The translations under genes and the position numbers were made by a program. Below the pieces are notes generated by a model. It saw nothing but the letters and a program-made list of their open reading frames with translations. It was not told where the DNA came from and searched no databases. DNA of 57,562 nucleotides from Candidatus Adlerbacteria bacterium RIFCSPLOWO2_01_FULL_51_16 (GTDB lineage Bacteria > Patescibacteriota > Minisyncoccia > Phycocordibacterales > SBAW01): the NCBI GenBank assembly GCA_001775485.1, contig MEWX01000003.1:1-57562 (forward strand), in the 5' to 3' direction. Positions 1-57,562 of this stretch are shown here, piece by piece; the first letter of the stretch is position 1, and every line of letters starts with the position of its first letter.

Positions 1-206
1 AGAACTGCCGAAATTATAAATTGTGCCGAGCCGCCAACGCCGGCAGTTGCTAAGTTTTCAAATACTTTAGAAACCCAAACGAGTTGCCCGACAACCCATA
101 GGGACGCAATGAAAATATAAAGTTCGAGAGCTGTATAGCTCACGAGTTTGCGCAGAGTATAAATCAGCGCGACATTTGCCATAACGTTTTGTTCAATTTT
201 TGTCAT
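1..206 (-). CDS. membrane protein, 5' part only (putative anti-sigma partner); runs off window start
   Basis: Not in the ORF track because no stop lies in the window. ATG at 206..204 overlaps the sigma-factor stop (ATGA). My translation MTKIEQNVMANVALIYTLRKLVSYTALELYIFIASLWVVGQLVWVSKVF... is stop-free to position 1 and has one hydrophobic helix. Confidence 0.45.
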   Translation of the reverse strand, partial: MTKIEQNVMANVALIYTLRKLVSYTALELYIFIASLWVVGQLVWVSKVFENLATAGVGGSAQFIISAV

Positions 207-808
207 ATATGGGTTGTAACTGCTTCGTATACTTTTCTAAACTCTTGTTTCGCCCGGTGGACTCTTGTTTTGATGGCACCGACCGATACCCCTTCGCTCT
301 TCGCTATCTCTTCTTGTGTTTTACCTTCAATAAAGAAAGCTGAGAGCGCTTTTGCAAACACCGGTGACATCCGCGAGAGAACCGAGACGACTTCGTCCGT
401 CAATTCCTTCTTTTCAAACTGGCGGAGATTCTTGTCGGGAATCAGCGCCCAGATCTCCTCATCCAATTCCACCACCCGTCCCCCGCGGCGCTTCACCCGC
501 GCATAGTGCGTGAGTGCGGTATTGATAAGAATGCGGTACCCCCAAGAAGAAAAGCTTGCCCCCTCTTGTTTTTTGAACTTCGGACCCGCGAGATAGATTT
601 TGGTAAAGGTCTCCTGCACGATATCTTGTGCCTCTTCTTTCCCCCGGACGATACTCATCGCCTTGCGCATAAAGGCTTCCTCATATTTGCGCACCAAGAG
701 CGCAAAGAGCGATGGGTGCTTGAGAGAAAGCGCGAGGATTTCCTCGTCTGGTTTCTCTTGCCCCGCCTCTGCCAGCGAGAGATACTCCATGGCAACAGAA
801 TATATCAT
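203..808 (-). CDS. RNA polymerase sigma-70 family factor (ECF-like)
   Basis: 201 aa. Region 2-like segment (AQDIVQETFTKIY) and C-terminal region 4 HTH (QEEIAKSEGVSVGAIKTRVHRAK). Confidence 0.85.
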   Translation of the reverse strand: MIYSVAMEYLSLAEAGQEKPDEEILALSLKHPSLFALLVRKYEEAFMRKAMSIVRGKEEAQDIVQETFTKIYLAGPKFKKQEGASFSSWGYRILINTALTHYARVKRRGGRVVELDEEIWALIPDKNLRQFEKKELTDEVVSVLSRMSPVFAKALSAFFIEGKTQEEIAKSEGVSVGAIKTRVHRAKQEFRKVYEAVTTHI

Positions 809-886
809 GCTCCACTAATCTACAACCAACACACTTGTAAAAGGTTTCCGCCTTGCAAAATAAGGGTTTTTAAGTACAATGCTCTG

Positions 887-1456
887 ATGCTTGAATACAA
901 TGAAGTGTTGCCAAAAAAAGTAATTCTCATGGACGGTCAGCCGTACGAGGTCTTGGAGGCACATGTGTCCCGCAAACAGCAGCGCAAACCCGTCAACCAG
1001 GCGAAACTGCGCCACCTCATAACCGGCAAGGTGACCGAGCAGGCTTTCCATGTTTCGGAGAAAATTCAAGAGGCCGACCTCTCACTCAAGTCGGTGAAAT
1101 ATCTATACGAGAATCGCGGCGAATATTGGTTTTGCGCGGCAAACGACCCCGCTGATCGATTTGCTCTCAGCGAAACGACCATCGGCCCCGCAGGACAGTT
1201 TTTGAAGCAAAATACGATTGTCGACGCACAGGTGTTTGATGAAAAAATTATTTCTTTGCGCGTGCCTATCAAAATGGAACTCAAAGTAACTGAGGCGCCG
1301 CCCGCGGTGCGTGGCAATACCGCTCAAGGCGGCACTAAACAAATCACGCTTGAAACGGGTGCTGTTATCAATGCTCCGCTTTTTGTAAACGAAGGCGACA
1401 TCATCCGCGTCAACACAGAGCTCGGCTCCTACGTCGAGCGAGTCGACAAAAAATAA
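887..1456 (+). CDS. efp: elongation factor P
   Basis: Track ORF 506..1456 trimmed to the in-frame ATG at 887 (MLEYNEVLPKKVILMDGQPYEVLEAHV...). The upstream part is antisense to the sigma gene. Typical EF-P length (189 aa) and sequence. Confidence 0.92.
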   Translation: MLEYNEVLPKKVILMDGQPYEVLEAHVSRKQQRKPVNQAKLRHLITGKVTEQAFHVSEKIQEADLSLKSVKYLYENRGEYWFCAANDPADRFALSETTIGPAGQFLKQNTIVDAQVFDEKIISLRVPIKMELKVTEAPPAVRGNTAQGGTKQITLETGAVINAPLFVNEGDIIRVNTELGSYVERVDKK

Positions 1457-1481
1457 GTCCGCCAAAATGCTTCGTAAAAGC

Positions 1482-1565
1482 AACCCTTCAGGAGTGCGAA
1501 AATTCCCTGCTGGTAATTTTCTCAAGTTCTCGCGCCGTCGCGCTCGAAAGCCTCCTTCAGGGTTC
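1482..1565 (+). repeat. structured 3'-flank repeat, copy A (26 nt after efp stop)
   Basis: Closing helix AACCCTTCAGGAG/CTCCTTCAGGGTT. AT-rich hairpin GAAAATT-ccCTGCTggt-AATTTTC. GC hairpin CGCG-ccgt-CGCG. Related copies at 1606..1671(-), 49822..49906(-) and 56380..56447(+). Confidence 0.7.
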
Positions 1566-1605
1566 TTTTACTTCTCGTGAGAAGCGGAGCAAAAACAAGT
1601 TTGAC

Positions 1606-1671
1606 GGAACGTTGAGAGGTGCGACGGCAGGGCAACGGGAAAATTTATCAGCAGAAAATTTTCCGCGTTCC
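1606..1671 (-). repeat. structured 3'-flank repeat, copy A2 (26 nt after rpsR stop, sense to rpsR)
   Basis: Closing helix GGAACG/CGTTCC. Hairpin GGAAAATTT-tCTGCTgat-AAATTTTCC. GCCGTCGC box. More diverged than the other copies. Confidence 0.6.
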
Positions 1672-1696
1672 GGCAAACTTCGTTTTTGCGGAGCGT

Positions 1697-1909
1697 TTAC
1701 CGAACGATGTAAGGCAAGAGAGCCATGAAGCGGGCACGCTTTACGGCTTGAGCAAGTGCGCGCTGGTTTACGGCAGAGAGGCCCGTGCGGCGGCGCGGCA
1801 TGATTTTGCCGTGCGGATTGATGAATTTTTTTAGGGTCTCCGTATCTTTGTAATCAATGGTGCCGATCTGTGCGCCGTACAATTGCGTTTCTGTGCGTGG
1901 TGTTGCCAT
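1697..1909 (-). CDS. rpsR: 30S ribosomal protein S18
   Basis: 70 aa; [27 protein letters not shown]...[10 protein letters not shown] is classic bS18. Confidence 0.93.
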
Positions 1910-1915
1910 AAAAAT

Positions 1916-2368
1916 TTAAAACGGTATGTCGTCAGGGTTAATGTCTTCAACCGGGTAGTCTATCCCCTCGTCTTTGGGCGCTGGCTGATCTTCACTCTTC
2001 TTAGCGCGGCTTCCTCCCGTCGAAGGCGCTCCTGCTCCGCTACCGCGGGGTCCAAACTGCACGCGCTCGGCGATCACCTCCGTGCGATACTGTTTTCCTT
2101 TTTCAGGAGAATCCCAGGTCCGGGTTTGAATGCGGCCTTCAATGTAAGCTGAACTTCCCTTTTTGAGATACTGCGAGACCGTCTCTGCCTGCCGGCCAAA
2201 GACAACTATATTGTGAAATTCCGTTGCTTCCTGCTTGGTGCCATCCTGCTTTTTGAAGACACGGTTGGTCGCCAACCCGAAGGATGCGACCTGCCCGCCC
2301 GAGGGGAGCGAACGCAACTCCGGATCGCGGGTCAAATTGCCGAACAGCATTACTTTGTTGATATACAT
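1916..2368 (-). CDS. ssb: single-stranded DNA-binding protein
   Basis: OB-fold N-terminus (MYINKVMLFGNLTRDPELR), Gly/Pro-rich linker and acidic C-terminal tail ending DDIPF. Sits between rpsF and rpsR. Confidence 0.93.
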   Translation of the reverse strand: MYINKVMLFGNLTRDPELRSLPSGGQVASFGLATNRVFKKQDGTKQEATEFHNIVVFGRQAETVSQYLKKGSSAYIEGRIQTRTWDSPEKGKQYRTEVIAERVQFGPRGSGAGAPSTGGSRAKKSEDQPAPKDEGIDYPVEDINPDDIPF

Positions 2369-2414
2369 GCTAATTTTCTTAGTGAGTAATACGAGCTTTA
2401 GAAATGGGATTATT

Positions 2415-2990
2415 TTATTTCTCCGATACTAATGCCTCAATACTTTTATCAAGTTCCTCGTCAGAGACCTGTCCGCTCTTCTCAAGAGCACCTGGGCGCT
2501 TTTCTATCGTTTTGCCTTCAAGCCGGTCAGAGGAGAAGACTGCGCGGCGCGGAGTTGCAATGATTTCCTCACGCATGGTTTCAACCACAATAAAGCGCAG
2601 TACTTCTTTCATCCCGCGAAGCATCCCCTGGAGGGCTTGAATGTGTTCTGGCTCCGTTGCAAATTTTATCGAGCCGAAGTAAGCGCTTCCGTGTTTCTCT
2701 TTGACACCTCCCGAAACCGGACGTTCAACCGTGTAGGCAAGTGTTATTTTTTGTGGAGCACGTTCAGTAATTATTTCAGCATCATTCTTTTTTATTTCCG
2801 CGCGGATTTTATCAGCAACTGCTCCTACCTCACCTTCTGCAACGGTAGATACGACATGAAAGCCAACTTCGTAGACGGCTCGTTCATCGCTATATGCTTC
2901 GTCCCTCGTCGCTGAAGCTTCTCGGGACTCGCTAACGCTCGCTTGGGATGATCCTTTGGCTGTGGCCTCAGGATGCGACATTTCTGTCAT
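2415..2990 (-). CDS. rpsF: 30S ribosomal protein S6 with N- and C-terminal extensions
   Basis: Core YEVGFHVVS...ITLAYTV... is S6-like. Canonical rpsF-ssb-rpsR order. At 191 aa it is long for S6, so the start is uncertain. Confidence 0.75.
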   Translation of the reverse strand: MTEMSHPEATAKGSSQASVSESREASATRDEAYSDERAVYEVGFHVVSTVAEGEVGAVADKIRAEIKKNDAEIITERAPQKITLAYTVERPVSGGVKEKHGSAYFGSIKFATEPEHIQALQGMLRGMKEVLRFIVVETMREEIIATPRRAVFSSDRLEGKTIEKRPGALEKSGQVSDEELDKSIEALVSEK

Positions 2991-3016
2991 CGCACGATAC
3001 TAGCACGCTCTGTTGG

Positions 3017-3787
3017 TTACCGCAAGCCAAAAACCCGTTGGGAATTAAGGGTTATTTGGGAAGCCGTCTCTTTGGAAGAAATATTTTTAACAGCGGCGAT
3101 TTTTTTGACTACTTCTGCGACATAGCTTGGCTCGTTGCGTTTGCCGCGGTAGGGAGTAGGGGCTGCAAATGGAGCGTCTGTTTCTGCCAAAATTTTATCC
3201 ATGGGTGTGATACGGATTGAATCGTCATACATATCGGTATAGGTGATAGGCCCGGGGAACGAGAGGTAACATCCTAAATCCAAATACTTCTGCGCAACTT
3301 CAGCGGTCGCGGTAAAAAAATGCATCACGACCGGCACTTCTATTCTAGTATTTTGCAAAATACTAGAACAATCATCGTGTGCATTGCGACAATGGATGAT
3401 GAGGGCTTTCTTAAGCCGTTCGGCAAGTGCTATTTGTTTTTCAAACCGCTCTTTTTGTATTTGCTTCTCTTCATCTGTGCCACCACTTCTAAAATAATCT
3501 AACCCACACTCCCCTACTGCAACAACTTTAGGATTTTTCGCTAAATCTTCAAATGCTTTTTCATCAAAGAGTTCTCCTTTGTTGTCATTTGGGTGTAGCC
3601 CAACACTCGCCCACAAAAAGTCATACTTTTCAGCAAGTTCTACCCCCGCCTTGCTTGTTGCAAGGTCGGTCCCTACCACAATCGCTCCCATTTGTAGCTC
3701 CTGCATACGCGCGAGTACCTTCGCAAAGTCATCCTTGTATTGCGGAAATTGCACATGGCAGTGCGAATCAAACAACGTAAGCATCAT
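3017..3787 (-). CDS. tatD: TatD-family metal-dependent hydrolase/DNase
   Basis: N-terminal DSHCH motif, GECGLDY, ETDAPF. 4-nt overlap with the metG stop. Confidence 0.88.
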   Translation of the reverse strand: MMLTLFDSHCHVQFPQYKDDFAKVLARMQELQMGAIVVGTDLATSKAGVELAEKYDFLWASVGLHPNDNKGELFDEKAFEDLAKNPKVVAVGECGLDYFRSGGTDEEKQIQKERFEKQIALAERLKKALIIHCRNAHDDCSSILQNTRIEVPVVMHFFTATAEVAQKYLDLGCYLSFPGPITYTDMYDDSIRITPMDKILAETDAPFAAPTPYRGKRNEPSYVAEVVKKIAAVKNISSKETASQITLNSQRVFGLR

Positions 3788-5211
3788 TCTTTGCGGGGGA
3801 AGAGATTTTCGGGTTTTTTGTTTGCTATGATCGCTTCAATTATTTTTTTACTTGTCCCTGGGAGTATCGGCTCAAGCAGCAAATCTACTGCCGCAAGCTC
3901 TCGCACTAAATCCGAAATAAGCGATTTCCCTTTCTCCGGATCGGTTTTTATCAGTTTGAACGGTTCCGTCTCTGTAATCTTTTTATCAAGTTCCCCAATA
4001 CGCCCCCACACATAATCTGTTGCACGATTTACCTCGAATTTTTCAAGAGCGTCGGTAAATTCTTTCGGATACGGGACAAATTCCACTTTCACCGGCCCAG
4101 GCAAATGTGTTTGTGCCAGTGTCATGACGCGTGAGGCAAGGTTGCCAAGCCCGTTTGCTAAGTCGCCGTTGTAGATACTCTTAAACCCCTCGTGCGTGAT
4201 ATCGCCATCTTCAAATGGCGAAACATGTCGCGCTAAGTAGTAGCGCACCGCATCCGTACCATACTCTTGAAGTAACTCAGTTGGGTCGATGACATTGCCA
4301 AGCGTTTTGGACATCTTTTTGCCGCCGGAGGTGATAAACCCATGCACAAAAAGGGTTTTGGGGAGCGGGAGTCCAGCGGAAAGGAGCATCCCCGGCCAAA
4401 TAGCAGCGTGGAAGCGTAAAATGTCTTTACCGATCACATGCACATCCGCCGGCCAAAATTCGGCAAACAGTTTTTCATCCCGACCGTAGCCGAGTGCCGT
4501 AATATAGTTTGAAAGCGCGTCGCACCACACGTACATCACCTGAGAATCATCGTCGGGTACCGGGATGCCTATTGAACTGGCCGTTTTTGGTCTTGAAAAA
4601 CTCACGTCCTGCAAACCCTCTTCGAGCAACGAGAGGATCTCATTTTTGCGGGTTTCGGGGATGACACGAAGTTCTCCGAACTCGATTCGTTTTTTGATTT
4701 CGCTCGTATATTTTGAAAGGCGGAAAAAATAATTTTCTTCTTTTATACGCTCGGGGCTCGTGCCGTGCTCCGGGCATTTGCCATTTATCAATTCTTTCGA
4801 AGTCAAAAACGCTTCGTGCCCCACACAGTAGAGCCCTTCGTACTCTTTTTTGTATATATCTCCTGCCTCCGCAAGCTTTTGCCATAATTTCTGCGCACCC
4901 GGCCAGTGTACTTCCTTGTCGGAAGTCCGGATAAATTGATTATATGAAATATTTAGATCGGCAAAAAGCTTCTTAAAGCCCTCAACCCGAGCATCAAGAA
5001 ATTTCTGAGGGGGTTTCCCCGCTTCGCGAGCCGCTATAACTATTTTTTGGGTATTCTCATCCGCCCCGGTCAAGAAATACACCCTTTCTTTCTGAAGCCG
5101 GTGATAACGGACAACAATATCCGACAGAACCGTCGTGTACGCGTGCCCCAGATGCAAATTAGCATTGGGGTAGAAGATGGGGGTGGTGAGAAAGAATTTT
5201 TTTTCCGCCAT
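3784..5211 (-). CDS. metG: methionine--tRNA ligase (core only, no C-terminal tRNA-binding domain)
   Basis: HIGH-type motif (NANLHLGHAYT) and KMSKTLGNVIDP. I prefer the ATG at 5211 (MAEKKFFLTTPIFY) because the track start at 5283 overlaps the upstream gene. Confidence 0.9.
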   Translation of the reverse strand: MAEKKFFLTTPIFYPNANLHLGHAYTTVLSDIVVRYHRLQKERVYFLTGADENTQKIVIAAREAGKPPQKFLDARVEGFKKLFADLNISYNQFIRTSDKEVHWPGAQKLWQKLAEAGDIYKKEYEGLYCVGHEAFLTSKELINGKCPEHGTSPERIKEENYFFRLSKYTSEIKKRIEFGELRVIPETRKNEILSLLEEGLQDVSFSRPKTASSIGIPVPDDDSQVMYVWCDALSNYITALGYGRDEKLFAEFWPADVHVIGKDILRFHAAIWPGMLLSAGLPLPKTLFVHGFITSGGKKMSKTLGNVIDPTELLQEYGTDAVRYYLARHVSPFEDGDITHEGFKSIYNGDLANGLGNLASRVMTLAQTHLPGPVKVEFVPYPKEFTDALEKFEVNRATDYVWGRIGELDKKITETEPFKLIKTDPEKGKSLISDLVRELAAVDLLLEPILPGTSKKIIEAIIANKKPENLFPRKE

Positions 5212-5221
5212 TGCGTCTACG

Positions 5222-6280
5222 CTACGCGGCTTCTTCGCCTTCGGCAAGCGCTTTGGATTTTCTCCGCTCAATATCCGCGACAAACTCTTGAACTGCTCCG
5301 GCTATAGGAACCGAAAGCAAAACTCCGAGGAACCCCGCAAGCTTATAACCAATAATGAGAGCAAGGATAACCAAAAGTGGTGGAACTCCAACAACTTTTT
5401 TGACAACAACTGGATATATGAGGTGCGCCTCAAACTGCTGGACGACAACATAGAGTCCCACGACCAGAAACGACAGCGGTAGTCCTCCGGCAACAAACGC
5501 GACCGCGATTGCCGGTATCGCCGCAAGAAACTGTCCAAACACGGGGATAAGTTCAAATATCGCGGCTAAAACCGCCAAAACGAGCGCGTACGGCACGCCA
5601 AGAACCGATAGGCCGAGGTAGAGCAGGACCCCGACAATAACCGCGAGCACTAATTGCCCCTGCATCCATTTGCCGATTTTTGTTTGGGAGCGCTTCCAAA
5701 GGTTGAGTACGTAGGCCTGGTGAGCCGTTGGGGTTACGATGCGCAAAAAATCATCCACTCCCGTCTCTTGTACGGAAAAGTAAAACGCAAACACCACAAT
5801 GAGTATGAACGAAGCTACGCCGCCGAAGAAGGCGGTGAGTGTTGTAAAGACACCTCCCGTTGAGTCAGCAAGTGTCGCTGAAATATCGCGCAAAAGGTCG
5901 GCCGAAGAAATGAAGGAGCCGACATTCCCCCACGACAAGAATCCGCCTGTTGTATCAGAAAGATTGAGCGAGGAGAGAGTCTCAGGAAGTTGCTGGAGAA
6001 AACTTGCTGCATCATCAAGAACTGGCGGAATGAAGAAAAAGAGAACGCTAAAGAACACCAGCGCTATAAAGAGATACATGAGAATGACCGCGAGCACCCG
6101 CGCGATCCCGTAACGCATCATAAAATGCGTCGCGGGCTCCATCGCTGAGGCGATAACGATTGCGGTCAATACAATGAGCACGATGTCGCGCAAGAACCAC
6201 AAAACCGCGATAAGTAACGCAAAAAGAATCGCGTTGATGATGCTTCCTAAGGAGATAGAAACCGAGACGTCTTTCATCAC
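5222..6280 (-). CDS. AI-2E family (PerM/UPF0118) transporter
   Basis: 352 aa polytopic membrane protein with the typical AI-2E layout and a C-terminal charged tail. Confidence 0.75.
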   Translation of the reverse strand: MMKDVSVSISLGSIINAILFALLIAVLWFLRDIVLIVLTAIVIASAMEPATHFMMRYGIARVLAVILMYLFIALVFFSVLFFFIPPVLDDAASFLQQLPETLSSLNLSDTTGGFLSWGNVGSFISSADLLRDISATLADSTGGVFTTLTAFFGGVASFILIVVFAFYFSVQETGVDDFLRIVTPTAHQAYVLNLWKRSQTKIGKWMQGQLVLAVIVGVLLYLGLSVLGVPYALVLAVLAAIFELIPVFGQFLAAIPAIAVAFVAGGLPLSFLVVGLYVVVQQFEAHLIYPVVVKKVVGVPPLLVILALIIGYKLAGFLGVLLSVPIAGAVQEFVADIERRKSKALAEGEEAA

Positions 6281-6284
6281 TTCC

Positions 6285-7517
6285 CTATACTATCACCGAA
6301 AGCTTTTTAAGAATAAGGGAGGAAAGTTCTACCGTTGGCATCCGCTGTTGTTCGCCGGTATCCCTGTCTCGCACCGTCACAGTGTCGTCAGTAAGCGTGT
6401 CGAAGTCAATGGTGATGCACCACGGGGTGCCTATTTCGTCCTGCCGGCGGTAGCGCTTGCCGATATTGCCGTTATCGTCCCAAACAATCTGCGGAATTTC
6501 TTTTTTAAGAGCCGCATACACCTCGCGCGCCTTCCCAACAAGCTCCGGCTTGTTTTTAAGAAGCGGAAACACCGCTGCCTTGACCGGCGCTATGGCCGGT
6601 TTGAGTTTTAAATAGGTGCGCTTCTCTCCCCCGAGTTCGTCTTCGGTGTGTGCACTTATGAGCACCGCGAGTACGGTGCGGTCGACCCCAAACGACGGCT
6701 CTATCACATGCGGAGTGAATTTTTCGTTTGTTTCGGGATCTTGATATTTCAATTCCACCGTTGAAGCTCGCTCGTGTGCGGAGAGATCAAAGTCAGTGCG
6801 GTATGCCAAGCCATACAATTCTTTACGACCGAAGGGAAAGTCAAATTCAAAATCAATAGTGCGTTTGGAGTAATGGGCGCGCTCGCTATCCGGCACTTCA
6901 AGTTCGTGTACGGACTTTTTTGTAATACCCACTGCATCATTAAACCGACAAACCTCTGTGCGCCACTCTTCAAAACTTTTCTCCCACTCACTATCACGGA
7001 TAAAATACTCGATTTCCATCTGTTCAAATTCGCGCGTACGAAAAACAAAATCCCGGGGAGCAATTTCATTTCGAAATGCTTTACCAATCTGCCCAACACC
7101 AAAAGGTAATTTGGGATGGAAAGAATCAACGATATTTTTAAAATTCACAAAAATACCGCCCGCCGTTTCCGGCCGGAGATAGCTCTTTGTGGCCTCTTCT
7201 CCCGTGCCAACCTTCGTTTCAAACATTAAATTAAAGCGGGTGTTGCCAAGCGGATCGGAGAATCCAGAAACATGACCACTTGCTTCCCACACTTTTGGGT
7301 GCATCAAAATTGCTGCATCAATGCCATACATGTCGTCGCGCCCATCGACAAACATCCTCCACCACAAGTTTTTTATGTTGTTTTTAAGTGCAACACCAAG
7401 CGGACCGTAGTCCCAGGTGCCCGCAAGTCCGCCATAAATTTCTGACCCTTGGTAGATAAAACCACGCCGCTTACACAACGACACGATTTTCTCCATCAAA
7501 TCATTTTTGTCTTCCAT
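6285..7517 (-). CDS. glyQS: glycine--tRNA ligase (single-chain class II)
   Basis: N-terminus IVSLCKRRGFIYQGSEIYGGLAGTWDYGPLG is diagnostic of GlyQS. C-terminal anticodon-binding region present. Confidence 0.92.
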   Translation of the reverse strand: MEDKNDLMEKIVSLCKRRGFIYQGSEIYGGLAGTWDYGPLGVALKNNIKNLWWRMFVDGRDDMYGIDAAILMHPKVWEASGHVSGFSDPLGNTRFNLMFETKVGTGEEATKSYLRPETAGGIFVNFKNIVDSFHPKLPFGVGQIGKAFRNEIAPRDFVFRTREFEQMEIEYFIRDSEWEKSFEEWRTEVCRFNDAVGITKKSVHELEVPDSERAHYSKRTIDFEFDFPFGRKELYGLAYRTDFDLSAHERASTVELKYQDPETNEKFTPHVIEPSFGVDRTVLAVLISAHTEDELGGEKRTYLKLKPAIAPVKAAVFPLLKNKPELVGKAREVYAALKKEIPQIVWDDNGNIGKRYRRQDEIGTPWCITIDFDTLTDDTVTVRDRDTGEQQRMPTVELSSLILKKLSVIV

Positions 7518-7518
7518 A

Positions 7519-9465
7519 CTATTTGTTGACCACCTCCGCCATGCTCGAATTGTAGCCCGGATCGCCGCTCAACTCCGTTGTCGGAGCTTCCGCGCGCGCC
7601 TCAACAGGGATCTGGGCGAAGCGATCTTGCCCGGTAAGAAGCGCCGAGCCCGTAAGCGCAGGTGATTCTCCGATTTGAGACGTAGACGGAGTGAGTATTA
7701 CCTGAAACGATCCGGTTCTTGCGGCTCCCGAGTATCCCACTCCGGCCGCCACATCCCCCAGAGACCACCGCACCGTGCGACTCGCTTCATCATACGTGAT
7801 GCCAGAGCCAGGTATTGCCGCAGTAAATGTTACATACGGCGGCAAGATGGCTGATACGCTTGCGTTGGCAACTGCGTTTGAAGAATTTTTCACCACCCAT
7901 TGAATAGTGTACCCAGTTTGGCTTTCTGCCCGAGGCGGCATAGGGCCCCCGTTTGTAAATGGCCCGGAGAAGTGAAACGCGTTTGCCTCAAGTGAGATAT
8001 CGGAAGCAAGTGTTACTTGGGTTGAGGCGGCAGAAGCCACTGCTTGCGGGACTTCCCCCTCACTTTGCCGGGTACCTTTTATTTTGAGGTCCAGGTTGAC
8101 GGTCGGGTTGGTGTAAAGAGTCCCGCCGCTTCCCGGGGGAAGTGTCGCGAAAGAAAAGAAGAGCGTTCCTCCTCCACCCGGAGCGACTTGCGCAAGCGAA
8201 GGATCCTGGGCCTTTGTCCAAATGATAGAGCGGTCTTTGGATTGATAGAAACCACTCTGCGCTGAGATCGAGGTCGGGTCAAGCGGCGCCCCATCGAAAG
8301 AAAGCACTAATTCGATGTCAGAAACAGCCTCGGGGAGATTATTCTGCCAGACAACAGTACCTTGCAGAGTTTTCCCGGCCGGAACAGAAATATTCTTCGA
8401 CGTTTTCCCATCAACGGAGATAGAACCCGCAATGAATGGTTTTTTGACGGAGAGTGTTACTGGTTGGGTTAAAAAGGGTACCCGAATGCGGGTGTTGGTT
8501 TCGTCTGGATCCGCACCGACCAAAAACCGCAGTACACGCTCATCCCCCGCTGAAGCATCGACAGTGCCGCTTATACGTATTGTTTTTTTGCTTCCCGGTG
8601 CCATGGTGCCAAGCCGCCACAAAAGTCCGCCAACATCGGCTTTCGGCTCCGAGCTTATGAACGTAAACCCGAAGGGATACTGCCCCTCTACAGCTACATG
8701 TTCAACCGGTGTGGGAGCATTTGATTGAACAACTATTACTATCGAAAAGAGCTCGCCCGCTATCGCCTCACTCGGCGCCTCGACAGAGAGCGAAACCGGC
8801 GAGGAGCCAACCAAGAACGAAACCTCGCTGTCTTTAACAAATATAGCGTTGGAGCCGGAAACTGTATATTCGAGTGTTACGCGTATTTTTTGCTGACTAC
8901 CTTCAGCTCCAAAGAAAACTGCCGAGGCGGTTTGTTTTTGTTGCTCTCCGCTCTCTATAGCTCCGATAGATATCCGTTCATGGCTAAGAGCCCTCGTTGT
9001 GTCTTTTGGATCACGCGTGCCTTCCGGATAATCGATGACGAGGTCTGCGAGACGCAAGGAGGTCCTGTTGCGGTTGCTAATAATAAATTGAAGTTGTGTT
9101 TCCTTGCCACCATCAATAAGAGAAGGCGCGATGATTTCCAAATCAATATTGCGCGAGGAAACAATGTTACCGCCGCCAAAAAACATATAGGCCGCCGCTG
9201 CGGTCGCCATCACAAAAAAAAGTAGGGAGCCCAAAAGAAACTTTGTCGCAAACGATATGCGCACGCGCTTAGGCAAGACAAGCGGAGGGTGCGGTGGTTG
9301 AGGTCTCTCTTCGGGTTCCTGCGGAGCCCAAGAAACAGGGGTCTCTGAGGTTGTAATGGAAAGCGGAGTACGATCTTGCGTGGGTTTCTTCTCCTTATCG
9401 CGTGCGTAGAGGCGGCCTTTCAGCCGCTCTACGGAGCTTTTTTCTTCTCGCGCCATAATGCACAA
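7519..9465 (-). CDS. large membrane-anchored extracytoplasmic protein, function unknown
   Basis: 648 aa. Charged, Pro-rich N-terminus, a single TM (FLLGSLLFFVMATAAAAYMFF), then a long beta-rich Ser/Thr/Gly-rich region. Start could be the ATG at 9456. Confidence 0.6.
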   Translation of the reverse strand: MCIMAREEKSSVERLKGRLYARDKEKKPTQDRTPLSITTSETPVSWAPQEPEERPQPPHPPLVLPKRVRISFATKFLLGSLLFFVMATAAAAYMFFGGGNIVSSRNIDLEIIAPSLIDGGKETQLQFIISNRNRTSLRLADLVIDYPEGTRDPKDTTRALSHERISIGAIESGEQQKQTASAVFFGAEGSQQKIRVTLEYTVSGSNAIFVKDSEVSFLVGSSPVSLSVEAPSEAIAGELFSIVIVVQSNAPTPVEHVAVEGQYPFGFTFISSEPKADVGGLLWRLGTMAPGSKKTIRISGTVDASAGDERVLRFLVGADPDETNTRIRVPFLTQPVTLSVKKPFIAGSISVDGKTSKNISVPAGKTLQGTVVWQNNLPEAVSDIELVLSFDGAPLDPTSISAQSGFYQSKDRSIIWTKAQDPSLAQVAPGGGGTLFFSFATLPPGSGGTLYTNPTVNLDLKIKGTRQSEGEVPQAVASAASTQVTLASDISLEANAFHFSGPFTNGGPMPPRAESQTGYTIQWVVKNSSNAVANASVSAILPPYVTFTAAIPGSGITYDEASRTVRWSLGDVAAGVGYSGAARTGSFQVILTPSTSQIGESPALTGSALLTGQDRFAQIPVEARAEAPTTELSGDPGYNSSMAEVVNK

Positions 9466-9473
9466 GTATACCG

Positions 9474-10055
9474 CTACAGCCCTGAAGCGGAAAGAGAGTC
9501 GTTGATGAGACGCACAAGATGCGCGCGGTAAGTAGCGGCTTGTGCCGTGAGCCGGAGCGAAGAAAAATCGCCCTCAAGAAAGTGAGCAATTTCCTTGGTT
9601 TGCGAGAGATACCCAAGACGCGAAAGTATCCTCAGAACTACAATACATTCAACGCTTGCCGCATCACCCTCGCTTTGCGCGGAAGTAAGAGCAAAAAAAC
9701 CTTCCACCACGTCTTTATAGAGCATCGTATTTATCTCTTCGCCCTGAATAAGTCGGAGTAACAGCCGACTGATACGACCGAGCGCTTGTTTGCGAGGCAG
9801 GGGGGAAGTGAGGAGGGTGCGATCCGCCTCGCTAACCCCCACAAGTCGCCACTCGTGTTTGCCGCGCACGAGGGAAAACTTCGCGCAAGTGAGAGGCTCG
9901 AGTCCGTAGCGCAGTTTTGAAGCTTCACGGCGGGCGCTGCGTGCTGTCGCACGCAGGAGTCCCAGCTCTTTTGTAAGAAGAATAACTGAGACATTCGCCT
10001 CTCCTACCCCGCGCTTACCCAATACCAACCCCTCCGTTAAAAATTTTTTATACAT
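9474..10055 (-). CDS. recO: DNA repair protein RecO
   Basis: 193 aa; N-terminal OB-like segment LTEGLVLGKRGVGEANVSVILLTKELGLLRATARSAR typical of RecO. Confidence 0.8.
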   Translation of the reverse strand: MYKKFLTEGLVLGKRGVGEANVSVILLTKELGLLRATARSARREASKLRYGLEPLTCAKFSLVRGKHEWRLVGVSEADRTLLTSPLPRKQALGRISRLLLRLIQGEEINTMLYKDVVEGFFALTSAQSEGDAASVECIVVLRILSRLGYLSQTKEIAHFLEGDFSSLRLTAQAATYRAHLVRLINDSLSASGL

Positions 10056-10056
10056 A

Positions 10057-10195
10057 CCCGGTTAGTACAACTTGGCATTACTCCTCGTGTCAAACGAGAG
10101 AGAGTATTGCTGTTGATAATTGTTGCTCATAAGGGCAGAGGTGTAAACCATTTAGGTTTGGAGTAAAAAACACTACGCCAAGTTGTCCTACCGGG
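10057..10195. other. ORF-free structured intergenic element (candidate small RNA, identity unknown)
   Basis: CCCGGTTAGTACAACTTGGC (10057-10076) pairs with GCCAAGTTGTCCTACCGGG (10177-10195), with one bulge and one mismatch. This encloses about 100 nt containing the local hairpins CTCG-tgtcaaa-CGAG and AAACC-attta-GGTTT. Confidence 0.4.
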
Positions 10196-10200
10196 CATAT

Positions 10201-12957
10201 TTATTCAACTTCAATCGTTAAATCACTAAGGCCTGTTTCCACAATAATTTTATCGCGATATTTCTGGGCTACCGCCGCTTCGTCCTTTGTCGTTTTCAGC
10301 ATGTAGTGCGGTCGGTCGGCGATGTTGAGCTTTTGCTCCTTGCGCCACTCCTGCACACGGCGCATCAAGTTGCGCACCATCCCCTTTTCCCTGAGCTCCG
10401 GGGTTAGTTCCGTATCAAGCTCAACTTCTCTAGCAATCGTCTCGTCTATTATAATCTTTTCAACGTTCACCTCTTCTTCGACGATAGCTCTAGACGGCTC
10501 GGGGAGGTTTCTTACCGTGAGTTTTGATAGTGGCTGCCGAATTTTCAGTCCGGATTCCTCGCGTTGCTTGAGAGCTAGGGAAACAATTCTGCGCGCGTCG
10601 GCCATTTCACCGAGAAGTTGGGTATCGATCCGTCCCGCCTCGGGCCACGAGGCTAGATGTACGCTCTCGGGGTCACTCCCCTCTTGCACCGCCTGGAAAA
10701 GATGTTCTGCAAAAAACGGAGTTGTTGGCGCCATGATGCGCGCGAGCGTGTGGAGCACATAACGCAGGGTTGCGAGGGCCGTTTGTTTATCTTCGCTTTC
10801 CTTTTTAAACCGGTCACGCGAGCGGCGTACATACCACGCCGAAAGATCGTCGATAAATTGCCCGATGGGGCGGGTCGCGCTGTCCAACTGATACGCTTCA
10901 AATCCTTCCGTCGCCTCTTTGGTAAGCTCCGCGAGTCGCGAGAGGATCCAGCGGTCCAATATATTGTTGCTTTTATCTGAAGCCGGAGTGTCGTCCGCGT
11001 AGAGTTGATAAAACGAAAGGACGTTGCCGAGGCGCCCGAAATTTTTCTTGACTATCTCATCAACCATCCGTTCATCAAAGTTTTTGGAGTCGCCCGGGGC
11101 ATTCACGGTGTACATAAAGTAACGCAGGGCATCCACTCCGTATTTCTCAATCGCTGCATTCGGCTCGACAATGTTGCCGAGCGATTTGGACATCTTTTTG
11201 CCATTAGCGTCCAAAATGTGCCCGAGACAAATTACATTTTTAAAGGCCTTTCCACGCCCCATAATCCCGCCGGTCGCGTGAAGCGTGTAAAACCACCCGC
11301 GCGTCTGGTCTATTGCCTCGCAAATATAGTCCGCCGGGTATGATACTTCCTTTTTTTCGAAGGGATGGTGGTCTTGTGCAAACGGCATTGCCCCGGAGTC
11401 AAACCACACATCCAAAATTTCCGGCACCCGCCGCATCACCCCCCCGCAATCGCACGTAAATGTGGCTTCGTCAATGTACGGGCGGTGTAAATCATCGGGA
11501 ACCTTTGCTCCTTTTTCCTTCAATTCGGCCATACTGCCAACAACTTCAAATTTTTTGCACGTTTCGCATTCCCAAATTGGGAGCGGTGTGCCCCAAAAGC
11601 GCGAGCGGCTTATCGCCCAATCCTTAAGCTCGCGAAGCCACTCGCCAAAGCGGCCATCACGGATATGCTCCGGTTCCCAATGAATCTCTTTATTCTCTTT
11701 TATAAGTTCGTCTTTAATTTGTGACATCCGGATATACCAGGAGTCGCGTGCGTAGTAGAGAAGCGGCGTTTTGCATCGCCAGCAGAAGGGGTAGGTGTGG
11801 ACTATTGTTTCTTTTTTAAACAAGAGCCCCCGTTTTTCTAAATCCTCAATTATTTTTTCATCCGCTTTTTTGACAAACAGGCCGGCAAATTCACCCGCCT
11901 CGGGCAAAAACTTCCCGTCCTCCCCCACCATGTGCTGTTTGGGGAGGCCGATTTTTGTTCCTAACTCAAAATCGTCCGCTCCGTACATCACCGCCGTGTG
12001 TACAATGCCGGTGCCATCTTTTGTCGAAACAAAATCTGCCGCGTATACCTTATACGCCTTGCCGTTGTCTTTGATAAATGGGTAGAGTGGTTCGTATGAT
12101 TTACCAATAAGGTCTTTCCCTTTTACCTTCTCGATAACTTTTGCTTCAGGTACCACATCTAAACGCTCCTCCGCAAGCCACAAGATTTCTTTTCCGTTTT
12201 GCACTTTCACATAAGAAACATTTGTGCCAACTGCAAGAGCAACATTACCGGGAAGCGTCCACGGCGTTGTCGTCCATACTAAAAAATATTCATCTGTGCC
12301 GGCTAATTTAAATTTAATAAAGACAGAAGGATCTTTGGCGTCATCATATCCTTGCGCTACTTCGTGAGAAGAGAGCGCGGTGCCGCATCGCGGGCACCAC
12401 GGCACTACCTTGTAGTCCTTATATAAAAGCTTTTTCTCGTTTGCGGTCTTTAAAACATTCCAAACCGATTCGATGTAGTTATTGTCAAAGGTAAAATACG
12501 TATCCTCGTGGTCGACCCAAAACGCGATGCGATCAGTAAATGCTTTCCACTCGTCTATATAGCGCAAAACGCTTTCTTTACACTTTTGATTGAACTTGGC
12601 GATGCCATACACCTCAATGTCCTTTTTATTTTTTATGCCGAGTTCCTTTTCCACTTCAAGCTCAACCGGAAGTCCGTGAGTATCCCAGCCCGCCTTGCGG
12701 CGCACATGGTAGCCCCGCATGGTGCGATAGCGCGGTATTGCGTCTTTAAACGCCCGCGACTCAAGGTGGTGAATCCCCGGGCGACCGTTGGCGGTCGGGG
12801 GCCCTTCATAAAATACAAATTCGCCCTTGGGAGCGGGCTTCTCTAGGGTCTTTTTAAAAATTCCGCGCGCTTGCCAAAATTTGAGAGTTTCTTCTTCGCG
12901 CGCAGCTATTTCGTTTTTTGAGCGGAGTTTATCTTCCCCCGCTTTGGGGCCTGACAT
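10201..12957 (-). CDS. ileS: isoleucine--tRNA ligase
   Basis: 918 aa; PPTANGRPGIHH (HIGH), KMSKSLGN, CP1 editing insertion and Cys-rich Zn motifs. Confidence 0.93.
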   Translation of the reverse strand: MSGPKAGEDKLRSKNEIAAREEETLKFWQARGIFKKTLEKPAPKGEFVFYEGPPTANGRPGIHHLESRAFKDAIPRYRTMRGYHVRRKAGWDTHGLPVELEVEKELGIKNKKDIEVYGIAKFNQKCKESVLRYIDEWKAFTDRIAFWVDHEDTYFTFDNNYIESVWNVLKTANEKKLLYKDYKVVPWCPRCGTALSSHEVAQGYDDAKDPSVFIKFKLAGTDEYFLVWTTTPWTLPGNVALAVGTNVSYVKVQNGKEILWLAEERLDVVPEAKVIEKVKGKDLIGKSYEPLYPFIKDNGKAYKVYAADFVSTKDGTGIVHTAVMYGADDFELGTKIGLPKQHMVGEDGKFLPEAGEFAGLFVKKADEKIIEDLEKRGLLFKKETIVHTYPFCWRCKTPLLYYARDSWYIRMSQIKDELIKENKEIHWEPEHIRDGRFGEWLRELKDWAISRSRFWGTPLPIWECETCKKFEVVGSMAELKEKGAKVPDDLHRPYIDEATFTCDCGGVMRRVPEILDVWFDSGAMPFAQDHHPFEKKEVSYPADYICEAIDQTRGWFYTLHATGGIMGRGKAFKNVICLGHILDANGKKMSKSLGNIVEPNAAIEKYGVDALRYFMYTVNAPGDSKNFDERMVDEIVKKNFGRLGNVLSFYQLYADDTPASDKSNNILDRWILSRLAELTKEATEGFEAYQLDSATRPIGQFIDDLSAWYVRRSRDRFKKESEDKQTALATLRYVLHTLARIMAPTTPFFAEHLFQAVQEGSDPESVHLASWPEAGRIDTQLLGEMADARRIVSLALKQREESGLKIRQPLSKLTVRNLPEPSRAIVEEEVNVEKIIIDETIAREVELDTELTPELREKGMVRNLMRRVQEWRKEQKLNIADRPHYMLKTTKDEAAVAQKYRDKIIVETGLSDLTIEVE

Positions 12958-13000
12958 ATCAAGGACATTATACTATGACCGAACGGATGAGTGAAGCCGA

Positions 13001-14587
13001 TTACATTTCTTCAGGTGCAGGTATGCCGAGTACGTGAAGACCTTTGGCGAGAGTTTGCTCTACTGCTTGGGTAAGAAGTGCTCCATAAGAAGGACCTAAA
13101 CCTCCGATAACCCGCGCGCTTGCGTACCAAGAGTTGAATGCCGAGGCGAGTTCGGTTAAGTAGGTCGTCACATAATGTGGCTCGAGTTCTTGGGCCGCAC
13201 GATCCAACACATGAGGAAAATGAACGAGTGTTCGCTCAAGAGAACTTGCGTCTGTCGGTGCGTCAGAGGGGCTTGGTGTAATCCTCACTTTTTTTGTCTC
13301 GCGGAGAAGCGAGAGCGCGCGGGTATGCGCATATTGCAGATATGGCCCCGAATCACCTTCAAGCGAGAGCGATTTCTCCGGATCGAAGATAATATCCTTT
13401 CCGCTCCCCGATTTGAGTACGGAGTATTTTATGGCCCCCACCGCAACATCCATCCTTCCGCGCGCTTTTTCTTTCAACTCTTCAAGCAGAGACTCGCCGG
13501 TAACCACATTGCCCGCGCGTGAAGACATTTTCCCTGTCGTAAGGCGCAAAAAACCATTCGGAATATGCTTGAGAATTTTATTTTTTACTTTATCGGCAAA
13601 AATCTTCTCAATCGCGGCAAATACTACCTTAAAATAATCTTTCTGCTCACTCCCCGTAACTGTTATGGAAATATCAAAATCAGGATACGTTCGGTTTTTC
13701 AATTCAAATAAGCCTATTTCTTTTGCTTCATAGGTTGGAAATCCTTCTGAAGTTATAAATACGCGAGTATGTTCTCCGCGAAACACAACCGCACCCTCAC
13801 TTTCTTCGAAAACTTTGCCGATGTGAGTGCGGACAATATCGCGACCGAGAGGGCCTGATTCGCTTTCGAAAAATTCTTTATCAAATGTGGTCCCCAGTTT
13901 CTCGCATAGCTCATCAAGGTGTCGGCGTGATGTTTCAACCCCCTTTTTTCGCAAATCAGACCATTCGGGATTTGAGTTTTCATACAGCGCTCTGTTGATA
14001 CCCTCGATTTCCGCCTTGGCAGAGCCATCTTCATAAGCTACGTTGCCCGCGACATAGGCTTTGCCTAATTGGGCTATGTCAGTTGGGTCAAATTTGTGCT
14101 TCCACAAACCCCATACCCCTTTCGCAACCGTGAGTCCAATATCCGAGGGATAATTTATTCTTTTAACTGTCGCGCCACTTTGCTCAAGTAGCCGGGCAAT
14201 AGATTCACCGAGGACATTTCCTACCAAATTTCCAATGTGGAGTGGTTTAAAAAGGTTTGGGCTTGTGTATTCAACCATCGCTATTTTCCCTTCGTGTGAG
14301 GGGATTACGGACAACTTCCCTACCGCAAAATTCTCAACCGTTTTTACAAGCGCTTCACGAGAGAGCCAAAAGTTTATAAACTTGCCGACCACTTCAACTT
14401 TTTCAACTCCATCAATTTTGAGTTTTGATGCAAGCGCATGCGGATCAACTTTTGCAACAAGTGTGGCGTTGGTCGCGTAATCGCCATGCTCCATATGCGC
14501 CGGGCGTTCCACAACAAAATGAGCTCCTCCCGCTCCTATATCAGCAAGAGCTTTCCGCACTGCTTGCTCAATCGCGTCGCGAAACAT
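13001..14587 (-). CDS. argS: arginine--tRNA ligase
   Basis: 528 aa; SPNLFKPLHIGNLVGN (HIGH variant), class I core, DALR-type C-terminus ending in Met. Confidence 0.9.
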   Translation of the reverse strand: MFRDAIEQAVRKALADIGAGGAHFVVERPAHMEHGDYATNATLVAKVDPHALASKLKIDGVEKVEVVGKFINFWLSREALVKTVENFAVGKLSVIPSHEGKIAMVEYTSPNLFKPLHIGNLVGNVLGESIARLLEQSGATVKRINYPSDIGLTVAKGVWGLWKHKFDPTDIAQLGKAYVAGNVAYEDGSAKAEIEGINRALYENSNPEWSDLRKKGVETSRRHLDELCEKLGTTFDKEFFESESGPLGRDIVRTHIGKVFEESEGAVVFRGEHTRVFITSEGFPTYEAKEIGLFELKNRTYPDFDISITVTGSEQKDYFKVVFAAIEKIFADKVKNKILKHIPNGFLRLTTGKMSSRAGNVVTGESLLEELKEKARGRMDVAVGAIKYSVLKSGSGKDIIFDPEKSLSLEGDSGPYLQYAHTRALSLLRETKKVRITPSPSDAPTDASSLERTLVHFPHVLDRAAQELEPHYVTTYLTELASAFNSWYASARVIGGLGPSYGALLTQAVEQTLAKGLHVLGIPAPEEM

Positions 14588-14612
14588 ATCAGAAGAGTAT
14601 CACTTTTTGCTA

Positions 14613-15713
14613 CTAAAGGGTTTTAGTGGAGAGCGCCGGAGGTGCGACGGTTTCTACTACAGTAAAGGCAGCGCGGCCGATGAGGGCTCCCTCTTCGGTC
14701 TCAACTGCACAGCGCCAGCGGCCGGGCGAGAGCGAGTACTTGGTGCTAAAACCCCTATACCCTTCGCTTCTGCCTCCCGATATGGGAAAAGAGATGCGTG
14801 AGCGCGTCTGCCACTCCCGTGCTTCCTCGTCGTAGTATTCCCACCGGTGATAGACCGGCGTCTTCAAATCAGCCGGAGCAAACACCGAAGAAAAGCAAAA
14901 CGCACCTTCACCGGGAGCAGCGTTGAATGTCTCTGCAGTTGCTCTCCATACCTCAAACCGGCCGGGTTTTTCATACAAGGCTACATAGTCGCCACTCGAG
15001 CGGGGTAAAACAGAATGGTAGACGCCTATATCTTTGAGCGAGAGCGGAACTGGTGGAATAATATTTAAAAAATAGAGGATATTAAATGCGATAAATATCC
15101 CTCCCACGGTGGCAAAAACAGATAGCCGCTCTTCCCGGTCGCGCAACGCAACTGCAGAAACCGCAACGAGAAAGATCGCGACCACTCCCAAACTCACCAA
15201 ACCGCTCAATAAAAACTCCCATCGGCCTATCGAGTGTGTGATGAAGGTAGGTACCGCGATAACGCAGTACGACAGAAGGAGAAGATAAAACACCCCGACA
15301 TTAAAACGCAAAAGCGCGTAACGGCCCCGAAAAAATTCATTTCCCAAAATAAGCACCCCCAGGAGCCCGACAAACAAGGCGTTTACGGCAAGCGTTCCGC
15401 TCCTGCCGTAGAGCACAAAAAGATTGCTCGCTAGACCACCGAAACAAAACTGGAGAATCAGCAACATGAGTAACTTCTCAAACGAGTCCTCACTTTCGCG
15501 GTGGTGCGAAGCGCGGATGTTGAGAAGCACGATAGTCGCCCCCGCGATAAAAAGATACGAAAGAAGCAGGAGGTTGTTGGGGATACTATCAGGCCGGTCG
15601 GCAATAATGAGATCAAAAAAGAAGCCCGCCAAAATCGCCGCAACCCCGATATGGTGCTCATACTTCTGCCACAGCACAAAAAGCTTTTCAGAAAACCCCC
15701 TCATTGCATCCAC
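14613..15713 (-). CDS. polytopic membrane protein with DUF2914-like C-terminal domain
   Basis: About 8 hydrophobic helices followed by ...ISGGRSEGYRGFSTKYSLSPGRWRCAVETEEGALIGRAAFTV, the GGR..GYR...PG.W pattern I associate with DUF2914. Confidence 0.6.
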   Translation of the reverse strand: MDAMRGFSEKLFVLWQKYEHHIGVAAILAGFFFDLIIADRPDSIPNNLLLLSYLFIAGATIVLLNIRASHHRESEDSFEKLLMLLILQFCFGGLASNLFVLYGRSGTLAVNALFVGLLGVLILGNEFFRGRYALLRFNVGVFYLLLLSYCVIAVPTFITHSIGRWEFLLSGLVSLGVVAIFLVAVSAVALRDREERLSVFATVGGIFIAFNILYFLNIIPPVPLSLKDIGVYHSVLPRSSGDYVALYEKPGRFEVWRATAETFNAAPGEGAFCFSSVFAPADLKTPVYHRWEYYDEEAREWQTRSRISFPISGGRSEGYRGFSTKYSLSPGRWRCAVETEEGALIGRAAFTVVETVAPPALSTKTL

Positions 15714-15741
15714 TATACCGCAGTGCTAGTATGGCGGCGGA

Positions 15742-16284
15742 TTGGAACGACTGACCCGGGAGGAGAAAGTGCCCCAAGCAAAAGCGGTAGTGGAGCCCTA
15801 CCCCCACTGGCAAAAGTGGTGGAACGCAAAGGGCTGGAAGATGAGCCCAAAACTAAGTCTCGCCAACAAAATCTTGGTGATTGAGAATCGCAATATCGCT
15901 CGGCTCACCATTAAGAAAGTGCCTCTAGCCGTACGGAAAGACAGCGGCATCTTGCCGCAGGAGGAGTGGTTGGTGCAGTGGTATATTCTGCACGAATATC
16001 GCGCCGCAAGGTTGGACTTGGACGACAATATCCGCGGACAGGTTGTAATGAGCGAGCGCGGACTTCGAACCGCGTTTCGAGTCGAAGGCCTTGAGCCCGA
16101 GAGCCAGGATGGTTTCGCCAATTTCTACGGGGCCGATGTTGCCATACAAGGATGGTTCATCCGGCAAGAGAGTTACTTGAACATCCCCCACCCTGGCACG
16201 CCCCTCCAAGGAGACCCGAACATTTCTATCTACGTGTCAGACGAAATCCGGGATGCGGTTGTCCGCCTCTTGATGGTTTCTTGA
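15742..16284 (+). CDS. hypothetical protein
   Basis: 180 aa ORF with a TTG start in the track. A GTG at 15769 preceded by GGAGGAGAAA is a better start. Followed by a strong terminator. Confidence 0.55.
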   Translation: MERLTREEKVPQAKAVVEPYPHWQKWWNAKGWKMSPKLSLANKILVIENRNIARLTIKKVPLAVRKDSGILPQEEWLVQWYILHEYRAARLDLDDNIRGQVVMSERGLRTAFRVEGLEPESQDGFANFYGADVAIQGWFIRQESYLNIPHPGTPLQGDPNISIYVSDEIRDAVVRLLMVS

Positions 16285-16286
16285 TC

Positions 16287-16322
16287 AAAAACCGGCCGGC
16301 GCGTGAAAACGCGCCGGTTTTT
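16287..16322. terminator. bidirectional intrinsic terminator
   Basis: AAAAACCGGCCGGCGCG-tgaaaa-CGCGCCGGTTTTT sits between convergent genes (15742..16284 and glyA). A-run and T-run flank a GC stem. Confidence 0.75.
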
Positions 16323-17660
16323 CTACACAAACGAGTCGGGGATGGGGAACTTTTTGCAGAGAGTAAGGACTTGCTTCCGCAATTTTTTAAGCTGCTTGTC
16401 CGCATGTGCGCGCTTTTTGAAGCTGGCGAGGTATGCCTTGCGCTCACTTTTTTCCTTCGGGAGCTCCTCGTCTTTCGTTATCTTTGTAACCTCGGCGATC
16501 CATCCTCCGATGAGTTTCATTTCTCGCTCTTTCATATTCCGTGTAGTTACTGAAGGGGTCCCTATGCGAATGCCCGAGGGGTAAAACGGCGAGGAGGGTT
16601 CGTGGGGAACGGTATTTTTGTTCGTCGTGAGACCAATCGTGTCAAGTGCAATCTCGAGGATTGCGCCGCGGCCTGCGCCGCACTTCACAAGCATCATGTG
16701 GTTGTCCGTGCCGTTACTTACAAGTTCAATCTTGCGGCGCATAAGCTCTGCCGCAAGCGCTTTTGCGTTTTTAACAACGCGCTCCCCGTACGCACGAAAT
16801 TTCGGGGTGGAGGCCTCGTGGAGCGCCACTGCGATGCCCGCGGTCGTATGATTGTGCGGCCCGCCCTGGAGGTAGGGAAATATCGCACGGTCTACCTTCG
16901 CCGCGAGCTCTGGGTCCTTCGCGAGGCCCTTCCTCGTCACCATGATCATCCCCCCGCGCGGGCCGCGGAGCGTCTTATGTGTTGTTGTCGTCACTATGTG
17001 CGCGTACGGGACTGGGCTCTTGTGCGCCCCGGCAATAACAAGACCCGCAATGTGAGCAATGTCGGCGGCCAGGTACGCCCCAACGCTATCTGCAATCTTT
17101 GCAAGCTCTTTGAACGGGAACTCCCGCACGTAGGCCGTTGCCCCGACCCATATGAGCTTCGGTTTGTTCTTTTTTGCGAGCCGGGCTATTTCTTTGAGAT
17201 CAAGGTAGCCGTCGGGCTTTACCCCGTACTGCACAGCTTTGTAGAAGAGGCTGGTTGCGTTCGCCTTCCACCCATGGGTCAGGTGGCCGCCTGCGGTCAA
17301 GAGCTGACCCATAATGGTGTCCCCTGGCTCGCATGTCGCGAGATAGACGGCAAAGTTAGCCGGGGAGCCCGAGTAGGGCTGAACGTTCGCGTGTGGCACC
17401 TTGAATAGCTTCTTCGCGCGTTCGCGCGCGAGGTCTTCTACCTCATCAATTATTTCGTTGCCGCCGTAGTAGCGCGCATGCGGGTACCCCTCTGAATATT
17501 TATTGGTAAGGCACGAGCCCATCGCCTCCCGCACTGCTTTGGAAACAATGTTCTCGGAGGGAATGAGTTCAATACCCTCCGCCTGGCGCTTCTCCTCCGC
17601 CTCAAGCGCGCGGAAAAGCTCTTTGTCTTGTTTTTTAATAAAGTCGTACATATTAAGCAC
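16323..17660 (-). CDS. glyA: serine hydroxymethyltransferase
   Basis: 445 aa; ELIPSENIVS, PLP-lysine region TTTTHKTLRGPRGG. Confidence 0.93.
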   Translation of the reverse strand: MLNMYDFIKKQDKELFRALEAEEKRQAEGIELIPSENIVSKAVREAMGSCLTNKYSEGYPHARYYGGNEIIDEVEDLARERAKKLFKVPHANVQPYSGSPANFAVYLATCEPGDTIMGQLLTAGGHLTHGWKANATSLFYKAVQYGVKPDGYLDLKEIARLAKKNKPKLIWVGATAYVREFPFKELAKIADSVGAYLAADIAHIAGLVIAGAHKSPVPYAHIVTTTTHKTLRGPRGGMIMVTRKGLAKDPELAAKVDRAIFPYLQGGPHNHTTAGIAVALHEASTPKFRAYGERVVKNAKALAAELMRRKIELVSNGTDNHMMLVKCGAGRGAILEIALDTIGLTTNKNTVPHEPSSPFYPSGIRIGTPSVTTRNMKEREMKLIGGWIAEVTKITKDEELPKEKSERKAYLASFKKRAHADKQLKKLRKQVLTLCKKFPIPDSFV

Positions 17661-18606
17661 CGTGGAGTTTCTTATTGTACCCGCCGGAAACGGTAAAGGG
17701 AGCTTTGATTAGGGGGTGCGGATCATAATTCTCAAGTTGTACAAAATCGGCTTTGAAACTTTCTAGCGAGTCGAAGTCTTGAGTAAAACTCACGGTCGGG
17801 AAATTTTTTGGTTTCCTCTCAAGCTGTTCTTTTGCCGCATCAATATGGTTTTCGTAGATATGAAAATCACCGAAGGTATGTACAAACTCTCCCGCCTCGC
17901 GGCCGAGAATTTTTGCAAGAACGATGGTCAAAAGTGCGTAGCTCGCAATATTGAAGGGAACACCGAGGAAAATGTCGGCGCTTCGCTGATACAACTGCAA
18001 GCATACCTTGCCGTTTTTGATATTGACCTGGTAGAGATTATGGCAAATAGGGAAGCGTGCCCCCTCCCCTTTTTTTGCCATTGCATAGAGATATTGCGGG
18101 TCCCAAGAAGTCACGAGCGTGTTGTGAGCATCAGGATCCTTACGGAGCTCGTCAACCACCCATTGGAGCTGATCTACCCCCCGTCCGTCTTTGGCAGGCC
18201 AACGGCGCCAGAGTTCTCCATAAATATGAGGGAGTTCGCCGTACTCTTTGGCAAAGAGTGGGTCGTTTTTAATTTTTTCTATAAAGTCCTCTTTGGTAAG
18301 CTTGTTGCCATACTTTTCGCAATACATTTTGTACGGGTAGTCATCCCAGATGTGCACGTTGTTATCAACCAGGTATTTAATATTGCTATTCCCCGAGAGA
18401 AACCAGTAGAGCTCGTGCAAGACACCCTGCCAATACACCTTTTTGGTTGTCAGGAGCGGAAACCCTCTTGAAAGATCAAAACGCATCTGCGCGCCAAAGA
18501 CGCTATACGTTTTGACACCAGTTCCTTTATCCACCTGTTCCTCTCCCTTGAGAGTCGCCCGAAGCAGGTCAAGATACTGGTCTTCGGGATGACGTGCCAT
18601 AGTCAT
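17653..18606 (-). CDS. thyA: thymidylate synthase (ThyA type)
   Basis: 317 aa; ThyA-type core with the catalytic Cys in RFPICHNLYQV, plus LGVPFNIASYALL. 8-nt overlap with the glyA start. Confidence 0.9.
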   Translation of the reverse strand: MTMARHPEDQYLDLLRATLKGEEQVDKGTGVKTYSVFGAQMRFDLSRGFPLLTTKKVYWQGVLHELYWFLSGNSNIKYLVDNNVHIWDDYPYKMYCEKYGNKLTKEDFIEKIKNDPLFAKEYGELPHIYGELWRRWPAKDGRGVDQLQWVVDELRKDPDAHNTLVTSWDPQYLYAMAKKGEGARFPICHNLYQVNIKNGKVCLQLYQRSADIFLGVPFNIASYALLTIVLAKILGREAGEFVHTFGDFHIYENHIDAAKEQLERKPKNFPTVSFTQDFDSLESFKADFVQLENYDPHPLIKAPFTVSGGYNKKLHGA

Positions 18607-19151
18607 TTCTTTTTCTTCGGAGGTACATATCCTTTTATGTTGTCTGTGGAGTATCTGCCCGTCTCTTTATAATTTTGTTTAGGGGGAGAAGAGAGCTCAG
18701 AAAAAGTGAGCTGTGCTATTGCCATATTGGGACGCAAGATAATTGGGACGTTGTTGAGGTTGCATAACTCCAGCGCAACATTGAGGAAGTGGCCGGGGTT
18801 TATGAGTGCTGCGGAGTTGTGTACCAAAAGGCCGATGCGAGCGAGTGATGATTTCCCGTTTACCTCTATCAGATAGTCGTCCGAACCAAAATAATCTTTG
18901 GAGTAACCGAGTATCGAGACGCCCGGATGCAACACAAAAATTCCGTCGTCCGGCACTACGACTTCCCGGGTTTTTGGAAATATTTTCTTAACCGGGTCGA
19001 TGTTGGTTGTAGAGTGAGGGTCGTTTATGACGAATGTGTTGGCGAGCAAAATGTCGTAGCTTGCCGGCTGTAAACGCTTCTCGTCAAAAGGAGTCAGTGT
19101 AATCCTCCCCGCTATAACTGCTTTTTTAATATCTACGTCGGATAGCATCAT
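18603..19151 (-). CDS. dcd: dCTP deaminase
   Basis: 182 aa; LQPASYDILL and the dUTPase-like fold signature. 4-nt overlap with the thyA start. Confidence 0.85.
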   Translation of the reverse strand: MMLSDVDIKKAVIAGRITLTPFDEKRLQPASYDILLANTFVINDPHSTTNIDPVKKIFPKTREVVVPDDGIFVLHPGVSILGYSKDYFGSDDYLIEVNGKSSLARIGLLVHNSAALINPGHFLNVALELCNLNNVPIILRPNMAIAQLTFSELSSPPKQNYKETGRYSTDNIKGYVPPKKKK

Positions 19152-19154
19152 ACG

Positions 19155-19829
19155 TCAAGCAATAGTGAATATCTTATCCGTTCCGTAGTAATCAGGCCAG
19201 TGGGCGTTATAGAAGGAAAACATTCTCTCAAGACGGTCCTGCTGGAGCTCTTCAACGCCACACTCGCGTATGAGAGTGCGAATTTCCTTGCGTGCCGCAT
19301 CCACCTGCGTCTCGTCTGCCACTACCTTCTCAAATTCTGCAAGCCATCCGTACCCTGCATTTTTATCAAGGCACACCGCAACTCCCCTGCAAAGGTATTC
19401 TTCGCGCTGTCGAGACCATTTTGCCTGGTAGCGAAAATTCGCCTTCTGTATTAACTCATCAAGCACGGCAAGCGATAGTGTAACCCCCTCCTCAAATTCC
19501 ATACGCGCAACACCATTAGCGCTCGTGTCATCCCCGACAGAGGCCTTAAGAACCAAGAGGATCGTGCCATCCTTTTCCCGCGTACGCAAAGAGAAGTCCT
19601 TAGCACGGGACACAAGATCCTGAAGTTTAGCGAGGGCCTTTGGCGGAAGATGGCCTCCGAGCAACGCAGGGAGCATTGTGAGATCACCGCCCACAAAATA
19701 ATGGTTGAGTTGAACATTTTTTGACGTGAGTTTTGTGCCCGCGTCAATTTCGCGCATGCGGCGGCGCAGGGTTTCCGCCCTTTCCACACTTCCCAGGAGC
19801 GACTTCACCTCAACCTCAAATGCTTGCAT
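19155..19829 (-). CDS. CYTH-domain (triphosphate tunnel metalloenzyme / CyaB-like) protein
   Basis: N-terminal EVEVK (the ExExK signature) and later alternating acidic strands (RMEFEEG, LAEFEKV). First gene of the dcd-thyA-glyA operon. Confidence 0.6.
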   Translation of the reverse strand: MQAFEVEVKSLLGSVERAETLRRRMREIDAGTKLTSKNVQLNHYFVGGDLTMLPALLGGHLPPKALAKLQDLVSRAKDFSLRTREKDGTILLVLKASVGDDTSANGVARMEFEEGVTLSLAVLDELIQKANFRYQAKWSRQREEYLCRGVAVCLDKNAGYGWLAEFEKVVADETQVDAARKEIRTLIRECGVEELQQDRLERMFSFYNAHWPDYYGTDKIFTIA

Positions 19830-19864
19830 TGCCTTATCTTAGCCCGTGGCAGTACAGTAGACAA

Positions 19865-20347
19865 ATGGCGCGAATTTCATTCATCGCCGCTATCGGGAAA
19901 AACCGGGAGCTGGGGAGGGAGAACAAACTTCTGTGGCATATCCCCGAAGACTGGAAATATTTTAAAGCGACAACTCTGGGGCACCCCATTGTAATGGGGC
20001 GCAAAACCTTTGAGTCTATCGGCAAGCCGCTCCCTGACCGCCCCAATATTGTTATTACAAGAAACCAAGCATGGAAGCATGAAAGAGTGATAGTCACTCA
20101 CTCGCTCGACGAAGCAATAAAAAAAGCGGAAGAACTCGACAAGAAAGAAGTTTTTGTGATCGGAGGCGCACAGGTATTCGAAGAGTTGCTCCCCAAAGCC
20201 GACCGGCTCTATTTGACGCTTATTGATGTAGAAGGAGAAGCGGACGCGTTTTTCCCGCCATATGAAAAATTGTTTACAAAAAAACTCTCCGGGTTTATCG
20301 GAGAGCATCAGGCATTCAAATATCGCTTTGTAATACTGGAGAAATAG
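19865..20347 (+). CDS. folA: dihydrofolate reductase
   Basis: Track ORF 19733..20347 trimmed to the ATG at 19865: MARISFIAAIGKNRELGRENKLLWHIPEDWKYFKATTLGHPIVMGRKTFESIG... is classic DHFR (160 aa). Confidence 0.9.
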   Translation: MARISFIAAIGKNRELGRENKLLWHIPEDWKYFKATTLGHPIVMGRKTFESIGKPLPDRPNIVITRNQAWKHERVIVTHSLDEAIKKAEELDKKEVFVIGGAQVFEELLPKADRLYLTLIDVEGEADAFFPPYEKLFTKKLSGFIGEHQAFKYRFVILEK

Positions 20348-20354
20348 ACGTTTT

Positions 20355-20777
20355 CTATTTCACGTCTACGCCCATTGAGCGGGCGGAGCCGGCGACAATG
20401 TTTATTGCCGCATCCAAATCGTTGGCGTTAAGATCGCGCATTTTCTTTTCTGCGATTTCTTTTACCTGTGCTTTCGTGAGCGAGCCGATTTTTTCGGTAT
20501 TCGGGCGGCCCGAACCTTTTTCTTTACCTAATGCCTTAAGTATGAGTCCCGAGGTCGGAGGAGTTTTCAAGACAAAGTCATACGAGCGATCCTCGTATAC
20601 GGAAATTTCCGCGGGGATCATGTCTCCCCGGAGTTCTTTGGTTGCCTCATTGAATTTCTTCACAAATTCACCGATGTTGATGCCCGCAGGCCCCAAAACC
20701 TGCCCCATCGCGGGGGTGAGTACCGCGGCACCGCCAGCCGCAATTATCTTTATTTTTTTGACTATCTTTTTGGCCAT
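20355..20777 (-). CDS. rplK: 50S ribosomal protein L11
   Basis: 140 aa; PAGPALGQ-type motif (PAMGQVLGPAGINI) and the C-terminal rRNA-binding domain. Confidence 0.93.
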   Translation of the reverse strand: MAKKIVKKIKIIAAGGAAVLTPAMGQVLGPAGINIGEFVKKFNEATKELRGDMIPAEISVYEDRSYDFVLKTPPTSGLILKALGKEKGSGRPNTEKIGSLTKAQVKEIAEKKMRDLNANDLDAAINIVAGSARSMGVDVK

Positions 20778-20875
20778 GTACTGGTATCTTACTTAAAAAT
20801 TGTTATTTTGCAACGGATTCTCTCCTATCCCTCGCAAATCCTCGGGATGAAGGAATTTAAAGTTGCTTCGCTCGT

Positions 20876-21427
20876 TTAAATTCTCTTCACCTGCAAAAAG
20901 TCCAATTCAACCGGAGTTTCGCGGCCGAACATTGCAACCAACACCTTTACCTTGCCACGACTCTCGTCTACCTCCCCCACCTTGCCATCAAGGTCCTTAA
21001 ACGGCCCGTCAACGATCAACACGGCATCTCCCGCCGAGAGGTCTATGGCGTGTTTGACTGATCCTTCGGTCTGCGCCATGCGGCCGAGAAGCACATCTAC
21101 CTCTTCTTGCTTGAGCGGCACAGGATTGACGCCGCTACCCACAAAGCCGGTCACCCGTGGAGTGTTGCGCACCACATACCAGGATTGGTCGTCCACAATC
21201 ATATCGACAAGTACGTAGCCAGGATAGACTTTTTCTTCTTCCTCCACCCGGCGTCCGCCTTTGATTTTAATGGTCCGCTCGGTCGGTACCACAACATTGA
21301 AAATCTTATCCGTAAGTCCGAGTGATTCGATACGCTGCTTTAGGTTGCGCGCCACCGCGTTCTCATATCCAGCATAGGTATGTATCGCGTACCAAGCTCT
21401 CCCTACCGATGTATCTTGCTTTGCCAT
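20876..21427 (-). CDS. nusG: transcription termination/antitermination factor NusG
   Basis: 183 aa; WYAIHTYAGYENAV NGN domain and a C-terminal KOW (GDAVLIVDGPFKDLDGKVGEVD). Confidence 0.92.
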   Translation of the reverse strand: MAKQDTSVGRAWYAIHTYAGYENAVARNLKQRIESLGLTDKIFNVVVPTERTIKIKGGRRVEEEEKVYPGYVLVDMIVDDQSWYVVRNTPRVTGFVGSGVNPVPLKQEEVDVLLGRMAQTEGSVKHAIDLSAGDAVLIVDGPFKDLDGKVGEVDESRGKVKVLVAMFGRETPVELDFLQVKRI

Positions 21428-21511
21428 AATCTAGCGAATGAGTGAAATAAAATTCATTTTAATTTCCGAGTGAGCGACGATTATATAATGTGAAACATTC
21501 TATAGATAAAT

Positions 21512-21682
21512 TTAAATAATTAGTTTAACGAGCTCGGCAAACAAGTAATCCCACAGGCCAAGATACACTGCGGTTGCAAGCGAAACCGCAATAACGACAA
21601 TTGTGTACGTGATCGTTTGCCGATAGCTTGGCCAAGAGACATGCTTCATCTCGGCGCGGACTTCTTTGAAGTAATTAAACAT
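21512..21682 (-). CDS. secE: preprotein translocase subunit SecE (56 aa, below ORF-track cutoff)
   Basis: My translation: MFNYFKEVRAEMKHVSWPSYRQTITYTIVVIAVSLATAVYLGLWDYLFAELVKLII. Has the canonical F..V..E..KV.WP motif, one TM, and a position upstream of nusG. Confidence 0.85.
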   Translation of the reverse strand: MFNYFKEVRAEMKHVSWPSYRQTITYTIVVIAVSLATAVYLGLWDYLFAELVKLII

Positions 21683-21697
21683 ATTGTTTTTGCCTAA

Positions 21698-21722
21698 GAA
21701 AAAACCCCTCCCGGGGGCTTTC
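21698..21722 (-). terminator. possible intrinsic terminator after the SIMPL-domain gene
   Basis: Minus strand reads GCCCCC-GGGA-GGGGTTTTTTC: a short GC stem plus a T6 run. Confidence 0.4.
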
Positions 21723-21755
21723 TCTTATACTACTCCAACTCTTTTCGTGAGTCAA

Positions 21756-22583
21756 TTACCGGATTTCGTAGGTGACGGAGACGTTTGAGGTGACTTTGTT
21801 TTGGCCGACTGATATCTCGGGCGCTCGTGCGGGCTCTGCCCCGCCCATGCCAACTGCCGAGTCAAGTTTGTAGTAAGGCATGGGGCTCGGGTAATTACCG
21901 TCCTCGTTGAACGCGACAACCCGCACCAGCCGAACACCGAGCTGACGGGCAAGAACATCTGCTTTTTTCTTAGCGTCGGCAATTGCCTCATTACGCGCCT
22001 CGTCTTGCATAGCGTTTGGGTCATCGAAGGTGAAGTTGAGGCCGGAAACTTCCGTGGCACCCTTCTCTCCAACGCCGGTCAAAAGATCTCCCGCTTTTGC
22101 GGTATCGCGTACCTTAACCTGCGTCGTTTGGCGTACCTCGTAGCCTCGCAACACCTGTCTGCCTGGGGGACAGTAAATAGCGGCACCAGTCGTCGACTGG
22201 GGGCAAACAGTACTCTGATAGTCGTATTGCGGATACACATTGTAATCTATCGTTTTGATATCTTTTTCGTCTATCCCCGCATCTTCAAGGTAGGAAGTAA
22301 TCGCGTTTATTTTTTGTGTTGCATCCTCCTGCGCTGCTGCAACTGTCGGTTTAAGCGAGGAAACCGTAAAAGAAAATTCCGCAATGTCAGCAACGGCAAA
22401 CACTTCGCCGTAACCCGAAACACTTATCGTGTTGGTCGCCTGGAGCCCCGCGCCGATATAACGCAGGCTTTTAAATTCTGCGAGCACCTTCACCCCCAAA
22501 AATAGGGCGAGCAAAATGACCACGACCAAAACCGCGGTGCGCAGACGCTCGCCTGTCTGACCTACAAAAGGCAACCCTTCCAT
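21756..22583 (-). CDS. SIMPL (DUF541) domain periplasmic protein
   Basis: 275 aa; N-terminal anchor, ISVSGYGEVFAVADIAEFSFTV start of the SIMPL fold, RGYEVRQTTQVKV and a C-terminal ...VSVTYEI. Confidence 0.75.
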   Translation of the reverse strand: MEGLPFVGQTGERLRTAVLVVVILLALFLGVKVLAEFKSLRYIGAGLQATNTISVSGYGEVFAVADIAEFSFTVSSLKPTVAAAQEDATQKINAITSYLEDAGIDEKDIKTIDYNVYPQYDYQSTVCPQSTTGAAIYCPPGRQVLRGYEVRQTTQVKVRDTAKAGDLLTGVGEKGATEVSGLNFTFDDPNAMQDEARNEAIADAKKKADVLARQLGVRLVRVVAFNEDGNYPSPMPYYKLDSAVGMGGAEPARAPEISVGQNKVTSNVSVTYEIR

Positions 22584-22622
22584 ATAACTAAAGATGAATT
22601 ATCTATTAATAATGCCGTGATT

Positions 22623-23315
22623 CTATTGACGGCCTTGAACGTTCTTTATTACCGCCATGATTTGGGCATACGGGAGCGCCCCAGAGAAAGGCACCTGTTT
22701 GCCGCCGCTTACCACGACGGTGAAAGGAGTGCCATTGCCGCCGTTATCAAACGCTTCCTGCGCGTCGGTATCGATTTTTGAAGCGTGTTTTTGTGAAGCA
22801 ACACAAGCGTTGAACGTTGTTGTGTTAGCACCAAGCTCGCCTGCAACTTGTGTGTAGTAGGCGGCGCTCATACTTTTTTGATTTGCAAATATCTTTTCGG
22901 CAAACTCCCAGAAACCCTTCTCTCCCAACTGCTCGGCGATGCATTCAGAAGCAAGCGCGGCGGGAGTTGCTTGCGAGTGGATGCTGTCGAGCGGAAAATG
23001 CCGGTACACCCATGCAATTTCTCCATTTGATTCATCTACAATTCTTTTGAGTGTTGCGTGAATGAGTGCACAGTACGGGCACTGAAAGTCAGAATACTCG
23101 ACCATAACCACCGGTGCTGTCAGAGAGCCATACTGGTGGTCCGTAGCCCCCGGTGCACGAATAGAAACCGCAGCCACCTTGCCTGCGGCATCAACCGGTG
23201 CAGTAATTTGACCTGAAGGATAGTAGCTCGTAAAGAAAATTGCTCCAGCAATGAGTCCGCCGGCAAGAATGATTGCGATGGAGGGAGAAATGTCGAGTTT
23301 TTTAAGTTCGGGCAT
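22623..23315 (-). CDS. DsbA-family thiol:disulfide oxidoreductase
   Basis: 230 aa; N-terminal TM and thioredoxin-fold CxxC (FQCPYCALIH). Confidence 0.8.
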   Translation of the reverse strand: MPELKKLDISPSIAIILAGGLIAGAIFFTSYYPSGQITAPVDAAGKVAAVSIRAPGATDHQYGSLTAPVVMVEYSDFQCPYCALIHATLKRIVDESNGEIAWVYRHFPLDSIHSQATPAALASECIAEQLGEKGFWEFAEKIFANQKSMSAAYYTQVAGELGANTTTFNACVASQKHASKIDTDAQEAFDNGGNGTPFTVVVSGGKQVPFSGALPYAQIMAVIKNVQGRQ

Positions 23316-23329
23316 TTACAAAGAGTACG

Positions 23330-23758
23330 CTATTTCCGTCGCGTGAGCAAATCGCGGATCTCTTCAAGCAGCCTCTCTTGCGGAGTTTTTTCATACTGCG
23401 GCGTATCTGCTTGTCCGAGTCGGAAGAGACGTTGTCGCGCTACGGAAAGTAGCTTAAATACCATAAATATTGAGAGCGCAATAACAAGAAAGTCAAAAAT
23501 ATTTTGCAAGAACATTCCGTAGTTAAGTACGACCGCCGGATCCAGCCCAGAGGATTGTCTGAGAGTCCACGCAAGGTGCTTAACCTCCGCGCCACCGGAC
23601 ACCATAGCCATAAGTGGCGTAATTATGTCCGCAACAAGAGAGCTTACAATCTTTCCGAATGCGCCACCGATAACAACCGCGATCGCAAGCTCCAAAACAT
23701 TGCCCTTGATGGCAAAGCTTTTAAATTCTGCAAAAAGTCCTCGGGTTTTACCTATCAT
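23330..23758 (-). CDS. mscL: large-conductance mechanosensitive channel
   Basis: 142 aa; FKSFAIKGNVLELAIAVVIGGAFGKIVSSLVADIITP is near-consensus MscL. Confidence 0.93.
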   Translation of the reverse strand: MIGKTRGLFAEFKSFAIKGNVLELAIAVVIGGAFGKIVSSLVADIITPLMAMVSGGAEVKHLAWTLRQSSGLDPAVVLNYGMFLQNIFDFLVIALSIFMVFKLLSVARQRLFRLGQADTPQYEKTPQERLLEEIRDLLTRRK

Positions 23759-23763
23759 ATCCG

Positions 23764-23838
23764 TGGGTGGCTACAGGGAATCGAACCCTGATCGAGAGCT
23801 CCACAAGCTCCAGTGTTAACCGTTACACCATAGCCACC
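23764..23838 (-). tRNA. tRNA-His (GTG) with genome-encoded G-1
   Basis: Hand-folded: G-1 + GTGGCTA acceptor, D stem GTGT/ACAC, anticodon stem GGAGC/GCTCT with loop TTGTGGA, T arm CAGGG-TTCGATT-CCCTG, 3' TAGCCAC-C. Confidence 0.85.
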
Positions 23839-23875
23839 ATACTAAAACAGCCCGAGCCCTGCTTTTATAACATAA

Positions 23876-24850
23876 TTACGACCTAATGGCTCGGCGGGAA
23901 GAGACATACGCGAGGGAAACAAACACCAAACCAATCAGGCCGGTTAATATCTCCGGTACATGCACCACAATGCCGGTAAGCATAGAAAGTCCGAGGCCGA
24001 ATATCGCCCAATGCGCGCCGTGCTCAAGATAGCGCAAAGCGTTCAAGGTTTTCTTGCGTACCAAATACACCGTGATAGAGCGCACGAAATATGCGCCTAT
24101 ACCCAAACCCACAAAAATAATAGGAATGGCGGTTGTGAGTGCGAAAGCTCCTACAACACCGTCGAGCGAAAAGGCGGAATCGAGGATGTTGAGGTAGATA
24201 AAAAGCACTGCACCGCTGGAGACAATGGTGCCGGCTTTCACGTCAAGAGTAGAGGTAATTCCCTGCATAATCACAAAGGTGAGGAGGCCGATTGAGCCCG
24301 CAGACAAAACTGTAGCCTGATTTTCTGCCAAATACGACAGTCCGAGTAGGGTGGCAAGCGCAAGTGCAAGCTCAATTGCCTCAACCCTGCCCCAGCGGAC
24401 CAAGTGGCGTTCAATCCAGGCTATCCAGTGCACATGTTTGCTGACATCAAAGAAATATTTCAGTGCCACCATAAGCAAGAAGACTCCGCCGAAGGCGCTG
24501 ATAGCCGGTGCTACGTTTTCCATCAAACGGCCATATGCTTCCGGGTCATTGAGAGCGAGTTCAGCAGCCGCAAGCGGCGATATCCACGCGGCAAGCCCAA
24601 CAATAATTGCGGGCAAGATAAGACGAGTGCCAAAAACCGCTATCAAGATACCCCAGGTCAAAAAACGCCGCTGCCATGCGGGGCTCATCTGCGCGAGTAC
24701 CTTTGCATTCACAACCGCGTTGTCAAACGAAAGCGTCACTTCAAGTAACGAGAGCAGAGCCACCAATAGAAAGGCGGGCCATCCGCCCCAAAAAAATATT
24801 GCAACAAGTGCCGAAAGTGAGATCAGCGCCGGAGCAATAAAAAGCCTCAT
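23876..24850 (-). CDS. DUF475 / TerC-related integral membrane protein
   Basis: 324 aa polytopic; LEVTLSFDNAVVNAKVL motif typical of DUF475. Confidence 0.65.
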   Translation of the reverse strand: MRLFIAPALISLSALVAIFFWGGWPAFLLVALLSLLEVTLSFDNAVVNAKVLAQMSPAWQRRFLTWGILIAVFGTRLILPAIIVGLAAWISPLAAAELALNDPEAYGRLMENVAPAISAFGGVFLLMVALKYFFDVSKHVHWIAWIERHLVRWGRVEAIELALALATLLGLSYLAENQATVLSAGSIGLLTFVIMQGITSTLDVKAGTIVSSGAVLFIYLNILDSAFSLDGVVGAFALTTAIPIIFVGLGIGAYFVRSITVYLVRKKTLNALRYLEHGAHWAIFGLGLSMLTGIVVHVPEILTGLIGLVFVSLAYVSSRRAIRS

Positions 24851-24856
24851 GTGGAA

Positions 24857-25117
24857 TTATTTTACGGCAAAAATCTCTGCCCCCTCTTTGGTTTTCTGAG
24901 AGAGCTTCATTGCCGCGTCATCGCCTTTTTTTGCGGAGGCGACATCCTTATGATCTATCTGCAACGACCCAACAACTTCCTCAAACTCCTCCTCCCCCCT
25001 TTTTATTTTTATTTTGTCGCCCTTGTTGAGTTTGCCCGAGAGCTTTACCACAGCGACCCCCAGCTTGTCGTACCAGTGGGTCACGATACCGAGCGGTTTT
25101 TCTTTTTTCTCTGCCAT
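24857..25117 (-). CDS. translation elongation factor-like small beta-barrel protein (EF-Tu domain 2-like)
   Basis: 86 aa; PLGIVTHWYDKLGVAVVKLSGKLNKGDKIKIKRGEEEFEEVVGSLQIDHKDV matches the family annotated as translation elongation factor-like protein. Confidence 0.6.
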   Translation of the reverse strand: MAEKKEKPLGIVTHWYDKLGVAVVKLSGKLNKGDKIKIKRGEEEFEEVVGSLQIDHKDVASAKKGDDAAMKLSQKTKEGAEIFAVK

Positions 25118-25461
25118 ATATAAAAGTAGTTAGCTAGTAAATCCTAACCATCTATGGTCAGTATACCATTTGTGCACTTGGAGGGATAGCTTACGAACCA
25201 TCAGATGGGAGGAAATGTTCCCTTATCCCAGCGTTTCTCTTGGGCAGATGAGAAGCCTGCTGGCTATCGTTCAATAAAACTGTATCCCTGCCTCGTATAA
25301 CAGAGTTTAGCAGAATTGTGCCGCATTATGAAGAGGGAGCGCCAGCCGTTCTCTCTTTTTGAATTTGGGTGGTACGTGTTTTCCTTTCGAGTTTTTTATT
25401 CGCGGCGGGGATGCCCTATACCAGTTGGAGTATTTTTATATAAACTTCGTCGCTCGGCATC

Positions 25462-25788
25462 CTATCCAAACACTAACACCTTATCTGATTCCTCAATCAT
25501 TTTTACCAAGTCGCTCATAGTAGTAACTGGGCACACTTTGCTCTCGGACTTTAAGCGGATTTTTAGGCAGGTCTCACACGCGGCAACAAAACCCTTGAGG
25601 TCTTTAAACTCTTGCAGTTTCTTGGAGATGTCAAACTGTTCTGTGTCGTGGATGTCTTCAATCTCAACACCCTCACTCATAAGAGAGATTTGAACCGAAT
25701 GCCCCGTTTTCAATGCGGTAATGCCCAAGCGAAGCGTATTCCAGATATGTTCTGGGTTATTGGATTGTAGGATGATTCCCAATTTCAT
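25462..25788 (-). CDS. DsrE/DsrF-like family protein
   Basis: 108 aa; MKLGIILQSNNPEHIWNTLRLGITAL..., conserved Cys region (AACETC) and DsrE-type length. Confidence 0.6.
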   Translation of the reverse strand: MKLGIILQSNNPEHIWNTLRLGITALKTGHSVQISLMSEGVEIEDIHDTEQFDISKKLQEFKDLKGFVAACETCLKIRLKSESKVCPVTTMSDLVKMIEESDKVLVFG

Positions 25789-25796
25789 AGTCAGGT

Positions 25797-26465
25797 TTAG
25801 GAAATGTCTTTTTTGCGTTCCTCAAACTCTTTCTTGTCAATCTCGCCACGGGCGTAGCGTTCTTTGAGGATGTCGAGTGCTGATTTCGAGCCACTGCCCT
25901 TATTTTGATTTGTTAGCCATTTTATAAGTGCCACAATACCCGCGATTATCAGCACCCACCATAGAATCATAAAAATCCAGCCGAAACTACCGAAAGGCGT
26001 AAATCCAAAGTTCATCATAGAATTGTTTGACTGATTAAAACCGAGGGGAGACGACCACCCTCCCCACATCATCTGCATCATCGGCATCCAGCCAATAGTT
26101 CCTACTGGGAATGTTGCGGAGGTATCGCAACTAGATAGACGTTTGCCCATCACTACGTGAATCTGCTCCTCGCCTTCCTCGCCGTGCACCCGCGTCATCA
26201 TAGCGTTCATTGAGGCGTGGGCATCACCCATCATCTGCCCCATAAAGTATTCGCCCAGCGCCCCAAAATCTTCATCAGACAAATCAGCACAAGTGGTCTG
26301 CTTGGCTTGTAACTTCTCCCAAACGATTTTGCCCTCGGCTTCCTCGCGAGCGGTATGGTCATCCGAATCAATCGCAACATTTCTCATCATTCCCTGTGCG
26401 GAAACAATGTTTGAGCTTAATGCAAATAACATTATAGCGATAAGTGGAATGAGGGACTTTTTCAT
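25797..26465 (-). CDS. secreted/membrane Met- and His-rich protein with C-terminal SHOCT domain
   Basis: Signal peptide, Met-rich stretches (GQMMGDAHASMNAMM, GWMPMMQMMWGGW), one TM, and a C-terminal LDILKERYARGEIDKKEFEERKKDI (SHOCT). Confidence 0.6.
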   Translation of the reverse strand: MKKSLIPLIAIMLFALSSNIVSAQGMMRNVAIDSDDHTAREEAEGKIVWEKLQAKQTTCADLSDEDFGALGEYFMGQMMGDAHASMNAMMTRVHGEEGEEQIHVVMGKRLSSCDTSATFPVGTIGWMPMMQMMWGGWSSPLGFNQSNNSMMNFGFTPFGSFGWIFMILWWVLIIAGIVALIKWLTNQNKGSGSKSALDILKERYARGEIDKKEFEERKKDIS

Positions 26466-26845
26466 ACTTGTATTTTACCAAAATCTGATACTCAATTCAA
26501 TGACATACGTTCTGACTGGTACGTAACAATACCGTACTGATACGAACATACCAGTGGGTAACTATTTAGTGCCATCCCTATACACCCAAACTCGCTAATG
26601 GTACTCCATAAAACAGTGCCTTGTTTACCTTCTGGTTAATCGTTTATGACGTAGCATCCATTGTCCTGAATATGCCCCTACTGCTACGGGGAGGACAAGT
26701 AGCAGGTTTAACTCCTGTATAACAGGATTGACTGGGATTATGGCGGGATAAAGAAAAGGGGGGTGCCCTCGTTTCTCTCGGTTCTTTTTACGTCAAAACC
26801 CAGAGGCTCTTTTCAAACTACACAGGGGCAGATTTGCTTTATTGA

Positions 26846-28495
26846 TTATGAGAATATTTTTTCTACAATCTCCTTCAATCTTGTAGGAATGCTGGCAACG
26901 TCAATGTCCTTAAACGTCTTGAATGCCTTAAATGGTTTGTTGCCACCAGCAGGAATAACTACTCCGCCATTTTCGCAAACCTTTTCAAAATTTGGGTCAA
27001 GAACTTCTATGCTGCCGAGTCCTTCGGATAAATTCACCTCGTCTTCAATTTTCTGACTACTTGCTTGATTGTCCGTATCCTTGTCATAAATAACTACATA
27101 GGGAAACTTAAAAGCGTTTAGAACCTTCGAGAAAAATGGTATTGCATCTTTGCTGCCGCATTCCACGATAGTTATGCCGTAATCATAAAAAAGATATTCT
27201 GGTTTTACTTTCTGGGCAATAAGTGGCAAAACAACTTTTTCAGTATCACCTTCAACCAAGACTACTTTTTTACCAAAAAACATCTCACTGCGTTCTGGGT
27301 CAAACTCATTCAAGAGCTTAAAGTTTTTCCTCTCCTCTTCTACTGCAAAAATATCTTTCTGATATTGAATAATCTTAGTTCCAATCTCAAGGTTGTTCTT
27401 TACTGCGATGCCGATTGATTTGTACTCACCCATATCAACAAAGAAGCTGGAGTGTGTAGTAAAAACTACTTGGTCTGTTTTAGTAATTTCTTTAAGCAAG
27501 GCAAACATCGCCCGTTGCATCTGTGGATGTAAGTAAAGTTCAGGCTCTTCAATCCCAAAAATCAGCGCTTTTGCTTTTTCACCCTGCTCCTTCTTGAGTA
27601 AGTCAGCGTAAGCTCGAAAGATTACAAAAATTACCGACCTCTGCATTCCGTGCCCTTTATTTTCTATTGCAGTAGAAATACCGTCATCCACCATTATCTT
27701 TGTCCCAGATTGAAAGACATCTTTCAAGCTCGGTGGCGTTACATCGAGCTTTATTGTTGTGCCTTTCATATGTGCGGAGAGTTTCTCGCTCAACATTGTC
27801 TCGAACTCTTTTAGTTGGGCGATTCTGCCATCTTGTGCATCGTTTTCTCCCATCAATAATTTCGTAAATTGCTCGTTGACCTTTTTAAGTTCCGCATCTT
27901 GCAAAACACTACTAAGCATAGCGTTGATTATCTGCCCAAATCTGGACTTCTCGGTTATTTTTGCCTCTTCCTTAACATCCTTAACGGCTGGAACGTAGAG
28001 AAAGTCTGGTAAGTATCCATTTGCAACTTGTGCCCAACCAAAAGGTTTGGGCTTCCAGAAATACTTTTTATCGGTAGATGTGAACGGTTCAATTTCTTCT
28101 TTATCTGTAATTTCAACCGCGTCCTTTTTATCTTTTTCGTTTTCAAACTTTTCTTCCAAGATAACTGCAAACAATCGTTGCGTTTCTTCACCTTCAAAGA
28201 AATACTCTTTACGAATTATAACAGTCTCTCCGTCTTCCAGTAGATATTTTCCAAAAGTAGTTTTTGCTTCCGCGTTCAAATCACGAAACCAAACTTGGAT
28301 GATAGTCTTCTCACCACAATCATTAAAAAAATGAGCATCAAGTTTTTTCGTATCACTAAAAAATAAGTCCAGCGCTTTTAAGACATTGGACTTCCCAGCG
28401 TTATTCTCTCCGATGAAAGCCATTAAATCCAAAAAATCAATTCGCTCGGACTTAAATGACTTGAAGTTTTTAATAAATACTCTTGAAATTTTCAT
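26846..28495 (-). CDS. OLD-family nuclease (ABC-type ATPase + C-terminal TOPRIM)
   Basis: 549 aa. N-terminus MKISRVFIKNFKSFKSERIDF..FIGENNAGKSN (Walker A, K35), GHGMQR, Walker B IFGIEEPELYLHP, TTHS. TOPRIM motifs VVLVEGDTEKVV and VVIYDKDTD. ATGA overlap with the upstream gene. Confidence 0.85.
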   Translation of the reverse strand: MKISRVFIKNFKSFKSERIDFLDLMAFIGENNAGKSNVLKALDLFFSDTKKLDAHFFNDCGEKTIIQVWFRDLNAEAKTTFGKYLLEDGETVIIRKEYFFEGEETQRLFAVILEEKFENEKDKKDAVEITDKEEIEPFTSTDKKYFWKPKPFGWAQVANGYLPDFLYVPAVKDVKEEAKITEKSRFGQIINAMLSSVLQDAELKKVNEQFTKLLMGENDAQDGRIAQLKEFETMLSEKLSAHMKGTTIKLDVTPPSLKDVFQSGTKIMVDDGISTAIENKGHGMQRSVIFVIFRAYADLLKKEQGEKAKALIFGIEEPELYLHPQMQRAMFALLKEITKTDQVVFTTHSSFFVDMGEYKSIGIAVKNNLEIGTKIIQYQKDIFAVEEERKNFKLLNEFDPERSEMFFGKKVVLVEGDTEKVVLPLIAQKVKPEYLFYDYGITIVECGSKDAIPFFSKVLNAFKFPYVVIYDKDTDNQASSQKIEDEVNLSEGLGSIEVLDPNFEKVCENGGVVIPAGGNKPFKAFKTFKDIDVASIPTRLKEIVEKIFS

Positions 28496-29373
28496 AACGT
28501 TGATTCATAGGACTGCCTTATCAAATCCAAAACGTATGACACATCGTCTTTGGATTTTAATTTGATTCTTCCTTTGTAGCCCCATTCAAAGGAGCTAATA
28601 TCTTTTATCATCCCTTTCGGGTCAATTTTGTGGTCATAACGGGAATCTCGTACTAAAACGTCTATATAGCTCTTGCCGAACTCAAAGCGCACAAAACTCT
28701 TTGTGGTACGGTAGGTAATACCTACTTTTTGGTCTGCTTTTTCTTCGACGTTCGCCCATTTCTTTATTTCTTCTTGCAACGCATAAAAAATTGCCTTAAC
28801 GTCGTCGTTAACATTACTCAAATGGTAATCAACATTGTAAGCCCCCTCCTCTTTTCTCTTTGTAGTTTCGGCAACAGGCTTTACTGTCTCGGAGCTATAC
28901 ATTGTTTCCAAGAACAAAATATCGGAGCTGTATGGAGTGTACTTTATCAATTCGACACTGTTTTTTACTTGGCGCGCTGCCGAAAGAGTGTAACGGTCAA
29001 AACCTTGGGCAATGAGTATAAGTCGAGGACTGTCCCAAATAACCTTGCTTTCCTTACCGAGTTTATCTGCTACTAATAAATCAAATAGACGCTTATTTTC
29101 CTTGAGCCAATCAATATAGAAAAGTCCTTGGGATAGAATGTTATCCTTTTCTCCCCACTTATATTCGATAATGACTGGTGTGCCCGTCTCATCAATCGCC
29201 AACGTATCAATGCGTCCATCCTTTGTTTTATACTCATTTCCTAAAAAGCGCAGTCCCAGCAAACTTTCAAGATTTTCTGCAAAAAAATCTCGCAAAGCCG
29301 CTTCGTCCTTAAATTGGCGAAGGTCAACTGGAACTTGATGGGCTTTCTTACTTTTGATTTGAAAGAGTGCCAT
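28492..29373 (-). CDS. NucS/DUF91-like PD-(D/E)xK nuclease-fold protein with DUF5655-like C-terminal domain
   Basis: 293 aa. KDGRIDTLAIDETGTPVIIEYKWGE gives D...D...ExK (D56/D61, E70, K72). The C-terminal half (ITYRTTKSFVRFEFGKSYIDVLV...) resembles the domain usually fused to DUF91. Family assignment is from memory only. Confidence 0.55.
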   Translation of the reverse strand: MALFQIKSKKAHQVPVDLRQFKDEAALRDFFAENLESLLGLRFLGNEYKTKDGRIDTLAIDETGTPVIIEYKWGEKDNILSQGLFYIDWLKENKRLFDLLVADKLGKESKVIWDSPRLILIAQGFDRYTLSAARQVKNSVELIKYTPYSSDILFLETMYSSETVKPVAETTKRKEEGAYNVDYHLSNVNDDVKAIFYALQEEIKKWANVEEKADQKVGITYRTTKSFVRFEFGKSYIDVLVRDSRYDHKIDPKGMIKDISSFEWGYKGRIKLKSKDDVSYVLDLIRQSYESTL

Positions 29374-29374
29374 A

Positions 29375-31984
29375 TTAGTTTGCTAAAGATTGACTTATAA
29401 ATTGTTGGTAACTCTCGACTTCCTTGTATTTCACTTCAATGACTTCAAAATGCTTCTTGGCAGAACTGATTTTGGCTTGTTCAGATGGTCGGAGATTACC
29501 AATATCGCCCTTCGTTTCAATCACAAAATAAACGCGCTCCCTTTCTTCATTCCCCTGCAAGTCGCGTTTGGCAGTAACGATTGCCCAGTCGGGATTGTAG
29601 CCGCCAACGGGAGTTTCAACTTTGAACCAGTTAGGCAACTTGATGAACAGTTTAATACGCTCGTCGCTGTCCAGTTCAACCGCGAAATTCTTTTCAACAT
29701 CAGAGTCATACACCACCGCGTCATAGATGGAGTTCTTCACGGGCTGAATTACGTCCTTGTAGCTTGGAATGTGCTCGAATTGGCTTACAGAGTAATTGTC
29801 GGAAACAATTTCATAACGAACTTGGTCAACATAATCCTTGAGCAATCCTTCTTTGATGATGCGTGATACTTCAAAGCAAAATCTTTCAGGGTTATTTAGA
29901 AACGCACTAACGTTATTAGCTTTAGTAAGAATCGCGGCAACAGTTTGACGCGTCAGTTTAGTTTCGTTCTTAATCAGCTCAACACAATCAATGACTCGGC
30001 TCATTTGACTTAGGTCTTCGGCTCTTGTGCCAATAACTCGTGCCGTAACTCCGCCTTTGCCAATATCAACACCAGCACGCTCAACCCGAACTTGCGGCTT
30101 GGCAATTCTTAATTGTTGAATCCTTGCGGCGCAACTCTCAACAAGGCGCTCACTGTTTACCTTCACAAAATACCTCGTCTTCTTCGATATACGCTCCCAG
30201 ATGGCACTAAAGTCGTTGTCCTTATCAAAACCTTTCTTGAGCTTCACTGTATGCTTACGCTTGGCGTTATAAGGCAACGGCGGGGCTTTGTAGATGCCAT
30301 CCTCAACCAACTCGCCTTGGAGTTGCCCAACATACTCTGCGTAGCTTTCATTGGCAACAACGGAGAGCAAATTGACGTTTTTTAGAAAGACGCGCTCGCC
30401 GTCCTGATTGACGCATAGACGCATACCGCGTCCAATCTCTTGCCGCTTGCGAATGGTTGAGATGGTTTCCCGTAGTGTGCAGATATTGAAAATGTTTGGA
30501 TTGTCCCACCCCTCCTTGAGCGCGGAGTGAGAGAAGATAAACTCGGTTGGCTCATCAAAAGAAAGAAGCCGCTCCTTGTCTTTCATTATCAGCTCGTATG
30601 CTTCTTGGTTCTCGGCAATACTTGATTCTCTTTCAAGATATTCTTCGCCGCGCTTGGCGAAATAACCCTTGTGCACGTGGTCAGCATCCAGCGCCTTCAG
30701 TTTGTATTCATCTTTGAGGCGATTGAACTCTTTAACAAATGTTTTGCGAATGTAGCCGTCTGATTGAACATAATTATCAACTTTGTCTATAAAGAACAAA
30801 GAGAGCACTTTAATGTCCATCTCTCGCAACTGCTCCCGCTTTTCAAAATGGCGGCGTATGGTTTGTTCAATCTGCTCACGCATTACTTGTTCGCGGTTAC
30901 CTCCGATTCCTTCGCCCTGCTTAATTTCGATATGGTTACGAAAACGAATCTTGCCAAACTGCCCGATGTCGGGAGCATCTGCATCAAGCGCTTCCACGAT
31001 GTAACCCTCATACACATCGTTATTGGTCTTCTGCGCCAAGTCATCACCTTGCTTGAGCATTAGGCGCTTCTTTTTAGGGTTGCCGCTCGCGTCTTTCGCT
31101 ATTGCTTCAACTTTCGCCTTAATAACTTTGCCTGCCGCAACAGATGATAGGTTAAGGTAGGGACGGGATATGCCCGTGTCATCGTCAGTAACAGAATACA
31201 CCTCAATCTTCTTCACCAGTCCCAGTTGGTAAGCATCAAAGGGTGTGAGCTGATACATCAAGTTGTAGAGATTACGGTGCGTTGCAGAATAGCGAAGGCG
31301 GAATAACGAGTTAAAGTTTTTGAGTCCCTCTTTTGTTGCTTCGCCCTCCATATTCTGCGGCTCATCAAGAATCAGAATTGGATTGGTCTTTTGGATAAAA
31401 CTTATCGGTTGCTCACCCTGCATCTGGTCTCGCGCGGCGTAAAGCACATTCTTATCGCTGTTGAACGCTCCAACTGTCATCACCATTATGTTGATGTTGC
31501 TTGAGTCGGCGAAATGTTTTACCTGTGAGATATTTTTTGATTGGTATTCATAGAAGCGATATGGGACGTTATCGTATAGCTCGGCAAAATGTTCTTTGGT
31601 AATTTGGAGCGCTTTCATAACCCCTTCGCGGATGGCGACAGAAGGAACTAAGATAATAAACTTTTTCCATCCAAAGCGTTTGTTGAGTTCAAAAATGGTG
31701 CGGAGATAAACATAGGTTTTACCCGTGCCCGTTTCCATCTCAATCGAAAAGTCAAAGTCATCAACCACGCCACCATTGGTAATCTTGTTACGCTCCTGCA
31801 CTTTGTGAACGTTATTAAGAATCTCCTCTTGGGAGAGCGTGAGGTAGTTTGGATAGATGCCCAAAAGTCCGCTCCCAGCAATTATTTTACTTGCCGTTGC
31901 TTTCTCTTGTCCTTCAAAAGCATCAACGATAGCGTTGATTGCTTCAATCTGAAAATCTTGGTTGGCATCAAACTTAAACTTCAT
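29375..31984 (-). CDS. res: Type III restriction enzyme, Res subunit (SF2 helicase + PD-ExK nuclease)
   Basis: 869 aa; motif I METGTGKTY, motif II LILDEPQNMEG, C-terminal nuclease NPDWAIV...YFVIETKGD. ATGA overlap with the mod stop. Confidence 0.88.
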   Translation of the reverse strand: MKFKFDANQDFQIEAINAIVDAFEGQEKATASKIIAGSGLLGIYPNYLTLSQEEILNNVHKVQERNKITNGGVVDDFDFSIEMETGTGKTYVYLRTIFELNKRFGWKKFIILVPSVAIREGVMKALQITKEHFAELYDNVPYRFYEYQSKNISQVKHFADSSNINIMVMTVGAFNSDKNVLYAARDQMQGEQPISFIQKTNPILILDEPQNMEGEATKEGLKNFNSLFRLRYSATHRNLYNLMYQLTPFDAYQLGLVKKIEVYSVTDDDTGISRPYLNLSSVAAGKVIKAKVEAIAKDASGNPKKKRLMLKQGDDLAQKTNNDVYEGYIVEALDADAPDIGQFGKIRFRNHIEIKQGEGIGGNREQVMREQIEQTIRRHFEKREQLREMDIKVLSLFFIDKVDNYVQSDGYIRKTFVKEFNRLKDEYKLKALDADHVHKGYFAKRGEEYLERESSIAENQEAYELIMKDKERLLSFDEPTEFIFSHSALKEGWDNPNIFNICTLRETISTIRKRQEIGRGMRLCVNQDGERVFLKNVNLLSVVANESYAEYVGQLQGELVEDGIYKAPPLPYNAKRKHTVKLKKGFDKDNDFSAIWERISKKTRYFVKVNSERLVESCAARIQQLRIAKPQVRVERAGVDIGKGGVTARVIGTRAEDLSQMSRVIDCVELIKNETKLTRQTVAAILTKANNVSAFLNNPERFCFEVSRIIKEGLLKDYVDQVRYEIVSDNYSVSQFEHIPSYKDVIQPVKNSIYDAVVYDSDVEKNFAVELDSDERIKLFIKLPNWFKVETPVGGYNPDWAIVTAKRDLQGNEERERVYFVIETKGDIGNLRPSEQAKISSAKKHFEVIEVKYKEVESYQQFISQSLAN

Positions 31985-33723
31985 ATTGTTTTTAATTCCA
32001 CGTTCAGCCCAAGATTTGCTTTAGCGCTGTCATCGAGGGCACTATCCAAGCAAATAAAGACCTTCCCTTTATAATTCTTGCCCGTTAGTTCGCTTACGGT
32101 CTTATCGTCAATCTTCTTGTCGAGGCATACCAAAAGTCGTTTCTCGCCATCGGAAACAACATAAACATCATTCTTCCCAAGTTTAGTTTCGTTGACTTTA
32201 GAGTTCAGAGAAAGCCCTTCTTTGACAATGTTCTCATAAACCATATCAACGGCTTTGGTATCATCAAACAGTTTAGCTTGCTTGGCTTTTGCGAGATAAC
32301 TTTCAAATGTCTTCTTGTTCTCCTCCTCGGATTTTGTGGGGTCAAACTCAAAAGCATTTTCAGGGTAGTTAGATTCAGCAAGTTTGAATGTCTTGAAAGT
32401 TGCCTCAATCTGTTTGAGGCGGTCTTTGGCAATATCTGCGACGGTATTATGCCCAGATTTATAATCTGGGCTTTTCACATCAACTACCTCTGGCAACTGA
32501 ACTAAAATAAACTTTCTTGAACCCGTGTCAGCGTAATTTTGCTCCAACACTGCTTCCGCCGTTGAACCAGAACCAGCAAAAAAATCGAGCACGAGAGCGT
32601 TTTTATCATTAACAACTTGAAGCATCCTTTGGATAAGTTTAGGATTCTTGCCACCATTTTTTATCCAAGTTGAATCCGATTCAATAACATCCGTCCAGTT
32701 GGTATCAAGATTAGTTTCTTCGCTTGCGGGTAATCTATATTGCGGCTTACTAGTATTCGGAGATAAACGCAAATCGCCAGCATCAATCATTGTCATTGCT
32801 CTTTCCTTCTCATACATCCAATGCCTACCTGTCGGCGGCTTCTGCCCAAATAATTCGTATTCCATTGTTGGTCGCACCCCTGGCGCATCAAATGCGTGCC
32901 ATCGTTCCTCCTTCTTTTGATACTTTTTAGGAGGCACTACTAAAGTAGCGTCGCTTTTTGCGTAGCATAAAATGTAACCTACCCCTTGATTGAGGGCTTT
33001 TACTGTGTCAGTTTCTTGGATATTCTTTTTTACTCTTGAAACAAAAATTGCATTTCTAAAGTTTTCTTCACCAAACACTTCGTCCATTATCATTCGCAAA
33101 TGGTGAGCTTCGTTATCGTCAATGCTTACGAAAATAATGCCGTCATCGCGTAGTAGATTCCACGCCAACTTAAGGCGCGGATACATCATTGAAATCCAAT
33201 CGCTGTGATAACGTCCGCTTGTTTCTCGATTCGTGGTCAAGCTCGCACCGTTCCCGTCTTTCTGTCCTGTTTGCTTGAGGTAATTTGAGAGAGGCGCGGA
33301 GAAATCATCGTGATACACAAAGTCGCCGCCAGTGTTGTATGGAGGGTCAATGTATATCATTTTTACCTGCTCAAAGTATGCCTTCTGAAGAAGTTTGAGG
33401 ACTTCAAGATTGTCGCCTTCAATAAAGAGGTTCTCACTTTCATCGAACTTCACGCTCTCATCTTTGACGGGACGAAGCGTAGCTTTGCTTGGAATCAAGA
33501 CATTCTTGATGGCGTTACTTTTGCCAGCCCAAGAAAAGTTAAACTTCTCGATTCGTTCATCAATCGCACTACCAAGAACGGCTCGGAGTTTGTCCCAGTC
33601 AATCTTATTCTCACTAAATGCTTCGGGGAGGACTTTGTGCAACTCCACTAACTTCTCCTCGGAAAGATTTGAGGAGGTGAGATTTACTTTTTTGTGATTC
33701 TTTTTTGATGTATCCATATCCAT
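31981..33723 (-). CDS. mod: Type III DNA methyltransferase, Mod subunit (beta-class N6A/N4C)
   Basis: 580 aa; IYIDPPYNTGGDF (motif IV) precedes LDFFAGSGSTAEAV (motif I), the beta-class order typical of Type III Mod. Confidence 0.88.
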   Translation of the reverse strand: MDMDTSKKNHKKVNLTSSNLSEEKLVELHKVLPEAFSENKIDWDKLRAVLGSAIDERIEKFNFSWAGKSNAIKNVLIPSKATLRPVKDESVKFDESENLFIEGDNLEVLKLLQKAYFEQVKMIYIDPPYNTGGDFVYHDDFSAPLSNYLKQTGQKDGNGASLTTNRETSGRYHSDWISMMYPRLKLAWNLLRDDGIIFVSIDDNEAHHLRMIMDEVFGEENFRNAIFVSRVKKNIQETDTVKALNQGVGYILCYAKSDATLVVPPKKYQKKEERWHAFDAPGVRPTMEYELFGQKPPTGRHWMYEKERAMTMIDAGDLRLSPNTSKPQYRLPASEETNLDTNWTDVIESDSTWIKNGGKNPKLIQRMLQVVNDKNALVLDFFAGSGSTAEAVLEQNYADTGSRKFILVQLPEVVDVKSPDYKSGHNTVADIAKDRLKQIEATFKTFKLAESNYPENAFEFDPTKSEEENKKTFESYLAKAKQAKLFDDTKAVDMVYENIVKEGLSLNSKVNETKLGKNDVYVVSDGEKRLLVCLDKKIDDKTVSELTGKNYKGKVFICLDSALDDSAKANLGLNVELKTI

Positions 33724-33736
33724 TTCAAATTAGGGC

Positions 33737-33967
33737 TTACTTCTTTTTTCTCCGAAATTTTGCTACCTCGACTTGGAAGTTAGCGTTGTCCCGAAGAAAC
33801 TTCTCGTAGGATTCTTTAGGGATTCGCCAGTAACCAATCTTTATTGCGTGTAGCCGCTCATCTTCAATATAGCGAAGGATGCTTCGTGGATGGACTCTTA
33901 ACTTATCGGCTACTTCACGGAGAGTATAAAAATCTCGTTCTTCTTTTGGTTGTTTGGGTTTGCGCAT
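33737..33967 (-). CDS. excisionase-family/MerR-like HTH DNA-binding protein
   Basis: 76 aa; FYTLREVADKLRVHPRSILRYIEDERLHAIKIGYWRIPKESYEKFL. Lies 13 nt upstream of mod. Confidence 0.7.
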   Translation of the reverse strand: MRKPKQPKEERDFYTLREVADKLRVHPRSILRYIEDERLHAIKIGYWRIPKESYEKFLRDNANFQVEVAKFRRKKK

Positions 33968-34034
33968 ACAAGAACAGTTTACCGCATTTTTTGTAACTGT
34001 GCAAATGTGTACACTTGTGATAAAATGATTTTAT
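33968..34034. promoter_or_regulatory. divergent promoter/operator region of the element
   Basis: Minus strand: -35 TTGCAC (34004-33999), 17-nt spacer, -10 TAAACT (33981-33976), ATG 8 nt later. Plus strand: extended -10 TGATAAAAT (34018-34026), ATG 8 nt later. Perfect palindrome GTGTACAC at 34007-34014 lies between them. Confidence 0.5.
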
Positions 34035-34775
34035 ATGGAAATGGATATGGCAACCACAACACAAGAAAAAGACATCCAAGCTATTGCCGACATCATCCAG
34101 CAGCACTACCTTGCCAGTGGAGATGAGTCAGTTGGCGTACCCGTGAAATACTTTGAGCAAAAGAGCTTTGGGCATCACGACGTCAAGATTGCTTTATCAA
34201 TTCTCACAAAGAGTGGGGCTGTCCAGAATTATCATCGTTGCTGGGGACATAACGATATAGATAAACAAAGTGGCACTGTGTCATTCACGGAAGTTGATAC
34301 AAAAGAGCCCAAAGAGAAGTTTGAGGGGGTTGTTCAAGCATTTGAGGCGTATCACATACTCATTAAGTCGGACATCCTAAAACAGCTTGCGCAGCCCTCA
34401 AAAAAGAGTGCTCGCTCAAGCAAAGCGAAGGAAGATGTTGCTATACAGCTTTTTCTTGATAATGACGGCGATTTATATAAAGAGCCCAAAAAATCATATT
34501 GCTACCCACTACTCCAAAACAAAGAGCCATTAAAGTTGATTCTTTACTTCATCAAAAACCCGAATCGTAGCTATGAAGAATCAACCCAAATGATTGCGCT
34601 ATCGCTGGAAAAAGACCCTCAATACTTGAGAGCCGAAATTGGCAAGATAAATCGCATTGCCTTAAATCGGCTCGGTTTAGGTAAGGAAAAATTGATACAA
34701 GCAAAACAAAACAGTGGCTACCGATTGAATCCAAAGATAAAAATTACTGCTGAAAAAGAGATACTCCTAAGATAA
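34035..34775 (+). CDS. hypothetical protein with C-terminal winged-helix-like segment (putative element regulator)
   Basis: 246 aa. The C-terminus ...IGKINRIALNRLGLGKEKLIQAKQNSGYRLNPKI resembles OmpR/CadC-type wHTH ends. Confidence 0.5.
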   Translation: MEMDMATTTQEKDIQAIADIIQQHYLASGDESVGVPVKYFEQKSFGHHDVKIALSILTKSGAVQNYHRCWGHNDIDKQSGTVSFTEVDTKEPKEKFEGVVQAFEAYHILIKSDILKQLAQPSKKSARSSKAKEDVAIQLFLDNDGDLYKEPKKSYCYPLLQNKEPLKLILYFIKNPNRSYEESTQMIALSLEKDPQYLRAEIGKINRIALNRLGLGKEKLIQAKQNSGYRLNPKIKITAEKEILLR

Positions 34776-34805
34776 CCATAGATACTGTGGACAAGTTCGA
34801 GTAAG

Positions 34806-34830
34806 GCAGCTCAAAACGAGCTGCTTTTTT
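34806..34830 (+). terminator. intrinsic terminator
   Basis: GCAGCTC-aaaac-GAGCTGC followed by T6. Confidence 0.75.
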
Positions 34831-34891
34831 CGTTTCAAAAACTACCTTCGGATTATGTTCGGCTACGGCACGCGACTGTTAAGTTTTCTGT

Positions 34892-35143
34892 ATGAAGTCA
34901 AATACAGAAAGCCAAGTCGCAATTTCTGATTTAGGACTCGCAGCGCTATTGGTAACTCTCCAATTCGAACTGGTTAGTTTGGAGAGAACGAGCGAAAAGC
35001 GAGTTGACTTCGTATTCGCAAACTCGAAAGAGGTCGAACGAGCAATCGCGGATTTTTGGGAAGACAAGAATGTAAACGTCCCGATTCAAACGCTGTTCAA
35101 TAACTTTCGTCTTCTGAAGAATCGCCTTTACGCCTTCAAATAA
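34892..35143 (+). CDS. small hypothetical protein (phage/element-type; possibly DUF5659-like)
   Basis: 83 aa ORF in the element's plus-strand module. Family guess is from memory only. Confidence 0.45.
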   Translation: MKSNTESQVAISDLGLAALLVTLQFELVSLERTSEKRVDFVFANSKEVERAIADFWEDKNVNVPIQTLFNNFRLLKNRLYAFK

Positions 35144-35144
35144 T

Positions 35145-35327
35145 ATGCGCCTCAAGCCAGAACAATTTGAGCGTTTGAGAAAGCCATTCGATAAGTATGG
35201 GGCATTTGAGGGGCGTACGAAGGATGAAGTCGAAGAAATACTCAATGGCGTGATGAATTATTACCTCACACTCGCAAATATAAACCTCCGCTTAAAGCGG
35301 GAAGAAAAAAACAATGGAACAAAATAA
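35145..35327 (+). CDS. small hypothetical protein
   Basis: 60 aa; starts 2 nt after the previous stop and overlaps the PrimPol ORF start. Confidence 0.4.
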   Translation: MRLKPEQFERLRKPFDKYGAFEGRTKDEVEEILNGVMNYYLTLANINLRLKREEKNNGTK

Positions 35328-37374
35328 TATGGAAACAAATAATCAAATCTTAGAAGCTGCTTTACACTACGCTGAACTTGGCTTGTCAGTCATACCTGTT
35401 GGGCGAGATAAAAAACCCCTCATCGAATGGAAGAAGTACCAAGAAGAGCGCGCATCACAAGAACAAATTAAAGAATGGTGGGCACAATTTCCAGACGTAA
35501 ATGTTGGAGTCGTAACGGGTAAAATATCTGGGATTGTTGTCGTGGATGTTGAATCTGGTGGCGATGTGAAGAATCTGCCGCCCACTGTCATATCAAAAAC
35601 GGGGGGTGGTGGCTGGCACTGTTTCTACTTGTACCCTAATCTGCCAGTCCAAAATGGTGTGAGAGTACGAGAGTTGACCGACATTAGAGGAGATGGTGGG
35701 TATGTTGTGATGCCGCCATCACTCCACAAATCTGGGAATCGGTATGAATGGTTAGTCTCGCCAAACGATGCGGATTTTGCCGAATTGCCAGAATGGGTAT
35801 TACAAAAAACTTCAAAACAAAAGCAGAAAACCAATTGGCAAGAGTTCATCTCAAGGGAAAATCCAAATGGCGCAAGGAATATGAGCGCGACACAGCTTGC
35901 GGGCAAGTTGCTCTATCACATACCGATAGAGTTTTGGGATGTTTCTGGTTGGGCAACGATGAAAGAGTGGAATGCACAAAACAATCAACCACCATTGACC
36001 GAGGGTGAATTGAGAGGAGTTTGGGATAGTATCAAGAAATTGGAACTTGGAAGACGGGAAAAGGCATCATCAACTCCAACGGCACCTACCAAACGCGTTT
36101 TTGAAGCGCCGATGGGAGCAGATGTAACGTTTGCGGAATGGCGCGAGACAGTCCAACGAAACTTTCCAGAACTGGTATTCCCTGCGGAGGTTTCCCTTGC
36201 TGTCGTATCTCAAATACTTATTACAGAAATCACCAATCCTTTCGCATTGGTGCTTGTAGATGTGCCTGCATCGGGAAAAACGATAACGTTGAACTTTTTT
36301 GCTGAAATTGAAGGACTTTCGTATGCGACTGATAAGTTTACACCTGCCTCATTTGTATCAAATGCAGCAAACGTGAAAAAGAAAGACCTTCAAGAAGTAG
36401 ATTTACTTCCGCGCATACAGTACAAAACTCTGCTTGTCCGCGACTTTGCAACTTTATTTTCCAAGCGGGATGACGACTTAGCTGAATTGATGGGATTGCT
36501 CACGCGCGTCCTTGATGGCGAGGGATTAAATACTGATTCAGGAGTACACGGCAAGCGGCACTACGTTGGAGAGTACCTTTTTATGATGCTGGGCGCATCA
36601 ACGCCTATACCTCCAAAAGTCTGGAAACTAATGGGCGCCCTCGGTTCACGTTTATTCTTCTTAAAAATGAATGCGCAGGACAAATCAGAAGAGGAGTTGA
36701 TAGAACAGCTTGTTACTCAAACAGCTAAAAATAAAGAGCGGGAATGCCGAACAATTACAAAGGACTTTCTCTACACTCTTTGGCGTAAGTATCCGAATGG
36801 TTTTGATTGGGATAGGGCAAAGGATAAAAAAGAATTTCTTGCAGTTATCGTTCGTTGCGCTCAACTTCTTGCGCACTTACGAGGCAATATAAATGTTTGG
36901 AAGGAGTGGGACGAGGAAGGCAGAGTGTACAACTACAACCCGCCCACTATTGAAAAGCCAGACCGCATTAACCAACTTCTATACAACCTTGCTCGTGGAC
37001 ACGCATTAGTGTGCGGCAGAACGCAAATCAATGAGGATGATTTGAAATTGGTTATTGAAATAGCGACTGATAGCGCTCCCACCATACGCTCGAAGCTGTT
37101 TCGGAAACTGCTTGAAAAGAATGGGGTGATGAGCACGGGAGAAGTCGAGATAGCGCTTGATTGTTCCAAACCAACCGCATTAAAGGAGATGGAAACGCTA
37201 AAGTTTTTGGGCATTTGCTACTTCGCATCAAACAGTTATGGACAGGTCGGCGAACCAGAAAAAGAGATACACCTTGTCGAAGCATTCAAGTGGTTTCTGG
37301 GTGAAGAATGTATACGGCTTCGAGGTATCCCCCTGCCACCGAAGCAAGAACAGCTACTTGGAGGCGATGGGTAA
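35314..37374 (+). CDS. bifunctional primase-polymerase (PrimPol) N-terminal domain fused to a P-loop NTPase-like C-terminal region
   Basis: 686 aa. LGLSVIPVGRDKKPLIEWKKYQ, VGVVTG..SGIVVVDVE (DxE-type), GGGGWHCFY, IRGDGGYVVMPPSLH. Later LVLVDVPASGKT (Walker A-like). Confidence 0.8.
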   Translation: MEQNNMETNNQILEAALHYAELGLSVIPVGRDKKPLIEWKKYQEERASQEQIKEWWAQFPDVNVGVVTGKISGIVVVDVESGGDVKNLPPTVISKTGGGGWHCFYLYPNLPVQNGVRVRELTDIRGDGGYVVMPPSLHKSGNRYEWLVSPNDADFAELPEWVLQKTSKQKQKTNWQEFISRENPNGARNMSATQLAGKLLYHIPIEFWDVSGWATMKEWNAQNNQPPLTEGELRGVWDSIKKLELGRREKASSTPTAPTKRVFEAPMGADVTFAEWRETVQRNFPELVFPAEVSLAVVSQILITEITNPFALVLVDVPASGKTITLNFFAEIEGLSYATDKFTPASFVSNAANVKKKDLQEVDLLPRIQYKTLLVRDFATLFSKRDDDLAELMGLLTRVLDGEGLNTDSGVHGKRHYVGEYLFMMLGASTPIPPKVWKLMGALGSRLFFLKMNAQDKSEEELIEQLVTQTAKNKERECRTITKDFLYTLWRKYPNGFDWDRAKDKKEFLAVIVRCAQLLAHLRGNINVWKEWDEEGRVYNYNPPTIEKPDRINQLLYNLARGHALVCGRTQINEDDLKLVIEIATDSAPTIRSKLFRKLLEKNGVMSTGEVEIALDCSKPTALKEMETLKFLGICYFASNSYGQVGEPEKEIHLVEAFKWFLGEECIRLRGIPLPPKQEQLLGGDG

Positions 37375-37438
37375 TCAATAAAGCGAATCTGACGCTGTGC
37401 ATAAAGGTCGAAAATTAACAACAATAAACATTAAATCT

Positions 37439-37693
37439 ATGGAAGAAAAAGGAATTGTGTTTAGTATCGTGTTTGATGAGGAGGAAGTTCAGAGTTTCGC
37501 GGAAGCAAACTTTGAGCGAGAACTGACAGAGCTGGAGTTGAACCGAATGAAAATGCACTGGTACGAAGATGGCGCTGCGTATGGGGCAAGAACGGAACTG
37601 CTGGCAAGCGCTATAAAAATGGCGATAAATACAAAGGATTACAATTTCGAGCGAACGGATAGAGATTATTTGGAAAGTGGTGGCGGGAAGTAG
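37439..37693 (+). CDS. small hypothetical protein
   Basis: Track ORF 37397..37693 starts with GTG. The ATG at 37439 (MEEKGIVFSIVFDEEE...) is preferred. Confidence 0.4.
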   Translation: MEEKGIVFSIVFDEEEVQSFAEANFERELTELELNRMKMHWYEDGAAYGARTELLASAIKMAINTKDYNFERTDRDYLESGGGK

Positions 37694-37731
37694 TGCTGTT
37701 TCTTGAGCTGAAACGTAGTGTGGATAGCACC

Positions 37732-37759
37732 TTGACACAAATGTACACCTTGCTATACT
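37732..37759 (+). promoter_or_regulatory. near-consensus sigma-70 promoter
   Basis: TTGACA (37732-37737), 16-nt spacer, TATACT (37754-37759). Confidence 0.6.
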
Positions 37760-37766
37760 GGTAACG

Positions 37767-37878
37767 TAGCCTACATCCGTATATAAGTCGCAGGGTATTT
37801 TTATCCTTCAATCCAGAAAGGGGTTCATCCTCTGTCTGCCATTGAAGGATGTCCTTGCGACATTCGGATGTGGGCTAC
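37767..37878 (+). ncRNA. 112-nt extended hairpin starting at the predicted +1 (candidate sRNA or 5' leader structure)
   Basis: Three stacked helices: 14 bp (37767-37780 / 37865-37878, one G-U), 9 bp (37788-37796 / 37853-37861) and 10 bp perfect (37803-37812 / 37841-37850). The apical loop is 28 nt. Confidence 0.45.
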
Positions 37879-37936
37879 CAGATAGATGTGGTGAGCCCCT
37901 TTTTGGTTTATGGGGATTGCCGCGAGCATATAACTT

Positions 37937-38377
37937 ATGAACGGCAACGACAACAAAAAAAGTGGTTGGGAAACCATAAAATATCTTTCAGGAATTATTT
38001 GTATGGGATTCTTGTACGGGATATTCTCATTGGTCTTTCTGGCTATGTTACTGCAATGGACTTTAGAAATAGATATTACCGAGTTTGATAAAATATACCG
38101 TCTTCTATTTCTTGTTTGGGCTGGATGGGTAATAGGTTTGCACGTATGGCTGCGGAAAGAAAAAAGAATACCGCAATCGCCAAAAGAAGGAACACAAACA
38201 AAGAAGGAGAACCAGGAAACAGACCCGCGAAGTTATGACCCGTTCTACATATCGGACAAGTTCAATCCTAATCTTAGTAAGTTAAACAAGAAGAACACAG
38301 AAGAAGAATCGGATGTAGTGTTCTTCCGTAAAAATCCGTCGAAATCAAATGAAAATAACGAACAAACAAAATTATGA
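37937..38377 (+). CDS. small membrane protein, function unknown
   Basis: 146 aa; two hydrophobic helices then a charged tail. 4-nt overlap with the recombinase start. Confidence 0.5.
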   Translation: MNGNDNKKSGWETIKYLSGIICMGFLYGIFSLVFLAMLLQWTLEIDITEFDKIYRLLFLVWAGWVIGLHVWLRKEKRIPQSPKEGTQTKKENQETDPRSYDPFYISDKFNPNLSKLNKKNTEEESDVVFFRKNPSKSNENNEQTKL

Positions 38378-40023
38378 CCAACAATCAACCAAAAATTAAA
38401 GCGGTACTTTACTGCCGCGTATCATCTAAAGAGCAAGAAGAGGCTGGCTATTCTTTGCCGTCTCAAGAAAAGCTCTTAAAAGAGTATGCCGATAGAAAGG
38501 GCTTTGTCATTGCAAAAACTTTTTTAATCGCGGAATCTGCAAGTGGAGCAAAGCAGAGAAAAGTGTTTAGCGAGATGATTAAGTTCACGGAAAAAAACAA
38601 GGTTGCCAATATCCTTTGTGAGAAAGTTGACCGACTTACAAGAAATCTGAAAGATGCCTTAGCTGTAAACGATTGGCTTGAAGAAAAGCCAGAGCGACAA
38701 GTACACTTTGTCAAAACAAATCTCGTCATCCACAAAGGCGCGAAGTCCGATGAGAAGTTTCGTTGGGATATTGAGATAGTGCTCGCCAAAAAATACATTG
38801 CCAACCTTTCAGAAGAGATACGCAAGGGACAAAAAGAAAAGATAGCTCAAGGGTGGCTTCCAACCAAACCACCGCTTGGCTACAAGACAGTTGGTGAAAA
38901 AGGGCATAAAACCCAAGTGATTGAAACAGAAATAAACAAGAAAGGAGAGGAAGTAATCAGTGGGACTGCTCGGCTTATCAAACAAATGTTTGACTGGTAT
39001 GCCACGAGCAACTACTCCCTCTCAAAACTTGAGGTTGAGCTGTATAAGGCTGGATTGCGCACAAGAAGCGGTAAGAAGCTCGGTATCAGCCGCATCCATC
39101 TCTTGTTGTCAGAGCCATTCTACTACGGCAAAATCCGTTGGAATAACGAACTTTATGAGGGCAAGCAAGAGCATCTTATTGGCAAAGATATATTCGATAA
39201 AGTGCAAACTATCCTCAAAAGGAAAATTAAAAATCCTCATTTCGCTACGCACAATTCCTTATTCAAAGCGAAAATCCATTGTGAGCATTGTGGTGGAATG
39301 GTTACTTGGGAACGCCAGAAAGGTCATTGGTATGGGCATTGCAACAATCACGGTGAGTATCGCAAGTGTCCAAAGAAGACCTACATTCGAGAGGAGAAGG
39401 TTGAGGAGCAACTTATAGGATTCTTTGAAACAATAGCACCGAAAAATAACGAAGTACTTGAAGTGATTGAGGAAATCGTAAGACAAGAGAACGCTCAAAA
39501 CATTATGGAGCGAGAAACTGAAATTACGAGATTGAGCGGGTTACTTGCCTCAATACGAAAACAGAAAGATAAATACTTTGAGGCGAAGATAAATGAGAAA
39601 GCTCCACTTGAGTTTTGTGAAAGAAAAATTGCCGAGTGTGTTGAAGAAGAATCAAATCTTGAATCAGCTCTGATTCTTGTAAGTGATAAAAGTGATGAGT
39701 ACCAGCAACTACGCTTGGTGATTCACGAACTTGCTTACAAAGCGAAGGAAATATACGAAAAAGCCACTATTGATGAGAAGAGATTACTGTTCGCTCAAAT
39801 CTTTACGAACATCGTCCAAGATGGGCTTAGAATCAAGCCAAACTACACTTTAGCGGCTGAATACTTGGCTACTTGGGCGCCGAAGCTCAATCAGGATTAC
39901 GAACGCGAGAAAAGCCTTACTACAAAAGCAAAAACAGGCAATTCTGTGCCTGTCTCTACTGTCTGGTGCGCAGGAGAGGATTTGAACCTCCAATCCCTTG
40001 CGGGAGCTACCACCTCAAGGTAG
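38374..40023 (+). CDS. large serine recombinase (integrase)
   Basis: 549 aa. Resolvase catalytic domain (KAVLYCRVSSKEQ...GYSLPSQ), recombinase domain, Zn-ribbon (CEHCGG...HCNNHGEYRKCPKK) and a coiled-coil tail. The last 60 nt overlap tRNA-Leu antisense. Confidence 0.9.
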   Translation: MTNNQPKIKAVLYCRVSSKEQEEAGYSLPSQEKLLKEYADRKGFVIAKTFLIAESASGAKQRKVFSEMIKFTEKNKVANILCEKVDRLTRNLKDALAVNDWLEEKPERQVHFVKTNLVIHKGAKSDEKFRWDIEIVLAKKYIANLSEEIRKGQKEKIAQGWLPTKPPLGYKTVGEKGHKTQVIETEINKKGEEVISGTARLIKQMFDWYATSNYSLSKLEVELYKAGLRTRSGKKLGISRIHLLLSEPFYYGKIRWNNELYEGKQEHLIGKDIFDKVQTILKRKIKNPHFATHNSLFKAKIHCEHCGGMVTWERQKGHWYGHCNNHGEYRKCPKKTYIREEKVEEQLIGFFETIAPKNNEVLEVIEEIVRQENAQNIMERETEITRLSGLLASIRKQKDKYFEAKINEKAPLEFCERKIAECVEEESNLESALILVSDKSDEYQQLRLVIHELAYKAKEIYEKATIDEKRLLFAQIFTNIVQDGLRIKPNYTLAAEYLATWAPKLNQDYEREKSLTTKAKTGNSVPVSTVWCAGEDLNLQSLAGATTSR

Positions 40024-40050
40024 TGCGTCTACCAATTTCGCCACCTGCGC
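39964..40050 (-). tRNA. tRNA-Leu (GAG), class II, CCA encoded
   Basis: Hand-folded: acceptor GCGCAGG/CCTGCGC, anticodon stem CTACC/GGTAG with loop TTGAGGT, long variable arm CCC-GCAA-GGG, T arm GGAGG-TTCAAAT-CCTCT, ACCA end. Confidence 0.88.
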
Positions 40051-40065
40051 GTATGCGAACGAGAT

Positions 40066-40542
40066 TTACTCTACCGCAGCTTCGGCCTCTTGTGGAGTGT
40101 CCTCCGGCGCGGCTTCGACCGCCGACGAACCTTTTTTAGATACGATATTGATTTGACGGCGCATCGCGCGCTTTACATCGCGGGCCGCCTTGCGGCGGAT
40201 AAAGTAGAGCTTGGCGCGGCGCACGCGAGCGCGGCGGAGCACCTCCACTTCAAGCACTTCCGGCGAATAGAGCGGGAAGATCCTCTCCACCCCAACACCG
40301 CTGGCAACTTTGCGTACGGTAAAGGTAGCGCCCGGTTCGGTGCCATGCTTCACAGACAAAACCAAACCCTCAAAAGCCTGTCGGCGTACCTGTTTTGTTA
40401 CTACCTTCTTTTTTCCTGCGCTTTTTCCTTCTTTGATCTCCTCTATTTTTTGCCATACCCGTACGGTGTCGCCAGCGCGAAGCCCAAGCGCTTTACGCGC
40501 TCCTGTGTCAACGGGCGAGATTATAACTTGCGATTTCTGCAT
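40066..40542 (-). CDS. rplS: 50S ribosomal protein L19 with C-terminal extension
   Basis: 158 aa; GDTVRVWQKI...RRQAFEGLVLSVKHG...FTVRKVASGVGVERIFPLYSP is bL19. Confidence 0.9.
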   Translation of the reverse strand: MQKSQVIISPVDTGARKALGLRAGDTVRVWQKIEEIKEGKSAGKKKVVTKQVRRQAFEGLVLSVKHGTEPGATFTVRKVASGVGVERIFPLYSPEVLEVEVLRRARVRRAKLYFIRRKAARDVKRAMRRQINIVSKKGSSAVEAAPEDTPQEAEAAVE

Positions 40543-40633
40543 TGCCGAGACACTTTAGCACACTTGAGAATGCTCCGCAAAAAACCATAGCTGCCGAGAG
40601 ATGAACGGGAGCGCACTCCTGCGCAAAGGGTTT

Positions 40634-41299
40634 TTACTGCGCCTTCAACATTTGTTCTGCCGCAACGAAATCAGGCGGAAGTGGAGCTTCAAACGAAACT
40701 TCTTTTTTGGTTATGGGGTGCATGAAGATAAGCGAGAACGCATGGAGAGCAAGACGTGAGAAGCCAAAAAGGTGCGGACGTCCCGGCGCGTAGAGCGAGT
40801 CGGCAATAATGGGGTGCCCTATCGCCGCAAAGTGCACGCGCACTTGATGTGTGCGGCCGGTTTTAGGAAACACCTCCGCGTACGATGCGCCACCGCCCGC
40901 GGCGACGCGGCGGTAGAGGGTTTCCGCTTCACGCATCACCCCGTAAGCGCGTTTGGCCGAGCGAGGCCCCAAACCTCCGCGGGATGAGCCGATTGGCTTC
41001 GTAATGGTCCCCCGCTCGGGGATAGTGCCATACACAAACGCCCGGTACACTTTTTTGGTCTCGCGGCGCTGAAATTGTTTTTTAATCCGCTCGTACGCAG
41101 CGGCGGTGCGCGCCACCACCATAACGCCGGAGGTTTCTCTGTCCAACCGGTGCACGATGTGAAACTCTTTATATGTTGTCGCAAGCCAGTCTGTAAGCGT
41201 TTCTCTGTCTTTTTTGGTCGCAGCAGGGATTACCTGCAGCCCCGAGGGCTTATCAAGCACTACAATATCCGCATCTTCAAAAATAATTTTGGGTTTCAT
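40634..41299 (-). CDS. RluA-family pseudouridine synthase
   Basis: Track ORF trimmed to the ATG at 41299 (MKPKIIFEDADIVVLDKPSGL). HRLDRETSGV catalytic motif and TGRTHQVRVH. The longer form would overlap the upstream gene. Confidence 0.85.
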   Translation of the reverse strand: MKPKIIFEDADIVVLDKPSGLQVIPAATKKDRETLTDWLATTYKEFHIVHRLDRETSGVMVVARTAAAYERIKKQFQRRETKKVYRAFVYGTIPERGTITKPIGSSRGGLGPRSAKRAYGVMREAETLYRRVAAGGGASYAEVFPKTGRTHQVRVHFAAIGHPIIADSLYAPGRPHLFGFSRLALHAFSLIFMHPITKKEVSFEAPLPPDFVAAEQMLKAQ

Positions 41300-41303
41300 A
41301 TTT

Positions 41304-42065
41304 TTATTCGCACTCAAGTATAAGAGGCAAGTGGTCGGAAACCGTTTTCTCAGGCACGACAAAGGTACGTACGACAACTTCTGGAGAGACAAATATATAG
41401 TCGGCAAAGAATTGTAGTTCTTCGAGGGAGTATTTTTTTCTGTTAAAAGCTCCTCGAGTATCAGTTATTTGAAATTCTTTTATAAGGTTGCGCATCGGAA
41501 AACGCTCAATCATGGCAATGCTTTCGGTTTCGGGCATAAGGTTAAAATCCCCACAAAGAATTGTCGGGAGTCGTTGTTCAGACAGAAATGCCACGATACT
41601 AGACGATTGCTCCATCCGTGCGAGAGTGTCAAGCTTGGAACCAGGCCTTCCTAGTCCATGCACGTGAGCAACACGGCGTGGGCCCTGAGACGTCTTCACT
41701 ACTGCGTGTTGCAAGCCGGCTGGCATGGTGAGTCCCCCCTCCAGTAAAAATGGCTTACCGAAGCTTCCGTACACGGACCTCCCGCCAACAGAGTCGACCG
41801 GAATATCTTTTCTTATAAACAAAGCTTGTCCGCCCCGGCTTCCCTCAAGGTGCCCAACATTAACATCATATGAATCGATGACTGGAAGAAAGTGGCATTC
41901 GAATCCAGGAAGCGCCTCTACGAGAGCTGCCATAATACTCCCCGTTGAGCCGCTGAATACTTCCTGAAAACAAAAAATGTCCGTACTGAGAGCTTCTTGC
42001 GTTACAAACTCCAAAAGTGGAGTACGCTCCCTTCCCCCCCAAATATTGAGCGACACTATCTTCAT
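41304..42065 (-). CDS. endonuclease/exonuclease/phosphatase (EEP) family protein
   Basis: 253 aa; MKIVSLNIWGG..., FCFQEV, GDFN, C-terminal SDHLP. Confidence 0.8.
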   Translation of the reverse strand: MKIVSLNIWGGRERTPLLEFVTQEALSTDIFCFQEVFSGSTGSIMAALVEALPGFECHFLPVIDSYDVNVGHLEGSRGGQALFIRKDIPVDSVGGRSVYGSFGKPFLLEGGLTMPAGLQHAVVKTSQGPRRVAHVHGLGRPGSKLDTLARMEQSSSIVAFLSEQRLPTILCGDFNLMPETESIAMIERFPMRNLIKEFQITDTRGAFNRKKYSLEELQFFADYIFVSPEVVVRTFVVPEKTVSDHLPLILECE

Positions 42066-42140
42066 GGTGCACGCTGCAGGACTCGAACCTGCGACCTACC
42101 CGGTGTAAACGGGTTGCTCTACCAACTGAGCTAAGCGTGC
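42065..42140 (-). tRNA. tRNA-Val (TAC), CCA encoded
   Basis: GCACGCT-TA-GCTC-AGTTGGTA-GAGC-A-ACCCG-TTTACAC-CGGGT-AGGTC-GCAGG-TTCGAGT-CCTGC-AGCGTGC-ACCA. The terminal A is the A of the next ATG. Confidence 0.9.
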
Positions 42141-42152
42141 TTGAGAATTCTA

Positions 42153-43097
42153 TCAAACCACAAGCGGGCAGGTTCTGCCATCACGCAGCATTTCGACCGG
42201 ATACTCCTGCGCTCTCACCACCTTATCTTTTGAGATTGTAAGAAGCACAGTAAGGCCTTGAAAAACGCTCTTGTCCCAGTACTGGTCAAAAATAAAGTTA
42301 CCGAGCGAATAGTAAATATCTTTTCCTTTATATACCTCGTGCTCCTGCACAATGTGCGGATGTGAACCAAAAACTGCGATCGCGCCCGCGTCTATAAACG
42401 AGCGCGCGAGGTCTTTCATCCGTGCGAGCGGCTCCTCGTACTCCTCTCCCCAGTGAGCGTACACCAGGGTTGTGCGCCCCGCCTTAACTTCTTTTTTTAC
42501 CTGTGCCACGGTGTGGTCCGTTTTATCACTCGTCCAATCGCTCCAGTTAACAAACGACGTTGGGATTCCGTTTATTTCAATTCGAGCGACACGGTTTTCC
42601 TCTCCCGCATCAGGATCGCCAAAGAACCCAACCCCCGCGGCGGTAAGTCTCTCTTTTGTTTGCAGCAAACCGTCCCGACCGAGACTCATGATGTGATTAT
42701 TACCGAGGTTCACCATTCTGATGTTGTGCGCGGCAAGAAGCGCCGCAGTCATGGGCGGGAAGGTGAAGTGAAAATTTTCTGGTGACCCGATCTCACTCCC
42801 CGCGGAGATCGACGGCTTGTCGGTTATCGGCCCTTCCAAGTTCCCAACTACCAAATCCGCACTCCCGAGCAGGTCACCGATGCAAGAGAAAACATACTCT
42901 CCGCCGCGCGCATCCATAACCTGCCTGATGTAGCGGTCAAAAAATAAATCTCCAACAAACAACACTCGTGCTTCTGGAGGTTTAATAAAAAAAGCGAATA
43001 TATGTTCCGGAGCTTTAACAATGCGCGCCGGGCCGAAGACAGCGACAAAAAATAAAAGCGTCCCGGCAAATAACACTATGTTTCGAAATCTTTTCAA
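42153..43097 (-). CDS. CapA-family (PGA_cap) metallophosphatase-like protein
   Basis: 314 aa; VGNLEGPIT, NLGNNHI, HWGEEY. N-terminal signal anchor. TTG start. Confidence 0.78.
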   Translation of the reverse strand: MKRFRNIVLFAGTLLFFVAVFGPARIVKAPEHIFAFFIKPPEARVLFVGDLFFDRYIRQVMDARGGEYVFSCIGDLLGSADLVVGNLEGPITDKPSISAGSEIGSPENFHFTFPPMTAALLAAHNIRMVNLGNNHIMSLGRDGLLQTKERLTAAGVGFFGDPDAGEENRVARIEINGIPTSFVNWSDWTSDKTDHTVAQVKKEVKAGRTTLVYAHWGEEYEEPLARMKDLARSFIDAGAIAVFGSHPHIVQEHEVYKGKDIYYSLGNFIFDQYWDKSVFQGLTVLLTISKDKVVRAQEYPVEMLRDGRTCPLVV

Positions 43098-43098
43098 G

Positions 43099-43170
43099 TG
43101 CCCTTGCCAGGAGTCGAACCCGGATCAACGCCTTAGAAGAGCGCTGCTCTGTCCATTGAGCTACAAGGGC
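43099..43170 (-). tRNA. tRNA-Arg (TCT)
   Basis: GCCCTTG-TA-GCTC-AATGGACA-GAGC-A-GCGCT-CTTCTAA-GGCGT-TGAT-CCGGG-TTCGACT-CCTGG-CAAGGGC-A. Confidence 0.85.
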
Positions 43171-43177
43171 GGGGTGC

Positions 43178-43792
43178 TTACCAAGGCAGGAGGCCGAAGT
43201 GAGCACTAATATAATAGACGAACACGAGAACAACAAGAAGCGCCAAATAGAAGAAGTATCGGTTGATGACGGCAAGAATTGTAGCGCCAAAGCGATGTAC
43301 CAAGTACGCTACCAAGAAAAATCGCGCGGTGCGGCCGGCCAAATATCCAAAGAGAAACGGGATGAAGGGAGCACCCAAGACCCCCGCGGCGATAACGAGC
43401 GCTTTGTCGGGAACGGGAGTAAAGGTCGCAAACAACATGATGGCAAATATGCTTCCCGCAAGAAGTACCTGCGCTTGTGCCATCTGTTCCTGCAAACCAT
43501 ACAAACCAACGATAGGCGTACCGAATATGTCATACAAAAATCCAAAGATAAAATAGCCGAACACTCCCCCCGCAAGTGAAGCGGCAGAGGCGATGACCGC
43601 GTAACGTACCCAGCGATCGCTTTTTGAAAGAAGTATCGCCGCAAGAAGTGCCTCCGGCACAATGGGAGAAACGGTGGGCTCAAGAAAAGCCGTAATAGCA
43701 AGCCATGCCTGCGCGTGTGTGCCGTGTGCGCGGGCATCAAACCACGCCCACGAGCGCTCGCGCATAGTGGTGATGTGTTCAAGGATATGCAT
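43178..43792 (-). CDS. YqaA/DedA-type membrane protein
   Basis: 204 aa polytopic; LEPTVSPIVPEALL motif typical of the SNARE-associated/YqaA family. Confidence 0.65.
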   Translation of the reverse strand: MHILEHITTMRERSWAWFDARAHGTHAQAWLAITAFLEPTVSPIVPEALLAAILLSKSDRWVRYAVIASAASLAGGVFGYFIFGFLYDIFGTPIVGLYGLQEQMAQAQVLLAGSIFAIMLFATFTPVPDKALVIAAGVLGAPFIPFLFGYLAGRTARFFLVAYLVHRFGATILAVINRYFFYLALLVVLVFVYYISAHFGLLPW

Positions 43793-43797
43793 GAAAG

Positions 43798-44130
43798 TTA
43801 GCGGGCGCGCGAGCCCGGTGGGGCTATGCTCTCAAAAAGATAGAGCGGTTCCCCCTCACTCCCTCCAGTTGCCAAAACCATTGCCTGGCTTTCGTGCCCC
43901 TTGATTGTCCGTGGCTCTAAATTTGTTACAAACGCGCACCGCTTGCCGACAAGCGCTGAAGGATTTTGAAAAAACTCGGCGATACCCGAGATAACTTGCC
44001 GCTCTTCATCGCCGAAATTAACCCGGAGTTTAAGGAGCTTGTCGGTGCCTTCAACTTTTTCGGCGGAGAGGATCTCTCCGACGTGGATCTCAACTTTTTT
44101 GAAATCGTCTATCGAAATTTTATCGGACAT
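43798..44130 (-). CDS. stand-alone tRNA-binding (CsaA/Trbp111, MetRS C-terminal-like) protein
   Basis: 110 aa; IDDFKKVEIHVGEILSAEKVEGTDKLLKLRVNFGDE.RQVISGIA...LVGKRCAFVTNLEPRTIKG..SQAMVLA. Confidence 0.85.
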   Translation of the reverse strand: MSDKISIDDFKKVEIHVGEILSAEKVEGTDKLLKLRVNFGDEERQVISGIAEFFQNPSALVGKRCAFVTNLEPRTIKGHESQAMVLATGGSEGEPLYLFESIAPPGSRAR

Positions 44131-44132
44131 CG

Positions 44133-44552
44133 CTATATTGTATCGCGATTTTTGTCCAAATAACTTTGGAGTATCAGCGCTGCAGCTGCGGCATCCAATT
44201 TTTCTTGCGAAGGAGCGACCTGGCGGGTCTTTTCTTCCGGCGTGTACTGCCGCGCAGCCGCGGCGCTTGTCAAAAACTCTTGCTCATATGCAACCGGCAG
44301 CCCGCTCAATTCTTCCAAATCTTTTTTAAACTGCTCGATGTCTTCCATTACGGGGTTTGGTGTGCCCTTAAAATTGCGCGATTCACCAACTACGAATTTT
44401 TGTACTCTGTTTTTTTTGGCAAGCTCAACAATCCCGGAAAGAGCCTTCGGCCCCGCAGGTACGGTCATGAGAGGAAATGCAACACGGCCCTCGTCGTCCG
44501 AGATCGCAATACCAATACGTTTCGTTCCGTAATCAATTCCTAGATATTTCAT
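44133..44552 (-). CDS. ruvX: Holliday junction resolvase-like RuvX (YqgF)
   Basis: Start moved to the ATG at 44552 (MKYLGIDYGTKRIGIAISD). The 8 extra codons of the track ORF (GTG start) are a tRNA-Ser 3' fragment. Confidence 0.88.
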   Translation of the reverse strand: MKYLGIDYGTKRIGIAISDDEGRVAFPLMTVPAGPKALSGIVELAKKNRVQKFVVGESRNFKGTPNPVMEDIEQFKKDLEELSGLPVAYEQEFLTSAAAARQYTPEEKTRQVAPSQEKLDAAAAALILQSYLDKNRDTI

Positions 44553-44554
44553 AT

Positions 44555-44576
44555 GCGGAGGGGGTGAGAACCTCAC
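44555..44576 (-). pseudogene. tRNA-Ser 3'-end fragment (direct repeat of the tRNA-Ser gene end)
   Basis: Plus strand gcggagggggtgaga (15/15 identical to 44733-44747 of the tRNA-Ser locus) then acctcac, i.e. the T-loop shortened by 4 nt. Confidence 0.6.
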
Positions 44577-44696
44577 TGCTCAGCTTACTTCGTAAGCTTG
44601 CGCTTGCAAACCCCTCGGTTTGCATATTCCGCAACGGGAAACCGGCTGGTTTCCCGACCCCTATTCCCAGTTCGAATCTCACCTCAACTCAATCAG

Positions 44697-44720
44697 TAAA
44701 ATAGCCGGCGCAAGCCGGCT
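44697..44720 (-). terminator. probable terminator after tRNA-Ser
   Basis: AGCCGGC-TTGC-GCCGGCT then ATTTTAC on the minus strand (a GCAA tetraloop on the plus strand). Confidence 0.5.
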
Positions 44721-44733
44721 TACTTTGCAGAAG

Positions 44734-44818
44734 CGGAGGGGGTGAGATTCGAACTCACGGTACCTTGCGGTACGCCGCATTTCAAGTGCGGTGCGTTAGA
44801 CCACTCTGCCACCCCTCC
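44734..44818 (-). tRNA. tRNA-Ser (TGA), class II
   Basis: Acceptor GGAGGGG/CCCCTCC, anticodon stem CCGCA/TGCGG with loop CTTGAAA, variable arm GTACC-GCAA-GGTAC, T arm GTGAG-TTCGAAT-CTCAC, discriminator G. Confidence 0.88.
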
Positions 44819-44865
44819 TTACTCTGCACCACAATACACTTTTTAAAAGCGGTATACTAGAGATA

Positions 44866-45336
44866 ATGGCGGAGGCAGGACAAGTGATTGCGTGGAATGT
44901 ACACTCGCACGTGCACCGTGAGCGCACCTCTGATTGGTACTGGGCCTTGGGGCTCATCGCACTTGTGGGCGCCGCCGCATCAATATTTTTTGGGAATACC
45001 CTCCTTGCGGTCATTCTTGTTGTTGGAGCGGCATCAGTTGGAGTTCTCGCCAGCCGCACGCCACGGGAGCATGGCGTGCGAATTGACGCGCGCGGCATTT
45101 CAATAGACGGGACGCTCTACCCCTACGCATCGGTGCAATCATTTTGGGTTGAAGAGTCGGGTGATGCCCCGCGACTCTTTGTTTCAACAAGCGGCATTAT
45201 CGCTCCGCACCTCACCCTACCGCTTGAGGACCGCTCCCGGGCAGGTGTGGTACGCAGTTTTTTAAAAAAGCATGCAAAAGAGGAAGAGCAGGGTGCACAC
45301 TTTGGTGACTATGTCGCGGAGTTCTTCGGTTTGTGA
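44866..45336 (+). CDS. hypothetical membrane protein
   Basis: 156 aa; two TM helices then a soluble domain. No recognisable motif. Confidence 0.55.
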   Translation: MAEAGQVIAWNVHSHVHRERTSDWYWALGLIALVGAAASIFFGNTLLAVILVVGAASVGVLASRTPREHGVRIDARGISIDGTLYPYASVQSFWVEESGDAPRLFVSTSGIIAPHLTLPLEDRSRAGVVRSFLKKHAKEEEQGAHFGDYVAEFFGL

Positions 45337-45351
45337 TAAAAACTAACAATT

Positions 45352-45423
45352 GCTCCCGTCGTTCAATGGATAGGATGTATCCTTGCGGAGGATATGATGT
45401 AGGTTCGATTCCTACCGGGAGCA
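45352..45423 (+). tRNA. tRNA-Arg (GCG)
   Basis: GCTCCCG-TC-GTTC-AATGGATA-GGAT-G-TATCC-TTGCGGA-GGATA-TGAT-GTAGG-TTCGATT-CCTAC-CGGGAGC-A. The D stem has two G-U pairs. Confidence 0.75.
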
Positions 45424-45580
45424 CAAGGTCAAAAAAACGAAATGGTTCGCTTTTTTGTACACTTGTGCTGGGCGGAGCAATGTTTCGCTAGCAAGCGAAA
45501 CTGCGAGCCGGGGTCGAGAAAATTTTGAGCGACGGCGAAAAATTATTCGTGACCACAAATGTACACACAAAAGTAAAAAC

Positions 45581-45652
45581 GCTCTCGTAGTTCAATGGAT
45601 AGAATATCTCCCTCCGAAGGAGACGATGCAGGTTCGATTCCTGCCGGGAGCA
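45581..45652 (+). tRNA. tRNA-Arg (CCG)
   Basis: GCTCTCG-TA-GTTC-AATGGATA-GAAT-A-TCTCC-CTCCGAA-GGAGA-CGAT-GCAGG-TTCGATT-CCTGC-CGGGAGC-A. Confidence 0.85.
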
Positions 45653-45730
45653 CTGAGGTTATCCGAAGCAAACCGATTCCTGCCGGGAGCACTGAGGTTA
45701 TCCGAAGCAAATCGATTCCTGCCGGGAGCA
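45653..45730 (+). repeat. 2 x 39-nt tandem repeat, each unit ending in a copy of the tRNA-Arg(CCG) 3' end
   Basis: Units 45653-45691 and 45692-45730 differ at one base (C/T). Each is CTGAGGTTATCCGAAGCAAAYCGATTCCTGCCGGGAGCA, whose last 18 nt equal the tRNA 3' terminus. Confidence 0.9.
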
Positions 45731-45737
45731 CCGAAAA

Positions 45738-45986
45738 TTAAGTTTGCGCCTTGAGAAGACGGGCTATTTTTGATTTGCGGTGGGCGGCGGTATTTTTCTT
45801 AATTAAACCCCGCTTCATCGCCTTATCTATCGCTTTGTAGGCGGCTTTGAGTGCGGTAGCGTCGCCTTTTTGTGCAAGACGCGCACCTTTAAACGCCGCG
45901 ACAAGAGCCTTCCGGCGTGTGTCGTTCATGCGCTTGCGGCGTTTTGACTGGCGGTTCGCCTTTTTTGCCGACTTGGTAATTGCCAT
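45738..45986 (-). CDS. rpsT: 30S ribosomal protein S20
   Basis: 82 aa; MAITKSAKKANRQSKRRKRMN..., highly basic and helical, bS20-like. Confidence 0.9.
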   Translation of the reverse strand: MAITKSAKKANRQSKRRKRMNDTRRKALVAAFKGARLAQKGDATALKAAYKAIDKAMKRGLIKKNTAAHRKSKIARLLKAQT

Positions 45987-46010
45987 TCGGGGATAGTACT
46001 CTAGATATAT

Positions 46011-46598
46011 ATGATAGGCAAGTTAACCGGCTCCTTCGGCGGCACAACTTCAGAGGGCGCGGTACTCATCGACGTGGGGGGTGTCGGGTATGCGGTGCGT
46101 ATTCCGCTTGCAGCGCTTCAAGAGCTACGTGCAAAAAAAGAAAAAGGAATTTCTCTTTTCATCCACACCGCGGTACGCGAGGATGCCATCGATTTATACG
46201 GGTTCAAGGCACAAGAGGAGCTAACGTTTTTCAAACAGTTGATGAGTGTAAAAGGAGTGGGACCAAAGACTGCGCTGGGTATTCTTAATGTTGCGGATGT
46301 CAAAACCCTAACCGGCAGTATCGCGCGGGGTGACGCGTCAGCATTAACTAAAGTGTTCGGCATCGGCAAAAAGAGTGCTGAGCGCATCGTTGTTGAACTG
46401 CGCGACAAGTTGGCAAGCGTTGCGGGCGCCTCTTCCGGTGGGGTTTCGGGTGATGATGTAGAGGCTATTGAAGCACTAATAGCGCTTGGCTACAGCGCCT
46501 CAGAGGGTCGCGAAGCACTCAAAGGAGTTGCTCCAAGCGCCTCCGGCGTGCATAATCGCCTCGCCGCAGCCCTTAAACTGTTGGGCTCAAAGCGCTAA
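46011..46598 (+). CDS. ruvA: Holliday junction DNA helicase RuvA
   Basis: 195 aa; MIGKLTG...VLIDVGGVGYAV, HhH motifs (VKGVGPKTAL, FGIGKKSAERIV). Confidence 0.9.
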   Translation: MIGKLTGSFGGTTSEGAVLIDVGGVGYAVRIPLAALQELRAKKEKGISLFIHTAVREDAIDLYGFKAQEELTFFKQLMSVKGVGPKTALGILNVADVKTLTGSIARGDASALTKVFGIGKKSAERIVVELRDKLASVAGASSGGVSGDDVEAIEALIALGYSASEGREALKGVAPSASGVHNRLAAALKLLGSKR

Positions 46599-47843
46599 AT
46601 GAAACAACTCCTTGCATCAGTTATTCCCCAACCCATTCTAAACTTCTACCATCTTGCATTCGCCTATTGTGGAGCGCTACTGACCGGCTTCCCTTCCCAG
46701 AAACTCGTCGTTATCGCAGTAACCGGTACCAAGGGCAAATCAACAACTGTCGAACTTATCCGTGCAATCCTCACCGAGGCGGGACACACGGTTGCGGTTG
46801 CTTCAACTATTCGTTTTGCCATAGGTCGCGACTCCGAGCCCAATCTTTTTAAAATGACGATGCCGGGGCGGGCGTACCTTCAGTTTTTTTTAGCGCGCGC
46901 GGTGCGCGCGGGAGCAACCCACGCGGTCCTCGAAATGACTTCAGAAGGTGCGAGACAATTCCGCCACAAAGGCATTGTGCTTGATGCACTTGTATTCACT
47001 AACCTCGCCCCTGAACATATTGAGTCGCACGGAGGACTCGAAAAATACAAAGAAGCAAAGCTTTCACTTGCGCGACATCTTGAAAGTTCATCAAAACGTC
47101 CGCGCATTATCGTTGCAAACGCGGACGACTCGGTGGGAAAAGAATTTTTGAAGGCGGGGGTGGAAACACAGGCCCCGTTTATACTTCGCGATGCCGAGCC
47201 CTATCATGTAGACGAGCATAGTGTGCGTTTTTTGTGGCGGGGAGAGCTTATGTCCGTGCCGTTGCCGGGGCTCTTCAATCTTAAAAATTGCCTGGCGGCA
47301 TTGGCGCTCGGCGAAGTGCTCAAAATCCCCGTTGGCGTCATGAAGAAAGCGCTCGAACATGTGGGACCTATACCGGGCCGCGTGGAGCGTGTAGAGCGGG
47401 GGCAAGAATTCTCCGTTATTGTCGATTACGCGCACACGCCGGACTCTTTGCGCGCACTCTACGAAGCGTACCCGGGCAAACGGCGAATATGTGTCTTGGG
47501 CTCAACGGGCGGCGGGCGCGACTCCTGGAAGCGCCCGGAGATGGGGCGCATTGCGGACGAGTTTTGCGACGTCGCAATCCTGACCGAGGAAGACCCGTAC
47601 GACGAAGATCCGCATAAAATCGTTGACGAGGTAGCGAAGGGCTTTGTGCGCCGCAAGCCGCGCATTATCCCCGAGCGGCGTGCTGCAATCCGCGACGCGC
47701 TTAAGGAGGCGCACCGGGGAGATGTGGTTTTGATAACCGGCAAAGGGACCGACCCCTTTATCATGGGGCCGCGGGGGCAGAAGCAAGTGTGGAGTGATAA
47801 AAAAGTAGCGGAGGAAGAGCTACAAAAGTTGGGGTACAATTGA
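46599..47843 (+). CDS. Mur ligase family protein (MurE-like)
   Basis: 414 aa; VIAVTGTKGKSTT P-loop and DYAHTPDSL. Lacks the usual N-terminal domain, so substrate specificity is not assignable. Confidence 0.65.
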   Translation: MKQLLASVIPQPILNFYHLAFAYCGALLTGFPSQKLVVIAVTGTKGKSTTVELIRAILTEAGHTVAVASTIRFAIGRDSEPNLFKMTMPGRAYLQFFLARAVRAGATHAVLEMTSEGARQFRHKGIVLDALVFTNLAPEHIESHGGLEKYKEAKLSLARHLESSSKRPRIIVANADDSVGKEFLKAGVETQAPFILRDAEPYHVDEHSVRFLWRGELMSVPLPGLFNLKNCLAALALGEVLKIPVGVMKKALEHVGPIPGRVERVERGQEFSVIVDYAHTPDSLRALYEAYPGKRRICVLGSTGGGRDSWKRPEMGRIADEFCDVAILTEEDPYDEDPHKIVDEVAKGFVRRKPRIIPERRAAIRDALKEAHRGDVVLITGKGTDPFIMGPRGQKQVWSDKKVAEEELQKLGYN

Positions 47844-47846
47844 AAA

Positions 47847-48074
47847 ATGGCGGATGAGAAAGACAGCGGAGGCGGGCCTATGGAGATGGCGCTTCTTTTG
47901 TTTGGGGGACTTGTGGTCTTGATTGTCCTTTGGTTTGCAAATGGAGGGCCCGAGCGCGCCGACCTCAAAGGAATATTTTTAGCACCTCCGGCGCCACTTG
48001 GCACCGGTGAGAGTTACGGCCCACAAGTTGGGCAACCCGCACCCTGGGCCCCAACAAGTACAAACCCGCAATAG
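47847..48074 (+). CDS. small membrane protein, hypothetical
   Basis: 75 aa; one TM (MALLLFGGLVVLIVLWF) and a Pro-rich tail. Confidence 0.4.
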   Translation: MADEKDSGGGPMEMALLLFGGLVVLIVLWFANGGPERADLKGIFLAPPAPLGTGESYGPQVGQPAPWAPTSTNPQ

Positions 48075-48076
48075 AT

Positions 48077-48481
48077 ATGCTCAACCCATTCCCCGGCCTT
48101 CTCGATTTTGGTTTTTTTGCACCGACGATTTTACGTATCGTGGTTGCATGCGTCTTTTTGTATGTCGCATACGCGCAGTATCAGAGCCGCGAAGTGATGG
48201 CGAGAATCCCCTTCCCCATTATCGGAACTTCGCTTGGGATGGGGGTTGTGTGGGTCGCAATCATCGTCGAGATCGGGCTCGCCGCCTCGCTCGTCGCCGG
48301 GTACTACACCCAAATTGCGGCGATAGTCGGCATAGTTGCTGCGGCAAAATACTTTTTGTTCGGAAAACGCTGGCCGACCTTCTCCCCAATTTCCCGCGGC
48401 ACCGCTTTTCTCCTTTTTATTATCCTCGCATCACTCCTTCTCTCCGGCGCCGGCGGCTTCGCCTACGACCTCCCGTTGTAA
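48077..48481 (+). CDS. DoxX-family membrane protein
   Basis: 134 aa; four TM helices and a DoxX-like N-terminus (LRIVVACVFLYVAY). Confidence 0.6.
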   Translation: MLNPFPGLLDFGFFAPTILRIVVACVFLYVAYAQYQSREVMARIPFPIIGTSLGMGVVWVAIIVEIGLAASLVAGYYTQIAAIVGIVAAAKYFLFGKRWPTFSPISRGTAFLLFIILASLLLSGAGGFAYDLPL

Positions 48482-48483
48482 AA

Positions 48484-48520
48484 GAAAAAACCGCCGTTCC
48501 CTTTCGGTACTAGGCGGCAG
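48484..48520. terminator. bidirectional terminator between convergent genes
   Basis: AAAAAACCGCC-(gttccctttcggtacta)-GGCGG. The minus strand gives ...GGCGGTTTTTTC. Confidence 0.55.
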
Positions 48521-48526
48521 TAAAGG

Positions 48527-49093
48527 CTACCATGCGTGGGCAACCACGGTGTTTTTATCGGCGAGGAGGTTGTTCGGCTCAAATACAAAAAACCAAACAT
48601 TCTTCGCCTTCGCGGCTGCTTCGAGTAGTTCATACAACTCGTCTCCACGAGCGAGAGTAAAGTGACGATCAGGACGCTCCACTGCAATATGCTCCTTGGC
48701 CATGTAGGCGACTCTGAGTTCCGTTGCGGCAAGTATCACGTTACGCTCCTTCATTGCGAGGATCTTGCCCGCAAGACGGCTCGCCCGGAAGTTTAACATT
48801 CTTTGCCGGAGTCGCGACTCGGCACCGCTGAAGATTCTTGTCGCAAGGGCCTTTTCCCGTTCTTCTAGCGCTTTAAATTTCAGAGCGGCGTTCGTCAAAA
48901 TTCCACTCCCGTCATAGAACCTCACGGCGATCTTCATACTTGTGGGCGTATCTCGTTTCATCTCACCAGAGATGAGTTCAATATCATCGCTGGTCCGTTC
49001 ACGACACTCGGCGAAAAGATCGCCGAGTGAATGTGTGTTCTTCCCGCCGACATGGAAGAACTCCGCCTGCACAATATTCCGATGCTCCTCCAT
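48527..49093 (-). CDS. hypothetical protein
   Basis: 188 aa ORF with coding-like composition and no recognised motif. Confidence 0.5.
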   Translation of the reverse strand: MEEHRNIVQAEFFHVGGKNTHSLGDLFAECRERTSDDIELISGEMKRDTPTSMKIAVRFYDGSGILTNAALKFKALEEREKALATRIFSGAESRLRQRMLNFRASRLAGKILAMKERNVILAATELRVAYMAKEHIAVERPDRHFTLARGDELYELLEAAAKAKNVWFFVFEPNNLLADKNTVVAHAW

Positions 49094-49174
49094 GGGAACC
49101 TCTCTGTAACGACCAACTACCCGGCACTATGCCATAGTTTAAAATTGCGCGCTATTTTGCTATAGTGCGCTCAT

Positions 49175-49247
49175 CCGCCCATAGCTCAGTTGGTAGAGCG
49201 GCTCCCTTTTAAGGAGAAGGTCCTAGGTTCGAATCCTAGTGGGCGGA
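49175..49247 (+). tRNA. tRNA-Lys (TTT)
   Basis: CCGCCCA-TA-GCTC-AGTTGGTA-GAGC-G-GCTCC-CTTTTAA-GGAGA-AGGTC-CTAGG-TTCGAAT-CCTAG-TGGGCGG-A. The top anticodon-stem pair is mismatched. Confidence 0.82.
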
Positions 49248-49802
49248 CTAGAGTTTTAGAGCAAACCGCTCAAGGAGAAGGGCGAGGTCACCAAATCCCC
49301 GGTGCGAGTCGTGATACATGAAAGTTATCTCACGCGAGAGGTTAGCGTCTTTTATCTGACGCGCCTTCCATGCCAAGAGCCCCGCCAAGGTCTCGGGCTT
49401 CTCCCCTTCCCGCAGCGCCTTCACGAGCCCCAACCACAATTTTTTCTTATCGTAGTTTGCGAGCGCAGCGGTAAGGCCAAACTGGTCGAACCGATACTCT
49501 TTTTTCTCGGTTTTTGTTACTTCGATCTTTGCTCCCGCTTTTTGTAAAATCTCCGTTGGTTTTTTAAGTAGCTTCTCTTCTTCAAAAATAAATATGTGGG
49601 GCGATTCAACTAACCCCTCGGCAAGTTCCAAAAACTCCTCTCCTCGCTCACTTGCAAAAACTCCTACAAGTACAAAAGTTCGCGCGCCGCCAAAGAGTGT
49701 CGCGGTGGAGGCAAGCGTTGCAATTTCCTCACTACTTATTGCCTCCCACTTCAGCTCTTCAGCCGGACCCTTCCTTCTCCCCCCGACAAGTACTATCAGC
49801 AT
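49248..49802 (-). CDS. hypothetical protein (possibly a short DNA polymerase III delta/HolA-like protein)
   Basis: Start moved to the ATG at 49802 (MLIVLVGG...) because the track start at 49823 lies inside the repeat element. The HolA guess rests only on size, position and the LFGG...VL pattern. Confidence 0.4.
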   Translation of the reverse strand: MLIVLVGGRRKGPAEELKWEAISSEEIATLASTATLFGGARTFVLVGVFASERGEEFLELAEGLVESPHIFIFEEEKLLKKPTEILQKAGAKIEVTKTEKKEYRFDQFGLTAALANYDKKKLWLGLVKALREGEKPETLAGLLAWKARQIKDANLSREITFMYHDSHRGFGDLALLLERFALKL

Positions 49803-49821
49803 AAAATATTGGAGGCAAAAC

Positions 49822-49906
49822 AAACCTGAGGGAGGCTTCGCAGGCGCGACTGGCGCCGAGACTGAGCAAATTTCCAGCAGGAAATTATGCGTACTCCTGA
49901 AGGTTT
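49822..49906 (-). repeat. structured 3'-flank repeat, copy C (15 nt after polA stop, sense to polA)
   Basis: Minus strand: AAACCTTCAGGAG...AATTTCC-TGCT-GGAAATT...GGCGC-cagtc-GCGCC...CTCCCTCAGGTTT. Collinear with copy A. Confidence 0.7.
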
Positions 49907-49920
49907 AGTTTTACCGCAAA

Positions 49921-52323
49921 TCATATTTTTTCCATTTCGCCCCAGTTCCTCCCCATTTTACCCTCTGCAATAATAGGCACCCCGTGCGTATCTTTTTTGG
50001 GAAGCACGTTTTCCATTATCTCTTTTATCTTGGGGCTAAGTTTTTCTATCTCTTTGTCAGCAATTTCAAACACCAACTCGTCGTGCACCTGCAAAAGAAG
50101 ATGGGCTTTTTCGCTCACCCCCTCTTTTTTGAACAGTTCGTCAATTTTAATCATTGCAAGCTTTACGATGTCTGACTGTGTGCCCTGCATCGGCGCATTT
50201 ATCGCCATCCGCTCGGCAGCCGCGCGCACATAGGGGATCGGCGATTTAATCCCCTCAAAGTAGCGCCGCCTTCCAAAGAGCGTTTCCGTGTAGCCGCGAC
50301 GCGCGGCATCTGCTTTCACTTCTTCAATGTACTCCGCGAGCCGCGGAAAGGTCTTGAAGTATTGGTTATAAAATTCCTGTGCCTCTGCGCGTGAAGTCCC
50401 GAGCGCCTCGCGCAGAGAGTTAACCCCCATCCCGTAGAGAATGCCGAAGTTGATAACCTTGGCGGCACGGCGTTGGTCGTAGCTCGCTGTCTTGACTCCA
50501 AAAATCCTTGCCGCAACCTCTGTGTGCACATCGCGCCCGTTTTTAAAGATATCTATAAGCCCCTTATCGCCCGAAAGCATCGCCGCGATGCGCAATTCGA
50601 TCTGGCTGTAATCAAATGATACAAGCTTTAGCCCCGCATCTGCGACAAACGCGTCCCGTATAGCGCGGCCAAGGTCGGTTTTTATTGGGATGTTTTGGAG
50701 ATTTGGGTCTTGCGAAGAAATTCTTCCTGTTGTTGTCCCTGTCTGTACAAAAGAAGTGTGGAGTCGGCTGTTATCGTCAACAAGCGTCGGGATCGAGTCT
50801 ATGTAGGTTGAGAGAAGTTTTTGCAGTTCCCGGTATGCCAAAATGTCAGCGATTACCGGGTGAAGCCCCTTCATCTTTTCAAGTTCGGACTCCCGTGTTG
50901 AGCGCTGGCCACCTGCGGTTTTTTTATGATTTTTGAGAGTAATTTTCAGTTTGTCAAAGAGTACTTCCCCGAGCTGGCGGGGTGAATTGATATTGAACTC
51001 GCCCTCGGCCACTTTATAGATGCGGACAGCAAGTTTGTCTAACTCTTTGTGATATTTGAGCGAGAGTGTGGTGAGAAACTTCCTGTCGATTAACACGCCG
51101 CGCCTCTCCATTGTCCGTAGTATCGGCATAAGTGGGAGCTCAATACCCTCGTACACAAACGAGAGATTTTGTTTTTTAATTTCGCTAAGAATGTGTTTGC
51201 GCGCCTCGTCGAAATCCTTTGACTTACCAACCCAATGGGCATCTTCAATGGTCGGCTTGGTGATGGAGGAATCCAAAACCCACACCGCAAGTAATATTTT
51301 TTGCAGGTCTTCCTTATCTGGAGGCGGAGGCTCATGAGCAAATGTTTGGTTGAGTGAAGCGACCCGAGGACTTTGCGAAGGAGTCTCCGCCGAAAGTAGT
51401 TCTTTAACCCGCGGGATGAGTGAGCGAAATTCAAACTCTGATAACATGTTGAGTAATTTTTCTGTATCAACCCCTTCCCGCCAAGACTTTTTAGGGATTG
51501 AGAAATCAATAGGAACGTTTGTGGAAATTTCTGCAAGCGCTTTTGAAAACAGCGCGTTCTCCTCACCTGCTTTAAGTTTCTCCAAGGTCGCCCCCTTAAC
51601 TCCCGCCTCTTCCAGAGCGGCGGGGTTTTTTTTGAGCTTGGTATAAATTTCCTCAACTCTTCCAAAGTTTGAGATTAATATCCCCGCAGTCTTTTCTCCG
51701 ATACCTTTAACACCCGGAATATTGTCAGAGGGGTCGCCACGAAGCCCCTTGTAGTCGGGTAAAAGCTTGGGGCCAAAGCCGAAACGTTTTTCAACTGCCG
51801 CCTCGTCGTAGAGAATCGTTTCGGAGAGACCTTTTTTGAGGGTATACACTTGCACGCGCTTATCATCAACAAGCTGCAGTGCGTCCATATCACCCGAGGC
51901 AATGATAATCTCTGTTTCGTTTTGCTTTTTCAGTTTCTCGACAATGGTCCCTATAACATCGTCGGCCTCATACCCTCCACTTGAGTACATAGGAATGCCG
52001 AGTGCCTCGAGTACGTCGCGTGAACGCTTAATTTGAGCGATCAAATCATCCTCTGTTTTGGGACGCTGTGCTTTGTATGCCTTAAACGACACGTGTCGGT
52101 GCGTCGGCCCCGGTAAATCAAGTGCCGCCGCGATATAGTCGGGCTTTAAATCAGTAATAATTTTTACAAGCATTGAGATGAGTCCGTAGAGGGCACCGGT
52201 CGGCTCTCCCTTGCTTGAGGAAAAATCGGGCAGCGCGTGGTAGGCGCGGTGCAAAATCGCGTGGGTGTCCAAAATCACCAGCCGCTTCTTTACCCCGAGT
52301 TTTGTCGAGGGGTTACCCTTCAT
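49921..52323 (-). CDS. polA: DNA polymerase I
   Basis: 800 aa; 5'-3' exonuclease N-terminus (LVILDTHAILHRAYHA), polymerase motifs (DYSQIELRI, KVINFGILYGM, QVHDELVFE). Confidence 0.92.
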   Translation of the reverse strand: MKGNPSTKLGVKKRLVILDTHAILHRAYHALPDFSSSKGEPTGALYGLISMLVKIITDLKPDYIAAALDLPGPTHRHVSFKAYKAQRPKTEDDLIAQIKRSRDVLEALGIPMYSSGGYEADDVIGTIVEKLKKQNETEIIIASGDMDALQLVDDKRVQVYTLKKGLSETILYDEAAVEKRFGFGPKLLPDYKGLRGDPSDNIPGVKGIGEKTAGILISNFGRVEEIYTKLKKNPAALEEAGVKGATLEKLKAGEENALFSKALAEISTNVPIDFSIPKKSWREGVDTEKLLNMLSEFEFRSLIPRVKELLSAETPSQSPRVASLNQTFAHEPPPPDKEDLQKILLAVWVLDSSITKPTIEDAHWVGKSKDFDEARKHILSEIKKQNLSFVYEGIELPLMPILRTMERRGVLIDRKFLTTLSLKYHKELDKLAVRIYKVAEGEFNINSPRQLGEVLFDKLKITLKNHKKTAGGQRSTRESELEKMKGLHPVIADILAYRELQKLLSTYIDSIPTLVDDNSRLHTSFVQTGTTTGRISSQDPNLQNIPIKTDLGRAIRDAFVADAGLKLVSFDYSQIELRIAAMLSGDKGLIDIFKNGRDVHTEVAARIFGVKTASYDQRRAAKVINFGILYGMGVNSLREALGTSRAEAQEFYNQYFKTFPRLAEYIEEVKADAARRGYTETLFGRRRYFEGIKSPIPYVRAAAERMAINAPMQGTQSDIVKLAMIKIDELFKKEGVSEKAHLLLQVHDELVFEIADKEIEKLSPKIKEIMENVLPKKDTHGVPIIAEGKMGRNWGEMEKI

Positions 52324-52775
52324 ACAGCCTCAATATACCTCTCCCCCTCATCCGCGCCATCGGAGGAGAATTTGATGGTGAGATCGGGTTTTGGAAGCAA
52401 TCCGCCAGCTGGCGGACCCGCGCGCTCGGGCCATTCGATACATATGAGATTGTGTGGGTCATTCAAAACAGTATCGAGCTGCAGAGCGACGAGCTCCTCC
52501 GGTTTTTCTAAGCGATATAAATCAATATGAATGAGCGCTCTGAATTGTCGATATGATATATCATATCGTTTCATCAAAACGTAGGTAGGGCTCTGTACTA
52601 TTTCCTTCACGCCGAGTTCTTTCGCAAGCGTTTGTACAAAGGTCGTCTTCCCCGCGCCAAGCTCGCCCGAAAGCGCTACAAAGGTCGCTCCGGTATTTTT
52701 CGCTGGCAGTGTACCCAAAACCCCTCTCACAAAGCCGGGGAGTCCTTCTCGCGGCACCTTTTGCATCAAACGCAT
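52320..52775 (-). CDS. tsaE: tRNA t6A37 biosynthesis ATPase TsaE
   Basis: 151 aa; LSGELGAGKTTFVQ P-loop and SPTY motif. ATGA overlap with polA. Confidence 0.85.
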   Translation of the reverse strand: MRLMQKVPREGLPGFVRGVLGTLPAKNTGATFVALSGELGAGKTTFVQTLAKELGVKEIVQSPTYVLMKRYDISYRQFRALIHIDLYRLEKPEELVALQLDTVLNDPHNLICIEWPERAGPPAGGLLPKPDLTIKFSSDGADEGERYIEAV

Positions 52776-52789
52776 TGTACAATAGAACC

Positions 52790-54472
52790 ATGGTGGTTTT
52801 TGCAGACGCAGAGCAGGAGAAGCGGCTCGACTTTTTGCGCAGACGCGAAGAGGAGGAGCTCGCCCAGGTACTCTCTCAAAAATACGGCGTCGAATACGTT
52901 GATCTCTCTCTTGTCTCGGTTAACACCGAGGCCTTGCGGCTTATACCGGACGCGGAGGCGCGCGCCGCTGAAGCGGCAGCTTTTGGTCGGGTGGGAAAAC
53001 GCGTGAGTCTCGCGGCCCGCGCGCCGGAAAATCCTAAAGTGAAACAGCTTGTCGCAAAGCTCACGGACATGGGTTACGAGGTAACACTCTTTATGACTTC
53101 GCAGGAGTCCCTAAAGCGCGCGTTTGACCGCTACGCCGACCTCTCCTACGCGAAGGAAACAAAAGCCGGCGTCTTTGAGCTTTCAAACGAAGAACTCGAG
53201 GAGCTCCTCACTAAAGTTAAGGGTCTCAAAGATATCGGCGCTCTCATAAACGAAGCGATAGAACTGAAGCGCGCCTACCGCATCACTCGAATCTTGGAAG
53301 TAATCCTCGCAGGCGGGCTCTCAACTTCTGCTTCTGACGTTCACTTTGAGCCGGAAGAGAAGGATGTGCGGCTACGCTACCGGCTCGATGGAGTCCTCAT
53401 CGATGTACTCACCTTCGACCACGAAACGTACCGGCTACTTCTTCCCCGCCTGAAACTCCTCTCGGGACTCAAACTCAACGTGGAGGGCGAGGCACAGGAT
53501 GGCCGTTTTTCTATCAAAATAAAGGGCGCGGAGATTGAACTGCGCACCTCGATACTCCCCGGTAACTACGCAGAGACGGTGGTCTTGCGCATTCTTAACC
53601 CCGAGTCAATTGGGGTACCGCTTGAGCAATTGGGGTTTGAAGAAAAGTTGCGTCTCCGGATCGAAAAAGAAATCACAAAACCAAACGGTATGATTTTAAC
53701 AACCGGCCCCACCGGATCCGGTAAAACAACCACGCTTTACGCTTTTTTGCGCAAAGTTAATAACCCCGAAAGTAAAATTATTACTATAGAAGACCCCATT
53801 GAATACCACCTGCAGGGCATCGTACAGACCCAGGTAGATAAAAAAACCTACACCTTCGCTGCGGGGTTGCGTAGCGCACTCCGGCAGGACCCGGACATCA
53901 TCATGGTCGGAGAAATCCGCGATGCTGAAGTTGCTTCAACGGCGATCAACGCCGCGCTCACCGGCCACCTTGTTTTCTCAACACTCCACACCAACGATGC
54001 GGCAGGGTCTTTCCCCCGCCTCATTGACCTCGGCATCGACGAGAAGGTGCTTTCCTCTTCTATCAACGTAGTGATGGCGCAACGCTTGGTGAGAAAGCTC
54101 TGCCCCACGTGCAAAAAAGAGCGCGAAGCAACACCGGAGGAAAAAGTGATTATAGATCGTGCACTCGCTGGCGTAGCGGACCGGGCACTCGTACCTGAAA
54201 AACAAAATGTGGTATACGAGGCGGCAACAGGGGGTTGCCCCGAGTGTCACGGCCGTGGCTACAAAGGGCGCGTCGGTATTTTTGAAGCAATATTTATGGA
54301 TCAAAAAATAGAAGAGGTTTTGCGTACCAAACCCTCGGAGCGTGAAATTGCCGCCGCGGCAAAGCCACAGGGCATCCCCACCATGCAGGAGGATGGCATC
54401 ATAAAAGTATTGCGTGGTGTTACCTCGCTTGAGGAGCTGCGCCGTGTTGTTGACCTCGATATCGCGAACTAA
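52790..54472 (+). CDS. pilB: type II/IV secretion / type IV pilus assembly ATPase (GspE/PilB family)
   Basis: Trimmed to the ATG at 52790. GPTGSGKTTTLYA, Asp/His boxes, and a tetracysteine motif CPTC...CPEC. Confidence 0.88.
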   Translation: MVVFADAEQEKRLDFLRRREEEELAQVLSQKYGVEYVDLSLVSVNTEALRLIPDAEARAAEAAAFGRVGKRVSLAARAPENPKVKQLVAKLTDMGYEVTLFMTSQESLKRAFDRYADLSYAKETKAGVFELSNEELEELLTKVKGLKDIGALINEAIELKRAYRITRILEVILAGGLSTSASDVHFEPEEKDVRLRYRLDGVLIDVLTFDHETYRLLLPRLKLLSGLKLNVEGEAQDGRFSIKIKGAEIELRTSILPGNYAETVVLRILNPESIGVPLEQLGFEEKLRLRIEKEITKPNGMILTTGPTGSGKTTTLYAFLRKVNNPESKIITIEDPIEYHLQGIVQTQVDKKTYTFAAGLRSALRQDPDIIMVGEIRDAEVASTAINAALTGHLVFSTLHTNDAAGSFPRLIDLGIDEKVLSSSINVVMAQRLVRKLCPTCKKEREATPEEKVIIDRALAGVADRALVPEKQNVVYEAATGGCPECHGRGYKGRVGIFEAIFMDQKIEEVLRTKPSEREIAAAAKPQGIPTMQEDGIIKVLRGVTSLEELRRVVDLDIAN

Positions 54473-54537
54473 AAAATCCGCACGGTCAATGTTGTGCCGG
54501 TGCGGAGGGAGTGTAGAGTAGGAGAGGTCGGGCGCAA

Positions 54538-54665
54538 GCACCTCTAAGCAAACAACATTTCAATCAAGTGAAAGGCGGAGTCACTCCTCAGGATAGTCCC
54601 CGCAATCCCGCCGAAGCGGGACGCCAAGACGTCCTTGTCGTGACCCCAAGGTTGCTTAGAGGTGT
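54538..54665. other. ORF-free structured element (candidate ncRNA, identity unknown)
   Basis: A 13-14 bp closing helix GCACCTCTAAGCAA (54538-54551) / TTGCTTAGAGGTGT (54652-54665) encloses several hairpins. One reads C(UUCG)G on the minus strand (54608-54621). Confidence 0.45.
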
Positions 54666-54778
54666 TTGAACCCGAGCCCCGTTAGAAACCCCACCAACAA
54701 CGATGATTAAGTTTATACTAGAGTTCGTAAGGGTTCTAACGGGGCGAGCTGAAAATAGGGTATCATAGTATTAAATAT

Positions 54779-55816
54779 ATGTCAAGCTCCTCAAAACCTT
54801 CCGCCAAAGTCTCTGACATCGATATCGAGGAGCAGAAACCAGACACCTTTCTTGACCAGACATTGCGTCCCGCTTCGTGGAACGAATATGTGGGGCAGGA
54901 GGGGATAAAAAACAATCTGCATATTTTGATATCTGCCGCGCGTGAGCGAGGGAGCCCGCCCGAGCACATTCTTTTTTATGGACCGCCGGGGCTCGGGAAG
55001 ACAACCCTCGCGCACCTTATCGCCCACGAATTAAAAGGGAGCCTGCGGGCAACCTCGGGTCCGGCAATAGAGCGAGTGGGCGACTTGGCGGCCCTGCTTT
55101 CAAACCTTTCGCCCGGTGACATCCTTTTTATAGACGAGATTCACCGCCTCTCGCGCGCCATCGAAGAGGTGCTCTATCCTGCGATGGAGTCGGGTGCGTT
55201 AAACATCATTATTGGGAAAGGCCCTTCTGCGCGCACTCTGGAGCTTCCGCTTCCGCCGTTTACTTTGATTGCGGCAACAACACGTGTTGCCGACCTCTCT
55301 GCCCCTTTGCGCAGCCGCTTCTCGGGTGGGACTTTTCGCTTAGAGTTTTATTCACAGGAAGATATCGAACAAATTGTTAAGCGCTCGGCAAAAATTTTAG
55401 GGGTGAAGATAGATAAGGACGGTATTAAAGAAATCGCGAAGCGCAGCCGCGCTACCCCGCGCACCGCCAACTATCTCCTCAAGCGAGCGCGCGACTTCGC
55501 TCAGCTCAAACGTGCCCCACTCACACAAAATTTGGTCGCCGAGGCACTTGCAATGCTTGAAGTAGATGTCTTGGGCCTCACCCCACTTGATAGAAAAATG
55601 CTGACGGCTTTAATTGAGCGCTTCCAGGGCGGCCCCGCGGGAGTAAACGCTCTTGCCGCGGCGCTTTCCGAAGAACCAGAAACTCTTTCCGAAGTCCACG
55701 AGCCGTTTTTGCTCCAGCTTGGCCTCATCGAGCGCACTCCACGCGGTCGCACCGCCACCCTCGCCGCCTACAAACACCTGGGACTTACCCCTCCCCGTGG
55801 CCAAACACTTTTGTAG
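54779..55816 (+). CDS. ruvB: Holliday junction DNA helicase RuvB
   Basis: 345 aa; [20 protein letters not shown], winged-helix C-terminus. Confidence 0.93.
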
Positions 55817-55828
55817 TATAGATTCTAT

Positions 55829-56356
55829 ATGGCGGGACACAGCAAGTGGGCAAAGCTTAAACACACCAAAGGTAAGACCGACGCACAGAAGGCAAAACAC
55901 TTCAGCAAGCTCGTGCGGTTCTTGACGATTGAAATAAAAAAGGCGAAGGGCGACCGCACAGCGCCTGGTGTGCGCACCGCAATAGAAAAAGCTCGTGCCG
56001 CAAATATGCCCAGCGACAATATTGAACGCGCATTACAGAAAGCGGAAGGCGGGGGAGAAACCGAACAGGTAGTGTACGAGGCCTACGGCCCCGGCGGGTG
56101 CGCACTTATCATCGAGGGTTACACCGACTCACGTAACCGCACCTCAGCGGAACTAAAGCACCTTTTAGGTCTTCACGGCGGTACGCTTGCGAACCCCGGT
56201 GCCGCGATGTGGGCGTTCCAAAAAAACAATGAGGGAAAACTTGAGCCCCTCTCTCCCATTGAACTTGCGCAGGATGACATGCAAAAGCTCGCTGATTTGG
56301 TAGACGCGCTCGAGGAGCACGACGACGTGAATGATGTCTATACCAATGCCGCATAA
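55829..56356 (+). CDS. YebC/PmpR-family protein (short form)
   Basis: MAGHSKWAKLKHTKGKTDAQKAK N-terminus and a DDVNDVYTN C-terminus. At 175 aa it is shorter than the usual length of about 240 aa. Confidence 0.8.
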   Translation: MAGHSKWAKLKHTKGKTDAQKAKHFSKLVRFLTIEIKKAKGDRTAPGVRTAIEKARAANMPSDNIERALQKAEGGGETEQVVYEAYGPGGCALIIEGYTDSRNRTSAELKHLLGLHGGTLANPGAAMWAFQKNNEGKLEPLSPIELAQDDMQKLADLVDALEEHDDVNDVYTNAA

Positions 56357-56945
56357 ATCTCCACTCGGCAGCTTCCCGCGCGGGGTACACAGATTTTCTG
56401 CTAAAAATTTGCTCAATTCTCGCGCCGTCGCGCTCAAAAGCCCCCGCTTAGGGACTGGCTCGTTTCGTGTACTTGCGTTTGATCCAGGGTTCGAGCGCCT
56501 CGGTGTTGCCGTCGTGGAGCGCAAAAACGGAAAAGAAAAGCTGCTTTATTCTGACTGTGTGCGCACTTCTGCGGCATTGCCCTTCCACAAGCGTCTTGAG
56601 GCGCTCGGTACGGCGGCCGAGGTTTGTATTGCTACATACAAACCCGATGCGGTTGCTCTTGAAGACATTTATTTCGCAAAAAACGCAAAGACGGCGATGA
56701 AAATAGCCGAGGTGCGTGGCATGCTTATGTATATTGCGAGCACCCACAAGCTGGCTTTATTTGAATACACTCCCGCGGAGGTGAAAGTCGCTATAACCGG
56801 CTACGGTAAGAGCGACAAGGAGGCTTTAGCCCTTATGATTCCGCGTCTTGTAAGGTTGCCGGAGCGTAAACGTCTCGACGATGAGCTTGATGCAATAGCA
56901 GTTGGGCTCACCTGTCTTGCCTCAATACGAAAGATATCCACATAG
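56331..56945 (+). CDS. ruvC: crossover junction endodeoxyribonuclease RuvC (start codon uncertain)
   Basis: RVLAFDPGFERLGVAVV..., ...LEDIYF..., ...DELDAIAVGL are RuvC motifs. There is no canonical start near the conserved core. Upstream in-frame candidates are ATG 56331/56346 and TTG 56409. Confidence 0.8.
   Translation: MMSIPMPHKSPLGSFPRGVHRFSAKNLLNSRAVALKSPRLGTGSFRVLAFDPGFERLGVAVVERKNGKEKLLYSDCVRTSAALPFHKRLEALGTAAEVCIATYKPDAVALEDIYFAKNAKTAMKIAEVRGMLMYIASTHKLALFEYTPAEVKVAITGYGKSDKEALALMIPRLVRLPERKRLDDELDAIAVGLTCLASIRKIST
56380..56447 (+). repeat. structured 3'-flank repeat, copy B (24 nt after yebC stop)
   Basis: Closing helix GCGGGG/CCCCGC. Hairpin AGATTTT-CTGCTA-AAAATTT. TTCTCGCGCCGTCGCGCTCAAAAGCC matches copy A at 25 of 26 positions. 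Confidence 0.65.
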
Positions 56946-57037
56946 GAGCACTCGCGCGAGTTGCAAAGCGCCACAGGTTTGTTACAACACTCAACATTGG
57001 GACCTAAAAGCATATTAGTAGGTTAACGGCCAATACT

Positions 57038-57172
57038 ATGCGCGACGAGTTTGAGTTTGACGGTAAAATCCCCGGTGAAGACGTCGAGGAGAGCAACCTT
57101 GCGGAACTTGATGAGGAAACGGAGGAAGAAACGGAGGAAGTAAAGGATGACGAAGAGGAGGAAGAGGTATAA
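57038..57172 (+). CDS. possible 44-aa highly acidic peptide
   Basis: My translation: MRDEFEFDGKIPGEDVEESNLAELDEETEEETEEVKDDEEEEEV. Followed directly by a strong terminator. No clear SD. Confidence 0.3.
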   Translation: MRDEFEFDGKIPGEDVEESNLAELDEETEEETEEVKDDEEEEEV

Positions 57173-57174
57173 CT

Positions 57175-57202
57175 AAAACCCCCGCCGTACGGCGGGGTTT
57201 TT
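57175..57202. terminator. bidirectional intrinsic terminator
   Basis: AAAACCCCCGCC-gtac-GGCGGGGTTTTT. Overlaps the tyrS stop codon. Confidence 0.75.
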
Positions 57203-57562
57203 AGTTAACTTTGAGAAAACGGTGTTTACCGATGCGCAGGGTGTCATTCGTTATTTCCTGATCAATACTTTCAATTTTCTTTCCGCTTACCACCGAAGAT
57301 ACCGCTCCCTGTGCTACTAAGCGCCGCAACTCGCTCGTTGATATATCTTCAACAATATCTCGAAGCTTGCCTCGGGCCACGTTAGGCGCCGCGCTTGGCG
57401 ATATGGAAGAGAGATCCCCATGACCTTCGAACAACGTTTCGGATTCTTGTTTTGCTTTTTGAGCTTCGTTTGCTCCGTGCACCAGCGCGGTCACTTCAAA
57501 CGCAAGGTTTTTTTGTGCCGCGCGTGAGGCAGGATTTTTACGTTGCTCTTCCATGGTCGCAT
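57201..57562 (-). CDS. tyrS: tyrosine--tRNA ligase, C-terminal part (runs off window end)
   Basis: ...AQKNLAFEVTALVHGANEAQKA... then an S4-like domain (SELRRLVAQGAVSSVVSGKKIE). The reading frame is open to position 57562. Confidence 0.75.
   Translation of the reverse strand, partial: ATMEEQRKNPASRAAQKNLAFEVTALVHGANEAQKAKQESETLFEGHGDLSSISPSAAPNVARGKLRDIVEDISTSELRRLVAQGAVSSVVSGKKIESIDQEITNDTLRIGKHRFLKVN

What the first reader, a model, noticed from the sequence alone, without database searches (positions are those of the whole stretch)
39964..40023. The serine recombinase ORF ends inside tRNA-Leu, with its last 20 codons antisense to the tRNA
The recombinase frame stays open across the element/tRNA boundary. 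It stops at 40021-40023, inside the D-arm region of the minus-strand tRNA-Leu (39964..40050).

The C-terminal ...WCAGEDLNLQSLAGATTSR is therefore encoded by tRNA sequence. If the crossover site lies in or next to the tRNA 3' end, the recombinase C-terminus would differ between the integrated and excised forms. That could act as a built-in switch on integrase activity or directionality.
Basis: seen in the sequence. Interest (0 to 1): 0.6.

Follow-up and report, generated by a model that had tools for sequence, protein, structure and literature searches.

The report
Recombinase gene split by its own integration
A mobile defence island sits at a tRNA gene because its serine recombinase cuts inside its own coding sequence, so integration swaps the enzyme's conserved last 33 residues for meaningless tRNA-antisense codons and excision restores them.

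Summary
A 549-aa large serine recombinase (LSR) ORF (38374-40023, +) runs 60 nt into the antisense of tRNA-Leu(GAG) (39964-40050, -).

The read-through itself is incidental. Its cause is that the element's attP lies inside the recombinase ORF.

- The crossover core is GTGC, at attR 39966-39969 and attL 25172-25175. It covers tRNA positions 71-74.
- The 14.8-kb island (Old nuclease, type III R-M, PrimPol) lies between the two cores.
- The real C-terminus, 33 conserved residues, is encoded at the far end of the island (25176-25274, same strand and same codon phase).
- Excision would give a 565-aa enzyme. Integration replaces those 33 residues with 17 residues encoded by host tRNA antisense.

The arrangement is family-wide.

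- 78 of 128 relatives with a visible stop end inside an antisense tRNA.
- 33 of 59 with at least 5 kb of upstream sequence carry a detached tail upstream.
- A circular 9-kb element carries the intact long form.

The tail shows protein-level selection. It is predicted to dock at the base of the coiled-coil. Whether the swap controls directionality is untested. I found no description of this arrangement for serine recombinases in print.

The parts
38374..40023 (+). Large serine recombinase ORF in its integrated form (549 aa). Codons 1-532 are element-borne. The last 17 codons and the stop are antisense tRNA-Leu.
   Evidence: (R15, V16 and S17 invariant)
39964..40050 (-). Intact tRNA-Leu(GAG). 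Its acceptor and T arm form the B' half of attB.
39966..39969 (.). attR core GTGC (tRNA positions 74-71 read antisense). The crossover lies within it.
25172..25175 (.). attL core GTGC, in the same codon phase as the attR core.
   Evidence: Homology to related elements L013 and L096 starts at 25170.
25176..25277 (+). Detached 3' segment of the recombinase gene: 33 codons plus a TAA stop. It holds the conserved C-terminal tail, which is joined to codon 532 only after excision.
   Evidence: Tail HMM score 65.1, E 8.6e-18; translation; 7 synonymous versus 2 non-synonymous codon changes against L013
25176..25199 (.). P' half-site. GGA lies at +11..+13 (25184-25186) and GAAC at +22 (25195-25198) from the discriminator complement at 25173.
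   Evidence: logos
39970..39988 (.). B' half-site in the tRNA. GGA lies at +11..+13 (39978-39980) and the T-loop GAAC at +17 (39984-39987) from 39967, 5 bp closer than in P'.
39927..39960 (-). Element-borne terminator-like hairpin plus T-run just downstream of the tRNA, encoded antisense within the recombinase linker codons (the P arm).
   Evidence: (-22.2 kcal/mol, z -3.5)
25278..38373 (.). Island cargo and maintenance genes. They are DsrE-like 25462-25788(-), SHOCT 25797-26465(-), Old 26846-28495(-), PDC-S18/DUF5655 28492-29373(-), type III Res 29375-31984(-), Mod 31981-33723(-), HTH_17 33737-33967(-), DUF5659 34892-35143(+) and PrimPol 35314-37374(+).
23765..25171 (-). Left flank outside the element: tRNA-His, DUF475/TerC and an 86-aa EF-Tu-domain-2-like ORF (24857-25117).

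Best explanation
A 14.8-kb integrative element occupies 25176-39965, bounded by GTGC cores at 25172-25175 and 39966-39969. Its own large serine recombinase inserted it at the 3' end of tRNA-Leu(GAG). The element's attP lies inside the 3' end of the recombinase ORF.

Site layout:
- The P arm is the linker codons of about 518-530. On the other strand these encode a terminator hairpin for the tRNA.
- The crossover is in GTGC, at codons 531-532.
- The P' arm is the start of a conserved 33-codon tail.
- attB is the last nucleotides of the tRNA (positions 71-74). The acceptor/T arm is the B' half-site, and the universal T-loop GAAC serves as the zinc-ribbon-domain motif. It sits 5 bp closer to the centre than the matching GAAC in P', the register shift described for serine integrases.

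Consequence: integration separates the tail from the gene. The tail now lies 14.8 kb upstream. The ORF instead reads into antisense tRNA until the first stop. Excision rejoins body and tail in frame, giving 565 aa.

Shown: the anatomy, the frame relations, the element boundaries, the family-wide recurrence and a circular relative with the fused form.

Supported by prediction: the tail is a protein-level module that docks on the helices after the coiled-coil and on the coiled-coil base.

Inferred: the tail-bearing enzyme, the only form present on the circle, performs integration. The tail-less enzyme, the only recombinase I found among the island ORFs I scanned, performs excision. The tail therefore most likely tunes the coiled-coil or RDF-site region for the integrative reaction. 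I give about 0.3-0.35 to it being a true directionality gate.
For: Left and right boundaries:
- Same-genus genomes have tRNA-His, DUF475, about 20 nt, then tRNA-Leu with no island (L002, L004, L009).
- Their homology to the window starts at 39964.
- Homology to related elements in other hosts (L013 at tRNA-Tyr, L096 at tRNA-Lys) starts at 25170 on the left. On the right it runs through the recombinase gene to the tRNA end.

The tail in the window:
- An HMM of 20 long-form C-termini hits window 25179-25271 at E 8.6e-18.
- attL and attR share the core in the same codon phase.

Family tallies, from 144 non-duplicate loci of which 128 show a stop:
- 78 end inside an antisense tRNA.
- 11 carry the intact long tail.
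- 39 are classed as other.
- 8 of 9 'no tRNA' cases checked are tRNA-Asn genes with a group I intron.
- 33 of 59 tRNA-overlap loci with at least 5 kb upstream have a detached tail on the same strand, 3.4-9.1 kb upstream.

Circular form: L130 and L129 are circular permutations of one 8,984-bp element. L130 has a 55-nt terminal repeat. It carries the fused long form and ARAGORN, run on L130 only, found no tRNA gene.

Selection on the tail:
- In 56 distinct tails, 44 of them detached, entropy at codon positions 1/2/3 is 1.24/0.81/1.63 for columns 12-35.
- 41 of 56 tails stop 31-32 codons after the conserved W.

Half-site register: GAAC lies at +17 in 67 of 69 B' arms and at +22 in 48 of 55 P' arms. 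GGA lies at +11..13 in both. The phiC31 preprint 10.1101/2025.05.02.651858 reports the 5-bp register shift of the attB zinc-ribbon domain (passages).

Structure predictions:
- AF2 of the natural long form P0075 gives the tail pLDDT 83-90 at residues 531-550.
- Complex prediction on body 1-519 against tail 520-553 scored 0.63; the best of 3 controls scored 0.00. That mark was reached by 58 of 80 solved complexes and 2 of 110 mismatched pairs, and these counts hold only roughly because my own alignment was used. The runs agree in at least 90% of contacts and the partner's pLDDT is at least 76.
- The contacts are at residues 357-365, 431-464 and 481-497.
- These are two parts of one natural polypeptide.
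- Solved LSR chains align only to about model residue 481-497, so a pass from memory is unlikely.
Against: - No attP or clean attB junction for this element appeared in the four runs laid. These were contigs only. There was one weak joint, 25078->39966, with a side of 27 nt.
- Long-form genes also occur inside large chromosomal contigs. L031 sits in an ICE-like region of a Chitinophagaceae MAG, and L029 and L138/L139 are similar. The fused form is therefore not exclusive to free circles.
- 26 of 59 tRNA-overlap loci with at least 5 kb upstream show no detached tail. Their islands may exceed the 10-kb flank, as the window's does.
- The first 7 tail codons are partly constrained at the DNA level: the third position of the CGA codon is conserved. 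Part of the 'protein' conservation is therefore really the P' site.
- A conserved HTH_17 (excisionase-type) gene in the island could be a conventional RDF. That would make a tail-based switch unnecessary.
- The 86-aa ORF left of attL is not found in 59 of the 60 other same-genus genomes; one shows a weak match (E 7.6e-4, G024) to part of a 541-aa frame. The 'host' status of 24851-25171 is therefore unclear.
- All structural evidence is prediction on a 56%-identical homologue, not on the window's protein.
Confidence: 0.8

Rival explanations
1. The overlap is a chance read-through. The functional protein ends near residue 517, and the tail-like segment at 25176-25274 is an unrelated or dead relic.
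For: - Amino-acid conservation of the body ends around ...PKLNxDYE (invariant P503 and E510).
- The tRNA-encoded residues are not conserved, and their number varies from 2 to more than 20 among relatives.
- 19 stop-free codons are not unusual.
Against: - The tail segment matches the family tail HMM at E 8.6e-18.
- It is in phase with the ORF across a shared core.
- It differs from L013's tail by 7 synonymous and 2 non-synonymous codons.
- The same split recurs in 33 loci.
- A circular relative has the fused gene.
Confidence: 0.04
2. The tail region is conserved only because it is the P' DNA arm of attP. The peptide it encodes has no function of its own.
For: - Tail columns 5-11 overlap the P' half-site. 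Their third codon positions are unusually conserved: mean entropy 1.20, and the CGA third position 0.48.
- The GGA and GAAC motifs lie there.
Against: - A half-site spans about 27 bp according to the phiC31 preprint passages, yet conservation runs 99 nt.
- In columns 12-35 the third positions are near saturation (1.63 of 2.0) while the second positions are constrained (0.81).
- W14 and L31 are invariant at the amino-acid level.
- The stop position is fixed in 41 of 56 tails.
- AF2 and the complex prediction place the distal tail confidently on the body.
Confidence: 0.08
3. Integration partly disables the recombinase, as a mild version of archaeal 'suicidal' integrases. Loss of the docking tail destabilises or attenuates the enzyme. 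This locks the island in place rather than switching directionality. Excision is then rare or needs help such as the HTH_17 protein.
For: - The tail is predicted to pack against the C-terminal helices, so its removal could destabilise them.
- SSV-family integrases split their own gene on integration (PMC7253208, abstract).
- Islands look stably inherited: contigs cover this one at host-like depth of about 8x.
- No circular junction was seen.
Against: - Detached tails keep a coding signature in 44 distinct integrated copies, which requires recurrent excision and reuse.
- The truncated LSR keeps all three Pfam domains and the catalytic residues.
- It is the only recombinase I found in the island.
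Confidence: 0.3
4. The crossover lies deeper in the tRNA, in the T loop or anticodon loop. The element would then carry the tRNA 3' part, as in classical tRNA-targeting islands, and the whole ORF would be element-borne.
For: - Some relatives have 19-22-nt copies of the tRNA 3' end upstream (L022, L061, L051).
- Several ORFs appeared to end in tRNA halves with no full tRNA nearby.
Against: - The window holds no second copy of any tRNA-Leu segment longer than chance.
- The 'tRNA halves' are intron-bearing tRNA-Asn genes.
- In L061 the in-frame tail junction lies about 95 nt beyond the 20-nt copy.
- attL/attR identity in the window is only 4 nt.
- The acceptor-stem G3:C70 variant of this host's tRNA is matched on both strands.
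Confidence: 0.03

Closest known systems
Large serine recombinases / serine integrases (phiC31, Bxb1, A118/LI, SPbeta)
   Same: - Same three-domain protein.
- Short asymmetric att sites with a small shared core.
- RD-type motif in the same register in attP and attB half-sites.
- ZD-type motif shifted by 5 bp (phiC31 preprint passages).
   Different: - attP lies inside the enzyme's own ORF.
- The target is the 3' end of tRNA genes of many identities.
- There is a C-terminal extension of about 70 residues beyond where the solved chains align. Its last 33 residues are removed by integration.
- No RDF has been identified.
SSV-family 'suicidal' tyrosine integrases of archaea (PMC7253208, abstract read)
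   Same: The recombination site lies within the integrase ORF. Integration splits the gene and excision restores it. As I recall, and not checked here, the targets are commonly tRNA genes.
   Different: - Different enzyme superfamily and chemistry (tyrosine versus serine).
- There the gene is split into two inactive pseudogenes. Here only the last 33 of 565 codons are detached, and an intact three-domain enzyme remains.
Integration-dependent immunity of mycobacteriophage BPs (PMC4557955, abstract read)
   Same: attP lies inside a coding gene, so the prophage-encoded product lacks 33 C-terminal residues present in the viral form. The two forms differ in activity.
   Different: - There the gene is the repressor and the removed tail is an ssrA-like degradation tag.
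- Here the gene is the recombinase itself.
- 0 of 56 tails end in Ala-Ala.
- The tail is predicted to be a docked helix.
Classical tRNA-targeting genomic islands (Islander; PMC4383910, abstract start seen in listing) and tycheposons (10.1101/2020.12.28.424599, passages)
   Same: The island sits next to an intact tRNA with the integrase gene at the tRNA-proximal end. It carries defence and replication cargo, including a primase-polymerase.
   Different: - Those elements use tyrosine integrases almost exclusively (910 of 937 tycheposons).
- They leave a displaced tRNA fragment as a direct repeat.
- Here there is a serine recombinase, a 4-nt core and no displaced fragment.
Engineered integrase-RDF fusions (PMC5737554, listing abstract only)
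   Same: A polypeptide appended to the C-terminus of a serine integrase changes which pair of sites it recombines.
   Different: That fusion is artificial and the appended part is a whole RDF. Here a natural 33-residue tail is gained and lost through the reaction itself, and its effect on directionality is untested.

Membership tests
Large serine recombinase | N-terminal resolvase catalytic domain with the conserved Arg and Ser nucleophile motif | tested here: met
   PF00239 E 4.2e-20 at residues 10-160. R15, V16 and S17 are invariant in 37 sequences.
Large serine recombinase | Recombinase domain followed by a zinc-ribbon domain | tested here: met
   PF07508 at 198-283 and PF13408 at 296-348. 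Four invariant Cys: C303, C306, C323 and C332.
Large serine recombinase | Coiled-coil motif inserted in the zinc-ribbon domain, and an overall LSR fold | tested here: met
   Tested on homologue P0075 (56% identical), not on the window protein. Helices span 348-395 and 401-426. Foldseek E 9e-18 to SPbeta integrase complexes. VIA Z 17.4, rmsd 14.0, 446 aligned to 9dxh_A; Z 14.9, rmsd 5.6, 216 aligned to 6dnw_A.
Large serine recombinase | attP and attB half-sites share motifs, with the ZD motif 5 bp closer to the centre in attB | tested here: met
   GAAC lies at +17 in 67 of 69 B' arms and at +22 in 48 of 55 P' arms. GGA lies at +11..13 in both.
Large serine recombinase | 2-bp staggered cleavage at a central dinucleotide; directionality set by an RDF | not testable with these tools
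   The shared core is 4 nt in the window. Arm symmetry puts the centre near +1/+2. No biochemical data exist.
SSV-type self-splitting ('suicidal') integrase | Recombination site inside the integrase ORF, so that integration splits the gene | tested here: met
SSV-type self-splitting ('suicidal') integrase | Tyrosine recombinase catalytic domain | tested here: not met
   Pfam gives only serine-recombinase domains.
SSV-type self-splitting ('suicidal') integrase | Both halves are inactive pseudogenes after integration | tested here: inconclusive
   The integrated ORF keeps all domains. Activity of the tail-less form is unknown.
Integration-dependent switch of BPs type | C-terminal ssrA-like degradation tag on the non-integrated form | tested here: not met
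   0 of 56 distinct tails end in Ala-Ala. Common endings are LV, VQ and LA.
Classical tRNA-gene island (Islander definition) | A displaced tRNA fragment forms a direct repeat with the regenerated tRNA end | tested here: not met
   No repeat of the tRNA-Leu 3' part was found in the window. attL and attR share only GTGC.

The most novel reading that the evidence does not exclude
The tail swap is a self-contained directionality device. The reaction product rewrites the enzyme.

- On the circle, the 565-aa form has its tail docked on the coiled-coil base, the region where RDFs act in phiC31. This form is competent for attP x attB only.
- In the chromosome, the tail-less form has that surface free. 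It becomes competent for attL x attR, either on its own or by admitting a small RDF such as the HTH_17 protein.

This would be a serine integrase whose directionality is encoded by the topology of its own gene.
Probability: 0.3. Interest if true: 0.85.

Novelty: new variant of a known kind. Interest (0 to 1): 0.7.

Why it matters
Serine integrases are widely used genome-engineering tools, and their one-way behaviour normally depends on a separate directionality factor. This is a natural family in which integration removes, and excision restores, a conserved C-terminal module predicted to sit at the coiled-coil base. It gives a directly testable case of directionality or activity being coupled to the state of the element.

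It also shows how one recombinase family can use many different tRNA genes. It reads the universal T-loop and acceptor end as its attB half-site, exchanges only the last few nucleotides, and brings its own terminator for the tRNA.

The family is abundant in Candidate Phyla Radiation bacteria, whose mobile elements are poorly known. In this window it carries anti-phage defence cargo.

Tried and rejected
- Displaced tRNA-Leu fragment. I searched the window with the repeat finder, a 25-nt pattern with up to 3 mismatches, blastn-short and a self-hit scan. Nothing exceeded chance. A 10-mer at 25687 lies inside a coding ORF and was judged chance.
- Apparent attP forms. I first read 'tRNA 3' half plus non-tRNA sequence' next to several recombinases as attP forms. 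Rfam showed they are group I introns in tRNA-Asn (8 of 9 loci). I dropped that reading.
- TGG as the core. I first took TGG at 25179/39964 as the core. Alignment with the L013 and L096 junctions moved it to GTGC, two codons upstream.
- 19-22-nt tRNA-end copies in L022, L061, L051 and L056. These are not the in-frame junctions, at least in L061, and remain unexplained.
- Reads. Only Logan contigs were available for X1-X4. No circular (attP) junction was listed. The one island-skipping joint has a 27-nt side and is unreliable. A further 10 joints were not shown.
- Viral contigs. Only 2 distant relatives were found and they were not used further.
- Close integrated relative of the circular element L130. 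None was found; the best is 63% identical.
- The 86-aa ORF left of attL. It was not found in 59 of the 60 other same-genus genomes; one shows a weak match (E 7.6e-4, G024) to part of a 541-aa frame. I could not show that it is a host gene.
- Long-form genes in large contigs. I annotated L031 only and did not resolve why the fused form sits in a chromosome there.
- Literature. Searches returned no paper describing a serine recombinase with attP inside its own ORF or tRNA-end targeting in CPR bacteria. I read listings only, apart from the papers named in the report. Supplementary tables of large LSR att-site surveys were closed and may hold such cases.
- ARAGORN in intron mode changed some calls. 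Six 'Thr' intron calls are probably tRNA-Asn. I merged both runs and did not curate identities.
Full report
**Observation.** ARAGORN places tRNA-Leu(GAG) at 39964-40050 on the minus strand, and Rfam agrees. A 549-aa ORF at 38374-40023 (+) carries the Resolvase, Recombinase and Zn_ribbon_recom domains. It runs 60 nt into the antisense of that tRNA. The stop lies opposite tRNA positions 28-30, which is the anticodon stem rather than the D arm.

**Setting.**
- The window comes from a 0.6-Mb, 30-contig genome of the Candidate Phyla Radiation type (names).
- GC falls from about 0.50 to 0.37-0.45 between about 25 kb and 40 kb.
- That stretch encodes an Old-family nuclease, a PDC-S18/DUF5655 protein, a type III restriction-modification pair, an HTH_17 protein, DUF5659 and a primase-polymerase.
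- In three same-genus genomes the order is tRNA-His, DUF475, about 20 nt, then the tRNA-Leu 3' end (L002, L004, L009). The low-GC block is therefore an insertion.

**The family ends in tRNAs.**
- The recombinase has 1502 relatives at E <= 0.001 among 8000 scored candidates.
- Many of the 120 listed end in peptides that are plainly antisense T-arms.
- I fetched 162 loci; 144 have distinct recombinase DNA.
- 16 of these run off their contig. Of the other 128, 78 end inside an antisense tRNA, 11 carry a longer conserved tail, and 39 are classed as other.
- Many of the 39 are intron-bearing tRNA-Asn genes or are cut by a contig end. Rfam found a group I intron directly after the ORF in 8 of 9 such loci tested.
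- Targets are mostly tRNA-Asn, and also Gln, Tyr, Leu, Lys, Val, Arg, Asp and Ser.

**The missing C-terminus.**
- Twenty of the 120 listed relatives are 541-572 aa long and share a conserved tail.
- An HMM of those tails hits window 25179-25271 on the plus strand at E 8.6e-18. That is 13.2 kb upstream of the recombinase start.
- The segment is open and ends at a TAA at 25275-25277.
- Detached tails on the same strand, 3.4-9.1 kb upstream, occur in 33 of 59 tRNA-overlap loci with at least 5 kb of upstream sequence. The figure is 28 of 47 for loci with at least 9 kb.
- The single minus-strand hit is in L137, downstream of the gene.

**The junctions.**
- Printed in the recombinase frame and the tail frame, attR and attL share a short core in the same codon phase.
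- In the window the core is GTGC, at 39966-39969 and 25172-25175. The preceding codon is TGG at attR and TTG at attL.
- Close relatives show the same layout. L013 (86% identical, tRNA-Tyr) has a 7-nt core, L096 (79%, tRNA-Lys) an 8-nt core and L099 (tRNA-Asn) a 6-nt core.
- The core covers the antisense of tRNA positions 71-74.
- Independent boundary check, left side: nucleotide homology between the window and L013 or L096 begins at 25170.
- Independent boundary check, right side: homology to empty-site relatives begins at 39964.
- The element therefore spans 14,794 bp between equivalent core positions.
- In the integrated gene, codons 1-532 are element-borne and the last 17 codons are host tRNA antisense.
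- After excision, codon 532 would be followed by the 33 codons at 25176-25274, giving 565 aa.

**A free form exists.** L130 is a whole 9,039-nt contig with a 55-nt terminal repeat. L129 is an 8,989-nt contig from another assembly. They are 100% identical circular permutations of one 8,984-bp element. It carries the fused long-form gene (P0075, 553 aa), and ARAGORN, run on L130 only, found no tRNA gene.

**The sites look like serine-integrase sites.**
- I aligned 69 distinct attR and 55 distinct tail junctions on the complement of the discriminator base.
- Both right arms carry GGA at +11..+13.
- GAAC lies at +17 in 67 of 69 tRNA arms, where it is the T-loop. It lies at +22 in 48 of 55 P' arms.
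- The phiC31 structural preprint places the recombinase domain at positions 4-15 and the zinc-ribbon domain at 17-27 of attP. It describes a 5-bp register shift of the zinc-ribbon domain on attB (passages).
- The universal T-loop at a fixed distance from the tRNA end thus explains how the family moves among tRNA species.

**The tail is a protein module.**
- Across 56 distinct tails, 44 of them detached, tail columns 12-35 have entropies of 1.24, 0.81 and 1.63 at codon positions 1, 2 and 3. A Trp and a Leu are invariant at the amino-acid level.
- The window's tail differs from L013's at 7 synonymous and 2 non-synonymous codons of 33.
- 41 of 56 tails stop 31-32 codons after the conserved Trp, and none ends in Ala-Ala.
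- Columns 5-11 overlap the P' arm and are also constrained as DNA.

**Where the tail sits.**
- AF2 on P0075, with a 23-sequence alignment, gives a mean pLDDT of 80.4. The coiled-coil is at helices 348-395 and 401-426. The distal tail has pLDDT 83-90.
- The fold is that of SPbeta, phiC31, Bxb1 and A118 integrases.
- Those solved chains align only to about residue 481-497. Residues of about 485-553 are therefore an extension beyond them.
- Body (1-519) against tail (520-553) scored 0.63, with 0.00 for the best of three controls. The mark was reached by 58 of 80 solved complexes and 2 of 110 mismatched pairs, and these counts hold only roughly because I used my own alignment. The runs agree in at least 90% of contacts and the partner's pLDDT is at least 76.
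- The contacts are at 357-365 (first coiled-coil helix near its base), 431-464 and 481-497.
- In phiC31 the RDF contacts the zinc-ribbon domain around the loop and helix that follow the coiled-coil, and the extreme C-terminus (passage). The correspondence I draw is by topology only.

**Mechanism.**
- Shown: attP lies within the ORF, the tail is swapped, and the arrangement recurs across the family.
- Inferred: the tail-bearing enzyme integrates and the tail-less enzyme excises. Each is the only form available in its state, and detached tails stay under selection, which requires repeated excision.
- Open: whether the tail gates directionality (I give about 0.3), merely stabilises the enzyme so that integration attenuates it (about 0.3), or serves another role on the circle.
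- The conserved HTH_17 gene is a candidate conventional RDF.

**Caveats.**
- No circular junction of this particular island was seen; only contigs were available.
- Fused long forms also occur in large chromosomal contigs, for example in an ICE-like region in L031.
- 26 of 59 loci with at least 5 kb upstream lack a detected tail.
- The 320 bp left of attL are not conserved in the genus.
- The structural results are predictions on a homologue.

**Comparison and novelty.**
- Splitting of an integrase gene by its own attP is known for archaeal SSV-family tyrosine integrases (PMC7253208, abstract).
- A C-terminus altered by integration is known for the BPs repressor (PMC4557955, abstract).
- tRNA-targeting islands are classically driven by tyrosine integrases and leave displaced tRNA fragments (PMC4383910, listing abstract; tycheposon passages).
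- I found no report of a serine recombinase with this arrangement. Supplements were closed.
- I therefore rate it a new variant of a known kind.

Noticed in passing
window 39927-39960 (-); 69 related attR regions: The recombinase linker codons encode, on the tRNA strand, a hairpin plus T-run directly after the tRNA 3' end. Integration therefore brings a replacement terminator for the tRNA. In 69 distinct relatives the mean MFE is -16.3 kcal/mol against -6.6 for shuffles. 24 of 69 pass a strict terminator rule, against 4 of 69 shuffles.
   Followed up: partly
L017, L025, L047, L063, L066, L072, L079, L085 (just after the recombinase stop): tRNA-Asn genes of CPR genomes are interrupted by group I introns in the anticodon loop (Rfam RF00028, 58-100 bits). 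Recombinase ORFs without an early stop read on into the antisense intron.
   Followed up: partly
L079 2959-3081, L063 4303-4422, L066 1694-1812, L017 1-103: LOOT RNA motif (RF03000, 55-80 bits) lies inside several related islands. It was not found in the window's island.
   Followed up: no
window 45406-45751: There are four copies of a 39-nt unit that begins with the 3' end of tRNA-Arg, three of them in tandem after tRNA-Arg(CCG) at 45581-45653 (family D1). They look like scars of repeated integration at another tRNA.
   Followed up: no
window 25170-25172 versus 39964-39966: attL reads TTG and attR reads TGG at the antisense of tRNA positions 74-76. The unoccupied tRNA-Leu gene would therefore have encoded CAA, and the element supplies a genomic CCA end. 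Same-genus tRNA-Leu genes vary in whether CCA is encoded.
   Followed up: partly
window 24857-25117 (-): An 86-aa ORF with a weak EF-Tu domain 2 match (E 8.8e-6, below the Pfam cut-off) lies between DUF475 and attL. It was not found in 59 of the 60 other same-genus genomes; one shows a weak match (E 7.6e-4, G024) to part of a 541-aa frame. It may be a remnant of an older insertion at the same site.
   Followed up: partly
L011 (G004:C2:89461-91092): A distant serine recombinase (about 25-28% identical, 553-aa open frame) abuts the same tRNA-Leu(GAG) in another species of the genus and also reads into it.
   Followed up: no
L022 4171-4191, L061 2633-2652, L051 3165-3184, L056 1455-1504: Extra 19-26-nt copies of the target tRNA's 3' part lie near the left ends of some islands. 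In L056 it is a tRNA-like sequence with its T arm replaced by another hairpin. They are not the in-frame junctions, at least in L061, and are unexplained.
   Followed up: partly
L021, L078, L104, L121; L024: Some recombinase ORFs end in a different shared peptide (…PLYHKIRT…), not in a tRNA. A detached canonical tail lies upstream in L021, L121 and L024. This may reflect a second, non-tRNA target site.
   Followed up: no
L031 4183-16509: A fused long-form recombinase lies in a Chitinophagaceae MAG contig among a type IV coupling protein, UmuD/UmuC-like genes and IS66. The family thus also occurs outside CPR bacteria, in conjugative-element-like settings.
   Followed up: partly
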